From contig NIVC01001040.1 of the NCBI GenBank assembly GCA_002269645.1, positions 65,769 to 129,768 on the forward strand: a DNA stretch of 64,000 nucleotides. Direction: 5' to 3'. The stretch is from Macrostomum lignano. Lineage: Eukaryota. The notes under the pieces were generated by a model. The model ran no database searches, was not told the DNA's origin, and worked only from the letters and a program-made list of their open reading frames with translations. Position 1 is the first letter of the stretch, and every line of letters begins with the position of its first letter. Shown in pieces: positions 1 to 64,000 of the stretch. The position numbers and the translations under genes are program-made.

Positions 1-1965
1 CCCCCCACTATACCACTAGACTAACTAATGCCAGGGGCGTGGGGGCGGCCAGCCCCCCACTATACCACTAGACTAACTAATGCCAGGGGCGTGGGGGGCG
101 GCGAGCCCCCCACTATACCACTAGACTAACTAATGCCAGGGGCCTGGGGGCGGCGAGCCCCCCACTCTACCACTAGACTAATAAATGCCAGGGGCGTGGG
201 GGGGGGCCATGCAGCCCCCCACTATACCACTAGACTAACTAATGCCAGGGGCGTGGGGGCGGCGAGCCCCCCACTATACCACTAGACTAATAAATGCCAG
301 GGGCGTGGGGGGCGGCCAGCCCCCCACTATACCACTAGACTAACTAATGCCAGGGGCGTGGGGGCGGCCAGCCCCCACTATACCACTAGACTAACTAATG
401 CCAGGGGCGTGGGGGGCGGCCAGCCCCCACTATACCACTATACCACTAGACTAACTAATGCCAGGGGCGTGGGGGCGGCCAGCCCCCACTATACCACTAG
501 ACTAACTAATGCCAGGGGCGTGGGGGCGGCCAGCCCCCTACTATACCACTAGACTAACTAATGCCAGGGGCGTGGGGGCGGCCAGCCCCCCACTATACCA
601 CTATACCACTGGACTAACTAATGCCAGGGGCGTGGGGGGCGGCCAGCCTCCCACTATACCACTAGATTAACTAATGCCAGGGGCGTGGGGGGCGGCCAGC
701 CCCCCACTATACCACTAGACTAATAAATGCCAGGGGCGTGGGGGGCGGCCAGCCCCCCACTATACCACTAGACTAACTAATGCCAGGGGCGTGGGGGGCG
801 GCCAGCCCCCTACTATACCACTAGACTAACTAATACCAGGGGCGTGGGGGCGGCGAGCCCCCCACTATACCACTAGACTAATAAATGCCAGGGGCGTGGG
901 GGGCGGCCAGCCCCCCACTATACCACTAGACTAACTAATGCCAGGGGCGTGGGGGCGGCCAGCCCCCTACTATACCACTAGACTAACTAATGCCAGGGCG
1001 TGGGGGGCGGCCAGCCCCTACTATACCACTAGACTAACTAATGCCAGGGGCGTGGGGGGCGGCCAGCCCCCCACTATACACTAGACTAACTAATGCCAGG
1101 GGCGTGGGGGGCGGCCAGCCCCCCACTATACCACTAGACTAACTAATGCCAGGGGCGTGGGGGGCGGCCAGCCCCCTACTATACCACTAGACTAACTAAT
1201 GCCAGGGGCGTGGGGGCGGCCAGCCCCCCACTATACCACTAGACTAACTAATGCCAGGGGCGTGGGGGCGGCCAGCCCCCCACTATACCACTATACCACT
1301 AGACTAACTAATGCCAGGGGCGTGGGGGGCGGCCAGCCCCCCACTATACCACTAGACTAACTAATGCCAGGGGCGTGGGGGCGGCCAGCCCCCTACTATA
1401 CCACTAGACTAACTAATGCCAGGGGCGTGGGGGCGGCCAGCCCCCCACTATACCACTATACCACTGGACTAACTAATGCCAGGGGCGTGGGGGGCGGCCA
1501 GCCTCCCACTATACCACTAGATTAACTAATGCCAGGGGCGTGGGGGGCGGCCAGCCCCCCCACTATACCACTAGACTAATAAATGCCAGGGGCGTGGGGG
1601 GCGGCCAGCCCCACTATACCACTAGACTAACTAATGCCAGGGGCGTGGGGGCGGCCAGCCCCCTACTATACCACTAGACTAACTAATACCAGGGGCGTGG
1701 GGGCGGCGAGCCCCCACTATACCACTAGACTAATAAATGCCAGGGGCGTGGGGGCGGCCAGCCCCCCACTATACCACTAGACTAACTAATGCCAGGGGCG
1801 TGGGGGCGGCCAGCCCCCTACTATACCACTAGACTAACTAATGCCAGGGGCGTGGGGGCGGCCAGCCCCTACTATACCACTAGACTAACTAATGCCAGGG
1901 GCGTGGGGGGCGGCCAGCCCCCTACTATACCACTAGACTAACTAATGCCAGGGGCGTGGGGGGCT
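1..1965. repeat. ~52-bp minisatellite (ccactagactaactaatgccaggggcgtggggggcggccagccccccactata), ~37 copies, runs off the window start
   Basis: Direct periodicity: 'ccactaga' recurs at 13, 65, etc. Each unit has a G-run/C-run hairpin followed by CTAG. Confidence 0.97.
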
Positions 1966-2350
1966 TTTTAGCTCTCAATTTAGGTTAAATAAATAGATGT
2001 CATAGCCATAAACAATAATGGACACAATATAAACCATCGTCCCACCTTTGAAGACGACAGCGTCTTCATTCACTAGTTTATTAGGTCCGTTTTTCCAAAC
2101 CTCTTTGCTGGGGTAATATTTGATACCTCTTGGCAAGCAAAAGAAAAGTAAGAAAAGAAATTCTCAAGAAATTGTTCCACTGCCAAATGAGTGCCAACAC
2201 CTGTGGCAGCAGGAGTTCTGCAGTGTGGTTGTGCTGGACACCGGACCGGACTGCGCGAGCGTGCTGGCCGGTGACCGAGCTCAACAGCTCAGCCTGGGCC
2301 GATGCGTTGTTGCCAAGCGTTGCCGGGCTGTTGCTGGGCGAATCCTGCTG

Positions 2351-4425
2351 GCTGTAGCTTATCCCCAGGCTGTGGCTCTCATGCTGACGGAGCTGGGCAC
2401 TTGCTGTCTGTAGCTTATCCCCAGACTGTGGCTCTCATGCTGACGGAGCTGGGCACTTTCTGTCTGTAGCTTATCCCCAGGCTGTGGCTCTCATGCTGAC
2501 GGAGCTGAGCACTTGCTGGCTGTAGCTTATCCCCAGACTGTGGCTCTCATGCTGACGGAGCTGGGCACTTGCTGTCTGTAGCTTATCCCCAGGCTGTGGC
2601 TCTCATGCTGACGGAGCTGGGCACTTGCTGTCTGTAGCTTATCCCCAGGCTGTGGCTCTCATGCTGACGGAGCTGGGCACTTGCTGTCTGTAGCTTATCC
2701 CCAGGCTGTGGCTCTCATGCTGACGGAGCTGAGCACTTGCTGGCTGTAGCTTATCCCCAGACTGTGGCTCTCATGCTGACGGAGCTGGGCACTTGCTGTC
2801 TGTAGCTTATCCCCAGGCTGTGGCTCTCATGCTGACGGAGCTGGGCACTTGCTGTCTGTAGCTTATCCCCAGGCTGTGGCTCTCATGCTGACGGAGCTGG
2901 GCACTTGCTGTCTGTAGCTTATCCCCAGGCTGTGGCTCTCATGCTGACGGAGCTGGGCACCTGCTGTCTGTAGCTTATCCCCAGGCTGTGGCTCTCATGC
3001 TGACGGAGCTGGGCACTTGCTGTCTGTAGCTTATCCCCAGGCTGTGGCTCTCATGCTGACGGAGCTGGGCACCTGCTGGCTGTAGCTTATCCCCAGGCTG
3101 TGGCTCTCATGCTGACGGAGCTGGGCATCTGCTGTCTGTAGCTTATCCCAAGGCTGTGGCTCTCATGCTGACGGAGCTGGGTACTTGCTGGCTGTAGCTT
3201 ATCCCCAGGCTGTGGCTCTCATGCTGACGGAGCTGGGCACTTGCTGTCTGTAGCTTATCCCCAGGCTGTGGCTCTCATGCTGACGGAGCTGGGCACCTGC
3301 TGTCTGTAGCTTATCCCCAGGCTGTGGCTCTCATGCTGACGGAGCTGGGCACTTGCTGTCTGTAGCTTATCCCCAGGCTGTGGCTCTCATGCTGACGGAG
3401 CTGGGCACCTGCTGGCTGTAGCTTATCCCCAGGCTGTGGCTCTCATGCTGACGGAGCTGGGCATCTGCTGTCTGTAGCTTATCCCAAGGCTGTGGCTCTC
3501 ATGCTGACGGAGCTGGGTACTTGCTGGCTGTAGCTTATCCCCAGGCTGTGGCTCTCATGCTGACGGAGCTGGGCACTTGCTGTCTGTAGCTTATCCCCAG
3601 GCTGTGGCTCTCATGCTGACGGAGCTGGGCACTTTCTGTCTGTAGCTTATCCCCAGGCTGTGGCTCTCATGCTGACGGAGCTGGGCACTTGCTGTCTGTA
3701 GCTTATCCCCAGGCTGTGGCTCTCATGCTGACGGAGCTGGGCACCTGCTGGCTGTAGCTTATCCCCAGGCTGTGGCTCTCATGCTGACGGAGCTGGGCAC
3801 CTGCTGGCTGTAGCTTATCCCCAGGCTGTGGCTCTCATGCTGACGGAGCTGGGCACCTGCTGTCTGTAGCTTATCCCCAGGCTGTGGCTCTCATGCTGAC
3901 GGAGCTGGGCACCTGCTGGCTGTAGCTTATCCCCAGGCTGTGGCTCTCATGCTGACGGAGCTGGGCACCTGCTGGCTGTAGCTTATCCCCAGGCTGTGGC
4001 TCTCATGCTGACGGAGCTGGGCACTTGCTGTCTGTAGCTTATCCCCAGGCTGTGGCTCTCATGCTGATGGAGCTGGGCACTTGCTGTCTGTAGCTTATCC
4101 CCAGGCTGTGGCTCTCATGCTGACGGAGCTGGGCACCTGCTGGCTGTAGCTTATCCCCAGGCTGTGGCTCTCATGCTGACGGAGCTGGGCACTTTCTGTC
4201 TGTAGCTTATCCCCAGGCTGTGGCTCTCATGCTGACGGAGCTGGGCACTTGCTGTCTGTTGCTTATCCCCAGGCTGTGGCTCTCATGCTGACGGAGCTGG
4301 GCACTTGCTGTCTGTAGCTTATCCTCAGGCTGTGGCTCTCATACTGACGGAGCTGGGCACCTGCTGGCTGTAGCTTATCCCCAGGCTGTGGCTGTGGCTC
4401 TCATGCTGACGGAGCTGGGCACTTG
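2351..4425. repeat. 56-bp minisatellite (ctgtagcttatccccaggctgtggctctcatgctgacggagctgggcacttgctgt), ~37 copies
   Basis: Unit recurs at 2408, 2464, etc. Confidence 0.97.
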
Positions 4426-4514
4426 CGACAGCGCTGGCGACTAATATTGGCCTCATTGGCAGCTGATGGGGGAGCTGCAGCCGCCAAAACCAGATCAACT
4501 GTAGCCTAAGCTTA

Positions 4515-4725
4515 AGATTAAGCTACCAGCCTCCCAGATACCAGATTAAGCTACCAGCCTCCCAGATTCCCAGATTAGGCTACCAGCCTCCCAGATCCCC
4601 AGATTAAGCTACCAGCCTCCCAGATCCTCAGATTAAGCTACCAGCCTCCCAGATCCCCGATTAAGCTGCCGGCCTCCCAAATCATCATATTAAGATACCA
4701 GCCTCATAGATCCCCATATTAAGCT
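4515..4725. repeat. Degenerate ~29-bp tandem repeat (cagattaagctaccagcctcccagatccc), ~7 copies
   Basis: Repeated 'attaagctaccagcctccc' motif. Confidence 0.85.
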
Positions 4726-4812
4726 ACCACAATGCCAGATCCCCACTATATTCTCCCATAATTAACAATGCACCATTTGCCCCACCCATCCGCAGTCGCG
4801 CTTCCCTGGTCA

Positions 4813-5405
4813 GGTGGCAGCAGCTTCTACGGTTATTTCTGCATCCTCAAGCGGACTGGGCTGGCTCGTGGGCGATGGAGAGGCGGTGCTGCTGGACGCG
4901 AGCTGCAGCTTGGTTGAGCGAAGGCTGCTGAACTGCCAGATCAGCTGTGCGGTGTCGAGCAGAGCCGATGGCATCCAAGGCGATCCCAGCAGGCACAGAG
5001 GTTTGAAAATTGCGGGACTCGAGTCCAGCATTGCCTGGCTGTGCTGTTGCTGCCATCAAATCCACTGCTGCCTGACTGCCCCAGCTGAAGTCCAGTCAGT
5101 GCCGGACACAGCTATTAATATTTATTGCTAGGAATTCAGCAGTGAGCAGCACATTGCTGACTGCTGTCTCATTTGAGTTCAGACTCAAGGACCGATTGTT
5201 GCTATGCCAATCAAAAATCAGTACTGATCATAAATCATTACCGTCTGGCACCTGTGTGATCAGCCGGTTCCGCTTGAGTCGAGAGTCTGAGCCGCTGCAT
5301 CGGTGGGCAGATGTGGTTTGTCTCAGACCCGGCCGACTCTTGGCCATAGACAGCGGCTGGCTGCATCAGTTGGAGTACGGCAGCTGGGGCTTCCAGTGCG
5401 CCTGA
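4813..5405 (+). other. Possible exon(s) of an unresolved spliced gene
   Basis: GC-rich non-repetitive islands with open, protein-like frames (LGWLVGDGEAVLLDASC; PLHRWADVVCLRPGRLLAIDSGWLHQLEY). No family recognised, and strand and phase are not established. Confidence 0.2.
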
Positions 5406-5556
5406 CTGTCCGATTGCTGCAACTGGAGACTGGCGTCTCAGCTTCATCGGTTGCTGGTGAACCATTGCCCCATGCAGCTGTGCCTGCTGCCGTGTGCTTC
5501 GGGTGACAGCGGCTTGTGTCTCTGCATTGACTTACTGCAGCTGTTGATCAAGTGCT

Positions 5557-5760
5557 CAATAAGCCTGAGTTGGTTAAACTGTGCTCAGTAAGCCTGAGTT
5601 GGTTAAACTGTGCTCAATAAGCCTGAGTTGGTTAAACTGTGCTCAGTAAGCCTGAGTTGGTTAAACTGTGCTCAGTAAGCCTGAGTTGGTTAAACTGTGC
5701 TCAGTAAGCCTGAGTTGGTTAAACTGTGCTCAGTAAGCGTGAGTTGGTTAAACTGTGCTC
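5557..5760. repeat. 29-bp minisatellite (aagcctgagttggttaaactgtgctcagt), ~7 copies
   Basis: Direct periodicity. Confidence 0.95.
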
Positions 5761-5936
5761 ACAGGTTGTAATTCTGAGTTGGTATCGATTTTTAATCAGA
5801 ATGGAATCTGGAGACTGTGCAGCATGTGAGGCGATTCTGCGAATATGAGATCATGAGGTCCATGTTTATTGTTTATTTACTTGGATGTCTTTGATAAATT
5901 TATAACAAATCGTTCGTTTAGCATTTAGGCATTGAT

Positions 5937-6420
5937 TTAGGTCATAGACAATTGCGGTCATCCTCAGTAGGTCATAGACAATTGCGGTCATACTCAGTAG
6001 GTCATCATACAATTGCGGTCATGCTCAGTAGGTCATCAGACAATTGCGGTCACACCCAGCAGGTCATAGACAATTGCGGTCATGCTCAGTAGGTCATAGG
6101 CAATTGCGGTCATGCTCAGTAGATCATAGACAATTGCGGTCATGCTCAGTAGGTCATAGGCAATTGCGGTCATGCTCAGTAGGTCATAGGCAATTTCGGT
6201 CATGCTCAGTAGGTCATAGACAATTGCGGTCATGCTCAGTAGGTCATAGACAATCGCGGTCATGCTCAGTAGGTCATAGACAATTGCGGTCATGCACAGT
6301 AGGTCATAGACAATTGCGGTCATGCTCAGTAGGTCATAGACAATTGCGGTCATCCTCAGTAGGTCATAGACAATTGCGGTCATGCTCAGTGGGTCATAGA
6401 CAATTAGGGTCATACTCAGT
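5937..6420. repeat. 30-bp minisatellite (aggtcatagacaattgcggtcatgctcagt), ~16 copies
   Basis: Direct periodicity; explains the 10-aa repeat ORFs. Confidence 0.95.
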
Positions 6421-6769
6421 ACATGTAGATCATAGACAATCATGATCACAACTCGTACATGTAGGGTAGCTGTGAAAAATCGGTAATAAACAGTAAATGA
6501 ATTCATCGATCAAAATTAACAATAGCATGAAACCTACGACCCCCTTTTACCTTCTATTCTACGCCCTTTCCCCTGATCTTACCCTCACCAGAATCTCACC
6601 CGAGTTTCACCAGAATCTCACAAAGATGGGGACAAAGCGACATGACATGCATGAATTAATAATTCTCCGATGTACGCCTGCATGCAGCCTACTAGAAAAT
6701 TATGATAACTTTGCTGGATATGAGAGGGTAGAGAGAAGAGTAAAGAAGACTGTCATATCAAACAGGAAA

Positions 6770-7120
6770 TTCCCATTTCTAACAGGAGACTCCCATGTCT
6801 AACAGGAGACTCCCATGTCTAACAGGAGACTCCCATGTCTAACAGGAGACTCCCATGTCTAACAGGAAATTCCCATTTCTAACAGGAGACTCCCATGTCT
6901 AACAGGAGACTCCCATGTCTAACAGGAGACTCCCATGTCTAACAGGAAATTCCCATGACTAACAGGAGACTCCCATGTCTAACAGGAGACTCCCATGTCT
7001 AACAGGAAATTCCCATGACTAACAGGAGACTCCCATGTCTAACAGGAGACTCCCATGTCTAACAGGAGACTCCCATGCCTAACAGGAGACTCCCATGTCT
7101 AACAGGACACCATGTCTAAC
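6770..7120. repeat. 20-bp minisatellite (aacaggagactcccatgtct), ~17 copies
   Basis: Direct periodicity. Confidence 0.95.
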
Positions 7121-7566
7121 AGCAAGAGTGTGCATTCTGAGTATTCTAGATAGCAGCGGGTTTAAAACCATACTCTGCTATCTAGAGTAGTCTCAAAAGT
7201 GTTTTCCCACCAAATTCAGTCCAAATAAAAGCAGAAATGCGGTTCTATTCTCATTTTCCTGCTCAAAACAGCGGCTGAGGTCGCTGAGCAGCCCCTCATA
7301 CCCCGCCATAGTCTCAGTTCAATGCAAAGCGAAGCCACTGCAAACACTTATTTATGTACATTTCACAGTGCACTGAGTGAGCACAGACTCAAGTGTCTGC
7401 CAGCATCATTGATGCAGCATCAGCTGTTCAAAAGAGATGCACAGAATGGCTGATGCTCGTTCGAACACACTTTTGTGCAGATGAAGCAACAAGCCGCACC
7501 ACCCAGCCTCCAGCATAGCACATTGCTCATCTGTCCACAGACTCTCTCCGAGCTCGAGTCTCCCCC

Positions 7567-7580
7567 GTTGCCATGGCAAC
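7567..7580. promoter_or_regulatory. Perfect palindromic RFX X-box (GTTGCCATGGCAAC)
   Basis: Exact match to the RFX/DAF-19 X-box consensus; also present at 38981-38994. Target gene unknown. Confidence 0.45.
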
Positions 7581-7822
7581 TGGAGCAGCTCTGCAGCGTC
7601 TGTGAGGTTAAGGGCTCTGCACATCTCTTTGCTCACTGTGTGAGGGGCCGAGCCGTGAGGCAGCCTCAGACCTCATGACACTCTGCAAGCCCTTTGAAAA
7701 CAATGGCCAGCTTCACTGCATGCCTGCTTCATCAGCATCAGCTCTGCCTTCCCCGCATTGTTGTGTGCACTGTACTGAGTGAGGCTCAGAAATGATGCTG
7801 CGAAATATTGAAATATGAAATG

Positions 7823-8170
7823 GGACACAGCGGGTCACGGCAAGTCAGGACACAGCGGGTCACGGCAAGTCAGGACACAGCGGGTCACGGCAAGTCAGGA
7901 CACAGCGGGTCACGGCAAGTCAGGACACAGCGGGTCACGGCAAGTCAGGACACAGCGGGTCACGGCAAGTCAGGACACAGCGGGTCACGGCAAGTCAGAA
8001 CACAGCGGGTCACGCCAAGTCAGGACACAGCGGGTCACGGCAAGTCAGGACACAGCGGGTCACGGCAAGTCAGGACACAGCGGGTCACGGCAAGTCAGGA
8101 CACAGCGGGTCACGGCAAGTCAGGACACAGCGGGTCACGGCAAGTCAGGACACAGCGGGTCACGGCAAGC
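7823..8170. repeat. 25-bp minisatellite (gacacagcgggtcacggcaagtcag), ~14 copies
   Basis: Direct periodicity. Confidence 0.95.
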
Positions 8171-8664
8171 CAAGCGGTGGCTGTATATTTAACTGAGAAC
8201 TCTTGAGTAAGCACCGGACTTCCTGCTCCAACAGTTGCTAATAAAAAGTCAGTCCAAAAATCAAATACAAAAATCAGTGCCGGAAAAAGCGCCAAACCGG
8301 TGGCTGAAAAATGTGAAAAATTCTCGGCAACAGAAATTCTGGAGTAGGCATTGAGCAGTCTGAGCAGATTGGGGAAATTGTGATTGGCTTTGTACCAGAG
8401 TTTCAAAATCAACATTGATCAGCTTGAAACTGAAATGGCACTCGAGTCAGCACAAAAATGTCTCATTAATTGAAAGGAGCAACCGGTAAAACAAACCCAG
8501 CAGTCAAATAAATAAAATTTGAATTCCGAATCGCAGCCGAATAAGCGAAACTGTGATTGGATAACTGATCCGGGCATCGGGAAGCAGCAGGGTGATCGAT
8601 AGACAAAACTATAATTCAAAATTCAAAATCTGAATGAGCAGAATGAGCAGTTCGAACAAACAAA

Positions 8665-9140
8665 GCAGCCGGATAAACATAAAGGGCAATCAGATAAACA
8701 AAAAGGTCAATCGGATAAACAAAAAGGGCAATCAGATAAACAAAAAGGGCAATCGAATAAACAAAAAAGGCAATCGGATAAACAAAAAGGGCAATCGGAT
8801 AAACAAAAAGGGCAATCGGATAGACAAAAAGGGCAATCGGATAAACAAAAGGGCAATCGGATAAACAAAAAGGGCAATCGAATAAACAAAAAGGGCAATC
8901 GGATAAACAAAAAGGGCAATCAGATAAACAAAAAGGGCAATCGGATAAACAAAAAGGGCAATCGAATAAACAAAAAGGGCAATCGAATAAACAAAAAGGG
9001 CAATCGAATCAACAAAAAGGGGAATCGAATAAACAAAAAGGTCAATCGGATAAACAAAAAGGGGAATCGAATAAACAAAAAGGTCAATCGGATAAACATA
9101 AAGGGCAATCGGATAAACAAAAAGGTCAACCGGAAAAACA
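8665..9140. repeat. 21-bp minisatellite (aaagggcaatcggataaacaa), ~23 copies
   Basis: Direct periodicity; gives the INKKGNR repeat ORFs. Confidence 0.95.
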
Positions 9141-9217
9141 AAAGCAGACAACGTCAGCAGGCAAAACCGGCCGCTCCAAGAGCCGCTCCGCTCCCTCACA
9201 GCCCATCGTTCTCGCAG

Positions 9218-9703
9218 TCACGATGAGGCACTCAGGAAGCTGTGCCGCAGCAGCTCCGCGGTGTCCGCTCGCTTCCTCGGGTCATAGTCTACGCACCTGA
9301 GGTAGAAGTCCTTCAGGCCAGCTGAGAACGCGTCTGCAATCCGAGGCATCGCCCGCCCTCCGCACCTCACGATGCCGATCCGGAACTGCTGAACGTTCGC
9401 GTCAGGAGGCTGCATGGCCGTCAGCTCATACACGGTGCAGCCGAAGGCCCACACGTCGGTCTTGGCTGAGTACGGAATCGAATCGCCCTCGCCCATGAAC
9501 AGCTCGGGCGCCATGAAGTAGGGGGTGCCTTTGGGATCGACGCCTGTGCTCAGGCCGCAGGTGCCGACGATCTCCTTGGCGAGACCGAAGTCGATCAGCT
9601 TGATGACGCCTTTGCTGGTGAGCATCGCATTGGAGCTCTTGATGTCGCGGTGCAAGATGGCGCCCTCCGGCTGGCAATGCAGGAAGTTCAGGCCTGAGCA
9701 GAT
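9218..9703 (-). CDS. ANK-kinase exon 4 (kinase C-lobe, to stop)
   Basis: Acceptor cacctgcag|ATC; ICSGLNFLH...HRDIKSSN...DFG...APE; 486 nt. Confidence 0.93.
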
Positions 9704-12700
9704 CTGCAGGTGGAGCAGTTTTGAGTAGTAAAGAAAGTGCATGAATTCACCCTCACTGATCCCACACTGATCCCACACTGATCTCACACTGATCCCACAC
9801 TGATCCCACACTGATCCCACACTGATCCCACACTGATCCCACACTGATCCACCCATGCCAGGCAATGCCAGAGAACTCAGAGACACACCTGTCTGGAGAA
9901 GTCCCTGACGCCGGACTCCTTGAACGGCTTTTTCTGACGCTGCATCAGCTCAAAGAGGCTGTGACCCGAGACAAGCTCGGTGAAGATGCACAGCCCATCC
10001 GACTTCTGCTCGCACTTGAGGAACTGCACAATGTTGGGATGCGAGAGTCGCTTGAGGATCTCAACTCCCCGCTTCTCCATCTCGACGGCTTTTTGCAGCT
10101 TCCCCGATTCGCCGGTGCCGCTCAGGGGCAGCACCTTGACAGCCACCGTCTGGTTGCGGTCTGTGAGGGCCTTGTACACCTCACCGAATCCGCCACGACC
10201 GATGAGCTGCTTCTTGTCTTTCTGCAGGATGAAGTCCCAGTCGGTGAAGCTGGGGTCCAGCTGCTTCTTGGCGCTGAAACATGAAATGAAGGAATTGATG
10301 AATTTTGTGTTGCTTGGGGCTTTCTGAGTACTTTGGAGTCACTCAGCCTTCTGCGTCACCAGCCTTCTGCGTCACCACCCTTCTGCGTCACCACCCTTCT
10401 GCGTCACCGCCCTTCTGCGTCACCAGCTTTCTGCTTCACCAGCCTTCTGCGTCACCACCCTTCTGCGTCACCACCCTTCTGCGTCACCACCCTTCTGCGT
10501 CACCACCCTTCTGCGTCAGCGCCCTTCTGCGTCACCACCCTTCTGCGTCACCACCCTTCTGCGTCACCACCCTTCTGCGTCACCACCCTTCTGCGTCACC
10601 ACCCTTCTGCGTCACCACCCTTCTGCGTCACCACCCTTCTGCGTCACCACCCTTCTGCGTCACCACCCTTCTGCGTCACCACCCTTCTGCGTCACCACCC
10701 TTCTGCGTCACCACCCTTCTGCGTCACCACCCTTCTGCGTCACCACCCTTCTGCGTCACCACCCTTCTGCGTCACCACCCTTCTGCGTCACCACCCTTCT
10801 GCGTCACCACCCTTCTGCGTCACCACCCTTCTGCGTCACCACCCTTCTGCGTCACCACCCTTCTGCGTCACCACCCTTCTGCGTCACCACCCTTCTGCGT
10901 CACCACCCTTCTGCGTCACCACCCTTCTGCGTCACCACCCTTCTGCGTCACCACCCTTCTGCGTCACCACCCTTCTGCGTCACCACCCTTCTGCGTCACC
11001 ACCCTTCTGCGTCACCACCCTTCTGCGTCACCACCCTTCTGCGTCACCACCCTTCTGCGTCACCACCCTTCTGCGTCACCACCCTTCTGCGTCACCACCC
11101 TTCTGCCATGAGCATCCTCGGGCGCCATGAAGTGCCAGGTGCCTTTTGGCTGGTTTTGCAGGACTGCAGGTTTTGACGAGTTCACCATCACCAACTGTCG
11201 CCTCATCATTTCTCACCGAGTCTCCTCAGGCAGTCCGACCGGAGTCGGCCCAGGCGGCTGGACGCTCTGTCGAGCTCGTGGGCGGGGACGCGGAGCTGCA
11301 GCGCTGTAGGAAGAGTTTTACGAGTGAGCCCGTTAAACATGTCTGGGTCGCCAAGACGGCACTTAAACTCTGCTAATGCTTCGTGTATAAAAAGCCTTGC
11401 AGATTGAGCTTTGGGTGGCGCTATGTGGACATTGGGGCGCGATCGGGAGATTGCGGCGCCACGAAGAGATTGGAGGCTCTCAAATCATTCAAGTGCCAAT
11501 ATTTTGAACATCACACCAAGTACATTCCTAATAAAATAGGAGAGTTTGAAACTTCGGAGAGTTTGATGGCACTTGAACTCGCTGATGCTTTGTGTTAAAA
11601 AACTGCAGATTGAGCTGTGGGTGGGGGGTTGGGGGCCCATGGGGAGATTAGGAGCGCCATGGGAAGTTTGGGGGCGCTTTGTGGAGATTAGAGGCGCCAT
11701 GGGGGGAGGTTGGGGGAGCCATGGGGAGATTAGAGGCGCCATGGGGAGATTGGAGGCGCCATAGGGAAATTGGAGGCGCCATGGGGAGATTGGAGGCGCC
11801 ATAGGGAAATTGAAAGCGCCATGGGGAGATTGGAGGCGCCATTGGGAGATTGGAGGCGCCATGGGGAGATTGGAGGCGCCATAGGGAAATTGGAAGCGCC
11901 ATGGGGAGATTGGAGGCGCCATTGGGAGATTGGAGGCGCCATGGGGAGATTGGAGGCGCCATAGGGAAATTGGAGGCGCCATGGGGAGATTATAGGCGCC
12001 ATGGGGAGATTGGAGGCGCCATAGGGAAATTGGAGGCGCCATGGGGAGATTGGAGGCGCCATGGGGAGATTGGAGGCGCCATGGGGAGATTGGAGGCGCC
12101 ATGGGGAAATTGGAGGCGCCATGGGGAGATTGGAGGCGCCATGGGGAGATTGGAGGCGCCATGGGGAGGTTGGAGGCGCCATGGGGAGGTTGGAGGCGCC
12201 ATGGGGAGGTTGGGGGCGCCATGGGGAGGTTGGGGGCGCCATGAGGAGCTGCACTGACAGATTCATGACGCCCTCGCTTGACTGCGGCGCTGCTGAGAAT
12301 TTCAGGGCGCCGATCATCAAAGCGCAATGAATTTTCGCCAAACAATATTTTCAGTATTTTCAGTGTCTGGCAGCAGTTCTCAGTCAGGACTCACCCAGCT
12401 GAGGCGGCAGTCGGCGCTGAGCTGCCAGCGGGAGGCCGAGAGGCTTCGAGCTGCCGCTGCGTGGAGGAAATCCAGGCCCGCTTTGCTGACTGGTCTCTAA
12501 AGTAGCAATAACTCTCAACATAATCAGCCGGTGTTTTGCCCTCGTTGTTCTTCAAGCCGAGCATTTCGGCTCCGATTTGGTCAAAAATGAACTGAAGAGA
12601 GTCGACTGGCTGCCACTGAGCGGCCAAATGGACGGCCGTGTCACCTCTAGAGTCAGGAACTGTGAGACAGTCGCTGCCGAGCTCCTTCACCAGCCACTCC

Positions 12701-13974
12701 AGATTTGAATTGTCAGACTTCTTAGCAGCAAAGTGAAATGCTGTTCTATCATCATCTCCCTTCAGCCGAAAGCAGTCAGTTCCGATCTGTCTCTTGATCC
12801 ACTCCAGCGACTCGATGCTCTGATGCTCAGCGGCCAAATGGACGGCCGTGTCACCTCTAGAGTCAGGAACTGTGAGACAGTCGCTGCCGAGCTCCTTCAC
12901 CAGCCACTTCAGATTTGAATTGTCAGACTTCTGAGCAGCAAAGTGAAATGCTGTTCTATCATCATCTCCCTTCAGCTGAAAGCAGTCAGTTCCGATCTGT
13001 CCCTTGATCCACTCCAGCGACTCGATGCCCTGATGCTGAGCGGCCAAATGGACGGCCGTGTTACCGCATTTGTCAGGAACTGTGAGACAGTCGCTGCCGA
13101 GCTCCTTCACCAGCCACTTCAGATTTGAATTGTCAGACTTCTGAGCAGCAATGTGAAATGCTGTTCTATTCCAAAACCCTCCCTTCAGCCGAAAGCAGTC
13201 AGTTCCGATCTGTCTCTTGATCCACTCCAGCGACTCGATGCCCTGATGCTGAGCGGCCAAATGGACGGCCGTGGTACCGTATTCGTTAGGAACTCTGAGA
13301 CAGTCGCTGCCGAGCTCCTTCACCAGCCACTTCAGCATTGAATTGTCCGACTTCTGAGCAGCAAAGTGAAATGCTGTTCTATCCCACAATCCCTTCAGCC
13401 GAAAGCAGTCAATTCCGATCCGTCTCTTGATCCACTCCAGCGACTCGATGCCCTGATGCTGAGCGACCAAATGGACGGCCGTGTCACCGAGTGAGTCAGG
13501 AACTGTGAGACAGTCGCTGCCGAGCTCCTTCACCAGCCACTTCAGACAAGAGTTGCTTTTTCTGTTCATAGCGGCAAAGTGAGCGAATGTCTTTTCCCAT
13601 GTACCGACAATTCTAAAGCAGCCTCTGCCTACCTTCTTTTTAACCAGCTCCATCCAAGACTCGTCCTGATGCTGGGCAGCCAAGTCCACTGGAGTCTCAC
13701 CTCCTAACAAAAAACTGCGATCATTTCTACGTGTCAGACAGTCGGGTCCGAATCTGTCAATCAGCAGCTCCAAGCACGACGAGCTCACCGGCTTGCAGGC
13801 CACGTGATGGGCCAGCGGCATTTTGCGAAGCTCTTCAAAGGGAAAGTCTATCTTGTCGAACCCGCCCACCTCCAGCTCGATGTTGCTGCCGACCTCACCG
13901 CACAGTCGCTGCAGCTCCTCGCTGTCTCCAGCCTCCAGCGCCGCTCTCAGCTTCCGCTCCATCTCTGTTGCCAT
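9218..13974 (-). CDS. Ankyrin-repeat plus STE/MAP3K-like Ser/Thr protein kinase, 4 coding exons, 845 aa
   Basis: join complement(9218..9703, 9889..10273, 11217..11303, 12395..13974) = 2538 nt. All introns are GT-AG with consistent phases 2, 2, 0. Kinase motifs [32 protein letters not shown] and DVWAFG are intact. The start codon (gtagccATGG) is inferred. Confidence 0.88.
9756..9850. repeat. 11-bp intronic tandem repeat (actgatcccac)
   Basis: Direct periodicity inside kinase intron 3. Confidence 0.9.
9889..10273 (-). CDS. ANK-kinase exon 3 (kinase N-lobe)
   Basis: Acceptor catgtttcag|C, donor CAG|gtgtgt; [23 protein letters not shown]...HPNIVQF; 385 nt. Confidence 0.93.
10345..11105. repeat. 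16-bp intronic minisatellite (ttctgcgtcaccaccc), ~47 copies
   Basis: Direct periodicity. Confidence 0.96.
11217..11303 (-). CDS. ANK-kinase exon 2 (Pro-rich linker [29 protein letters not shown])
   Basis: Acceptor ttcctacag, donor CG|gtgaga; 87 nt, symmetric phase 2-2, joins the ankyrin exon to the kinase in frame. Confidence 0.8.
11630..12245. repeat. 20-bp intronic minisatellite (ggcgccatggggagattgga), ~30 copies
   Basis: Direct periodicity. Confidence 0.95.
12395..13974 (-). CDS. ANK-kinase exon 1 (ankyrin-repeat array)
   Basis: Five ~70-aa (210-bp) modules, each with two ankyrin motifs (TAFHFAA and GxTAVHLAA), plus two degenerate N-terminal repeats; donor GG|gtgagt at 12394. Confidence 0.92.
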
Positions 13975-14586
13975 GGCTACACTGCTTCTCCTAGCAGCGC
14001 TTCTCTGCCGATCTGCTGTCTGCCGCAGCTGTTCCACACGGCTTCAAACTGAGTGCTTTGCTCTTCTTCAAGCGAATTTGCCTGCCAGCTCAGCAGCAGC
14101 AGCAAAAGTCCGGCTGTCACGGACTGAAATCTCTGAGCTCTCCTGTGCAGAGAAATTTGTTTAAATGGACTGAGGCCGATTCTCTTCTCTGACCCAGCGG
14201 CTGAGTTTGAGGGCTGATTGGGTGCCAGGGGGCCCGGCAGCTGCTCTGCTCAGCGGGGTGAGAGATGCAGGAGCAGTGAGATGCTGCGAGCTCTGCTGAG
14301 TTAAACAATGAGAGCTGACTGTGGCTGCGTGCTCGGCATAGCAAGTGCATTGTCAGTGGGCAGGGGTGAAGGGGCGGCAGCTGAGACACGAGGGGAGAGA
14401 GATGGAGAGGGGAGGGAGGGCAGGGCTGAGGCCTGGAAACCAAGCGGAGCTCTCTGACGATTTTCAATTTAGTTTGCAATTGTATGGCAAATATTTTGCA
14501 GAAAAATGCTTATGACTGAGGATTTTCTGTTGCTGAACTCGAAATAGATGGAGACTGGTCGCTTGGGTTTGCCAGCGACACTTTAC

Positions 14587-15205
14587 ATCAGTATCTAACA
14601 GGTGACATCAGTATCTAACAGGTGACATCAGTATGTAACAGGTGACATCAGTATCTAACAGGTGACATCAGTATCTAACAGGTGACATCAGTATCTAACA
14701 GGTGACATCGGTATCTAACAGGTGACATCAGTATCTAACAGGTGACACCAGTATCTAACAGGTGACATCAGTATCTAACAGGTGACATCGGTATCTAACA
14801 GGTGACATCAGTATCTAACAGGTGACATCGGTATCTAACAGGTGACACCAGTATCTAACATGTGACACCAGTATCTAACAGGTGACACCAGTATCTAACA
14901 TGTGACACCAGTATCTAACAGGTGACACCAGTATCTAACGGGTGACATCGGTATCTAACAGGTGACACCAGTATCTATCGGGTGACACCAGTATCTAACA
15001 GGTGACACCAGTATCTAACGGGTGACATCAGTATCTAACAGGTGACATCAGTATCTAACAGGTGACACCAGTATCTAACGGGTGACATCGGTATCTAACA
15101 GGTGACACCAGTATCTAACGGGTGACATCGGTATCTAACGGGTGACATCGGTATCTAACGGGTGACATCAGTATCTAACGGGTGACATCAGTATCTAACG
15201 GGTGA
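14587..15205. repeat. 20-bp minisatellite (tcagtatctaacaggtgaca), ~31 copies
   Basis: Direct periodicity. Confidence 0.95.
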
Positions 15206-15705
15206 GTGGCCACTGGAGAGACCGCGCGTTAGTGCCCAGTGGACGAAAAATATCGCACCACTTAACTAATCAATAATTAATTCGTCACTTGACAGTCATG
15301 ATACTTGATTTTCTGATTTAAATTTAGTGAAATTTAATTTCCACGACACGCACAATTTGTGCACGAATTTGAAAGTTGGATTCAATTTCCTTGGATTGAT
15401 GCTTTGAAAAAAATTACCTGATCGAAGAAATGATCTATTAAAATTGCTATTTTTTAATTGCTTGGTTTAGAGGACTGCTGACTTTAACTATATACATCCA
15501 GGGTGTCCTAGTAGCTTGACTACGGGCTACTGTGGTATATTTTGATTCGGTAAATATTTCATGTAACATAATATCCGCTAACATCCGCATAGAGAAGCTA
15601 TTATTTTGTATGGGCTAATTGGGGAATTAAAGCAAGCTTACGCGCAAATATTTTAATGTTTTTTTAGCATGTAGATATTATGTCAAACATTTGGAAAGTC
15701 TCGCA

Positions 15706-15761
15706 TCAACGCTTGACTTCAAACTTGACGTCTTTGCACTCGTTGATTGTTTCGCAAGAAT
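15706..15761 (-). CDS. Prohormone exon 3 (neurophysin C-terminus DSCETINEC...KR*)
   Basis: Acceptor tttctatttcag|AT, phase 1; TGA at 15706-15708. Confidence 0.9.
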
Positions 15762-16868
15762 CTGAAATAGAAAAAAAGTCAGTAAACATATCTGGATTGT
15801 GAAATATTTTATTTGAAACTTTCTATTTGGTAGAGAAGGAACAGCTTCTTACCAGCAGTGCAGCAGATGCCTCTGGAAGCGCAGCGACCCTTGCCTCCCA
15901 GACAGACGGTGGCGACGCGACCGCAGCCCAGGACTTTCGCTGGCAGACGGCGGCACGCGGTGGTGTCCGGGCCGAAGCCGACGCGACATCCGCCGTGGGG
16001 GTGACAGCAGATGGTGCGGCCGAAACAGCGGCCCCAGCCGTGGGAGCAGCTCAGACAGGGACCGTTGATGGTATTGGTTGCCGGTACATGACTGCCTGCA
16101 GGTTTGAAGTTATGGTAGAATTTAAAATACCTGCGTTTGGATTCGGCGTGCCGTTACATTAATTTGAGGTTCAAGGCCCAGGGCTGGCTGGCCATCTCAA
16201 AATGCCCACAGTGTGCATACTGTTGTAGCACAGTGGTACAGCGTCGGACTCACGACTTACAGGTCGGGGGTTCGATTCCCGATCCCACTAAAACAATTTG
16301 TGTCCTTGAGCAAGGACAACTTAACTCTGCATTGCTTCAGTTCGCAAAGCTGTAAAATGGGTGCCAGCATTAGCTGGGGTAATAGAGGGTGTGTGTGGAG
16401 ACAACCCCGGTCCTTGGACTGAACAGCCGTACGCAGCCTTCAGATGCGCCGTGATATAGCTGCGGCTGAGCTGTCGGTTGCACATCTGGCCCAACTGAGG
16501 CAGGTGTAATAAAGTATTATTATTATTATTATACTGCTGTACACTCAGAGTGTGCGCCTGCGTGCTCAGGTGTCCGTGGAATGGCATTGACTGCTGGACT
16601 TCTTGCTGACGGCTGTGGTTATTAAAGCCCCCCTTCTGATGAGTTGCCTGTTTGGCTTCAAAATTTTGCAGATTGTAAACAGGACTGCCTGCGACTCACC
16701 AGTTTCATCAGCTTGCATCGACGCCAATTCAAACTCGTCTATCGAGCGTTTCTTCTTGCCGCCTGGCGCACAGTTTTCCATGAAACAGGCGCCGCAGCAA
16801 TGCAACAGGTATGCCAGGCACAGAAGAGCCACGAGCTTGCGTTGAGCTGTTGTCGTCTTGTAGGCCAT
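15706..16868 (-). CDS. Vasopressin/oxytocin (conopressin/vasotocin-type)-neurophysin preprohormone, 3 exons, 155 aa
   Basis: join complement(15706..15761, 15853..16095, 16700..16868) = 468 nt: MAYKTTTAQRKLVALLCLAYLLHCCGA|CFMENCAPG|GKKKR|SIDEFELASMQADETGSHVPATNTINGPCLSCSHGWGRCFGRTICCHPHGGCRVGFGPDTTACRRLPAKVLGCGRVATVCLGGKGRCASRGICCTADSCETINECKDVKFEVKR*. Signal peptide, Cys1-Cys6 nonapeptide, Gly amide donor with basic cleavage site, and a 14-Cys neurophysin. Confidence 0.95.
15853..16095 (-). CDS. Prohormone exon 2 (neurophysin core)
   Basis: Acceptor aacctgcag|GC, donor G|gtaaga; 243 nt; CxxC...GRCFG..ICC...GRCA..GICC pattern. Confidence 0.95.
16228..16530 (+). mobile_element. tRNA-derived CORE-type SINE in prohormone intron 1
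   Basis: A-box-like tagcacagtggt, B-box ggttcgattcc, CORE/MIR-like gtgtccttgagcaagg...cttaac...ctgtaaaatggg, aataaa plus (tta)n tail. 11-bp TSD atactgYtgta at 16217-16227 and 16531-16541. Confidence 0.8.
16700..16868 (-). CDS. Prohormone exon 1 (signal peptide, nonapeptide CFMENCAPG, GKKKR, acidic spacer)
   Basis: ATG at 16868, donor G|gtgagt at 16699; nonapeptide codons at 16761-16787. Confidence 0.95.
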
Positions 16869-17595
16869 TGTTAGTTTCTGTAAAATAGAAAGAGAAGTAT
16901 TCGATAGTAGCTGATACTATCGAAAAAAGCCACAGAACTCTTAACGGTTCCTGGATATTGAAAAGCTCGGTGCAGCCAGCTGTGCTACTGCAAGTACTGA
17001 ATATGGCTCGCTTGACTGCAATCTGCATGAATTTGTGTCTGACTTTGCTGCCTTCACTTCACCCTGCTGTGGCACCTCATCAATGGCGCTTTGTGCTCAA
17101 ATGCAGTTTATTTATAAATTTATTAATAATTTTGCATTTTGTACTCACGGTTTATTTTGCTAATCTTTATACACAGTTCAGGTGTGCATTTTGTAATCCA
17201 CCTTTGATAATCTTTGGATTTATTTATCCGGTGCAACAGACTGACCCTGCTTCTACTCGCCCCGACCCTAGCCATCCAAGCAGCTCCAGACCAGCCGAGC
17301 TCAATGCCCAGAGGACAATGGCGAAGCTGAGGTTTAAGGGCCGAGCCGGCAGCCTGCGAACGCGTGTCAAAAGAAGGCTCGCTGCAAATGCTTTTTTAGG
17401 AGGGGGGGGGGTTGATGGCTGCCTAAAAGCGGCAAAGAGACAAGATGCGTGAGCGCCAACCCTGCCCCGCTCAAACCATTCACTGCTTTGCATTGCGCTT
17501 GTGCTCTCAGCTAAAATTTACTGCCTTTGATATTCGGCACTTCGTGTTTTCAGATGCGAGCCTCCCACTCATATTGGGCGTTTAGAATTAGGGAG

Positions 17596-20500
17596 AGGGG
17601 CAGGGAGAGACAGGCTGGGATGTAAGGTGAGGGGCAGGGAGAGAGACAGGCTGGGATGTAAGGTGAGGGGCAGGGAGAGAGACAGGCTGGGATGTAGGGT
17701 GAGGAGCAGGGAGAGAGACAGGCTGGGATGTAGGGTGAGGGGCAGGGAGAGAAACAGGCTGGGATGTAGGGTGAGGAGCAGGGAGAGAGACAGGCTGGGA
17801 TGTAGGGTGAGGAGCAGGGAGAGAGACAGGCTGGGATGTAGGGTGAGGAGCAGGGAGAGAGACAGGCTGGGATGTAAGGTGAGGGGCAGGGAGAGAGACA
17901 GGCTGGGATGTAGGGTGAGGAGCAGGGAGAGAGACAGGCTGGGATGTAGGGTGAGGGGCAGGGAGAGAAACAGGCTGGGATGTAGGGTGAGGAGCAGGGA
18001 GAGAGACAGGCTGGGATGTAGGGTGAGGAGCAGGGAGAGAGACAGGCTGGGATGTAGGGTGAGGAGCAGGGAGAGAGACAGGCTGAGATGTAGGGTGAGG
18101 GGCAGGGAGAGAGACAGGCTGGGATGTAGGGTGAGGAGCAGGGAGAGAGACAGGCTGGGATGTAGGGTGAGGGGCAGGGAGAGAGACAGGCTGGGATGTA
18201 GGGTGAGGAGCAGGGAGAGAGACAGGCTGGGATGTAGGGTGAGGGGCAGGGAGGGAGAAAGGCTGGGATGTAGGGTGTGGGGCAGGGAGGGAGAAAGGCT
18301 GGGATGTAGGGTGAGGGGCAGGGAGAGAGACCGGCTGGGATGTAGGGTGAGGGGCAGGGAGGGAGAAAGGCTGGGATGTAGGGTGAGGGGCAGGGAGAGA
18401 GACAGGCTGGGATGTAAGGTGAGGGGCAGGGAGAGAGACAGGCTAGGATGTAGGGTGAGGGGCAGGGAGAGAGACAGGCTGGGATGTAGGGTGAGGGGCA
18501 GGGAGAGAAACAGGCTGGGATGTAGGGTGAGGGGCAGGGAGAGAGACAGGCTGGGATGTAGGGTGAGGAGCAGGGAGAGAGACAGGCTGGGATGTAGGGT
18601 GAGGAGCAGGGAGAGAGACAGGCTGGGATGTAGGGTGAGGGGCAGGGAGAGAGACAGGCTAGGATGTAGGGTGAGGAGCAGGGAGAGAGAAAGGCTGGGA
18701 TGTAGGGTGAGGAGCAGGGAGAGAGACAGGCTGGGATGTAGGGTGAGGAGCAGGGAGAGAGACAGGCTGGGATGTAGGGTGAGGGGCAGGGAGGGAGAAA
18801 GGCTGGGATGTAGGGTGTGGGGCAGGGAGGGAGAAAGGCTGGGATGTAGGGTGAGGGGCAGGGAGAGAGACAGGCTGGGATGTAGGGTGAGGGGCAGGGA
18901 GGGAGAAAGGCTGGGATGTAGGGTGAGGGGCAGGGAGAGAGACAGGCTGGGATGTAGGGTGAGGGGCAGGGAGGGAGAAAGGCTGGGATGTAGGGTGAGG
19001 GGCAGGGAGAGAGACAGGCTGGGATGTAGGGTGAGGGGCAGGGAGATAGACAGGCTAGGATGTAGGGTGAGGGGCAGGGAGAGAGACAGGCTGGGATGTA
19101 GGGTGAGGGGCAGGGAGAGACAGGCTGGGATCTAGGGTTAGGGGCAGGGAGAGAGACAGGCTGTGATGTAGGGTGAGGGGCAGTATGAGCGACAGGCTGG
19201 GATGTAGGGTGAGGGGCAGGGAGAGAGACAGGCTGGGATGTAGGGTTAGGCGCGGGGAGATGCAGGCTGGGATGTAGGGTGAGGGGCGGGGAGATACAGG
19301 CTGGGATGTAGGGTGAGGGGCAGGGAGAGAGACCGGCTGGGATGTAGGGTGAGGGGCAGGGAGAGAGACAGGCTGGGATGCAGGGTGAGGGGCAGGGAGG
19401 GAGAAAGGCTGGGATGTAGGGTGAGGGGCAGGGAGAGAGACAGGCTGGGATGTAAGGTGAGGGGCAGGGAGGGAGAAAGGCTGGGATGTAAGGTGAGGGG
19501 CAGGGAGAGAGACAAGCTGGGATGTAGGGTGAGGGGCAGGGAGAGAGACAGGCTGGGATGTAGGGTGAGGAGCAGGGAGAGAGACAGGCTGGGATGTAGG
19601 GTGAGGGGCAGGGAGGGAGAAAGGCTGGGATGTAGGGTGTGGGGCAGGGAGGGAGAAAGGCTGGGATGTAGGGTGAGGGGCAGGGAGAGAGACAGGCTGG
19701 GATGTAGGGTGAGGGGCAGGGAGGGAGAAAGGCTGGGATGTAGGGTGAGGGGCAGGGAGAGAGACAGGCTGGGATGTAGGGTGAGGGGCAGGGAGGGAGA
19801 AAGGCTGGGATGTAGGGTGAGGGGCAGGGAGAGAGACAGGCTGGGATGTAGGGTGAGGGGCTGGGAGATAGACAGGCTAGGATGTAGGGTGAGGGGCAGG
19901 GAGAGAGACAGGCTGGGATGTAGGGTGAGGGGCAGGGAGAGACAGGCTGGGATCTAGGGTTAGGGGCAGGGAGAGAGACAGGCTGTGATGTAGGGTGAGG
20001 GGCAGTATGAGCGACAGGCTGGGATGTAGGGTGAGGGGCAGGGAGAGAGACAGGCTGGGATGTAGGGTTAGGCGCGGGGAGATGCAGGCTGGGATGTAGG
20101 GTGAGGGGCGGGGAGATACAGGCTGGGATGTAGGGTGAGGGGCAGGGAGAGAGACCGGCTGGGATGTAGGGTGAGGGGCAGGGAGAGAGACAGGCTGGGA
20201 TGCAGGGTGAGGGGCAGGGAGGGAGAAAGGCTGGGATGTAGGGTGAGGGGCAGGGAGAGAGACAGGCTGGGATGTAAGGTGAGGGGCAGGGAGGGAGAAA
20301 GGCTGGGATGTAAGGTGAGGGGCAGGGAGAGAGACAAGCTGGGATGTAGGGTGAGGGGCAGGGAGAGAGACAGGCTAGGATGTAGGGTGAGGAGCAGGGA
20401 GAGAGACAGGCTGGGATGTAGGGTGAGGGGCAGGGAGGGAGACAGGCTGGGATCTAGGGTGAGGGGCAGGGAGAGAGACAGGCTGTGATGTAGGGTGAGG

Positions 20501-23500
20501 GGCAGTATGAGCGACAGGCTGGGATGTAGGGTGAGGGGCAGTGAGGGAGACAGGCTGGGATGTAGGGTGAGGCGCGGGGAGATACAGGCTGGGATGTAGG
20601 GTGAGGGGCAGGGAGAGAAACAGGCTGGGATGTAGGGTGAGGGGCAGGGAGAGAGACCGGCTGGGATGTAGGGTGAGGGGCAGGGAGAGAGACAGGCTGG
20701 GATGCAGGGTGAGGGACAAGAAGAGATAGGCTGGGATGTAGGGTGAGGGGCAGGGAGGGAGACAGGCTGGGATGTAGGGTGAGGGGCAGGGAGAGAGACA
20801 GGCTTGGATGTAGGGTGAGGGGCAGGGAGAGAGACAGGCTGGGATGTAGAGTGAGGGGCAGGGAGAGAGACAGGCTGGGATGCAGGGTGAGGGACAAGAA
20901 GAGATAGGCTGGGATGCAGTGTGAGGGACAAGAAGAGATAGGCTGGGATGTAGGGTGAGGGGCAGGGAGGGAGAAAGGCTGGGATGTAGGGTGAGGGGCA
21001 GGGAGAGAGACAGGCTGGGATGTAGGGTGAGGGGCAGGGAGAGAGACAGGCTGGGATGTAGGGTGAGGGGCAGGGAGAGAGACAGGCTGGGATGCAGGGT
21101 GAGGGACAAGAAGAGATAGGCTGGGATGCAGGGTGAGGGACAAGAAGAGATAGGCTGGGATGTAGGGTGAGGGGCAGGGAGAGAGACAGGCTGGGATGTA
21201 GGGTGAGGGGCAGGGAGAGAGAAAGGCTGTGATGTAGGGTGAGGGGCAGTATGAGCGACAGGCTGGGATGTAGGGTGAGGGGCAGTGAGGGAGACAGGCT
21301 GGGATGTAGGGTGAGGCGCGGGGAGATACAGGCTGGGATGTAGGGTGAGGGGCAGGGAGAGAAACAGGCTGGGATGTAGGGTGAGGGGCAGGGAGAGAGA
21401 CCGGCTGGGATGTAGGGTGAGGGGCAGGGAGAGAGACAGGCTGGGATGCAGGGTGAGGGACAAGAAGAGATAGGCTGGGATGTAGGGTGAGGGGCAGGGA
21501 GAGAGACAGGCTGGGATGTAGGGTGAGGGGCAGGGAGGGAGACAGGCTGGGATCTAGGGTGAGGGGCAGGGAGAGAGACAGGCTGGGATGTAGAGTGAGG
21601 GGCAGGGAGAGAGACAGGCTGGGATGCAGGGTGAGGGACAAGAAGAGATAGGCTGGGATGCAGTGTGAGGGACAAGAAGAGATAGGCTGGGATGTAGGGT
21701 GAGGGGCAGGGAGGGAGAAAGGCTGGGATGTAGGGTGAGGGGCAGGGAGAGAGACAGGCTGGGATGTAGGGTGAGGGGCAGGGAGAGAGACAGGCTGGGA
21801 TGTAGGGTAAGGGGCAGGGAGAGAGACAGGCTGGGATGCAGGGTGAGGGACAAGAAGAGATAGGCTGGGATGTAGGGTGAGGGGCAGGGAGGGAGACAGG
21901 CTGGGATGTAGGGTGAGGGGCAGGGAGAGAGACAGGCTTGGATGTAGGGTGAGGGGCAGGGAGAGAGACAGGCTGGGATGTAGGGTAAGGGGCAGGGAGA
22001 GAGACAGGCTGGGATGCAGGGTGAGGGACAAGAAGAGATAGGCTGGGATGTAGGGTGAGGGGCAGGGAGGGAGACAGGCTGGGATGTAGGGTGAGGGGCA
22101 GGGAGAGAGACAGGCTTGGATGTAGGGTGAGGGGCAGGGAGAGAGACAGGCTGGGATGTAGAGTGAGGGGCAGGGAGAGAGACAGGCTGGGATGCAGGGT
22201 GAGGGACAAGAAGAGATAGGCTGGGATGCAGTGTGAGGGACAAGAAGAGATAGGCTGGGATGTAGGGTGAGGGGCAGGGAGGGAGAAAGGCTGGGATGTA
22301 GGGTGAGGGGCAGGGAGAGAGACAGGCTGGGATGTAGGGTGAGGGGCAGGGAGAGAGACAGGCTGGGATGTAGGGTGAGGGGCAGGGAGAGAGACAGGCT
22401 GGGATGCAGGGTGAGGGACAAGAAGAGATAGGCTGGGATGCAGGGTGAGGGACAAGAAGAGATAGGCTGGGATGTAGGGTGAGGGGCAGGGAGAGAGACA
22501 GGCTGGGATGTAGGGTGAGGGGCAGGGAGAGAGAAAGGCTGTGATGTAGGGTGAGGGCAGTATGAGCGACAGGCTGGGATGTAGGGTGAGGGGCAGTGAG
22601 GGAGACAGGCTGGGATGTAGGGTGAGGCGCGGGGAGATACAGGCTGGGATGTAGGGTGAGGGGCAGGGAGAGAAACAGGCTGGGATGTAGGGTGAGGGGC
22701 AGGGAGAGAGACCGGCTGGGATGTAGGGTGAGGGGCAGGGAGAGAGACAGGCTGGGATGCAGGGTGAGGGACAAGAAGAGATAGGCTGGGATGTAGGGTG
22801 AGGGGCAGGGAGAGAGACAGGCTGGGATGTAGGGTGAGGGGCAGGGAGGGAGACAGGCTGGGATCTAGGGTGAGGGGCAGGGAGAGAGACAGGCTGGGAT
22901 GTAGAGTGAGGGGCAGGGAGAGAGACAGGCTGGGATGCAGGGTGAGGGACAAGAAGAGATAGGCTGGGATGCAGTGTGAGGGACAAGAAGAGATAGGCTG
23001 GGATGTAGGGTGAGGGGCAGGGAGGGAGAAAGGCTGGGATGTAGGGTGAGGGGCAGGGAGAGAGACAGGCTGGGATGTAGGGTGAGGGGCAGGGAGGGAG
23101 ACAGGCTGGGATCTAGGGTGAGGGGCAGGGAGAGAGACAGGCTGGGATGTAGAGTGAGGGGCAGGGAGAGAGACAGGCTGGGATGCAGGGTGAGGGACAA
23201 GAAGAGATAGGCTGGGATGCAGTGTGAGGGACAAGAAGAGATAGGCTGGGATGTAGGGTGAGGGGCAGGGAGGGAGAAAGGCTGGGATGTAGGGTGAGGG
23301 GCAGGGAGAGAGACAGGCTGGGATGTAGGGTGAGGGGCAGGGAGAGAGACAGGCTGGGATGTAGGGTGAGGGCAGGGAGAGAGACAGGCTGGGATGTAGG
23401 GTGAGGGGCAGGGAGAGAGAAAGGCTGGGATGTAGGGTGAGGGGCAGGGAGAGAGAAAGGCTGGGATGTAGGGTGAGGGGCAGGGAGAGAGACAGGCTGG

Positions 23501-23558
23501 GATTTAGGGTGAGGAGCAGGGAGAGAGACAGGCTGAGATGTAGGGTGAGAGGCAGGGC
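17596..23558. repeat. 36-bp G-rich minisatellite (gggcagggagagagacaggctgggatgtagggtgag), ~165 copies with higher-order variant blocks
   Basis: Direct periodicity; gives the RGRERDRLGCRV repeat ORFs. Confidence 0.97.
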
Positions 23559-23952
23559 TGGCAAAATACCTTCCAAAATACCTTCAAAATCGCCAATAAA
23601 ACAGCTGCCATCAATCCAATCACTTCATGACTTCATAACTTGCATCACTTCTTGGCTTTCGTAGGCATATAGTCGTTCAGTTCAAAAATAGTTTTAAATC
23701 TCCGCAAACAATATCGCTTACAATACGCTACTCATAGTACTCATAAGAATACCATTTGCCGTTAAAGAGAAGAGCAGCTAGATGGATTTTTTCCAGAAAT
23801 TCGTTTGCACCTGAAGATTCGCTTTGCTGGAGTTTTTTACTCAAAAGCGAATGACAAAACTCTTACACTGCCGTGAGTCGTGCCTCGGCTCTCGGGGTGG
23901 GCGCTCAGTTTTTGAATTTTCCAGCGTCTCCGATGCACCTCACTCTGCATCT

Positions 23953-25213
<1,261 letters not shown>

Positions 25214-25959
25214 CTGCCCAGCTTGTGTTTTGTTGCGCACCTGTAAGAATTCAATTTTATTGCACACTCGAGTCCGCCTCTCCATCGGTTTCATTGTCCG
25301 CATTTGGCTTGTAAAAAACTGGCTTCTCAAGCAGCTGATTGCATTTTATAGCAAATGCTCGCTCAGCTCGAGTTTTGTTTAGCTGCGAGCTTGAGCAGTC
25401 CTGCTCACAGGGCTCTCTTCGCCAGCTGCATGAGCACGCATATCAACTGACAGAATTCAGCAATCCACCCTCGCTTTGGCCCACTGATGTTCCACACTTC
25501 TTTATATTTTTGCCTCCAAGAAGTCCAAAAGCAACAGCCAATCAGATTTTGTTGCCGATGCGCAGATTTTTAGTGGCGATAAAAGTGAAAATTGAATACT
25601 GATTTATTATTTCGAAAACGTTGGACTAACCTTAGAAAATGAGAAACAGTCCATCACAGGCGCGTGTGGTTGGTGCTGACTCACACAGCCATCCTTCAGG
25701 TAGCTGACTGCTCACACAGTCAGTGCAATTACATGTACATTATTTATCCGGTGCAACACACTGACTCAGCAGTTCAGCATTAATAATCTAGTTTTTCATC
25801 TGCATTGCTCAAATAAAAGTATTGCTGTTTCAATGTTTCTGCCAGATCACCAATGGATGACAATGCAGAGCAGCAAATGTAAAGTATGTGCATTTGAGCA
25901 TAAAGTTCTCGGCTGGTGTTTGTCTTTGCTGTTTTGTTCGTGGTTTGGAATCTCAGATT

Positions 25960-27335
25960 CGTGCTCATGTGCCATGACTAATATCTCATGCACACAGCCA
26001 TTGCTCATGTGCCATGACCCATATCTCATGCACACAGCCATTGCTCATGTGCCATGACTAATATCTCATGCACACAGACATTGCTCATGTGCCATGACTA
26101 ATATCTCATGCACACAGACATTGCTCATGTGCCATGACTAATATCTCATGCACACAGACATTGCTCATGTGCCATGACTAATATCTCATGCACACAGCCA
26201 TTTCTCATGTGCCATGACTAATATCTCATGCACACAGACATTGCTCATGTGCCATGACCCATATCTCATGCACACAGCCATTGCTCATGTGCCATGACCC
26301 ATATCTCATGCACACAGCCATTGCTCATGTGCCATAACTAATATCTCATGCACACAGCCATTGCTCATGTGCCATGACCCATATCTCATGCACACAGCCA
26401 TTTCTCATGTGCAATGACCCATATCTCATGCACACAGCCATTGCTCATGTGCCATAACTAATATCTCATGCACACAGCCATTGCTCATGTGCCATGACCC
26501 ATATCTCATGCACACAGCCATTGCTCATGTGCCATGACCCATATCTCATGCACACAGCCATTGCTCATGTGCCATGACCCATATCTCATGCACACAGCCA
26601 TTTCTCATGTGCAATGACCCATATCTCATGCACACAGCCATTGCTCATGTGCCATAACTAATATCTCATGCACACAGCCATTGCTCATGTGCCATGACCC
26701 ATATCTCATGCACACAGCCATTGCTCATGTGCCATGACTAATATCTCATGCACACAGCCATTGCTCAAGTGCCATAACTAATATCTCATGCACACAGCCA
26801 TTTCTCATGTGCCATGACCCATATCTCATGCACACAGCCATTGCTCATGTGCCATGACCCATATCTCATGCACACAGCCATTTCTCATGTGCAATGACCC
26901 ATATCTCATGCACACAGCCATTGCTCATGTGCCATAACTAATATCTCATGCACACAGCCATTGCTCATGTGCCATGACCCATATCTCATGCACACAGCCA
27001 TTGCTCATGTGCCATGACCCATATCTCATGCACACAGCCATTGCTCATGTGCCATGACTAATATCTCATGCACACAGCCATTGCTCATGTGCCATGACCC
27101 ATATCTCATGCACACAGCCATTGCTCATGTGCCATAACTAATATCTCATGCACACAGCCATTGCTCATGTGCCATGACCCATATCTCATGCACACAGCCA
27201 TTGCTCATGTGCTATGACCCATATCTCATGCACACAGCCATTTCTCATGTGCAATGACCCATATCTCATGCACACAGCCATTGCTCATGTGCCATGACAC
27301 ATATCTCATGCACACAGCCATTGCTCATGTGCCAT
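25960..27335. repeat. 40-bp minisatellite (atatctcatgcacacagccattgctcatgtgccatgaccc), ~34 copies
   Basis: Direct periodicity. Confidence 0.96.
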
Positions 27336-27389
27336 AACCATCTGATTGTCTCTATTGTGTTTCTCCAACCATCTCCCTTTTACACACCC

Positions 27390-27690
27390 CTCCCACCCAT
27401 CCCCCTCTCACCTATCCCCCTCTCACCCATCCCCCTCTCACCCATCCCCCTCTCACCCATCCCCCTCTCACCCATCCCCTCTCACCCATCCCCCTCTCAC
27501 CCATCCCCCTCTCATCCTCCCCCTCTCGCCAGCTTCTCTATTCTCCATCAGATCCCAGCTCAGTTTCTCTATTCTCCATCAGATCCCAGCTCAGCTTCTC
27601 TATTCTCCATCAGATTCCAGCTCACCTTCTCTGTTCTCCATCAGATCCCTGCTTAGCTTCTCTATTCTCCATCAGATCCCAGCTCAGACC
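27390..27690. repeat. Adjacent 15-bp (cccatccccctctca) and 31-bp (agcttctctattctccatcagatcccagctc) short arrays
   Basis: Direct periodicity; the paralogous arrays are at ~53915-54135. Confidence 0.88.
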
Positions 27691-30609
27691 CAAAAAACGC
27701 TTGTTTTCTCCTGTTTTGAGAAAGCTAAAAAAGCTAAAAGTGCAGCTGGCCGCCAGCCCAGCCAGCGGGGGGGGGGGGGCAGGCAGGGTGCTCAAGCACA
27801 ATGCAGTCTCCATTGTGCAAGGCTGGGGCTGCAACTCATTCGGGAGCAGCCGCCACTGCAGCCTCAGACAGCTCAGGTTTGCGCTGCTCATCTCTGCAGC
27901 CTCATCGCTAATTGAATCTCCAACCTTCATCTGGAACGGCCCCACCCAGCTCAGCACTCGCAGTGCGACAGTCTGGCGTGATAAAAGCAGCCGGCAAAGA
28001 GAAAACTGCTCGAGTTCGCAATCACCCCATACTGGCCTGTCGAACCACCCAACCCCCCCCCCGCAACCCCTGCCTGAGACAAACAAGTCCAGCTACAATG
28101 CAACTCCACTCAGCTCACTGCTCAAAACAGATCGAGCGCTGCACTGCTGGTTGCCCCCCAGAGTCTGCCAAACTGCAGGGAGGCTGGCAGAGCGGTGCGT
28201 GGCCTGAGAATAGCGAGCGAGCAGAGATAATTACTGCTTGAGGTTGAGCTGGCCTTTCTAACCACCCGCTCCCTACGGCTCAAGACTGCGTTTTGTCATA
28301 AATAAGGCATTGTTGCCATGCTCGAATCTCAGAATTTGATGGCTCTCAGGCCATTCAGTGCGGCTCAAAGCCTGTCTGTTGCTGCTGGCTGCAGGTGGCA
28401 GGAGTGCAAAATGCAGTGAGTTGCTGCGGCCGAGAGCTGGACAGAATTGAGATGGGCTGCCAGAGCTCGGCTGCACTTTAATAATAAACAACTGATGAAG
28501 CCCGAGACTGCAATTGAGGGTCTGAGCAGCTGCCTCTTGCGAAAAATTTATACATGTACTGTGGTTCGATTCTGTGCGATTGGCCTGAGGCGATTCCCAG
28601 CCCAGCCATGAAGGCCAACTTCTTAGGCACTCTGGTACAATGGGTTGGTTTTTAATGGAGCTGAACCAATACCAACTAAAATCACTGTACTAATCAGCAT
28701 ACCTGTACACTATGCGGACAATGCGATAGGATTTCAAGGATTGCTTTTTGGACTTCTGCTGGGTCACAGATTCATGGGAAATCAGTAGTTTCCAGGGCAT
28801 ATCAGTAGTCTTCACAAGATGCGTGGGCCCACAGGTAAGCAAATTTAGCAGGTATCGAGTAGGCTGAGCAATGGCTGGAGGTGCGATAATGCGGTTCCGG
28901 CTGGTTGCAGTGATAAGCAATGGTACAGTAGAAAATATTTTAAACTCTGTTGCTTGCTCCATTTTCAGCAGGGCTTATTGATCCTCGCTGCTCTCCGTGC
29001 CTGCTTATCTACATAACCGAGCTTCAAACTCGGTGACCGCGTGCCTGCCCAGAGCTGAGCAAAACTATTTGAGCGGGAAAAGTGAGCAACAACTGCATCG
29101 GTCCCTGCACACCAGTGCCTCACCTCCAGTCAGCCGGGTTTGCCATCCCAACAGACTGCACCCAAAACAGGGCGGCTCACACCTCAGGCCCGCGCACTGG
29201 TCCCTCCTACCGGGGTACCGGGTGCCTGTGCCGCCTACGGCCCCTCGGTCTCTCCTCCAGCCTTCTGTCACTAGCGGACACAAAAGTTGCAGCCAACAAG
29301 GGGTCGCACCCACCTTCCTGCCGCTGCCGTGACGCGAACTCGAGTGAGTTCCAACATTCAGATAGCAGAGTGGCGTTCCGTGGTCGCCGCAGTGCTGCTC
29401 CGTCTGCCGCCTCCTCACCTCGAGGTGGCTTTTCCCAAGGGCGAACGGATTCCGCCCCCAAGAGCCGTGGTGTCGGGTTGCTGACGCCTTCGGGGGTACT
29501 CTCAAAGGGGTAACCATTGTCTTACGCTTGACCAGCATGCTTGACTCCCCTAAGAGCTGGCATGCTTCGCCTTCTAAGGTGACTATCTAACACTAGCAAG
29601 CAACTTTAATTAAGCAAACAGTTTTCAACTTTACTCTTTTTTGTTTATTTACTGAATTTTTCTGAATAGAGCAATTTTAATGCCATCAGTCGGTGCACAT
29701 GGCTGGATTTGGTAGGCCTTTTTGCCTTAATTTTAGCGGACAGCACCTGGGATCAAGTCAACAGGTCCTTTGCTGTGCCACATGACAAGGCTGATTCCTA
29801 TAGCCGAGCCACAACGTCTCAAACATCCGGTTCTGTTGACGCCAGCACCCTACTAGCCCTGCGTGATGCTGTCTAGTCCGCTCTCTCACACTGTATGACT
29901 GCCTCGCAGACATCGCAGTCCAGAGTTTTCATCGTGGACTCCGTCTGACGAGGCAACCAGACAGCGGTTGAAATTGACATCGCCTGCATGTGCACCGATG
30001 TGTCTACATAATTCAATATTTTACAATTTAATTTAAACTAATGAATACAGTAATCGATACATTTCACTGCAACTCAGCCTCTGCCGCATGTCATCCTCCA
30101 GCTCTTGTCTTTTGCCGCTCATGTCCTCTTGGTTGGAAAAACTGGTGTTTTCTAAGAAATGCTTGTCCAGACTCCGGAAAGTCAGGCAACCAGCATGTAT
30201 AGGCGGTTTTTCGTGGGTCGGAATGGGCGGTGATCGTTGCACCTCCTTTTACTTTCAGTATGTGCAGACCAAGTCTTATAACTGCAATGGCTCCATTGTT
30301 CGGGCGCAAGTTGAAAGTTTATCTTCTTTTCCGCGCTCATATTTGTGCTCAGTCGCTTTATTCGAAACCTGCACAATAGCAAGAAGGTTAGAGAACTACG
30401 CAATAGCAACTACTTGAGTGAAAAAATGAACGCCTGTACGCCAGTTCCATGTGAACACGGCTGGATCGGACCCGGCCGTCGTGCATCATCGTTGATGCTG
30501 CTGCTGATGGTTGTGTGAGCCGAGCTACGTTGGGTGCCTTAGACAAAGGCAGCGTCCGCAGCGTTGGGGCCTACTTCTTAGCTTTGGTCCCCTTCGCTCC
30601 AGGCTCACA

Positions 30610-31930
30610 TTGGGTCTGGGACTGGGGCTGGGACTGGGACTTGGACTTGGACTGGGGCTAGGAATGGGGCTGGGACTGGAACTGGGACTGGGACTTAGAC
30701 TGGGACTGGGAATGGGGCTGGGAATGGGGCTGGGACTGGGACTTGGACTGGGACTGGGACTGGGGCTGGGAATGGGGCTGGGAATGGGGCTTGGACTGGG
30801 GCTGGAAATGGGGCTGGGAATGGGGCTGGGACTGGGGCTTGGACTGAGGCTGGGACTAGGGCTAGGAATGGGACTGGGAATGGGGCTTGGACTGGGGCTG
30901 GGACTGGGGCTGGGAATGGGGCTGGGACTGGGACTTAGACTGGGACTGGGAATGGGGCTGGGAATGGGGCTGGGACTGGGACTTGGACTGGGACTGGGAC
31001 TGGGGCTGGGAATGGGGCTGGGAATGGGGCTTGGACTGGGGCTGGAAATGGGGCTGGGAATGGGGCTGGGACTGGGGCTTGGACTGAGGCTGGGACTAGG
31101 GCTGGGAATGGGACTGGGAATGGGGCTTGGACTGGGGCTGGGACTGGGGCTGGGAATGGGGCTGGGACTGGGACTTCGACTGGGACTGGGACTGGGGCTG
31201 GGAATGGGGTTGGGAATGGGGCTTGGACTGGGGCTGGGAATGGGGCTTGGACTGGGACTTCGACTGGGACTGGGACTGGGGCTGGGAATGGGGCTTGGAC
31301 TGGGGCTGGGAATGGGGCTTGGACTGGGACTTGGACTGGGACTGGGACTGGGGCTGGGAATGGGGCTGGGAATGGGGCTTGGACTTGGGCTGGAAATGGG
31401 GCTGGGAATGGGGCTGGGACTGGGGCTTGGACTGGGGCTGGGACTGGGGCTGGGACTGGGACTGGGAATGGGGCTTGGACTGGGGCTGGGACTGGGGCTG
31501 GGAATGGGGCTGGGAATGGGACTGGGAATAGGGCTGGGACTGGGACTTGGACTGGGACTGGGACTGGGGCTGGGAATGGGGCTGGGAATGGGCTGGGACT
31601 GGGACTTGGACTGGGACTGGGACTGGGACTGGGACTGGGGCTGGGAATGGGGCTGGGAATGGGACTGGGAATGGGGCTGGGACTGGGACTTGGACTGGGA
31701 CTGGGACTGGGGCTGGGAATGGGGCTGGGAATGGGCTTGGACTGGGGCTGGGAATGGGGCTGGGACTGGGGCTGGGAATGGGGCTGGGAATGGGGCTGGG
31801 ACTGGGGCTGGAATGGGGCTTGGACTGGGGTTGGGAATGGGGCTGGGATTGGGAATGGGGCTGGGGCCGGGGCTGGGAATGGGGCTGGGACTGAGGCTGG
31901 GACTGGGGCTGGGAATGGGGCTGAGGCCGG
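30610..31930. repeat. G-rich hexamer-based array (gggact/ggggct/ggaatg)n
   Basis: 6-nt periodicity of GGG runs; gives the (GL)n repeat ORFs. Confidence 0.95.
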
Positions 31931-32579
31931 GGCTAATAAAGACTTGTTTTCTCCAGTTTCTAGAAAGCTAAATAGGCTAAAAGTGCAGCTGGCCGGCAGC
32001 CCAGCCTCCGCCCGTCATCTCTGAGCACAAAAGCGAAGGTGCAGTGAGGGGAAGGCAGGGTGCTCAAGCACAATGCAGAGTCTCCATTGTGCAAGGCTGG
32101 GGCTGAAAATCATTCGGGAGCAGCCGCCAGTGCAGCCTCCGACAGCTCAGCATCTCTGCAGCCTCATCGCTAATTAAATCTCGCTTTTGCAATGACCTTG
32201 ATTCTCAGTGCCCCTGATATGTCATGCTGTCAAGAGCTGCATTTTCTGAACAGCTGCTGTGTACTGCTGGGATTCGACAGCTCAGCCCCATCTCACTCTG
32301 CATCATTTAGAGCTGCTAGCCTCCTCTCTGCAGAGGCCCTGAGCAGCTCATTGTGCCACCGTACTGACCGCCTTTGTCTCTCATGAAATGCTGAATTACT
32401 TGGCAACTCCTTTGCACCTCATCTTCTCAGCTGCCCGCTTCGGACTGCCTTAGGCTTGGGGTGGGCGCTCAGCCTCGAGTCTCTCAGCATCTCCGCAAAG
32501 CACTGCTCACTGGCCTCTCAGCTCTTGGGTGGTCTGTCTTTCACCTGCATGCACAAGCTCTGTTTATCAGCCACCTGAA

Positions 32580-34652
32580 AGAGACAGGCTGGGATGAAGG
32601 GTGAGCGGCAGGGAGGGAGACAGGCTGGGATGTAGGGTGAGGGGCAGGGAGGGAGACAGGCTGGGATGTAGGGTGAGGGGCAGGGAGAGAGACAGGCTGG
32701 GATGAAGGGTGAGGGGCAGGGAGGGAGACAGGCTGGGATGTAGGGTGAGGGGCAGGGAGGGAGACAGGCTGGGATGTAGGGTGAGGGGCAGGGAGGGAGA
32801 CAGGCTGGGATGTAGGGTGAGGGGCAGGGAGAGAGACAGGCTGGGATGAAGGGTGAGGGGCAGGGAGGGAGACAGGCTGGGATGTAGGGTGAGGGGCAGG
32901 GAGGGAGACAGGCTGGGATGTAGGGTGAGGGGCAGGGAGAGAGACAAGCTGGTATGTAGGGTGAGGGACAGTATGAGAGACAGGCTGGGATGTAGGGTGA
33001 GGGACAGTATGAGAGACAGGCTGGGATGTAGGGTGAGGGGCGGGGAGATACAGGCTGGGATGTAGGGTGAGGGGCAGGGAGATACAGGCTGGGATGTAGG
33101 GTGAGGGGCAGGGAGAGAGACAGGCTGGGATGTAGGGTGAGGGGCAGGGAGAGAGACAGGCTCGGATGTAGGGTGAGGGGCGGGGAGAGAGACAGGCTGG
33201 GATGTAGGGTGAGGGGCAGAGAGGGAGACAGGCTGGGATGTAGGGTGAGGGGCAGGGAGAGAGACAGGCTGGGATGTAGAGTGAGGGGCAGGGAGAGAGA
33301 CAGGCTGGGATGCAGGGTGAGGGACAAGAAGAGATAGGCTGGGATGCAGTGTGAGGGACAAGAAGAGATAGGCTGGGATGTAGGGTGAGGGGCAGGGAGG
33401 GAGAAAGGCTGGGATGTAGGGTGAGGGGCAGGGAGAGAGACAGGCTGGGATGTAGGGTGAGGGGCAGGGAGAGAGACAGGCTGGGATGTAGGGTAAGGGG
33501 CAGGGAGAGAGACAGGCTGGGATGCAGGGTGAGGGACAAGAAGAGATAGGCTGGGATGCAGGGTGAGGGACAAGAAGAGATAGGCTGGGATGTAGGGTGA
33601 GGGGCAGGGAGAGAGACAGGCTGGGATGTAGGGTGAGGGGCAGGGAGAGAGACAGGCTGGGATGTAGAGTGAGGGGCAGGGAGAGAGACAGGCTGGGATG
33701 TAGGGTGAGGGACAAGAAGAGATAGGCTGGGATGTAGGGTGAGGAGCAGGGAGGGAGACAGGCTGGGATTTAGGGTGAGGGGCAGGGAGAGAGACAGGCT
33801 GGGATTTAGGGTGAGAGGCAGGGAGAGAGACAGGCTGGGATGTAGGGTGAGGGGCAGGGAGAGAGACAGGCTGGGATTTAGGGTGAGAGGCAGGGAGAGA
33901 GACAGGCTGGGATGTAGGGTGAGGGGCAGGGAGAGAGACAGGCTGGGATGTAGGGTGAGGGGCAGGAAGGGAGACAGGCTGGGATGTAGGGTGAGGGGCA
34001 GGGAGGGAGACAGGCTGGGATGTAGGGTGAGGGGCAGGGAGGGAGACAGGCTGGGATGCAGGGTGAGGGACAGGGAGAGAGACAGGCTGGGATGTAGGGT
34101 GAGGGACAGGGAGAGAGACAGGCTGGGATGTAGGGTGAGGGGCAGGGAGAGAGACAGGCTGGGATGTAGGGTGAGCGGCAGGGAGAGAGACAGGCTGGGA
34201 TGTAGGGTGAGGGGCAGGAAGGGAGACAGGCTGGGATGTAGGGTGAGGGGCAGGGAGAGAGACAGGCTGGGATGCAGGGTGAGGGACAGGGAGAGAGACA
34301 GGCTGGGATGTAGGGTGAGGGACAGGGAGAGAGACAGGCTGGGATGTAGGGTGAGGGACAGGGAGAGAGACAGGCTGGGATGTAGGGTGAGGGGCAGGGA
34401 GAGAGACAGGCTGGGATGCAGGGTGAGGGGCAGGAAGGGAGACAGGCTGGGATGTAGGGTGAGGGGCAGGGAGGGAGACAGGCTGGGATGTAGGGTGAGG
34501 GGCAGGGAGAGAGACAGGCTGGGATGTAGGGTGAGGGGCAGGAAGGGAGACAGGCTGGGATGTAGGGTGAGGGACAGGGAGAGAGACAGGCTGGGATGCA
34601 GGGTGAGGGGCAGAGAGGGAGACAGGCTGGGATGTAGGGTGAGGGGCAGGGT
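32580..34652. repeat. Second array of the 36-bp G-rich minisatellite, ~57 copies
   Basis: Same unit as 17596-23558. Confidence 0.96.
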
Positions 34653-35330
34653 TAGTCGCCGGCCCATGGGAGGGGCCAATTTCGATACTGCATGGTTGGA
34701 CACCCACAAAAACTCCAAGAAACATGAAAAAGCGCATAAAACCCGGTACGGCAGCTGCCAGCAATCTCTATGCATCGCTTCTTTGGCTCTCGCGGATATA
34801 CGAGTATAATCTGCCAATCTAAAAATATTTTTAATCTCCGCAAACAATATCGCTTACAGTAAGCTACTCATAAGACTGGTGCGGCAAGCATATCCTTGTT
34901 GTAAAAGAGAATACCCGTATAGCATATTAGGAAAATGTATTGCCAACTGCTCATCAAGGAGTCACCAAGCAACAATCAATCCGAATTGGTTTGCGATGTG
35001 AAGTTTTTCAGTGGCGATAAAACTGTAATAAATAGTAATTTATTAGTTAGAAAACTTTTGAATAATCACAGGGTAAAAAACTGAACGAAAAGAAAAAATA
35101 TTATAAGAAAAAAAGTTCACATTAATTAAGTAAGGTTAAACAAATCAACTTTAGTAGACATGGGACAATTAGATTAAAGTGCACTTGAGCAGAAGGGGCC
35201 AAAAATTAACGTAATTGAGAATGGTAAAGCAGATCCACTTAAGTAAGCATCGGAGCCGAATACCAGCTACCAGCATACGGTGGGTTTGAGCTGAAGGCCA
35301 TGGAAACACAGCAGTCAAGAGAAGCATAAT

Positions 35331-35760
35331 ACTGAGTTGGTTAAACTGTGCTCAGTAAGCCTCAGTTGGTTAAACTGTGCTCAGTAAGCCTGAGTTGATT
35401 AAACTGTGCTCAGTAAGCCTGAGTTGGTTAAACTGTGCTCAGTAAGCCTGAGTTGATTAAACTGTGCTCAGTAAGCCTGAGTTGGTTAAACTGTGCTCAG
35501 TAAGCCTGAGTTGATTAAACTGTGCTCAGTAAGCCTGAGTTGGTTAAACTGTGCTCAGTAAGCCTGAGTTGATTAAACTGTGCTCAGTAAGCCTGAGTTG
35601 GTTAAACTGTGCTCAGTAAGCCTGAGTTGGTTAAACTGTGCTAAATAAGACTGAGTTGGTTAAACTGTGCTCAGTAAGCCTGAGTTGATTAAACTGTGCT
35701 CAGTAAGCCTGAGTTGGTTAAACTGTGCTCAGTAAGCCTGAGTTGGTTAAACTGTGCTCA
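35331..35760. repeat. 29-bp minisatellite, ~15 copies
   Basis: Same unit as 5557-5760. Confidence 0.95.
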
Positions 35761-35955
35761 CAGATTGTCATTCTGAGTTGGTATCGATTTTTTAATCAAT
35801 GCAATCTGGAGACTGTGCAGAATGTCATCGAATAATTTTGATGGCACGGCAACTCTACAATTATGAGATTATGAGGTCCATGTTTATTGTTAATTTACTT
35901 GGATGCCTTTGATTAATTTATAACAAATCGTTCGTTTAGCATTTAGGCATTGATT

Positions 35956-36410
35956 TAGGTCATAGACAATTGCGGTCATACCCAGTAGGTCATAGACAAT
36001 TGCGTTCATGCTCAGTAGGTCATAGACAATTGCGTTCATGCTCAGTAGGTCATAGACAATTGCGTTCATGCTCAGTAGGTCATAGACAATTGCGGTCATC
36101 CTCAGTAGGTCATAGACAATTGCGGTCATACTCAGTAGGTCATCAGACAATTGCGGTCATGCTCAGTAGGTCATAGGCAATTGCGGTCATACTCAGTAGG
36201 TCATCAGACAATTGCGGTCATGCTCAGTAGGTCATAGACAATTGCGGTCATGCTCAGTAGGTCATAGACAATCGCGGTCATGCTCAGTAGGTCATAGACA
36301 ATTGCGGTTATGCTCAGTAGGTCATAGACAATCGCGGTCATACTCAGTAGGTCATAGACAATTGCGGTCATGCTCAGTGGGTCATAGACAATTAGGGTCA
36401 TACTCAGTAC
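35956..36410. repeat. 30-bp minisatellite, ~15 copies
   Basis: Same unit as 5937-6420. Confidence 0.95.
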
Positions 36411-36749
36411 ATGTAGATCATAGACAATCATGATCACAACTCGTACATGTAGGGTAGCTGTGAAGAATCGGTCATAAACAGTACATGAATTCAACGATCA
36501 AAATTAACAATAGCATGAAGCCTACGAACCCCTTTTACCTTCTATTCTACGCCCTTTCCCCTGATCTTACCCTCACCAGAATCTCACCCGAGTTTCACCA
36601 GAATCTCACAAAGATGGGGACAAAGCGACATGACATGCATGAATTAATAATTCTCCGATGTACGCCTGCATGCAGCCTACCAGAAAATTATGATAACTTT
36701 GCTGGATATGAGAGGGTAGAGAGAAGAGTAAAGAAGACTGTCATATCAA

Positions 36750-38560
36750 ACAGGAAATTCCCGTGTCTAACAGGAGACTCCCATGTCTAACAGGAGACTC
36801 CCATGTCTAACAGGAGACTCCCATGTCTAACAGGAGACTCCCATGTCTAACAGGAGACTCCCATGTCTAACAGGAGACTCTCATGTCTAACAGGAGACTC
36901 CCATGTCTAACAGGAGACTCTCATGTCTAACAGGAGACTCCCATGTCTAACAGAAGACTCCCATGTTTAACAGGAGACTCCCATGTCTAACAGGAGACTC
37001 CCATGTCTAACAGGAGACTCCCATGTCTAACAGGAGACTGCCATGTCTAACAGGAGACTCCCATGTCTAACAGGAGACTCCCATGTCTAACAGGAGACTC
37101 CCATGTCTAGCAGGAGACTCCCATGTCTAACAGGAGACTGCCATGTCTAACAGGAGACTGCCATGTCTAACAGGAGACTCCCATGTCTAACAAGAGACTC
37201 CCATGTCTAACAGGAGACTCCCATGTCTAACAGGAGACTCCCATGTCTAACAGGAGACTCCCATGTCTAACAGGAGACTCTCATGTCTAACAGGAGACTG
37301 CTATGTCTAACAGGAGACTCCCATGTCTAACAGGAGACTCCCATGTCTAACAGGAGACTCCCATGTCTAACAGGAGACTCCCATGTCTAACAGGAGACTC
37401 CCATGTCTAACAGGAGACTCCCATGTCTAACAGGAGACTGCCATGTCTAACAGGAGACTGCCATGTCTAACAGGAGACTCCCATGTCTAACAGGAGACTC
37501 CCATGTCTAACAGGAGACTGCCATGTCTAACAGGAGACTCCCATGTCTAACAAGAGGCTCCCATGTCTAACAGGAGACTCCCATGTCTAACAGGAGACTC
37601 CCATGTCTAACAGGAGACTCCCATGTCTAACAGGAGACTCTCATGTCTAACAGGAGACTCCCATGTCTAACAGGAGACTCCCATGTCTAACAGGAGACTC
37701 CCATGTCTAACAGGAGACTCCCATGTCTAGCAGGAGACTCCCGATCCCATGTCTAACAGGAGACTCCCATGTCTAACAGGAGACTCCCATGTCTAACAGG
37801 AGACTCCCATGTCTAAAGGAGACTCCCATGTCTAACAGGAGACTCCCATGTCTAACAGGAGACTGCCATGTCTAACAGGAGACTCCCATGTCTAACAGGA
37901 GACTCCCATGTCTAACAGGAGACTCCCATGTCTAACAGGAGACTGCCATGTCTAACAGGAGACTCCCATGTCTAACAAGAGGCTCCCATGTCTAACAGGA
38001 GACTCTCATGTCTAACAGGAGACTCCCATGTCTAACAGGAGACTCCCATGTCCAACAGGAGACTCCCATGTCTAACAGGAGACTCCCATGTCTAACAGGA
38101 GACTCCCATGTCTAACAGGAGACTCCCATGTCTAACAGGAGACTCCCATGTCTAACAGGAGACTCCCATGTCTAACAGGAGACTCCCATGTCTAACAGGA
38201 GACTCCCATGTCTAACAGGAGACTCCCATGTCTAGCAGGAGACTCCTGATCCCATGTCTAACAGGAGACTGCCATGTCTAACAGGAGACTCCCATGTCTA
38301 ACAGGAGACTCCCATGTCTAACAGGAGACTCCCATGTCTAACAGGAGACTCCCATGTCTAACAGGAGACTCCCATGTCTAACAGGAGACTCCCATGTCTA
38401 ACAGGAGACTCCCATGTCTAACAGGAGACTCCCATGTCTAACAGGAGACTCCCATGTCTAACAGGAGACTCTCATGTCTAACAGGAGACTCCCATGTCTA
38501 ACAGGAGACTCCCATGTCTAACAGGAGACTCCCATGTCTAACAGGACACCATGTCTAACA
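36750..38560. repeat. 20-bp minisatellite (aacaggagactcccatgtct), ~90 copies
   Basis: Same unit as 6770-7120. Confidence 0.96.
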
Positions 38561-38980
38561 GCAAGAGTGTGCATTCAGTTTAAAACCATACTCTGCTATC
38601 TAGAGTAGTCTCAAAAGTGTTTTCCCACCAAATTCGGTCCAAACAAAAGCAGAAATGCGGTTCTATTCTCATTTTCCTGCTCAAAACAGCGGCTGAGGTG
38701 GCTGAGCAGCCCTCATGCCCGCCATTGTCTCAGTTCAATGCAATGCGAAGCCACTGCAAACACTTATTTATGTACATTTCACAGCGCACTGAGTGAGCAC
38801 AGACTCAAGTGTCTGCCAGCATCATTGATGCAGCATCAGCTGTTCAAAAGAGATGCACAGAATGGCTGATGCTCGTTTGAACACACTTTTGTGCAGATGA
38901 AGCAACAAGCAGCACCACCCAGCCTCCAGGTGAGCACATTGCTCATCTGTCCACAGACTCTCCGTGCTCGAGTCTCCCCC

Positions 38981-38994
38981 GTTGCCATGGCAAC
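38981..38994. promoter_or_regulatory. Perfect RFX X-box (copy of 7567-7580)
   Basis: GTTGCCATGGCAAC is retained although the flanks carry substitutions. Confidence 0.45.
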
Positions 38995-39230
38995 TGGAGC
39001 AGCTCTGCAGCGTCTCTGCAGTTAAGGGCTCTGCACATCTCTTTGCTCACTGCGTGAGGGGCCGAGCCGTGGGGCAGCCTCAGACTTCATGACACTCTGC
39101 AAGCCCTTTGAAAACAATGGCCAGCTTCACTGCATGCCTGCTTCATCAGCTCTGCCTTCCTCCCACTGTTGTGTGCATTGCACTGAGTGAGGCTCAGAAA
39201 TGATGCTGCGAAATATTGAAATATGAAATG

Positions 39231-39378
39231 GGACACAGCGGGTCACGGCAAGTCAGGACACAGCGGGTCACGGCAAGTCAGGACACAGCGGGTCACGGCA
39301 AGTCAGGACACAGCGGGTCACGGCAAGTCAGGACACAGCGGGTCACGGCAAGTCAGGACACAGCGGGTCACGGCAAGC
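39231..39378. repeat. 25-bp minisatellite, ~6 copies
   Basis: Same unit as 7823-8170. Confidence 0.93.
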
Positions 39379-39864
39379 CAAGCGGTGGCTGTATATTTAA
39401 CTGAGAACTCTTGAGTAAGCACCGGACTTCCTGCTCCAACAGTTGCTAATAAAAAGTCAGTCCAAAAATCAAATACAAAAATCAGAGCCGGAAAAAGCGC
39501 CAAACCGGTGGCTGAAAAATGTGAAAAATTCTCGGCAACAGAAAATCTGGAGTAGGCAGTGAGCAGTCTGAGCAGATTGGGGAAATTGTGATTGGCTTTG
39601 TGCCAGAGTTTCAAAATCAACATTGATCAGCTTGAAACTGGAATGGCACTCGAGTCAGCTCAAAAATGTCTCATTAATTGAAAGGAGCAACCGGTAAAAC
39701 AAACCCGGCAGTCAAATAAACAAAATTTGAATTCCGAATCGCAGACGAATAAACAAAACTGTGATTGGATAACTGATCCGGGCATCGGGAAGCAGCAGGT
39801 GATCAATAGACAAAACGATAATTCAAAATTTAAAATCTGAATGAGCAGTTCGAACAAACAAAGC

Positions 39865-40410
39865 AGCCGGATAAACAAAATGCCCAATCGGATAAACAAA
39901 ATGGGCAATCGGATAAACAAAATGGGCAATCAGATGAACAAAAACGGCAATCGGATAAACAAAAAGGGCAATCGGATAAACAAAAAGGGCAATCAAATAA
40001 ACAAAAAGGTCAATCGGATAAACAAAAAGGACAATCGGATAAACAAAAAAGGGCAATCAGATAAACAAAAAGTTCAATCGGATAAACAAAAAGGGCAATC
40101 AAATAAACAAAAAGGGCAATCAGATAAACAAAAAAGGGCAATCAGATAAACAAAAAGGTCAATCGGATAAACAAAAAGGGCAATCAAATAAACAAAAAGG
40201 GCAATCAGATAAACAAAAAAGGGCAATCAGATAAACAAAAAGGTCAATCGGATAAACAAAAAGGGCAATCGGATAAACAAAAAGAGCAATCGGATAAACA
40301 AAAAGAGCAATCGAATAAACAAAAAGGTCAATCAGATAAACAGAAAGGGCAATCGAATAAACAAAAAGGCAATCAGATAAACAAAAAGAGCAATCAGATA
40401 AACAAAAAAC
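39865..40410. repeat. 21-bp minisatellite, ~26 copies
   Basis: Same unit as 8665-9140. Confidence 0.93.
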
Positions 40411-41634
40411 ATCACCAAGCAAAACCGGCCGCTCCAAGAGCCGCTCCGCTCCCTCACAGCCCATCGCTCTCGCAGTCAGGATGAGGCACTCAGGAAGCTG
40501 TGCCGCAGCAGCTCCGCGGTGTCCGCTCGCTTCCTCGGGTCATAGTCTACGCACCTGAGGTAGAAGTCCTTCAGGCCGGCTGAGAACCCGTCCGCAATCC
40601 GAGGCATCTTCTGCTTTCTAAACCGCAGAATGCCAATATTTTCAATTGGCTGGTCTCCATCAGGAGGCTGCATGGCCGTCAGCTCATACACGGTGCAGCC
40701 GAAGGCCCACACGTCGGTCTTGGCTGAGTACAGAAGTGATTTCAATTTTGTGTCGAACAGCTCCGGAGCCATGAAGTACATGGTACCTTTTGGTCCGAAG
40801 CCTGTGCTAAGACCGCAGGTCTTCTCAATCTCCTTGGCCAGACCGAAGTCGATCAGCTTGATGACGCCCTCGTTGGTGAGCATAATATTGGAGCTCTTAA
40901 TGTCACGGTGCAAGATAGCGCCCTCCGGCTGGCAGTGCAGAAAGTTCAGGCCTGAGCAGATCTGCAGGAGCAGTTTTGAGCAGTCATGAGACCCCATACC
41001 TGCTCCCACCCACACTGATCCCACACTAATCCCACACTGATCCCACACTGATCCCACACTGATCCCACACTGATCCCACACTGATCCCACACAGATCCCA
41101 CGCTGATCCCACACTGATCCCACACTAATCCCACATCCCACCCATGCCAGGCAATGCCAGAGAACTCAGACACGCACCTGTCTGGAGAAGTCCCTGACCC
41201 CGGACTCCTTGAACGGCTTTTTTTGACGCTGCATCAGCTCAAAGAGGCTGTGACCCGAGACCAGCTCGGTGAAGATGTACAGCCCATCCGACTTCTGCTC
41301 GCACTTGAGGAACTGCAGGATGTTGGGATGCGAGAGTCGCTTGAGGATCTCAACTCCCCGCTTCTCCATCTCGACGGCTCTCTGCAGCTTCCCCGATTGG
41401 CCGGTGCCGCTCAGGGGCAGCACCTTGACAGCCACCGTCTGGTTGCGGTCTGTGAGGGCCTTGTACACCTCACCGAATCCGCCACGGCCGATGAGCTGCT
41501 TCTTGTCGTCCTGCAGAATGAAGTCCCAGTCGGTGAAGCTGGGGTCCAGCTGCTTCTTGGCGCTGAAACATGAAATGAAGGAATTGATGAATTTTGTGTT
41601 GCTTGGGGCTTTCTGAGTACTTTGGAGTCACTCA

Positions 41635-41930
41635 GCCTTCTGCGTCACTACTCTTATGCGTCACCATCCTTATGCGTCACCACCCTTCTGCGTCACCAGC
41701 CTTCTGCGTCAACCACCCTTCTGCGTCACCACCCTTCTGCGTCACCAACCTTCTGCGTCACCAGCCTTCTGCGTCACCACCCTTCTGCGTCACCACCCTT
41801 CTGCGTCACCACCCTTCTGCGTCACCACCCTTCTGCGTCACCACCCTTCTGCGTCACCACCCTTCTGCGTCACCACCCTTCTGCGTCACCACCCTTCTGC
41901 GTCACCACCCTTCTGCGTCACCACCCTTCT
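41635..41930. repeat. 16-bp intronic minisatellite, ~18 copies
   Basis: Same unit as 10345-11105. Confidence 0.93.
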
Positions 41931-42479
41931 GCCATGAGCATCCTCGGGTGCCATGAAGTGCCAGGTTCCTTTTGGCTGGGTGCCTGCGCTCAGACTGCAG
42001 GTTTTGACGAGTTCACCAACTGTCGCCTCATCATTTCTCACCGAGTCTCCTCAGGCAGTCCGACCGGAGTCGGCCCAGTCGGCTGGACGCTCTGTCGAGC
42101 TCGTGGGCGGGGACGCGGAGCTGCAGCGCTGTAGGAAGAGTTTTACGAGTGAGCCGTTAAACATGTCTGGGTCGCCAAGACGGCACTTGAACTCTGCTAA
42201 TGCTTCGTGAATAAGAAGCCCTGCAGATTGAGCTTTGGGTGGCGCTATATGGACATTGGGGACGCGATCGGGAGATAGCGGCGCCACGAAGAGATTTTGA
42301 ACATATTATATTTAACATATTACATATTACAACATATTACATATTATATTATATTTTGAACATCACACCAAGTACATTCCTACTAAAATCGGAGAGTTTG
42401 AAACTTCGGAGAGTTTGATGGCACTTGAACTCGCTGATGCTTTGTGTTAAAAAACTCCTGCAGATTGAGATGTGGGTGG

Positions 42480-42690
42480 GGGGCGCCATGAGGAGATTGG
42501 GGGCGCCATGGGAGATTGGAGGCGCCATGGGGAGGTTTAAGTCGCCATGGGGAGATTGGAGGCGCCATGGGGAGGTTGGGAGGCGCCATGGGGAGGTTGA
42601 GGGCGCCATGGGGAGGTTGGGGGCGCCATGGGGAGGTTGGGAGGCGCCATGGGGAGGTTGAGGCGCCATGCGAGGTTGGGGGCGCCATGA
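42480..42690. repeat. 20-bp intronic minisatellite (ggcgccatgggga...), ~10 copies
   Basis: Same unit as 11630-12245. Confidence 0.92.
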
Positions 42691-44314
42691 GGAGCTGCAC
42701 TGACAGATTCATGACGCCCTCGCTTGACTGCTGCGCTGCTGAGAATTTCAGGGCGCCGATCATCAAAGCGCAATGAATTTTCGCCAAACAATATTTTCAG
42801 TATTTTCAGTGTCAGGCAGCAGCTCTCAGTCAAGACTCACCCAGCTGAGGCGGCAGTCGGCGCTGAGCTGCCAGCAGGAGGCCGAGAGGCTTCGAGCCGC
42901 CGCTGCGTAAAGGAAATCCAGGCCCGCTTTTCTGACTGGTCTCGATAGCGATAACTCTCAACATAATCAGCCAGTGTTTCGCCCTTGTTGTTCTTCAAGC
43001 TGAACATTTCGGCTCCGATTTGGTCAAAAATGAACTGAAGAGAGCCGACTGGCTGCAACTGAGCGGCCAAATGGACGGCCGTGTTCCCGTATTCGTCAGG
43101 AACTGTGAGACAGTCGCTGCCGAGCTCCTTCACCAGCCACTTCAGATTTGAATTGTCAGACTTCTGAGCAGCAAAGTGAAATGCTGTTCCATCATCATCT
43201 CCCTTCAGCTGAAAGCAGTCAGTTCCGATCTGTCCCTTGATCCACTCCAGCGACTCGATGCCCTGATGCTCAGCGGCCAAATGGACGGCCGTGTTACCGC
43301 ATTTGTCAGGAACTGTGAGACAGTCGCTGCCGAGCTCCTTCACCAGCCACTTCAGCTTTGAATTGTCAGACTCCTCAGCAGCAAAGTGAAATGCCGTTTT
43401 ATCCAACCATCCCTTCAGCCGAAAGCAGTCAGTTCCGATCTGTCTCTTGATCCACTCCAGCGACTCGATGCCCTGATGCCAAGCAGCCAAATGGACGGCC
43501 GTGGTACCGTATCTGAGTTATGCTGAGTTAAACAATGAGAGCTGACTGTGGCTGCGTGCTCGGCATAGCAAGTGCATTGCCAGTGGGCAGGGGTGAAGGG
43601 GCGGCAGCTGAGACACGAGGGGAGAGAGATGGAGGGGGGAGGGAGGGCAGGGCTGAGGCCTGGAAACCAAGCGGAGCTCTCTGACGATTTTCAATTCAGT
43701 TTGCAATTGTATGGCAAAAATTTTGCAGAAAAATGCTTATAACTGAGGATTTTTTGTTGCTGAACTCGAAACAGATGGAGAATGGTCGCTTGGGTTTGCC
43801 AGCGACACTTTAAGTCAGTATCTAACAGGTGACGTCAGTATCTAACAGGTGACATCAGTGTCTAACATGTCACTCTAGTATCTAACAGGTGACGTCAGTA
43901 TCTAACAGGTGACACCAGTATCTAACAGGTGACATCAGTATCTAACAGGTGACATCAGTATCAAAAAGGTGACATCAGTATCTAACAGGTGACATCGATA
44001 TCTAACAGGTGACATAAGTGTCTCACAGCTGACATCAGTATCTAATACGTGACTTCTTTATCTAACAGGTGACGTCAGTATCTAACAGGTGACGTCAGTA
44101 TCTAACAGGTGACATCAGTATCATACAAGTGACATCAGTATCTAACAGGCGATATCGGTATCAAACACGTGACACCATTATCTAACAGGTGACATCAGTA
44201 TCTAACAGGTGACATCAGTATCATACAAGTGACATCAGTATCTAACAGGCGATATCGGTATCAAACACGTGACACCATTATCTAACAGGTGACATCAGTA
44301 TCTAACAGGTGACA

Positions 44315-45710
44315 TCAGTATCGTGCGTGCGTGTAATTGATTTTTTCGAGAATGGCTCAACCGATTCTCTTCAAACTTGCACCATTCGATCAGAAATTTT
44401 CCTGGGATGGTGCATGCATCTTGGCTAAGAAATTGATCAATATTAAAGGAATTAAATATTCGAAAAAACTGATTTTCTGCAAAGGTCAAGCAGCTCTTTC
44501 GACCTGAAATGCATTGTAAAAATGCTAGAGAAAAACCTGACTGACTGAATTTCAATTCTGATAAAGATTGCATCACAGCAAGTTGAAAACAGTGCCAAAG
44601 AAATGCACACACGACTTGATTTAAATTGCGTAACCATATTGCTAACTTAAATTGAGACTGATACTGGCTGACTGAGAAATTGATTATGTCATAACTTTTT
44701 ACTCTAACCGATTTGCTATAAGAATGAATTATAAGGGCCACAATTCATGTTCTCCAATCGACAAGAGATAGCATAGATGCGAACAGACTGGACTGCTAAT
44801 TCAGCGACCTGGGTTCGAATCTAAGTAGTGCAAAATAATTTTTTTATTAAAACATCTTAAAAACAAAATGCTAAGCATAAAAGAAGCACAATGTCAAACA
44901 AAAGTGGCACCATTTCAAACATTAAAGGCCACCATGTCAAACATATATGTGACTCCATGTCTAACATTAAAGAGCCACCATGTCAAACATTAAAGAGCCA
45001 CCATGTCGAACATTAAAGAGCCATCATGTCGAACATTAAAGAGCCACCATGGTGAACATTAAGAAGCCATCATTACAGACATTAAGGTGCCACCAGGTCA
45101 AACATTAAAGAGCCACCATGTCGAACATAAAAGAGCCACTATGTCAAACATCAACGAGTCACCATGTCAAGCGTATAAGTGACTCCATGTCAGACATTAA
45201 AGAGCCATCATTGCAGACATTAAGATGCCACCAGGTCAAACATTAAAAAGCCACCATGTCAAACATAAAAGAGCCACCATGTCAAACATTAAAGAGCCAC
45301 CATGTCGAACATAAAAGAGCACCATGTCGAACATTAAAGAGCCATCATTACAGACATTAAGATGCCACCAGGTCAAACATTAAAGAGCCACCATGTCAAA
45401 CACAAAACAGCTACCATGTCAAACATAAATGGGGTGCCTACTATCTTGGAGTGCTTGCTATCTGGGGGTGCTTGCTATTAGGTGGATGCTTGCTATCTGG
45501 GGTGCCTGCTATCTGGAGATGCTTGCTATCTGGGGGTGCTTGCTATCTGGGGGGTTGCTTGCTGTCCTGGGATGTTTTCTTTTTGCATTACACTTCATTT
45601 GAGCAGTTTTTCTATTGTCTATGTGAAGGCTTTATTTGGCCGTCTTTTTGATACTTGTAGAGAGCTAGAGATTCTATCTAGATGCCCCCATCGGGGGCGA
45701 AGATTGCTAG
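44315..45710 (+). mobile_element. Non-autonomous Helitron-like element inserted in the 20-bp array
   Basis: A|TC 5' end, (gtgc)n then aatggctcaaccgattctcttcaaacttg (resembles the conserved segment of non-autonomous Helitrons), 3' hairpin gcccccatcgggggc + 8 nt + CTAG|T, no TSD. Contains internal 23-bp and ~18-bp repeats and is absent from unit A. Confidence 0.65.
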
Positions 45711-46028
45711 TCAGTATCTAACAGGTGACATCAGTATCTAACAGGTGACATCAGTATCTAACAAGTGACATCAGTATCTCACAGGTGACATCAATATCTA
45801 ACACGTGACATCAATATCTAACAGGTGACATCAGTATCTAACAGGTGACCTGGGTATCTAACAGGTGACACCAATATCTAACAGGTTACACCAGTATCTA
45901 ACAGGTTACACCAGTATCTAACAGGTGACATCTGTGGCAAAGTGCCACTGGACTGATCTGAGGTTGCTTGGGGTGTAGGGTTGCGTGGGCACGTTGATTA
46001 TTGCTTAAGTAGCTCGTAAGGGGTTCTA

Positions 46029-46579
46029 GCTATCTGGGGTGCTTGCTATTAGGTGGATGCTTGCTATCTGGGGTGCCTGCTATCTTGGAGTGCTTGCTAT
46101 CTGGGGGTGCTTGCTATTAGGTGGATGCTTGCTATCTGGGGTGCCTGCTATCTGGAGATGCTTGCTATCTGGGGGTGCTTGCTATCTGGGGGGTTGCTTG
46201 CTGTCCTGGGATGTTTTCTTTTTGCATTGCACTTCATTTGAGCAGTTTTTCTATTGTCTATGTGAAGGCTTTATTTGGCCGTCTTTTTGATACTTGTAGA
46301 GAGCTAGAGATTCTATCTAGATGCCCCCCATCGGGGGGCGAAGATTGCTAGTCAGTATCTAACAGGTGACATCAGTATCTAACAGGTGACCTCGGTATCT
46401 AACATTTGACACCAATATCTAACAGGTTACACCAGTATCTAACAGGTTACACCAGTATCTAACAGGTTACACCAGTATCTAACAGGTGACATCTGTGGCA
46501 AAGTGCCACTGGACTGATCTGAGGTTGCTTGGGGTGTAGGGTTGCGTGGGCACGTTGATTATTGCTTAAGTAGCTCGTA
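46029..46579. repeat. Local tandem re-duplication of ~45441-46019 (Helitron 3' end, minisatellite and first ~90 bp of the next insert)
   Basis: Near-identical blocks, including a second hairpin-CTAG end at 46351. Confidence 0.85.
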
Positions 46580-46741
46580 AATACACCTCATTGATTGCTC
46601 GTCCTCGCGTGTACGTGTATCGTGTACTAATGTACGTCTTGCTTATTAAATATATATGCGCGTGCGCTAACTAGCAGTCGCTCAAGTTTTCTCAAGAAGT
46701 TCTTACTTACTTAACCAGTGGAGTCCGTGTGAGTTACTACA
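46494..46741. mobile_element. Possible solo LTR (~248 bp, TGT...ACA)
   Basis: Begins tgtggca and ends ttactaca, with internal attaaa and tatatat; absent in unit A. The TSD is not convincing. Confidence 0.3.
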
Positions 46742-47485
46742 TCTAATATAGTAATAATATAGGATCTAGTATAGTATCTAACAAGTGACATCAGTATCTA
46801 ACGGGTGACATCGGTATCTAACAGGTGACATCGGTATCTAACGGGTGACATCGGTATCTAACGGGTGACATCGGTATCTAACGGGTGACATCGGTATCTA
46901 ACGGGTGACACCAGTATCTAACAGAAGACACCAGTATCTAAAAGGTGACACCAGTATCTAACAGGTGACATCAGTATCTAACGGGTGACTGGCCACTGGA
47001 GAGACCGCGCGTTAGTGCCCAGTCGACGAAAAATATCGCGCCACTTAACTAATCAATAATTAATTCGTCACTTGACAGTCATGATACTTGATTTTCTGAT
47101 TTAAATTTAGTGAAATTTAATTTCCACGACACGCACAATTTGTGCACGAATTTGAAAGTTGGATTCAATTTCCTTGGATTGATGCTTTGAAAAAATTACC
47201 TGATCAAAGAAATGATCCATTAAAATTGCTATTTTTTAATTGCTTGGTTTAGAGGACTGCTGAGACTTTAAACTATACAGCCAGGGTGTCCTAGTAGCTT
47301 GACTACGGGCTACTGTGGTATATTTGATTGGGTAAATATTTCATGTAACACAATATCCGCTAACATCCGCATAGAGAAGCTATTATTTTGTATGGGCTAA
47401 TTGGGGAATTAAAGCAAGCTTACGCGAAAATAGTTAATGTTTTTTAGCATGTAGATATTATGTCAAACATTTGGAAAGTCTCGCA

Positions 47486-48031
47486 TCAACGCTTGACTTC
47501 AAACTTGACGTCTTTGCACTCGTTGATTGTTTCGCAAGAATCTAAAATAGAAAAAAATGTCAGTAAAGATATCTGGATTGTGAAATATTTTATTTGAAAC
47601 TTTCTATTTGGTAGAGAAGGAACAGCTTCTTACCAGCAGTGCAGCAGATGCCTCTGGAAGCGCAGCGACCCTTGCCTCCCAGACAGACGGTGGCGACGCG
47701 ACCGCAGCCAAGGACTTTCGCTGGCAGACGGCGACACGCGGCGGTGTCCGGGCCGAAGCCGACGCGATATCCGCCGTGGGGGTGACAGCAGATGGCGCGG
47801 CCGAAACAGCGGCCCCAGCCGTGGGAGCAGCTCAGGCAGGGACCGTTGATGGTATTGGTTGCCGGTACATGACTGCCTGCGGGTTTGAAGTTATGGTAGA
47901 CTTTAAAATACCTGTGTTTGGATTCGGCGTGCCGTTACATTAATTTGAGGTTCAAGGCCCAGGGCTGGCTGGCCATCTCAAAATGCCCACAGTGTGCATA
48001 CTGTTGTAGCACAGTGGTACAGCGTCGGACT
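47486..48031 (-). pseudogene. Prohormone pseudogene: neurophysin exons only; exon 1 (signal peptide and hormone) deleted
   Basis: Exon 2 (47634..47876) and exon 3 (47486..47541) are present. A 668-bp deletion joins at 48029-48031, and there is a conserved Cys to Tyr change (TGT to TAT). Confidence 0.9.
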
Positions 48032-48090
48032 ATCGAAAAAAGCCACAGAACTCTTAACGGTTCCTGGATATTGAAAAGCTCGGTGCAGCC

Positions 48091-48525
48091 AGCTGTGCTA
48101 CTGCAAGTACTGAATATGGCTCGCTTGACTGCAATCTGCATGAATTTGTGTCTGACTTTGCTGCCTTCACTTCACCCAGCTGTGCTACTGCAAGTACTGA
48201 ATATGGCTCGCTTGACTGCAATCTGCATGAATTTGTGTCTGACTTTGCTGCCTTCACTTCACCCTGCTGTGCTACTGCAAGTACTGAATATGGCTCGCTT
48301 GACTGCAGTCTGCATGAATTTGTGTCTGACTTTGCTGCCTTCACTTTACCCAGCTGTGCTACTGCAAGTACTGAATATGGCTCGCTTGACTGCAGTCTGC
48401 ATGAATTTGTGTCTGACTTTGCTGCCTTCACTTCACCCTGCTGTGCTACTGCAAGTACTGAATATGGCTCGCTTGACTGCAGTCTGCATGAATTTGTGTC
48501 TGACTTTGCTGCCTTCACTTCACCC
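48091..48525. repeat. 87-bp tandem repeat, 5 copies (single-copy in unit A at ~16978-17064)
   Basis: Units start at 48091, 48178, 48265, 48352 and 48439. Confidence 0.95.
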
Positions 48526-49055
48526 TGCTGTGGCACCTCATCAATGGCGCTTTGTGCTCAAATGCAGTTTATTTATAAATTTATTAATAATTTTGCATTT
48601 TGTACTCACGGTTTATTTTGCTAATCTTTATACACAGTTCAGGTGTGCATTTTGTAATCCACCTTTGATAATCTTTGGATTTATTTATCCGGTGCAACAG
48701 ACTGACCCTGCTTCTACTCGCCCCGACCCTAGCCATCCAAGCAGCTCCAGACCAGCCGAGCTCAATGCCTAGAGGACAATGGCGAAGCTGAGGTTTAAGG
48801 GCCGAGCCGGCAGCCTGCGAACGCGTGTCAAAAGAAGACTCGCTGCAAATGCTTTTTTAGGAGGGGGGGGGGTTGATGGCTGCCTAAAAGCGGCACAGAG
48901 ACAAGATGCGTGAGCGCTAACCCTGCCCCGCTCAAACAATTCACTGCTTTGCATTGCGCTTGTGCTCTCAGCAAAAATTTACTGCCTTTGATATTCGGCA
49001 CTTCGTGTTTTCAGATGCGAGCCTCCCACTCATATTGGGCGTTTAGAATTAGGGA

Positions 49056-50208
49056 GAGGGGCAGGGAGAGACAGGCTGGGATGTAGGGTGAGGGGCAGGG
49101 AGAGACAGGCTCGGATGTAGGGTGAGGGGCAGGGAGAGAAAGGCTGGGATGTAGGGTGAGGGGCAGGGAGAGAGACAGGCTGGGATGTAGGGTGAGGGGC
49201 ACGGAGAGAGAAAGGCTGGGATGTAGGGTGAGGGCAGGGAGAGAGACAGGCTGGGATGTAGGGTGAGGGGCAGGGAGGGAGACAGGCTGGGATGTAGGGT
49301 GAGGGGCAGGGAGAGAGACAGGCTGGGATGTAGGGTGAGGGGCAGGGAGAGAGACAGGCTGGGATGTAGGGTGAGGGCAGGGAGAGAGACAGGCTGGGAT
49401 GTAGGGTGAGGGCAGGGAGAGAGACAGGCTGGGATGTAGGGTGAGGGGCAGGGAGAGAGAAAGGCTGGGATGTAGGGTGAGGGGCAGGGAGAGAGAAAGG
49501 CTGGGATGTAGGGTGAGAAGCAGGGAGGGAGACAGGCTGGGATGTAGGGTGAGGGGCAGGGAGAGAGACAGGCTGGGATGTAGGGTGAGGGGCAGGGAGA
49601 GAGACAGGCTGGGATGTAGGGTGAGGGGCAGGGAGAGAGACAGGCTGGGATGTAGGGTGAGGGACAAGAAGAGATAGGCTGGGATGTAGGGTGAGAAGCA
49701 GGGAGGGAGAAAGGCTGGGATGTAGGGTGAGGGGCAGGGAGAGAGACAGGCTGGGATGTAGGGTGAGGGGCAGGGAGAGAGAAAGGCTGGGATGTAGGGT
49801 GAGGGGCACGGAGAGAGAAAGGCTGGGATGTAGGGTGAGAAGCAAGGAGAGAGACAGGCTGGGATGTAGGGTGAGGGGCAGGGAGAGAGACAGGCTGGGA
49901 TGTAGGGTGAGAAGCAAGGAGAGAGACAGGCTGGGATGTAGGGTGAGGGGCAGGGAGAGAGACAGGCTGGGATGTAGGGTGAGGGGCAGGGAGAGAGACA
50001 GGCTGGGATGTAGGGTGAGGGGCAGGGAGAGAGACAGGCTGGGATGTAGGGTGAGAGGCAGGGAGGGAGACAGGCTGGGATGTAGGGTGAGGGGCAGGGA
50101 GAGAGAAAGGCTGGGATGTAGGGTGAGGGCAGGGAGAGAGACAGGCTGGGATGTAGGGTGAGGGGCAGGGAGAGAGACAGGCTGAGATGTAGGGTGAGAG
50201 GCAGGGCT
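49056..50208. repeat. 36-bp G-rich minisatellite, ~32 copies
   Basis: Counterpart of 17596-23558. Confidence 0.95.
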
Positions 50209-51294
50209 GGCAAAATACCTTCCAAAATACCTTCAAAATCGCGAACAAACAGCTGCCATCAATCTAATCACTTCATCACTTCATAACTTGCATCACTTCT
50301 TGCCCTCGTGGATATATAGTCGTTCAGTTAAAAAATAGTTTTAAATCTCCGCAAACAATATCGCTTACAATACGCTACTCATAGTACTCATAAGAATACC
50401 ATTTGTTGTTAAAGAGAAGAAGGCTGCATGGAATTTTTCCAGAAACTCGTTGGCACCTGAAGATTCGCTATGCTGGAGTTTTTTACTCAAAAGCGAATGA
50501 CAAAACTCTTACACTGCCGTGAGTCGTGCCTCGGCTCTCGGGGGTGGGTCAGCTTGTGTTTTGTTGCGCACCTGTAAGAATTCAATTTTATTGCACATTC
50601 GAGTCCGCCTCTCCATCGATTTCATTGTCCGCATTTGGCTTGTAAAAAAACTGGCTTCTCAAGCAGCTGATTGCATTTTATAACAAATGCTCGCTCAGCT
50701 CGAGTTTTGTTTAGCTGCGAGCTTGAGCAGTCCTGCTCACAGGGCTCTCTTCGCCAGCTACATGAGCACGCATATCAACTGACAGAATTCAGCAATCCAC
50801 CCTCGCTTTGGCCCACTGATGTTCCACACTTCTTTATATTTTTGCCTCCAAGAAGTCCAAAAGCAACAGCCAATCAGATTTTGTTGCCGATGCGCAGATT
50901 TTTAGTGGCGATAAAAGTGAAAATTGAATACTGATTTATTATTTCGAAAACGTTGGACTACCCTTAGAAAATGAGAAACAGTCCATCACAGGCGCGTGTG
51001 GTTGGTGCTGACTCACACAGCCATCCCTCAGGTAGCTGACTGCTCACACAGCCAGTGCAGTTACATGTGCATTATTTATCCGGTGCAACAGACTGGCTCA
51101 GCAGTTCAGCATTAATAATCTAGTTTTTCATCTGCATTGCTCAAATAAAAGTATTGCTGTTTCAATGTTTCTGTCAGATCACTAATGGATGACAATGCAG
51201 AGCAGCACATGTAAAGTATGTGCATTTGAGCATAAAGTTCTCGGCTGGTGTTTGTCTTTGCTATTTTGTTCGTGGTTTGGAATCTCAGATTCGT

Positions 51295-53865
51295 GCTCAT
51301 GTGCCATGACTAATATCTCATGCACACAGTCATTTCTCATGTGCAATGACCCATATCTCATGCACACAGCCATTGCTCATGTGCAATGACCATATCTCAT
51401 GCACACAGCCATTGCTCATGTGCAATGACACATATCTCATGCACACAGCCATTGCTCATGTGCAATGACACATATCTCATGCACACAGCCATTGCTCATG
51501 TGCCATGACCCATATCTCATGCACACAGCCATTGCTCATGTGCAATGACCCATATCTCATGCACACAGCCATTGCTCATGTGCCATGACTAATATCTCAT
51601 GCACACAGCCATAGCTCATGTGCCATGACCCATATCTCATGCACACAGTCATTTCTCATGTGCAATGACCCATATCTCATGCACACAGCCATTGCTCATG
51701 TGCAATGACACATATCTCATGCACACAGCCATTGCTCATGTGCAATGACACATATCTCATGCACACAGCCATTGCTCATGTGCAATGACACATATCTCAT
51801 GCACACAGCCATTGCTCATGTGCCATGACCCATATCTCATGCACACAGCCATTGCTCATGTGCAATGACCCATATCTCATGCACACAGCCATTGCTCATG
51901 TGCAATGACCCATATCTCATGCACACAGCCATTGCTCATGTGCAATGACACATATCTCATGCACACAGCCATTGCTCATGTGCAATGACCCATATCTCAT
52001 GCACACAGTCATTTCTCATGTGCAATGACACATATCTCATGCACACAGCCATTGCTCATGTGCAATGACCCATATCTCATGCACACAGCCATTGCTCATG
52101 TGCAATGACCCATATCTCATGCACACAGCCATTGCTCATGTGCAATGACCCATATCTCATGCACACAGCCATTGCTCATGTGCAATGACCCATATCTCAT
52201 GCACACAGCCATTGCTCATGTGCATGACCCATATCTCATGCACACAGCCATTGCTCATGTGCAATGACCCATATCTCATGCACACAGCCATTGCTCATGT
52301 GCAATGACACATATCTCATGCACACAGCCATTGCTCATGTGCCATGACCATATCTCATGCACACAGCCATTGCTCATGTGCAATGACACATATCTCATGC
52401 ACACAGCCATTGCTCATGTGCAATGACCCATATCTCATGCACACAGCCATTGCTCATGTGCAATGACACATATCTCATGCACACAGCCATTGCTCATGTG
52501 CCATGACCCATATCTCATGCACACAGCCATTGCTCATGTGCAATGACCCATATCTCATGCACACAGCCATTGCTCATGTGCTATGACCCATATCTCATGC
52601 ACACAGCCATTTCTCATGTGCAATGACCCATATCTCATGCACACAGCCATTGCTCATGTGCCATAACTAATATCTCATGCACACAGCCATTGCTCATGTG
52701 CCATGACACATATCTCATGCACACAGCCATTTTTCATGTGCCATGACACATATCTCATGCACACAGCCATTGCTCATGTGCCATGACCCATATCTCATGC
52801 ACACAGCCATTGCTCATGTGCAATGACACATATCTCATGCACACAGCCATTTCTCATGTGCCATGACACATATCTCATGCACACAGCCATTGCTCATGTG
52901 CCATGACCCATATCTCATGCACACAGCCATTGCTCAAGTGCCATGACTAATATCTCATGCACACAGCCATAGCTCATGTGCCATGACCCATATCTCATGC
53001 ACACAGCCATTGCTCATGTGCAATGACCCATATCTCATGCACACAGCCATTGCTCATGTGCCATAACTAATATCTCATGCACACAGCCATTGCTCATGTG
53101 CCATGACCCATATCTCATGCACACAGCCATTGCTCATGTGACATGACACATATCTCATGCACACAGCCATTGCTCATGTGCAATGACACATATCTCATGC
53201 ACACAGCCATTGCTCATGTGCCATGACCCATATCTCATGCACACAGCCATTGCTCATGTGCCATGACCCATATCTCATGCACACAGCCATTGCTCATGTG
53301 CTATGACCCATATCTCATGCACACAGCCATTGCTCATGTGCCATGACCCATATCTCATGCACACAGCCATTGCTCATGTGCCATGACCCATATCTCATGC
53401 ACACAGCCATTGCTCATGTGCTATGACCCATATCTCATGCACACAGCCATTGCTCATGTGCCATGACCCATATCTCATGCACACAGCCATTGCTCATGTG
53501 CCATGACTAATATCTCATGCACACAGCCATTGCTCATGTGCCATGACTAATATCTCATGCACACAGCCATTGCTCATGTGCAATGACCCATATCTCATGC
53601 ACACAGCCATTGCTCATGTGCCATGACCCATATCTCATGCACACAGCCATTGCTCATGTGCCATGACTAATATCTCATGCACACAGCCATTGCTCATGTG
53701 CCATGACTAATATCTCATGCACACAGCCATTGCTCATGTGCAATGACCCATATCTCATGCACACAGCCATTGCTCATGTGCCATGACATATCTCATGCAC
53801 ACAGCCATTGCTCATGTGCCATGACACATATCTCATGCACACAGCCATTGCTCATGTGCCATAAC
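51295..53865. repeat. 40-bp minisatellite, ~64 copies
   Basis: Counterpart of 25960-27335. Confidence 0.96.
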
Positions 53866-56800
53866 CATCTGATTGTCTCTATTGTGTTTCTCCAACCATC
53901 TCCCTTTTACACACCCCTCCCACCCATCCCCCTCTCACCTATCCCCTCTCACCCATCCCCCTCTCACCCATCCCCTCTCACCCATCCCCCTCTCATCCTC
54001 CCCCTCTCGCCAGCTTCTCTATTCTCCATCAGATCCCAGCTCAGTTTCTCTATTCTCCATCAGATCCCAGCTCAGCTTCTCTATTCTCCATCAGATCCCA
54101 GCTCACCTTCTCTATTCTCCATCAGATCCCAGCTCAAACCCAAAAAACGCTTGTTTTCTCCTGTTTTGAGAAAGCTAAAAAAGCTAAAAGTGCAGCTGGC
54201 CGCCAGCCCAGACAGTGGGGGGGGGCAGGCAGGGTGCTCAAGCACAATGCAGAGTCTCCATTGTGCGAGGCTGGGGCTGCAACTCATTCGGGAGCAGCCG
54301 CCACTGCAGCCTCAGACAGCTCAGGTTTGCGCTGCTCATCTCGGCAGCTTCATCGCTAATTAAATCTTCAACCTTCATCGTTAGCGGCCCCCCAGCTCAG
54401 CACTCGCAGTGCGACAGTCTGGCGTGATAAAAGCGGCCGGCAAAGAGAAAACTGCTCGAGTTCGCAATCACCCCATACTGGCCTCCCGAACCACCCAACC
54501 CCCCCCGCAACCCCTGCCTGAGACAAACAAGTCCAGCTACAACGCAACTCCACCCAGCTCACTGCTCAAAACAGATCAGGTTGCCCCCCAGAGTCTGCCA
54601 AACTGCAGGGAGGCTGGCAGAGCGGTGCGCTGGCCTGAGAATAGCGAGCGAGCAGAGTTAATTACTGCTTGAGGTCGAGCTGGCCTCTCTAACCACCCGC
54701 TCTCTACGACTCAAGACTGCGTTTTGTCATAAATAAGGCATTGTTGCCATGCTCGAATCTCAGAATTTGATGGCTCTCAGGCCATTCAGTGCGGCTCAAA
54801 GCCTGTCTGTTGCTGCTGGCTGCAGGTGGCAGGAGTGCAAAATGCAGTGAGTTGCTGCGGCCGAGAGCTGGACAGAATTGAGATGGGCTGCCAGAGCTCG
54901 CTGCACTTTAATAATAAACAACTGATGAAGCCCGAGACTGCAATTGAGGGGCTGAGCAGCTGCCTCTTGCGAAAAATTTATACATGTACTGTGGTTCGAT
55001 TCTGTGCGATTGGCCTGAGGTGATTCCCAGCCCAGCCATGAAGGCCAACTTCTTAGGCACTCTGGTACAATGGGTTGGTTTTTAATGGAGCTGAACCAAT
55101 ATCAACTAAAATCACTGTACTAATCAGCATACCTGTACACTATGCGGACAATGCGATAGGATTTCAAGGATTGCTTTTTGGACTTCTGCTGGGTCACAGA
55201 TTCATGGGAAATCAGTAGTTTCCAGGGCACATCAGTAGTCTTCACAAGATGCGTGGGCCCACAGGTAAGCAAATTCAGCAGGTATCAAGTAGGCTGAGCC
55301 ATGGCTGGAGGTGCGATAATGCGGTTCCGGCTGGTTGCAGTGATAAGCAATGGTACAGTAGAAAATATTTTAAACTCTGCTGCTTGCTCCATTTTCAGCA
55401 GGGCTTATTGGTCCTCGCTGCACTCCGTGCCTGCTTATCTACTCAACCGAGCTCCAAACTTGGTGACCGCGTGCCTGCCCAGAGCTGAGCAAAACTATTT
55501 GAGCGGGAAAAGTGAGCAACAACTGCATCGGTCCCTGCACACCAGTGCCTCACCTCCAGTCAGCCGGGTTTGCCATCCCAACAGACTGCACCCAAAACAG
55601 GGCGGCTCACTCCTCAGGCCCGCGCACTGGTCCCTCCTACCGGGTACCGGATGCCTGTGCCGCCTACGGCCCCTCGGTCTCTCCTCCAGCCGTCTGTCAC
55701 TAGCGGACACAAAAGTTGCAGCCAACAAGGGGGTCGCACCCACCTTCCTGCCGCTGCCGTGACGCGAACTCGAGTGAGTTCCAACATTCAGATAGCAGAG
55801 TGGCGTTCCGTGGTCGCCGCAGTGCTGCTCCGTCTGCCTCCTCACCTCGAGGTGGCTTTTCCCAAGGGCGAACGGATTCCGCCCCCAAGAGCCGTGGTGT
55901 CGGGTTGCTGACGCCTGCGGGGTACTCTCAAAGGGTAACCATTGTCTTACGCTTGACCAGCATGCTTGACTCCCCTAAGAGCTGGCATGCTTCGCCTTCT
56001 AAGGTGACTATCTAACACTAGCAAGCAACTTTAATTAAGCAAACAGTTTTCAACTTTACTCTTTTTTGTTTATTTACTGAATTTTTCTGAATAGAGCAAT
56101 TTTAATGCCATCAGTCGGTGCACATGGCTGGATTTGGTAGGCCTTTTTGCCTTAATTTTAGCGGACAGCACCTGGGATCAAGTCAACAGGTCGTTTGCTG
56201 TGTCACATGACAAGGCTGATTCCTATAGCCGAGCCACAACGTCTCAAACATCCGGTTCTGTTGACGCCAGCACCCTACTAGCCCTGCGTGATGCTGTCTA
56301 GTCCGCTCTCTCACACTGTATGACTGCCTCGCAGACATCGCAGTCCAGAGTTTTCATCGTGGACTCCGTCTGACGAGGCAACCAGACAGCGGTTGAAATT
56401 GACATCGCCTGCATGTGCACCGATGTGTCTACATAATTCAATATTTTACAATTTTTATTTAAACTAATGAATACAGTAATCGATACATTTCACTGCAACT
56501 CAGCCTCTGCCGCATGTCATCCTCCAGCTCTTGTCTTTTGCCGCTCATGTCCTCTTGGTTGGAAAAACTGGTGTTTTCTAAGAAATGCTTGTCCAGACTC
56601 CGGAAAGTCAGGCAACCAGCATGTATAGGCGGTTTTTCGTGGGTCGGAATGGGCGGTGATCGCTGCACCTCCTTTTACTTTCAGTATGTGCAGACCAAGT
56701 CTTATAACTGCAATGGCTCCATTGTTCGGGCGCAAGTTGAAAGTTTCTCTTCTTTTCCGCGCTCATATTTGTGCTCAGTCGCTTTATTCGAAACCTGCAC

Positions 56801-57035
56801 AATAGCAAGAAGGTTAGAGAACTACGCAATAGCAACTACTTGAGTGAAAAAATGAACGCCTGTACGCCAGTTCCATGTGAACACGGCTGGATCGGACCCG
56901 GCCGTCGTGCATCATCGTTGATGCTGCTGCTGATGGTTGTGTGAGCCGAGCTACGTTGGGTGCCTTAGACAAAGGCAGCGTCCGCAGCGTTGGGGCCTAC
57001 TTCTTAGCTTTGGTCCCCTTCGCTCCAGGCTCACA

Positions 57036-58350
57036 TTGGGTCTGGGACTGGGGCTGGGACTGGGACTTGGACTGGGACTGGGGCTAGGAATGGGGCTGGG
57101 ACTGGAACTGGGACTGGGACTTAGACTGGGACTGGGAATGGGGCTGGGAATGGGCTGGGACTGGGACTTGGACTGGGACTGGGACTGGGGCTGGGAATGG
57201 GGCTGGGAATGGGGCTTGGACTGGGGCTGGAAATGGGGCTGGGAATGGGGCTGGGACTGGGGCTTGGACTGAGGCTGGGACTAGGGCTAGGAATGGGACT
57301 GGGAATGGGGCTTGGACTGGGGCTGGGACTGGGGCTGGGAATGGGGCTGGGACTGGGACTTAGACTGGGACTGGGAATGGGGCTGGGAATGGGCTGGGAC
57401 TGGGACTTGGACTGGGACTGGGACTGGGGCTGGGAATGGGGCTGGGAATGGGGCTTGGACTGGGGCTGGAAATGGGGCTGGGAATGGGGCTGGGACTGGG
57501 GCTTGGACTGAGGCTGGGACTAGGGCTGGGAATGGGACTGGGAATGGGGCTTGGACTGGGGCTGGGACTGGGCTGGGAATGGGGCTGGGACTGGGACTTC
57601 GACTGGGACTGGGACTGGGGCTGGGAATGGGGTTGGGAATGGGGCTTGGACTGGGCTGGGAATGGGGCTTGGACTGGGACTTCGACTGGGACTGGGACTG
57701 GGGCTGGGAATGGGGCTTGGACTGGGGCTGGGAATGGGGCTTGGACTGGGACTTGGACTGGACTGGGACTGGGGCTGGGAATGGGGCTGGGAATGGGGCT
57801 TGGACTTGGGCTGGAAATGGGGCTGGGAATGGGGCTGGGACTGGGCTTGGACTGGGGCTGGGACTGGGGCTGGGAATGGGACTGGGAATGGGGCTTGGAC
57901 TGGGGCTGGGACTGGGGCTGGGAATGGGGCTGGGAATGGGACTGGGAATAGGGCTGGGACTGGGACTTGGACTGGGACTGGGACTGGGGCTGGGAATGGG
58001 GCTGGGAATGGGGCTGGGACTGGGACTTGGACTGGGACTGGGACTGGGGCTGGGACTGGGGCTGGGAATGGGGCTGGGAATGGGACTGGGAATGGGGCTG
58101 GGACTGGGACTTGGACTGGGACTGGGACTGGGGCTGGGAATGGGGCTGGGAATGGGGCTTGGACTGGGGCTGGGAATGGGGCTGGGACTGGGGCTGGGAA
58201 TGGGGCTGGGAATGGGGCTGGGACTGGGGCTGGGAATGGGGCTTGGACTGGGGTTGGGAATGGGGCTGGGATTGGGAATGGGGCTGGGGCCGGGGCTGGG
58301 AATGGGGCTGGGACTGAGGCTGGGACTGGGCTGGGAATGGGGCTGAGGCC
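57036..58350. repeat. G-rich hexamer-based array
   Basis: Counterpart of 30610-31930. Confidence 0.95.
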
Positions 58351-59000
58351 GGGGCTAATAAAGACTTGTTTTCTCCAGTTTCTAGAAAGCTAAATAGGCT
58401 AAAAGTGCAGCTGGCCGGCAGCCAGCCTCCGCCCGTCATCTCTGAGCACAAAAGCGAAGGTGCAGTGAGGGGAAGGCAGGGTGCTCAAGCACAATGCAGA
58501 GTCTCCATTGTGCAAGGCTGGGGCTGAAAATCATTCGGGAGCAGCCGCCAGTGCAGCCTCCGACAGCTCAGCATCTCTGCAGCCTCATCGCTAATTAAAT
58601 CTCGCTTTTGCAATGACCTTGATTCTCAGTGCCCCTGATATGTCATGCTGTCAAGAGCTGCATTTTCTGAACAGCTGCTGTGTACTGCTGGGATTCGACA
58701 GCTCAGCCCCATCTCACTCTGCATCATTTAGAGCTGCTAGCCTCCTCTCTGCAGAGGCCCTGAGCAGCTCATTGTGCCACCGTACTGACCGCCTTTGTCT
58801 CTCATGAAATGCTGAATTACTTGGCAACTCCTTTGCACCTCATCTTCTCAGCTGCCCGCTTCGGACTGCCTTAGGCTTGGGGTGGGCGCTCAGCCTCGAG
58901 TCTCTCAGCATCTCCGCAAAGCACTGCTCACTGGCCTCTCAGCTCTTGGGTGGTCTGTCTTTCACCTGCATGCACAAGCTCTGTTTATCAGCCACCTGAA

Positions 59001-60140
59001 AGAGACAGGCTGGGATGAAGGGTGAGCGGCAGGGAGAGAGACAGGCTGGGATGAAGGGTGAGGGGCAGGGAGGGAGACAGGCTGGGATGTAGGGTGAGGG
59101 GCAGGGAGGGAGACAGGCTGGGATGTAGGGTGAGGGGCAGGGAGGGAGACAGGCTGGGATGTAGGGTGAGGGGCAGGGAGGGAGACAGGCTGGGATGTAG
59201 GGTGAGGGGCAGGGAGGGAGACAGGCTGGGATGTAGGGTGAGGGCAGGGAGAGAGACATGCTGGGATGAAGGGTGAGGGGCAGGGAGGGAGACAGGCTGG
59301 GATGTAGGGTGAGGGGCAGGGAGGGAGACAGGCTGGGATGTAGGGTGAGGGGCAGGGAGGGAGACAGGCTGGGATGTAGGGTGAGGGGCAGGGAGAGAGA
59401 CAGGCTGGGATGAAGGGTGAGGGGCAGGGAGGGAGACAGGCTGGGATGTAGGGTGAGGGGCAGGGAGAGAGACATGCTGGGATGAAGGGTGAGGGGCAGG
59501 GAGGGAGACAGGCTGGGATGTAGGGTGAGGGGCAGGGAGGGAGACAGGCTGGGATGTAGGGTGAGGGGCAGGGAGGGAGACAGGCTGGGATGTAGGGTGA
59601 GGGCAGGGAGGGAGACAGGCTGGGATGTAGGGTGAGGGCAGGGAGAGAGACAGGCTGGGATGAAGGGTGAGGGGCAGGGAGGGAGACAGGCTGGGATGTA
59701 GGGTGAGGGGCAGGGAGGGAGACAGGCTGGGATGTAGGGTGAGGGCAGGAAGGGAGACAGGCTGGGATGTAGGGTGAGGGGCAGGGAGGGAGACAGGCTG
59801 GGATGTAGGGTGAGGGGCAGGGAGAGAGACAGGCTGGGATGAAGGGTGAGGGCAGGGAGGGAGACAGGCTGGGATGTAGGGTGAGGGCAGGAAGGGAGAC
59901 AGGCTGGGATGTAGGGTGAGGGGCAGGAAGGGAGACAGGCTGGGATGTAGGGTGAGGGGCAGGGAGATACAGGCTGGATGTAGGGTGAGGGGCAGGGAGG
60001 GAGACAGGCTGGGATGTAGGGTGAGGGGCAGGAAGGGAGACAGGCTGGGATGTAGGGTGAGGGCAGGGAGGGAGACAGGCTGGGATGTAGGGTGAGGGGC
60101 AGGAAGGGAGACAGGCTGGGATGTAGGGTGAGGGGCAGGG
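59001..60140. repeat. 36-bp G-rich minisatellite, ~31 copies
   Basis: Counterpart of 32580-34652. Confidence 0.95.
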
Positions 60141-60820
60141 TTGGTCGCCGGCCCATGGGAGGGGCCAATATCGATACTGCATGGTTGGACACCCACAAAA
60201 ACTCCAAGAAACATGAAAAAGCGCATAAAACCCGGTACGGCAGCTGCCAGCAATCTCTATGCATCGCTTCTTTGGCTCTCGCGGATATACGAGTATAATC
60301 TGCCAATCTAAAAATATTTTTTAATCTCCGCAAACAATATCGCTTACAGTAAGTACGCTTACAGTAAGGTGCGGCAAGCATATCCTTGTTGTAAAAGAGA
60401 ATACCCGTATAGCATATTAGGAAAATGTATTGCCAACTGCTCATCAAGGAGTCACCAAGCAACAATCAATCCGTTTTGGTTTGCGATGTGAAGTTTTTCA
60501 GTGGCGATAAAACTGTAATAAATAGTAATTTATTAGTTAGAAAACTTTCGAATAATCACAGGGTAAAAAACTGAACGAAAAGAAAAAATATTATAAGAAA
60601 AAAAGTTCACATTAATTAAGTAAGGTTAAACAAATCAACTTTAGTAGACATGGGACAATTAGATTAAAGTGCACTTGAGCAGAAGGGGCCAAAAATTAAC
60701 GTAATTGAGAATGGTAAAGCAGATCCACTTAAGTAAGCATCGGAGCCGAATACCTGCTACCAGCATACGGTGGGTTTGAGCTGAAGGCCATGGAAACACA
60801 GCAGTCAAGAGAAGCATAAT

Positions 60821-63800
60821 ACTGAGTTGGTTAAACTGTGCTCAGTAAGCCTGAGTTGGTTAAACTGTGCTCAGTAAGCCTGAGTTGATTAAACTGTGCT
60901 CAGTAAGCCTGAGTTGGTTAAACTGTGCTCAGTAAGCCTGAGTTGATTAAACTGTGCTCAGTAAGCCTGAGTTGGTTAAACTGTGCTCAGTAAGCCTGAG
61001 TTGGTAAACTGTGCTCAGTAAGCCTGAGTTGATTAAACTGTGCTCAGTAAGCCTGAGTTGGTTAAACTGTGCTCAGTAAGCCTGAGTTGATTAAACTGTG
61101 CTCAGTAAGCCTGAGTTGGTTAAACTGTGCTCAGTAAGCCTGAGTTGGTTAAACTGTGCTCAGTAAGCCTGAGTTGGTTAAACTGTGCTCAGTAAGCCTG
61201 AGTTGGTTAAACTGTGCTCAATAAGCCTGAGTTGGTTAAACTGTGCTCAGTAAGCCTGAGTTGATTAAACTGTGCTCAGTAAGCCTGAGTTGGTTAAACT
61301 GTGCTCAGTAAGCCTGAGTTGATTAAACTGTGCTCAGTAAGCCTGAGTTGGTTAAACTGTGCTCAGTAAGCCTGAGTTGGTTAAACTGTGCTAAATAAGA
61401 CTGAGTTGGTTAAACTGTGCTCAGTAAGCCTGAGTTGATTAAACTGTGCTCAGTAAGCCTGAGTTGGTTAAACTGTGCTCAGTAAGCCTGAGTTGGTTAA
61501 ACTGTGCTCAGTAAGCCTGAGTTGGTTAAACTGTGCTCACAGATTGTCATTCTGAGTTGGTATCGATTTTTTAATCAATGCAATCTGGAGACTGTGCAGA
61601 ATGTCATCGAATAATTTTGATGGCACGGCAACTCTACAATTATGAGATTATGAGGTCCATGTTTATTGTTAATTTACTTGGATGCCTTTGATTAATTTAT
61701 AACAAATCGTTCGTTTAGCATTTAGGCATTGATTTAGGTCATAGACAATTGCGGTCATACCCAGTAGGTCATAGACAATTGCGTTCATGCTCAGTAGGTC
61801 ATAGACAATTGCGTTCATGCTCAGTAGGTCATAGACAATTGCGTTCATGCTCAGTAGGTCATAGACAATTGCGGTCATCCTCAGTAGGTCATCAGACAAT
61901 TGCGGTCATACTCAGTAGGTCATCAGACAATTGCGGTCATGCTCAGTAGGTCATCAGACAATTGCGGTCACACCCAGCAGGTCATAGACAATTGCGGTCA
62001 TACTCAGTAGGTCATAGACAATTGCGGTCACACCCAGCAGGTCATAGACAATTGCGGTCATGCTCAGTAGGTCATATGCAATTGCGGTCATGCTCAGTAG
62101 GTCATAGACAATTGCGGTCGTGCCCAGTAGGTCATAGGCAATTGCGGTCATGCTCAGTAGGTCATAGACAATTGCGGTCATGCTCAGTAGGTCATAGACA
62201 ATTGCGGTCATGCTCAGTAGGTCATAGGCAATTGCGGTCATGCTCAGTAGGTCATAGACAATTGCGGTTATGCTCAGTAGGTCATAGACAATCGCGGTCA
62301 TACTCAGTAGGTCATAGACAATTGCGGTCATACTCAGTAGGTCATAGACAATTGCGGTCATGCTCAGTGGGTCATAGACAATTAGGGTCATACTCAGTAC
62401 ATGTAGATCATAGACAATCATGATCACAACTCGTACATGTAGGGTAGCTGTGAAGAATCGGTCATAAACAGTACATGAATTCAACGATCAAAATTAACAA
62501 TAGCATGAAGCCTACGAACCCCTTTTACCTTCTATTCTACGCCCTTTCCCCTGATCTTACCCTCACCAGAATCTCACCCGAGTTTCACCAGAATCTCACA
62601 AAGATGGGGACAAAGCGACATGACATGCATGAATTAATAATTCTCCGATGTACGCCTGCATGCAGCCTACCAGAAAATTATGATAACTTTGCTGGATATG
62701 AGAGGGTAGAGAGAAGAGTAAAGAAGACTGTCATATCAAACAGGAGATTCCCGTGTCTAACAGGAGACTCCCATGTCTAACAGGAGACTCCCATGTCTAA
62801 CAGGAGACTCCCATGTCTAACAGGAGACTCCCATGTCTAACAGGAGACTCCCATGTCTAACAGGAGACTCCCATGTCTAACAGGAGACTCCCATGTCTAA
62901 CAGGAGACTCCCATGTCTAACAGGAGACTCCCATGTCTAACAGGAGACTCCCATGTCTAACAGGAGACTCCCATGTCTCAGGATTGTCTAACAGGAGACT
63001 CCCATGTCTAACAGGAGACTCCCATGTCTAACAGGAGACTCCCATGTCTAACAGGAGACTCCATGTCTAACAGGAGACTCCATGTCTAACAGGAGACTCC
63101 CATGTCTAACAGGAGACTCCCATGTCTAACAGGAGACTCCCATGTCTAGCAGGAGACTCCTGATCCCATGTCTAACAGGAGACTGCCATGTCTAACAGGA
63201 GACTGCCATGTCTAACAGGAGACTCCCATGTCTAACAAGAGACTCCCATGTCTAACAGGAGACTCCCATGTCTAACAGGAGACTCCCATGTCTAACAGGA
63301 GACTCCCATGTCTAACAGGAGACTCCCATGTCTAACAGGAGACTCCCATGTCTAACAGGAGACTCCCATGTCTAACAGGAGACTCCCATGTCTAACAGGA
63401 GACTCCATGTCTAACAGGAGACCCCATGTCTAACAGGAGACTCTCATGTCTAACAGGAGACTGCCATGTCTAACAGGAGACTCCCATGTCTAACAGGAGA
63501 CTCCCATGTCTAACAGGAGACTCCATGTCTAACAGGAGACTCCCATGTCTAACAGGAGACTCCCATGTCTAACAGAGACTCCCATGTCTAACAGGAGACT
63601 CCCATGTCTAAAGGAGACTCCCATGTCTAACAGGAGACTCCATGTCTAACAGGAGACTGCCATGTCTAACAGGAGACTCCCATGTCTAACAGGAGACTCC
63701 CATGTCTAACAGGAGACTCCCATGTCTAACAGGAGACTCCCATGTCTAACAGGAGACTCCCATGTCTAACAGGAGACTCCCATGTCTAACAGGAGACTCC

Positions 63801-64000
63801 CATGTCTAACAGGAGACTCCCATGTCTAACAGGAGACTCCCATGTCTAACAGGAGACTCCCATGTCTAACAGGAGACTCCCATGTCTAACAGGAGACTCC
63901 CATGTCTAACAGGAGACTCCCATGTCTAAGGAGACTCCCATGTCTAGCAGGAGACTCCCATCCCATGTCTAACAGGAGACTGCCATGTCTAACAGGAGAC
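60821..64000. repeat. Start of segmental duplication unit C, with 29-bp (~25 copies, 60821-61540), 30-bp (61736-62400) and 20-bp (62740-64000, >60 copies) arrays
   Basis: Unique spacers are nearly identical to the start of unit B. Confidence 0.92.

What the first reader, a model, noticed from the sequence alone, without database searches (positions are those of the whole stretch)
9218..13974. Ankyrin-array MAP3K-like kinase whose repeats vary at DARPin-type binding positions (candidate variable sensor kinase)
Seen: five near-identical 210-bp di-ankyrin modules with a constant scaffold ([25 protein letters not shown]). Variation sits at the D-x-x-G-x hairpin (DSLGD, NEYGT, DKCGN, DSRGD; unit B adds DEYGN), the partner hairpin (KGLWDR, KGGFWNR, KGDDDR; unit B KGWLDK, KGDDDG) and after helix 1 (QH, EH, QW; unit B WH, QL, EE). 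Unit B also has one module fewer after the GTT repeat. Established: these are the ankyrin-groove positions randomised in designed ankyrin binders. The catalytic domain reads like STE11/MAP3K19-type kinases (ALT..QTVAVK, HRDIKxxNxML..GVIKLIDFG), which to my knowledge do not normally carry an N-terminal ankyrin array. Inference: a recombining, ligand-diversifying receptor-kinase family, possibly immune.
Basis: partly seen in the sequence, partly recalled or inferred. Interest (0 to 1): 0.8.

Follow-up and report, generated by a model that had tools for sequence, protein, structure and literature searches.

The report
Hypervariable ankyrin-array kinase family in flatworm
A flatworm (Macrostomum lignano) gene joins a string of near-identical ankyrin repeats, which differ almost only at their ligand-contact residues, to an active MAP-kinase-cascade-type kinase, so it looks like one of a large family of variable intracellular recognition proteins whose function is still untested.

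Summary
On the minus strand, 13974..9218 is an intact GT-AG gene (3 exons plus an optional 87-nt cassette exon). It encodes about 816 aa: an ankyrin (ANK) solenoid, a disordered linker and a kinase with all catalytic motifs present.

The array has four full and one half-diverged 210-bp di-ankyrin modules. The DNA is 93-99.7% identical to Macrostomum lignano contigs.

In 33 modules from six loci, variability sits at ANK positions 2, 3, 5 and 13 of both repeats. Positions 14 and 33 are conserved. Scaffold codons are 96.6% identical at nucleotide level; the 12 a-priori binder-position codons are 71.7%. Their dN is 0.41 against scaffold dS 0.034, and this repeats within each locus. A conservative event count is weaker (p=0.07).

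Module number ranges from 2 to 13. One reference gene is an exact mosaic of the window's two copies. The same ANK cassettes are fused to a second kinase type, tandem kinases or a caspase.

The kinase is STE-group and MEKK-like, but STE11 versus STE20 is unresolved. No orthologue was found outside Macrostomum. Copy B is 5'-truncated.

A sensor or immune role is inference only. The closest analogues are fungal NLR repeats with high internal conservation and RNase L.

The parts
9218..13974 (-). Unit A gene, start codon to stop: ANK array, linker and STE-type kinase. 816 aa without the cassette exon, 845 aa with it.
   Evidence: In-frame spliced CDS with GT-AG introns. 88% identical to M. lignano BOX15_Mlig013667g2. 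AF2 mean pLDDT 87.6.
13546..13974 (-). N-terminal cap plus a diverged di-ANK module (MATEMERK...[10 protein letters not shown]).
   Evidence: A weak module-HMM hit at 13770..13564. Helical repeat in the AF2 model.
12703..13545 (-). Four full 210/213-bp di-ankyrin modules: 13545-13336, 13335-13123, 13122-12913 and 12912-12703.
   Evidence: TRF period 210. Module HMM scores 156-160 bits. Amino-acid identity between modules 83-89%.
12532..12702 (-). Fifth module. Its first repeat is conserved; its second half diverges into the C-terminal cap.
   Evidence: Module HMM positions 1-57.
12395..12531 (-). End of exon 1: helical tail and Pro/Ser/Ala-rich linker. The splice donor follows at 12394.
   Evidence: Sequence. 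AF2 pLDDT below 50 for residues 514-529.
11217..11303 (-). Optional 87-nt, frame-preserving cassette exon ([29 protein letters not shown]) inside intron 1.
   Evidence: AG/GT flanks. The peptide is present in paralogues P0003, P0004, P0006, P0008 and P0011 and absent from P0001 and P0002.
9889..10273 (-). Kinase exon: juxta-kinase segment, Gly loop [12 protein letters not shown] lysine, helix C and hinge.
9218..9703 (-). Kinase exon: [11 protein letters not shown], activation segment, [10 protein letters not shown]-lobe and stop codon.
10338..12248 (.). Intron 1 minisatellites: 16-mer x48 (10338-11106) and 20-mer x31 (11629-12248). Intron 2 carries an 11-mer x9 at 9750-9850.
   Evidence: TRF. 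Copy numbers differ in unit B (x19, x11 and x11.5).
42841..43511 (-). Unit B truncated ANK exon: 0.7 + 1 full + terminal module. The deletion junction is at about 43521-43511, with an in-frame TAA upstream and no start codon.
40476..42128 (-). Unit B cassette exon (42128-42042) and kinase exons (41562-41178 and 40961-40476), all open with intact splice sites.
   Evidence: 871/871 nt identical to the reference gene for P0008. dN/dS against unit A is 0.38.

Best explanation
What it is (shown): one member of a large, clustered, Macrostomum-specific gene family of cytosolic proteins. An ankyrin solenoid built from near-identical 70-aa di-ankyrin cassettes is tethered by a flexible linker to an active STE-group (MEKK-like) kinase.

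How the array evolves (shown, with selection inferred from the pattern):
- The cassettes are kept almost identical at the DNA level and change in number (2-13). I attribute this to unequal crossing-over and gene conversion within and between paralogues.
- About eight residues per cassette differ in nearly every cassette. They lie at the hairpin tips and the end of the inner helix (ANK positions 2, 3, 5 and 13 of both repeats), which are the canonical ligand-contact positions.
- This points to diversifying selection on a long, combinatorial binding groove.

How it works (inferred):
- Each paralogue's groove binds a different, probably fast-evolving protein ligand.
- Ligand binding releases or clusters the kinase, as N-terminal regulatory domains do in MEKK/ASK-type kinases and as the ANK domain does in RNase L.
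- The kinase then autophosphorylates its activation loop and signals downstream.
- The same cassette arrays are found on a second kinase type, on tandem kinases and on a caspase. The array therefore behaves as a portable recognition module feeding signalling or death effectors.
- This is the logic of an innate non-self or danger sensor, although an immune role is not shown.
For: Gene model and catalytic motifs.

Organism and family:
- DNA is 93-99.7% identical to M. lignano contigs.
- Dozens of M. lignano paralogues were found and no closer relative elsewhere.
- Loci are clustered 67-80 kb apart, and two copies lie about 30 kb apart in the window.

Hypervariability:
- Entropy across 33 modules peaks only at alignment columns 18, 19, 21, 29, 53, 55 and 65.
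- The 12 a-priori binder-position codons have dN 0.41. Scaffold dS is 0.034 and scaffold dN is 0.035. The permutation test gives p < 1e-5.
- The pattern repeats within each of 6 loci, with dN(surface)/dS(scaffold) between 4.8 and 37.
- 31 distinct surface combinations occur in 33 modules.
- The same positions vary in an independent subfamily.
- In the AF2 model (pLDDT above 93 in the array) these residues sit in the loop before the inner helix and at that helix's C-terminal end.

Concerted evolution and recombination:
- Scaffold dS among modules is 0.034, against kinase dS of 0.225 between copies A and B.
- Module number ranges from 2 to 13.
- The reference gene for P0008 matches unit A at 517/518 nt in the ANK 3' end and unit B at 871/871 nt in the kinase exons.
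- P0013 carries the same array on a different kinase type. P0017 (kinase) and P0026 (caspase) share identical modules.

Kinase under purifying selection: omega 0.38.

Architecture analogue: RNase L is recovered by fold search.
Against: - There are no expression, ligand or activity data, so 'sensor' and 'immune' are inference.
- ANK positions 2, 3, 5 and 13 are intrinsically tolerant of change.
- The conservative tree-free event count gives omega of only 1.3-2.7, and Fisher p=0.07.
- Scaffold omega is about 1.0, so constraint on the framework is not demonstrated by this measure.
- Copy B in the window is 5'-truncated, and some family members may be pseudogenes.
- Arrays of near-identical repeats are prone to assembly error, so part of the copy-number and mosaic evidence could be artefact.
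Groove mapping rests on the sequence register to the ANK consensus and on DSSP, not on measured surface geometry.
Confidence: 0.55

Rival explanations
1. Substrate-adaptor model. The ANK groove does not sense anything. It recruits different endogenous substrates or scaffolds to a constitutively regulated kinase, as ankyrin regulatory subunits do for phosphatase 6. The family expanded to diversify housekeeping or developmental phosphorylation targets.
For: Differences between kinase copies A and B cluster in substrate-facing regions: the activation segment, the loop after APE and the helix-G region. This suggests co-variation of the catalytic docking surface with the array. PP6 ANK regulatory subunits are among the distant ANK hits.
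Against: Endogenous conserved substrates would not drive hypervariability with a near-identical scaffold. They would also not explain fusion of the same cassettes to a caspase.
Confidence: 0.2
2. The family evolves fast because of reproductive or genomic conflict rather than pathogen sensing. Examples are sperm or seminal biology in this sexually selected hermaphrodite, or control of selfish elements. Diversification tracks conspecific or intragenomic partners.
For: The family is lineage-specific, clustered and rapidly diversifying. It sits in an extremely repeat-rich region. From my own knowledge, kinase families are known to expand in other invertebrates with sperm-specific expression.
Against: There are no tissue data. 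The proteins are cytosolic with no secretion signal. Caspase-bearing relatives fit death signalling better.
Confidence: 0.12
3. Neutral explanation. Recently amplified tandem cassettes are homogenised by gene conversion, and the only sites free to drift are the structurally unconstrained surface positions. There is no diversifying selection, and many copies are decaying.
For: Positions 2, 3, 5 and 13 are the least constrained ANK positions. Scaffold omega is about 1. The event-based test is marginal. Unit B is truncated.
Against: Neutral sites cannot exceed the synonymous rate. Surface dN (0.41) is 12 times scaffold dS, and this holds in 6 of 6 loci. Hypervariable codons differ at 2-3 nucleotides while adjacent third positions are invariant. 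All catalytic motifs, ORFs and splice sites are intact in A and in the paralogues. Kinase omega is 0.38.
Confidence: 0.1
4. Assembly artefact. The module number differences, the mosaic gene and the truncation of unit B come from mis-assembly of near-identical repeats, not from biology.
For: The region is about half minisatellite. The reference contig and the window disagree only inside the gene body while the flanks are 99.7% identical.
Against: The hypervariability pattern is seen inside every single uninterrupted ORF, independently of copy number. The truncation junction is a clean single breakpoint.
Confidence: 0.03

Closest known systems
Fungal NLR (STAND) proteins with ANK/TPR/WD repeats of high internal conservation (Dyrka et al. 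2014, PMC4986451; Podospora HET-E/D/R nwd family)
   Same: The repeats are near-identical to each other (about 85% or more). Repeat number is polymorphic. There is concerted evolution with shuffling within and between paralogues. A few hypervariable or positively selected positions per repeat map to the concave ANK surface (hairpin/loop and inner helix). The same repeat arrays are combined with different effector domains.
   Different: There is no NACHT/NB-ARC nucleotide-binding domain. The effector is C-terminal and is a STE-type kinase (or a caspase). The host is an animal, not a fungus. The repeat unit is a 70-aa pair of two non-equivalent ANK repeats.
RNase L (2-5A-dependent ribonuclease)
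   Same: An N-terminal ANK sensor domain is followed by a protein-kinase fold. Foldseek aligns about 650 columns of the whole model to RNase L structures. It is an innate-immune sensor in which ligand binding to the ANK repeats drives dimerisation and activation (from my own knowledge).
   Different: Identity is only 15-17% and TM 0.25-0.31, with a different domain orientation. RNase L has a pseudokinase and a C-terminal KEN ribonuclease, is single-copy and is not hypervariable. Here the kinase has every catalytic motif and nothing follows it.
STE11/MEKK-type MAP3Ks (plant ANP/NPK1/MEKK1, animal MAP3K2/3/5/19) and STE20 kinases (STK25, SLK, MST4)
   Same: These are the best sequence and fold matches for the catalytic domain. 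Plant MEKKs are 36-37% identical at E about 1e-43. STK25/SLK score 4.5e-35, MAP3K2 3.7e-34 and ASK1 7.5e-34. Foldseek finds STK10, SLK, ASK1, TNIK and MAP4K4. The HRDIKxxN and GTPxxMAPE motifs are shared.
   Different: Identity to any of them is at most 37%. STE11 versus STE20 is not resolved. From my own knowledge, none of these carries an N-terminal ANK array.
Platyhelminth ANK-prodomain caspases, and the M. lignano caspase with a kinase-like prodomain (PMC11463336)
   Same: A flatworm-specific fusion of an ANK array to a signalling or death effector. P0026 carries the same di-ANK cassette type as kinase P0017, plus Peptidase_C14 (7e-16).
   Different: The paper treats ANK caspases as unique to parasitic flatworms. 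It does not describe ANK-kinases, cassette hypervariability or concerted evolution.
Designed ankyrin repeat proteins (DARPin libraries)
   Same: A consensus-like constant framework with diversity confined to hairpin and inner-helix positions. DARPins are recovered as sequence matches. Natural variation here sits at library positions 2, 3, 5 and 13.
   Different: Positions 14 and 33 are not varied. The repeats are 35 aa long and come in two alternating types. This is natural and germline-encoded, not synthetic.
Animal ANK-kinases ILK, TNNI3K, RIPK4/ANKK1 and DAPK; Giardia NEK-ANK expansion (from my own knowledge)
   Same: ANK repeats and a kinase or pseudokinase are on one polypeptide. Giardia shows that ANK-kinase families can expand in a single lineage.
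   Different: Those kinases are TKL, CAMK or NEK group, and none appears among the best 60 PDB matches apart from NEK1/7 at lower scores. They are conserved single-copy orthologues (ILK, TNNI3K) or have the ANK array C-terminal (RIPK4, DAPK). No cassette hypervariability is reported for them.

Membership tests
Ankyrin repeat proteins | 33-aa helix-turn-helix-hairpin repeats matching the ANK profiles and stacking into a solenoid. | tested here: met
   Ank_4 3.9e-39, Ank_2 1.2e-37 and Ank 1.7e-29. AF2 gives paired helices throughout residues 54-512 with pLDDT above 90. PDB matches are to NompC, espin, TRPA1 and DARPins.
Eukaryotic protein kinase, catalytically competent | Gly loop, VAIK lysine, helix-C glutamate, HRD, catalytic asparagine, DFG, APE, and the subdomain IX aspartate and XI arginine. 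| tested here: met
   [40 protein letters not shown] and RKRA are all present in the spliced product. The nearly invariant columns in alignment A1 agree. Activity itself was not assayed.
STE group kinases | The catalytic domain is most similar to STE7/11/20 kinases. | tested here: met
   The first 36 of the 60 listed PDB sequence hits are STE20 or STE11 kinases; NEK and PKR follow at lower scores. Kinase-domain Foldseek hits are STK10, SLK, ASK1, TNIK, MAP4K4 and TAO3; WNK1 (not STE) also appears at rank 16, and RNase L entries are whole-architecture matches.
STE11/MEKK MAP3K (including MAP3K19) | Clusters inside STE11 rather than STE20 in a kinome phylogeny, and phosphorylates a MAP2K. | tested here: inconclusive
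   The best non-Macrostomum database hits are plant MEKK/STE11 proteins at 36-37% identity. In the PDB, however, STE20 (4.5e-35) and MAP3K2/5 (about 4-8e-34) are tied. No full kinome tree was built. Substrate specificity cannot be tested here.
NLR / STAND receptors with repeats of high internal conservation | A central NACHT or NB-ARC NTPase domain. | tested here: not met
   No NACHT or NB-ARC hit in the window protein or in the relatives scanned.
NLR / STAND receptors with repeats of high internal conservation | Repeats at least about 85% identical to each other over at least 100 aa, variable repeat number, and hypervariable positions on the binding surface. | tested here: met
   Mean module identity is 86% over 280-910 aa. 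There are 2-13 modules per locus. Variability is confined to positions 2, 3, 5 and 13 with dN much greater than dS. Polymorphism between individuals was not tested.
RNase L | ANK + pseudokinase + C-terminal KEN ribonuclease domain, with 2-5A binding. | tested here: not met
   The protein ends 4 residues after the kinase domain and has all catalytic residues. There is only an architecture-level fold match: TM 0.25-0.31, 15-17% identity.
Transmembrane receptor kinases | A signal peptide and a membrane-spanning helix between the ligand-binding and kinase domains. | tested here: not met
   The highest 19-residue Kyte-Doolittle mean is 1.25 and lies inside the kinase core. The linker is polar and disordered.
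TKL-group ANK kinases (ILK, TNNI3K, RIPK4/ANKK1) | The kinase domain belongs to the TKL group or is orthologous to these genes. | tested here: not met
   None appears among the 60 best PDB sequence matches or the 50 best fold matches, which are dominated by STE-group kinases. No direct pairwise comparison was run.
Platyhelminth ANK-caspases | An ANK prodomain followed by a caspase p20/p10 domain. | tested here: not met
   The window gene has a kinase, not a caspase. Its relative P0026 does meet this feature (Peptidase_C14 7e-16).

The most novel reading that the evidence does not exclude
Macrostomum carries an intracellular recognition repertoire of a kind not described in animals. Germline arrays of hypervariable ankyrin cassettes are continually reshuffled between clustered paralogues by gene conversion and unequal crossing-over. 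They are plugged onto alternative effectors (a STE-type kinase, a second kinase type, tandem kinases, a caspase). Together they would form a non-NLR, non-LRR innate immune or allorecognition system, an animal counterpart of fungal NLRs with highly conserved repeats. Cassette exchange might possibly even occur somatically.
Probability: 0.3. Interest if true: 0.85.

Novelty: new variant of a known kind. Interest (0 to 1): 0.65.

Why it matters
Flatworm immunity is poorly understood, and no diversified receptor family is known there. This family would be a third repeat scaffold, after LRR and the fungal WD/TPR/ANK repeats, used for variable recognition. It is joined directly to a kinase or caspase output without a NOD domain.

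M. lignano has transgenesis, RNAi and long-read genomes. The predictions are therefore directly testable: allelic hypervariability, induction by infection, ligand-dependent kinase activation and cassette exchange.

It is also a natural counterpart of designed ankyrin binder libraries, since diversity sits at four of the six library positions. That could inform binder design and the study of concerted evolution under diversifying selection.

Tried and rejected
1. Prokaryotic origin or horizontal transfer. The first whole-protein search listed bacterial Ser/Thr kinases after the Macrostomum hits. The kinase-only search showed plant MEKKs are closer. The gene has GT-AG introns, so this was rejected.

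2. Transmembrane receptor. There is no hydrophobic segment.

3. NLR membership. There is no NACHT or NB-ARC domain.

4. The architecture exists elsewhere. The distant high-scoring hits P0258 and P0261 (the latter from an oomycete) turned out to be multi-kinase proteins without ANK repeats. Only an unnamed transcript from two SRA runs (P0257, 35% identity) has ANK plus kinase.

5. Transposon or virus cargo. Seven other long ORFs of the window have no Pfam match, and most long ORFs are translated minisatellite.

6. Unit B as a full second copy. Rejected. Its 5' end is missing, and there is no in-frame ATG before the cap.

7. A templated A-specific mutagenesis pattern, as in diversity-generating retroelements. 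Codons at hypervariable sites change at all three positions and all bases, with one codon per residue. There is no such signature.

8. Literature. Searches for the gene identifiers found nothing. Three further searches for M. lignano ankyrin, kinase-family-expansion and immune-receptor papers turned up no description of this family.

9. Three-dimensional mapping of the variable sites.

Full report
**1. What is at the coordinates**

The window is eukaryotic and rich in minisatellites. The finding's range, 13974..9218, is exactly the start-to-stop span of a minus-strand gene.
- Pfam finds ankyrin repeats in ORF 14037..12391 (Ank_4 3.9e-39). It finds the two halves of a protein kinase domain in 10179..9877 and 9886..9218.
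- Reading the sequence gives canonical splice sites...GCTGG|GTGAGT at 12395/12394, TTTCAG|CGCC at 10273, GACAG|GTGTGT at 9889 and CTGCAG|ATC at 9703.
- The joined exons are in frame. From the ATG at 13974 the product is 816 aa.
- An extra 87-nt exon with AG/GT flanks lies in intron 1 at 11303..11217. It encodes [29 protein letters not shown]. That peptide is present in some annotated paralogues and absent in others, so I treat it as a cassette exon.
- All kinase catalytic motifs are present: [23 protein letters not shown] and GTPYFMAPE.
- There is no hydrophobic segment. The highest 19-residue Kyte-Doolittle mean is 1.25. The protein is therefore cytosolic.

**2. Organism and copies**

- The best protein hits are all Macrostomum lignano 'hypothetical protein / protein kinase domain-containing' entries. 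The top hit, P0001, is 88% identical.
- At the DNA level the gene with its introns and flanks is 93-96% identical to contig NIVC01000085.1.
- The flanks of the second copy are 99.3-99.7% identical to NIVC01001041.1. The window is therefore M. lignano, from another haplotype, homeologue or assembly.
- The window holds two copies about 30 kb apart in a tandem segmental duplication, plus the start of a third unit.
- Copy B (43511..40476) keeps open kinase exons and splice sites but has lost about 1.2 kb at its 5' end. Upstream sequence is joined into the middle of a module (...TAACTCAGATAC GGT ACC ACG = [13 protein letters not shown]). An in-frame TAA lies just before it and there is no ATG before the cap. 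As it stands it is a truncated copy.

**3. The repeats**

- Tandem Repeats Finder gives a period of 210 bp and 4.4 copies at 12616-13546.
- A module HMM finds four full 70/71-aa modules, a fifth whose second half becomes the C-terminal cap, and a diverged module upstream.
- Each module is two non-equivalent ANK repeats.
- In five M. lignano reference loci fetched for comparison, the number of full modules in the uninterrupted genomic ORF is 4, 3, 5, 13 and 3. The 13-module locus is annotated with only 5.

**4. Where the variation is**

I aligned 33 full modules from the window and the five loci.
- Shannon entropy above 1.4 bits occurs only at alignment columns 18, 19, 21 and 29 (first repeat) and 53, 55 and 65 (second repeat). 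Most other columns are invariant.
- I anchored both repeats without gaps on the D-x-x-G-x-T-x-x-H-x-A-A-x-x consensus. The variable columns are then ANK positions 2, 3, 5 and 13 in the first repeat and positions 2, 3 and 13 in the second; position 5 of the second repeat varies only modestly (about 1 bit).
- Positions 14 and 33, which are also randomised in designed ankyrin binders (my own knowledge of the Binz/Plückthun design), are conserved here.
- In the AF2 model (mean pLDDT 87.6, array above 93), these residues lie in the loop just before the inner helix (residues 161, 162, 164 and 196, 197) and at the C-terminal end of that helix (172, 207). That is the hairpin and inner-helix face that forms the ANK binding groove.
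- An independent, more divergent subfamily (P0017, P0026) varies at the same kind of positions: 3, 5, 13 and 14 in the first repeat and 2, 3, 10 and 13 in the second.

**5. Is it selection?**

I fixed the test class in advance as the six designed-binder positions of each repeat, 12 codons in all.
- Nei-Gojobori over all module pairs gives dN 0.41 and dS 0.146 for this class (ratio 2.8). The other 58 codons give dN 0.035 and dS 0.034. Class dN divided by scaffold dS is 12.
- None of 100,000 random sets of 12 columns reaches the observed non-synonymous diversity.
- Nucleotide identity is 96.6% in scaffold codons and 71.7% in the 12 codons. The contrast holds within each of the six loci separately, with ratios from 4.8 to 37; the window alone gives 37.
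- Hypervariable codons differ at two or three bases while neighbouring third positions never vary. Each residue is usually encoded by a single codon.
- 31 of 33 modules have a unique surface combination.
- Pairs are not independent events, so I also counted tree-free minimum events. The 12 codons have at least 43 non-synonymous and at least 8 synonymous events. The 58 scaffold codons have at least 38 and at least 17. Non-synonymous events per site are 5.3 times higher in the class. However, omega is only 1.3 within the class and 2.7 against the pooled synonymous rate, and Fisher p is 0.07.
- My reading: localisation of variability is certain. Diversifying selection is well supported but not proven. 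Scaffold omega is about 1, which I cannot fully explain. Part of it comes from semi-variable columns 41, 45, 49, 52, 56, 62 and 71.

**6. Recombination and concerted evolution**

- Scaffold dS among modules, across loci, is 0.034. The kinase exons of copies A and B differ by dS 0.225 (dN 0.086, omega 0.38). The array is therefore homogenised much faster than the rest of the gene.
- The reference gene for P0008 has unit-B flanks (99.7% identical). Its last full module, terminal module and linker match unit A at 517/518 nt. Its kinase exons match unit B at 871/871 nt. The ANK exon of the window's own unit B differs from it by 6-8% and in module content.
- P0013 has the same array on a different kinase subtype (HRDINCSN), in a compact 3.5-kb gene.
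- P0017 (kinase) and P0026 (Peptidase_C14 7e-16, in a 2.2-kb gene) share identical modules.
- P0243 has an ANK array plus two kinase domains.
- Assembly error could contribute to some of this. It cannot explain the within-ORF pattern.

**7. Family size and distribution**

- The word-indexed searches and the exhaustive HMMER search together give at least 40 M. lignano gene models in at least 20 clusters at 50% identity. Members are clustered on contigs, 67 kb and about 80 kb apart.
- Among the 20 top-150 representatives I looked up, 12 are named M. lignano. The others are a Thraustotheca (oomycete) kinase, a manakin (Pipra) PAK3-like protein, a mayfly (Neocloeon) protein and five unnamed metagenome or SRA sequences.
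- Of the non-Macrostomum hits I scanned, P0258, P0261, P0275 and P0287 have kinase domains but no ANK repeats. Only P0257, an unnamed transcript from two SRA runs at 35% identity, has both.
- The nearest named non-Macrostomum kinases are plant MEKK/STE11 MAP3Ks at 36-37% identity.
- Against solved structures, STE20 kinases (STK25, SLK; 4.5e-35) and STE11-type kinases (MAP3K2 3.7e-34, ASK1 7.5e-34) are tied. Foldseek agrees.
- The kinase is therefore STE-group and MEKK-like, but the subfamily is unresolved.

**8. Mechanism**

Shown:
- A long ANK groove with a combinatorial hypervariable surface.
- A disordered linker of about 50 aa with an optional Pro/Arg-rich insert.
- A kinase with all catalytic motifs, under purifying selection.

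Inferred:
- The groove binds paralogue-specific protein ligands.
- Binding relieves autoinhibition or clusters the kinase for activation-loop autophosphorylation. This is how N-terminal regulatory regions control MEKK/ASK kinases, and how the ANK domain of RNase L converts ligand binding into dimerisation of its kinase-like domain. RNase L is the only solved ANK-plus-kinase-fold architecture that the fold search recovers.
- Reuse of the same cassettes on caspase and tandem-kinase effectors argues that the array is a portable recognition module for signalling or death outputs.
- Whether the ligands are pathogens, conspecific molecules, selfish elements or endogenous substrates is open.

**9. 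Comparison with the known**

- The evolutionary mode matches fungal NLR repeats with high internal conservation: near-identical ANK/TPR/WD repeats, repeat-number polymorphism, concerted evolution, and positive selection on the concave surface (PMC4986451). There is no NOD domain here, however, so this is not an NLR.
- Platyhelminth ANK-caspases, and an M. lignano caspase with a kinase-like prodomain, have been reported (PMC11463336). I found no description of the ANK-kinase family or its hypervariability.
- The genes are in public databases only as hypothetical proteins.
- I rate it a new variant of a known kind: a variable repeat-array sensor coupled to an effector.

**10. Verdict**

- MAP3K subfamily assignment and any sensor or immune function remain unproven.
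- Interest 0.65.

Noticed in passing
window 1-64000 (e.g. 17589-23557, 23950-25215, 25962-27339, 30611-31934, 51294-53866, 57037-58356): About half of the window is minisatellite arrays: a 36-mer x167, a 1.27-kb (TC)n tract, a 40-mer, a 12-mer x111 and others. They recur in the same order in tandem units of about 30 kb starting near 5.5 kb, 35.3 kb and 60.8 kb, with different copy numbers.
   Followed up: partly
window 9750-9850, 10338-11106, 11629-12248 versus 41009-41135, 41627-41932, 42475-42694: Both introns of the kinase gene are filled with minisatellites (11-mer, 16-mer and 20-mer). Copy numbers differ between copies A and B: x9/x48/x31 against x11.5/x19/x11.
   Followed up: partly
L005 10835-14300 (NIVC01001041.1, gene for P0008) versus window units A and B: The reference-assembly gene is an exact mosaic. 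Its ANK 3' end and linker match unit A at 517/518 nt, and its kinase exons match unit B at 871/871 nt, with unit-B flanks. This is either a real gene-conversion or crossover haplotype, or an assembly chimera.
   Followed up: yes
L004 10415-13321 (NIVC01000558.1): The genomic ANK exon is one open frame with 13 full modules. The annotated protein P0004 contains only 5, so public annotation under-calls these arrays.
   Followed up: partly
window 9218-9703 versus 40476-40961: Amino-acid differences between kinase copies A and B cluster in three patches. These are the activation segment ([18 protein letters not shown] / [18 protein letters not shown]), the loop after APE (FMGEGDSIP / FDTKLKSLL) and the helix-G region ([18 protein letters not shown] / [18 protein letters not shown]). 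This suggests two kinase subtypes with different docking surfaces.
   Followed up: partly
P0243 (BOX15_Mlig002250, five gene models) and P0026 / L007 3001-5175: Relatives carry the ANK array with two tandem kinase domains, or with a caspase p20 domain. This is modular effector swapping in the wider family.
   Followed up: partly
window 7823-8169 and P0020: UniProt entry P0020 (924 aa) translates the 25-mer minisatellite (GHGKSGHSGSRQVRTQRVTA...) and reverse-strand kinase sequence as protein. This is an annotation artefact of the older assembly.
   Followed up: no
L008, L009 (SRR28338164, SRR28338163): An intron-less 3.2-kb contig from two sequencing runs of unknown organism encodes an 877-aa ANK-plus-kinase protein 35% identical to the window protein. 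Among the hits whose source or domains I checked, it is the only ANK-plus-kinase relative not labelled M. lignano.
   Followed up: partly
L003 31072-33050: A separate 385-aa ANK-only gene lies on the opposite strand about 3 kb downstream of the P0003 ANK-kinase gene.
   Followed up: no

What the first reader, a model, noticed from the sequence alone, without database searches (positions are those of the whole stretch)
40476..40961. Kinase paralogs diverge in sharp patches on substrate-recognition surfaces
Seen: about 29 of 161 residues differ in the C-lobe exon, versus about 5 of 128 in the N-lobe exon. Changes cluster without indels in the activation segment (IVGT...GVDPKGTP to IEKT...GFGPKGTM), the post-APE loop (MGEGDSIP to DTKLKSLL) and the alphaG region (ANVQQFR..VRCGGRA to GDQPIEN..LRFRKQK). 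Catalytic motifs and both exon ends are identical. Established: these segments form the P+1 pocket and substrate-docking face. Inference: diversifying selection or patchwork gene conversion from other family members, so both input (ankyrin) and output (substrate) ends are variable.
Basis: partly seen in the sequence, partly recalled or inferred. Interest (0 to 1): 0.75.

Follow-up and report, generated by a model that had tools for sequence, protein, structure and literature searches.

The report
Flatworm kinase paralogs with hypervariable surface patches
Two neighbouring copies of a flatworm-specific ankyrin-repeat protein kinase are almost identical except for a few sharp patches on the face that meets the substrate; these patches are old, freely evolving islands in a gene family otherwise kept uniform by copying between members, a known pattern seen here in an undescribed family.

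Summary
The window comes from Macrostomum lignano. It holds two tandem minus-strand paralogs, 31 kb apart, of a lineage-specific ankyrin-repeat plus STE-like kinase family. Their last exons (A 40476-40961, B 9218-9703) differ at 29 of 161 residues with no indel. The N-lobe exons differ at 5 of 128. The differences cluster far beyond chance, in the beta7-beta8 turn, activation loop, P+1 residue, alphaEF-alphaF loop and alphaG region. I fetched eight more paralogs with DNA. The same columns are the variable ones across the family, and all ten exons are exactly 486 nt.

- **Mosaic ancestry or gene conversion: strongly supported.** The PHI test gives P=0.009 and Rmin is 14 within 486 nt. Silent divergence between A and the others is 0.54 in the patches against 0.20 in the scaffold. 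Other contigs show kb-scale B-A-B mosaics.
- **Diversifying selection: not shown.** dN/dS in the patches is about 1.0-1.2 (CI 0.6-2.3), against 0.19 in the scaffold.

Relaxed constraint therefore remains a live alternative. I rate this a new member of a known kind, of moderate interest.

The parts
40476..40961 (-). Copy A, last coding exon: kinase C-lobe, 161 codons plus TGA. This is the finding itself.
   Evidence: It is 100% identical to the same exon in L001 and L003.
40869..40886 (-). Patch 1, codons 25-30 (IMLTNE in A, AMLTSK in B): beta7 strand and beta7-beta8 turn, just after the catalytic loop
40779..40826 (-). Activation-segment zone, codons 45-60. It holds patches EK/VG (40821-40826) and FG/VD (40794-40799) and the P+1 residue M/P (40779-40781). 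Dense silent differences lie between them.
40731..40754 (-). Patch 4, codons 69-76 (DTKLKSLL in A, MGEGDSIP in B): alphaEF-alphaF loop directly after APE. 16 of 24 nt differ.
40608..40658 (-). Patch 5, codons 101-117 ([17 protein letters not shown] in [18 protein letters not shown] in B): pre-alphaG loop, alphaG helix and start of the alphaG-alphaH loop. 29 of 51 nt differ.
40968..41012 (-). Last ~45 nt of intron 2 of copy A, a strongly divergent non-coding patch. A's version is shared with L006 and L007, whose exons are B-type.
41178..41562 (-). Copy A, N-lobe exon (128 codons; 5 aa differences from B)
42841..43517 (-). Copy A, exon 1 as it stands in this window: only about 3 double-ankyrin units. 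A stop lies just upstream, and there is no N-terminal region and no ATG. It is truncated relative to B and to L003.
9218..9703 (-). Copy B, last coding exon (kinase C-lobe, majority 'B-type' patches)
9889..10273 (-). Copy B, N-lobe exon
12395..13974 (-). Copy B, exon 1: ATG at 13974, N-terminal region and about 7 double-ankyrin units (527 aa)

Best explanation
The two genes belong to a Macrostomum lignano-specific multigene family. Each gene has three coding exons: an N-terminal region plus a variable number of 70-aa double-ankyrin units, a kinase N-lobe exon, and a kinase C-lobe exon. All catalytic residues are kept, so the kinases look active, and they resemble the STE group. The family sits in tandem segmental duplications of 26-31 kb. 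Its members repeatedly exchange sequence by gene conversion or unequal recombination, in tracts from tens of bases to kilobases. This keeps a 'scaffold' nearly uniform, and that scaffold is also under strong purifying selection (dN/dS 0.19). Five or six short segments escape both the homogenisation and the constraint: the beta7-beta8 turn, the activation loop, the P+1 residue, the alphaEF-alphaF loop, and alphaG with its flanking loops. Together they form the peptide-binding and protein-docking face of the C-lobe. They keep their length but change residues at about the neutral rate. The A-type and B-type exons carry patch lineages that separated long ago; both silent and replacement sites are saturated there (about 0.54). 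Their scaffolds have been made similar more recently. Shown here: the mosaic structure, the uneven silent divergence, the family-wide hypervariability of the same columns, and dN/dS values of about 1 and 0.19. Inferred: the islands persist because copies with different substrate or partner specificity are kept by selection, so the family is a set of kinases with one catalytic core, different outputs, and different ankyrin inputs.
For: Organism and family: P0001-P0036 and P0129-P0146 are all M. lignano. The next best hits are plant MAP3Ks at 36-38% identity. Pkinase E=7e-57, plus Ank repeats. The PDB neighbours are STK25, MST4, STK24, SLK and ASK1. Clustering P<1e-5.
Family-wide: columns that differ between A and B carry 2.57 states in other close paralogs against 1.40 elsewhere, P=3e-9. 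The same holds in distant subfamilies, P=1e-7. All ten C-lobe exons with DNA are exactly 486 nt.
Selection: dN/dS on eight independent paralogs is about 1.0-1.2 in the patches and 0.19 in the scaffold, and the N:S counts differ with P=2e-4.
Mosaicism within the exon: PHI P=0.0086, 230 of 496 site pairs are incompatible, and Rmin=14. L008 and L010 share the TGGC (WH) tract but differ around it. L010 and L011 share a tract at nt 65-93.
Mosaicism beyond the exon: A shares its intron-2 end with L006 and L007, which have B-type exons. L001 is B-like on both flanks (100% identity over 1.5 kb), yet it carries the A state at nearly all sites that tell A from B across ~2.2 kb around the kinase exons.
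Age heterogeneity: for A against the others, pS is 0.20 in the scaffold and 0.535 in the patches. Among the non-A copies it is 0.115 and 0.133. Silent differences at identical-residue codons number 4 of 7 inside patches against 17 of 120 outside, P=0.014. Between A and B there are no silent differences in codons 77-99 or 128-159.
Mutation spectrum: A's 53 private changes (45 in patch codons) have the same GC-to-AT bias as private changes in other copies, 31:7 against 45:11. This points to ordinary mutation accumulated over a longer time.
Against: dN/dS in the patches cannot be told apart from 1, so selection for different specificities is inferred, not shown. Loops of this kind are the least conserved parts of most kinases. 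Only ten of more than 30 family members have DNA available here, and no donor for A's patches was found. Four-gamete failures can also come from recurrent mutation. The kb-scale mosaics rest on long-read contigs of a highly repetitive, hidden-polyploid genome and could in part be assembly or haplotype effects. Some 'paralogs' may be homeologs or alleles. There is no expression or biochemical evidence. In this window copy A lacks its start codon and N-terminal part.
Confidence: 0.55

Rival explanations
1. Same mosaic family, but the patches are simply unconstrained surface loops that drift. Nothing maintains them and the copies are functionally redundant. The sharpness is only contrast against a scaffold kept uniform by purifying selection and conversion.
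For: Patch dN/dS is about 1 (CI 0.63-2.3). Silent and replacement rates in the patches are equal (0.43 and 0.42 per site). A's private changes follow the general AT-biased mutation spectrum. In distant subfamilies the same loops also take 1-2 codon indels. These regions are the least conserved of kinase C-lobes in general (my own knowledge).
Against: Loop lengths are strictly kept in all ten close paralogs. Conserved residues are embedded in the patches (PKGT, IGI, R). One variable site is the P+1 residue, next to the conserved GT of the P+1 loop, where the solved STE20-type kinases that align best carry GTPFWMAPE. If conversion were free to act, neutral islands as short as 6-50 nt should be erased along with their flanks. 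No stop or frameshift occurs in any copy.
Confidence: 0.33
2. Recent tandem duplication followed by strong positive selection on point mutations in the patches, with no role for gene conversion.
For: A and B share 96-100% identity in the intron, UTR and flanks. The replacement changes are concentrated on a functional surface.
Against: Silent sites in and near the patches are also strongly diverged. A non-coding patch at the intron end is equally diverged and is shared with other paralogs. A-like patch variants exist in other genes (P0131, P0146, P0022), so the type predates the A/B pair. Recombination tests are positive.
Confidence: 0.05
3. Copy A is a decaying pseudogene, or the patches are sequencing or assembly chimeras.
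For: In this window A's exon 1 has lost the ATG, the N-terminal region and several ankyrin units. The genome is very repeat-rich.
Against: The A-type exon is intact. Its scaffold has zero replacement changes against B. It is identical in two other contigs, where it belongs to full-length genes (L001; L003, which encodes P0136 of 699 aa). It also appears in independent UniProt gene models. There are no frameshifts or stops.
Confidence: 0.04

Closest known systems
Tandem multigene families with hypervariable recognition surfaces plus inter-paralog gene conversion. Examples are plant NLR and receptor-kinase clusters such as RPP8 (10.1101/694240) and the Arabidopsis OAK receptor-like kinase cluster (PMC3136440). 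MHC class II and primate opsin or RHD/RHCE pairs are cited from my own knowledge.
   Same: Tandem paralogs, frequent sequence exchange, a uniform scaffold, and sharp islands of divergence on the ligand-facing or substrate-facing surface.
   Different: Here the variable surface is the substrate-docking face of a cytoplasmic kinase domain, not an LRR or a peptide groove. dN/dS in the islands is about 1, not clearly above 1. The host is a free-living flatworm and the biological role is unknown.
Fast-evolving lineage-specific kinase expansions: the Plasmodium falciparum FIKK family (PMC12137140) and the Toxoplasma ROP5/ROP18 tandem polymorphic (pseudo)kinases (PMC4546408). These are named only; no sequences were fetched.
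   Same: Rapid expansion of one kinase type, conserved catalytic core, and divergence concentrated on specificity-determining surfaces. ROP5 is also a tandem array.
   Different: Those are secreted parasite effectors acting on host proteins. This family has no signal of export, carries an N-terminal ankyrin array, belongs to a free-living animal, and shows fine-scale mosaicism.
STE-group kinases (GCK-III STE20s STK24/25/MST4, SLK; MAP3K5/ASK1; plant MAPKKKs)
   Same: Best sequence matches (E about 1e-35 in PDB; plant MAP3Ks at 36-38% identity). An HRDIKxxN catalytic loop and a GT..FMAPE P+1 motif are present.
   Different: Only about 30-38% identical. It has its own ankyrin N-terminus, a 2-residue longer activation loop and a 4-residue longer post-APE loop. 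No orthologue was found outside Macrostomum in the databases searched.
Platyhelminth ankyrin-prodomain caspases (PMC11463336)
   Same: An M. lignano protein (P0150) joins an ankyrin module 44% identical to this family's module to a Peptidase_C14 domain. The paper also notes an M. lignano caspase with a kinase-like prodomain.
   Different: The effector domain is a kinase, not a caspase. Whether the two act in one pathway is unknown.

Membership tests
Eukaryotic protein kinase superfamily (Pfam PF00069), catalytically competent | Significant match to the Pkinase profile over the whole domain | tested here: met
   E=7.2e-57, 193 bits, profile positions 3-263 of 263
Eukaryotic protein kinase superfamily (Pfam PF00069), catalytically competent | Gly-rich loop, VAVK lysine, alphaC glutamate, HRD...N catalytic loop, DFG, APE, alphaF aspartate | tested here: met
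   [29 protein letters not shown] and DVWAFG are present in A and B. The corresponding columns are invariant in a 24-sequence alignment.
STE group (STE20 / STE11-MAP3K) | Closest relatives by sequence are STE-group kinases | tested here: met
   The top PDB matches are STK25, MST4, STK24, SLK and MAP3K5. NEK, PKR, TAO and PAK follow. The top non-flatworm database hits are annotated STE11 MAP3K.
STE group (STE20 / STE11-MAP3K) | Placement inside a named STE family by phylogeny, with orthologues in other animals | tested here: inconclusive
   No tree was built. Identity to any named family is only 30-38%, and no non-Macrostomum orthologue appeared in two database searches.
Multigene family under concerted evolution with hypervariable regions | Statistical evidence of recombination or gene conversion among paralogs | tested here: met
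   PHI P=0.0086; Rmin=14; 230 of 496 site pairs incompatible. The L001 locus is a B-A-B mosaic.
Multigene family under concerted evolution with hypervariable regions | Variation concentrated in the same discrete segments in all members | tested here: met
   2.57 against 1.40 states per column, P=3e-9. N:S ratio in patches against scaffold, P=2e-4.
Multigene family under concerted evolution with hypervariable regions | dN/dS significantly above 1 in the hypervariable segments (diversifying selection) | tested here: not met
   dN/dS is 1.09-1.17, bootstrap CI 0.63-2.5. No likelihood site models could be run, and only ten sequences were available.
Known ankyrin-repeat kinases (ILK, TNNI3K, RIPK4/ANKK1, DAPK) | Kinase domain homologous to those families | tested here: not met
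   None of them is among the 60 best PDB sequence matches. The resemblance is in domain architecture only.

The most novel reading that the evidence does not exclude
The family is a germline-encoded repertoire. Short variant 'cassettes' for the activation loop, P+1 site, post-APE loop and alphaG are shuffled among tandem copies by micro gene conversion. This would generate many kinases with one catalytic core and different substrate or partner specificities. They are coupled to a variable ankyrin sensor module that the flatworm also attaches to a caspase and to a second kinase type. On this reading it is an innate-immune, cell-death or conflict-driven recognition system built on kinases.
Probability: 0.12. 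Interest if true: 0.8.

Novelty: new member of a known kind. Interest (0 to 1): 0.42.

Why it matters
If the patches set substrate or partner choice, this family offers a natural series of near-isogenic kinases. They differ only at the activation segment, P+1 site, post-APE loop and alphaG, which makes them a ready-made experiment on how these surfaces encode specificity. The family is also a clear animal example of islands of divergence persisting inside genes that otherwise evolve in concert. The shared ankyrin module on kinases and a caspase hints at an unexplored signalling or cell-death system in flatworms. If the patches are merely unconstrained loops, the finding is an ordinary feature of a young, repeat-rich gene family.

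Tried and rejected
- **Bacterial-style reading of the window.** I dropped this at once. The sequence is eukaryotic, with canonical introns and massive minisatellites.
- **Targeted hypermutation (DGR-like adenine mutagenesis or deaminase-type C-to-T).** Rejected. The patch differences include all substitution classes, and A's private changes have the same spectrum as those in other copies.
- **GC-biased gene conversion as the driver of B-type patches.** Considered because A's patches are 42% GC against 66% in B. The simpler account is AT-biased mutation accumulating in A's old segments.
- **Donor search.** I looked for A's patch sequences in the window and eleven fetched loci. None was found other than the identical copies in L001 and L003.
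- **First homologue search.** It returned mostly UniProt-only fragments without DNA, and cluster look-up gave no contigs. The DNA-bearing NCBI members came only from a second search with exon 1.
- **Pfam scan of raw translated intergenic DNA.** It failed because of stop codons and was replaced by tblastn.
- **Literature.** A search for the gene identifier and for this family found nothing specific.
- **Likelihood site models and GARD.** They are not available in the tool set. I used counting methods that do not need a single tree instead.

Full report
**What is at the coordinates.** Positions 40476-40961, read on the minus strand, form an open 161-codon exon ending in TGA. It encodes the C-lobe of a protein kinase: ICSGLNFLH...HRDIKSSN...DFG...APE...DVWAFG...DPRKRA. 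It is preceded by a cag acceptor. A 216-nt intron made largely of an 11-nt repeat lies upstream, and beyond it the N-lobe exon (41178-41562) ends in CAG|gtgcgt. Further upstream is an ankyrin-repeat exon (about 42841-43517). Pfam gives Pkinase E=7e-57 for the joined kinase exons and Ank families for the upstream exon. [quoted passage not shown] About 35 close relatives were found, all from that species. The next best matches are plant STE11-type MAP3Ks at 36-38% identity. The nearest solved structures are the STE20-type kinases STK25, MST4, STK24 and SLK, and MAP3K5.

**The paralog and the observation.** The window holds about 2.3 copies of a 26-31 kb tandem segmental duplication packed with minisatellites. 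The only other copy of the exon is at 9218-9703 on the same strand.
- Aligned without gaps, 29 of 161 residues and 80 of 486 nt differ.
- The N-lobe exons differ at 5 of 128 residues.
One further patch was not listed: IMLTNE/AMLTSK, right after the catalytic loop.
- The clustering is far beyond chance: 23 runs against 48.5 expected, and 18 adjacent differing pairs against 5.0. No permutation out of 100,000 reached either observed value.

An AlphaFold2 model built on a 24-sequence alignment (pLDDT 87, pTM 0.88) places the patches as follows:
- the beta7-beta8 turn;
- the activation loop, two places;
- the residue after the conserved GT of the P+1 loop;
- the alphaEF-alphaF loop directly after APE;
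- a 17-codon stretch covering the loop before alphaG, alphaG itself, and the start of the alphaG-alphaH loop.

**Not an artefact, not a pseudogene.** The A-type exon is 100% identical in two NCBI contigs of assembly GCA_002269645.1: L001 on NIVC01000558.1 and L003 on NIVC01001041.1. It also appears in independently predicted UniProt proteins (P0007, P0011, P0014). Copy B is matched by P0124. In this window copy A's first exon is truncated. A stop codon precedes the open frame at 43517, and the N-terminal region, the ATG and several ankyrin units are absent. L003 is otherwise 100% identical to unit A, but it has a complete first exon and encodes a 699-aa protein, P0136. The truncation is therefore a structural variant or an assembly difference, and the A-type kinase belongs to intact genes. 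Copy B is complete: ATG at 13974, 527 aa of N-terminal region plus about seven double-ankyrin units, then the two kinase exons.

**The same places vary across the family.** In an alignment of about 20 close paralogs the scaffold is almost invariant, for example [24 protein letters not shown]. The patches take several forms:
- a majority B type;
- an A type with relatives (P0131 and P0146: DTEVHSLP, GDRPSES..RFRKQN; P0022; P0013);
- an FNT/NQ/WH type.

Columns that differ between A and B carry 2.57 residue states in the other close paralogs against 1.40 elsewhere (P=3e-9). The same holds in distant subfamilies (P=1e-7), where these loops also take 1-2 codon indels. Variation is therefore not uniform.

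**More DNA.** A second search, using copy B's first exon, found full-length NCBI members with contigs. I fetched nine further loci. This gave ten distinct C-lobe exons (A, B, L004-L011). All are exactly 486 nt.

**Selection.** To avoid circularity I defined the patches from A/B only and counted changes in the eight other paralogs. I used a per-codon minimum-spanning-tree count, which does not assume a single genealogy.
- Patch codons: 0.43 silent and 0.42 replacement changes per site. dN/dS is about 1.0-1.2, bootstrap CI 0.63-2.3.
- Scaffold codons: 0.43 silent and 0.08 replacement changes per site. dN/dS is 0.19, CI 0.11-0.32.
- The N:S counts differ between the two classes with P=2e-4.

The patches evolve at about the neutral rate while the scaffold is strongly constrained. 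dN/dS above 1 is not shown. Nor is it clearly below 1.

**Mosaic ancestry within the exon.** Between A and B the background divergence in the intron, 3' UTR and flanks is mostly 0-6% per 50 nt, but it reaches 54% in patch 5.
- Nei-Gojobori estimates give pS 0.58 and pN 0.56 in the patch codons. The scaffold gives pS 0.19 and pN 0.
- Path averaging can inflate pS in multi-hit codons, so I also counted silent differences only at codons encoding the same residue: 4 of 7 inside patches against 17 of 120 outside (P=0.014).
- Silent differences lie within five codons of a replacement in 16 of 59 cases, against 5 of 68 further away (P=0.004). There are none in codons 77-99 or 128-159.
- For A against each of the nine others, pS is 0.20 in the scaffold and 0.535 in the patches. 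Among the nine it is 0.115 and 0.133.
- A carries 53 private nucleotides, 45 of them in the 23% of codons that are patches.
- Their GC-to-AT bias (31:7) matches that of private changes in the other copies (45:11). They look like ordinary mutations accumulated over a longer time. They do not look like targeted mutagenesis or import from a compositionally distinct donor.
- The last ~45 nt of intron 2 are as diverged as the coding patches. A's version there is shared with L006 and L007, whose exons are B-type.

**Formal and direct evidence of exchange.** Among the ten exons, 230 of 496 pairs of biallelic informative sites show all four combinations. Hudson-Kaplan Rmin is 14 within 486 nt, and the PHI test gives P=0.0086. 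Individual tracts are visible in the alignment:
- L008 and L010 share the identical TGGC change (PY to WH) but have different activation loops around it.
- L010 and L011 share a tract at nt 65-93, including a silent change, and differ elsewhere.

Protein-level recombinants also exist. P0141 combines an FNT-like activation loop with a B-type alphaG, and P0139 combines VGT/VD with WH.

On a larger scale, locus L001 matches unit B on both sides. The downstream match is 100% over 1.5 kb, and the upstream side carries B-specific sequence. Yet L001 carries the A state at nearly all sites that distinguish A from B across ~2.2 kb around the kinase exons. On that contig the neighbouring gene P0133, which sits at the position of unit A, has a B-type kinase. 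The two kinase types are thus swapped relative to the window. These kb-scale mosaics could in part reflect haplotypes or long-read assembly of near-identical repeats. The fine-scale exon mosaic does not depend on them.

**Best account.** The family evolves in concert through frequent conversion or unequal recombination between tandem and dispersed members, with strong purifying selection on the catalytic scaffold. A handful of short segments on the substrate-facing side of the C-lobe are exempt from both. They keep their length but change residues at the neutral rate, and deep lineages of them (A-like, B, FNT-like) persist and are reshuffled. The A/B contrast looks sharp because the two copies carry different old patch lineages on a recently homogenised scaffold.

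I infer, but have not shown, that the islands persist because selection keeps copies with different substrate or partner specificity. Three points favour this:
- Islands of 6-50 nt should otherwise be erased together with their flanks.
- Loop lengths and embedded residues are conserved.
- One variable site is the P+1 residue.

The main rival is that the loops are simply unconstrained.

**Comparison with known systems.** The pattern is that of tandem recognition-gene families with gene conversion and hypervariable surfaces. Examples are the plant RPP8 and OAK clusters (10.1101/694240, PMC3136440) and, from my own knowledge, MHC and the opsin or RHD/RHCE islands of divergence. It also resembles fast-evolving kinase expansions such as FIKK (PMC12137140) and ROP5/ROP18 (PMC4546408); these are named only. 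It differs in host, in lacking a shown dN/dS above 1, and in the ankyrin input module. That module is also found joined to a caspase domain (P0150) and to a quite different kinase type (P0129, P0155). This recalls the flatworm ankyrin-prodomain caspases described in PMC11463336. I found no paper describing this kinase family.

**Verdict.** This is a new member of a known kind of system, of moderate interest.

Noticed in passing
window 43515-43517 and 42841-43517, compared with L003 9690-11250: Copy A's first exon is cut short in this window: there is no ATG, no N-terminal region, and only about 3 double-ankyrin units. NCBI contig NIVC01001041.1 is otherwise 100% identical and carries about 1.5 kb more, encoding a full 699-aa protein. 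This is either a structural variant or an assembly collapse of the 210-bp ankyrin repeat.
   Followed up: partly
window 47593-47934 (-) and 15812-16153 (-); L001 6640-7080: Each duplication unit carries, upstream of the kinase gene and on the same strand, a cysteine-rich exon. It belongs to a gene annotated with a neurophysin (Hormone_5) domain in the NCBI contig. The unit-A copy has a Cys-to-Tyr change (HGGYRVGF) that unit B and L001 lack.
   Followed up: partly
L001 and L005 (NIVC01000558.1, about 270-322 kb) compared with window units A and B: On that contig the gene at unit A's position (P0133) has a B-type kinase, and the gene at unit B's position (P0001) has an A-type kinase. This is the reverse of the window. 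L001 is a B-A-B mosaic with a ~2.2 kb A-like tract.
   Followed up: yes
proteins P0150, P0129, P0155, P0158 (not in the window): The family's ankyrin module also occurs fused to a caspase domain (P0150, 44% identity). With 79-92% identity it occurs fused to a clearly different kinase domain (P0129 and relatives). One input module is thus combined with several effector domains.
   Followed up: partly
N-lobe exon, residues about 50-66 (window A about 41365-41415); L008 7565-7952: A further variable patch lies in the beta3-alphaC loop and the start of alphaC. L008/P0139, P0008 and P0022 carry SQAEQDAEELK... or SHARQAAGKLK... in place of SGTGQSGKLQK..., with a one-codon insertion in L008.
   Followed up: no
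window 40963-41177 and 9704-9888; intron 2 in L004-L011: The intron between the two kinase exons is mostly an 11-nt tandem repeat (GTGGGATCAGT). Its copy number varies, so the intron ranges from 130 to 769 nt among paralogs.
   Followed up: partly
whole window, for example 17589-23557, 32580-34651, 49050-50206, 59002-60140 (36-nt unit); 23950-25215 ((TC)n); 36749-38561 and 62739-64000 (20-nt unit); 39868-40408 (21-nt unit about 65 nt after copy A's stop): Much of the window is long minisatellite arrays. The same repeat families recur in each duplication unit with different copy numbers. One 36-nt array spans 6 kb, and a pure TC dinucleotide run spans 1.3 kb.
   Followed up: no
C-lobe exon codons 77-160 against 0-76 in ten paralogs: Silent diversity in the scaffold is almost three times lower in the 3' half of the exon (0.235 per site) than in the 5' half (0.66 per site). 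This suggests stronger or more recent homogenisation towards the 3' end.
   Followed up: partly
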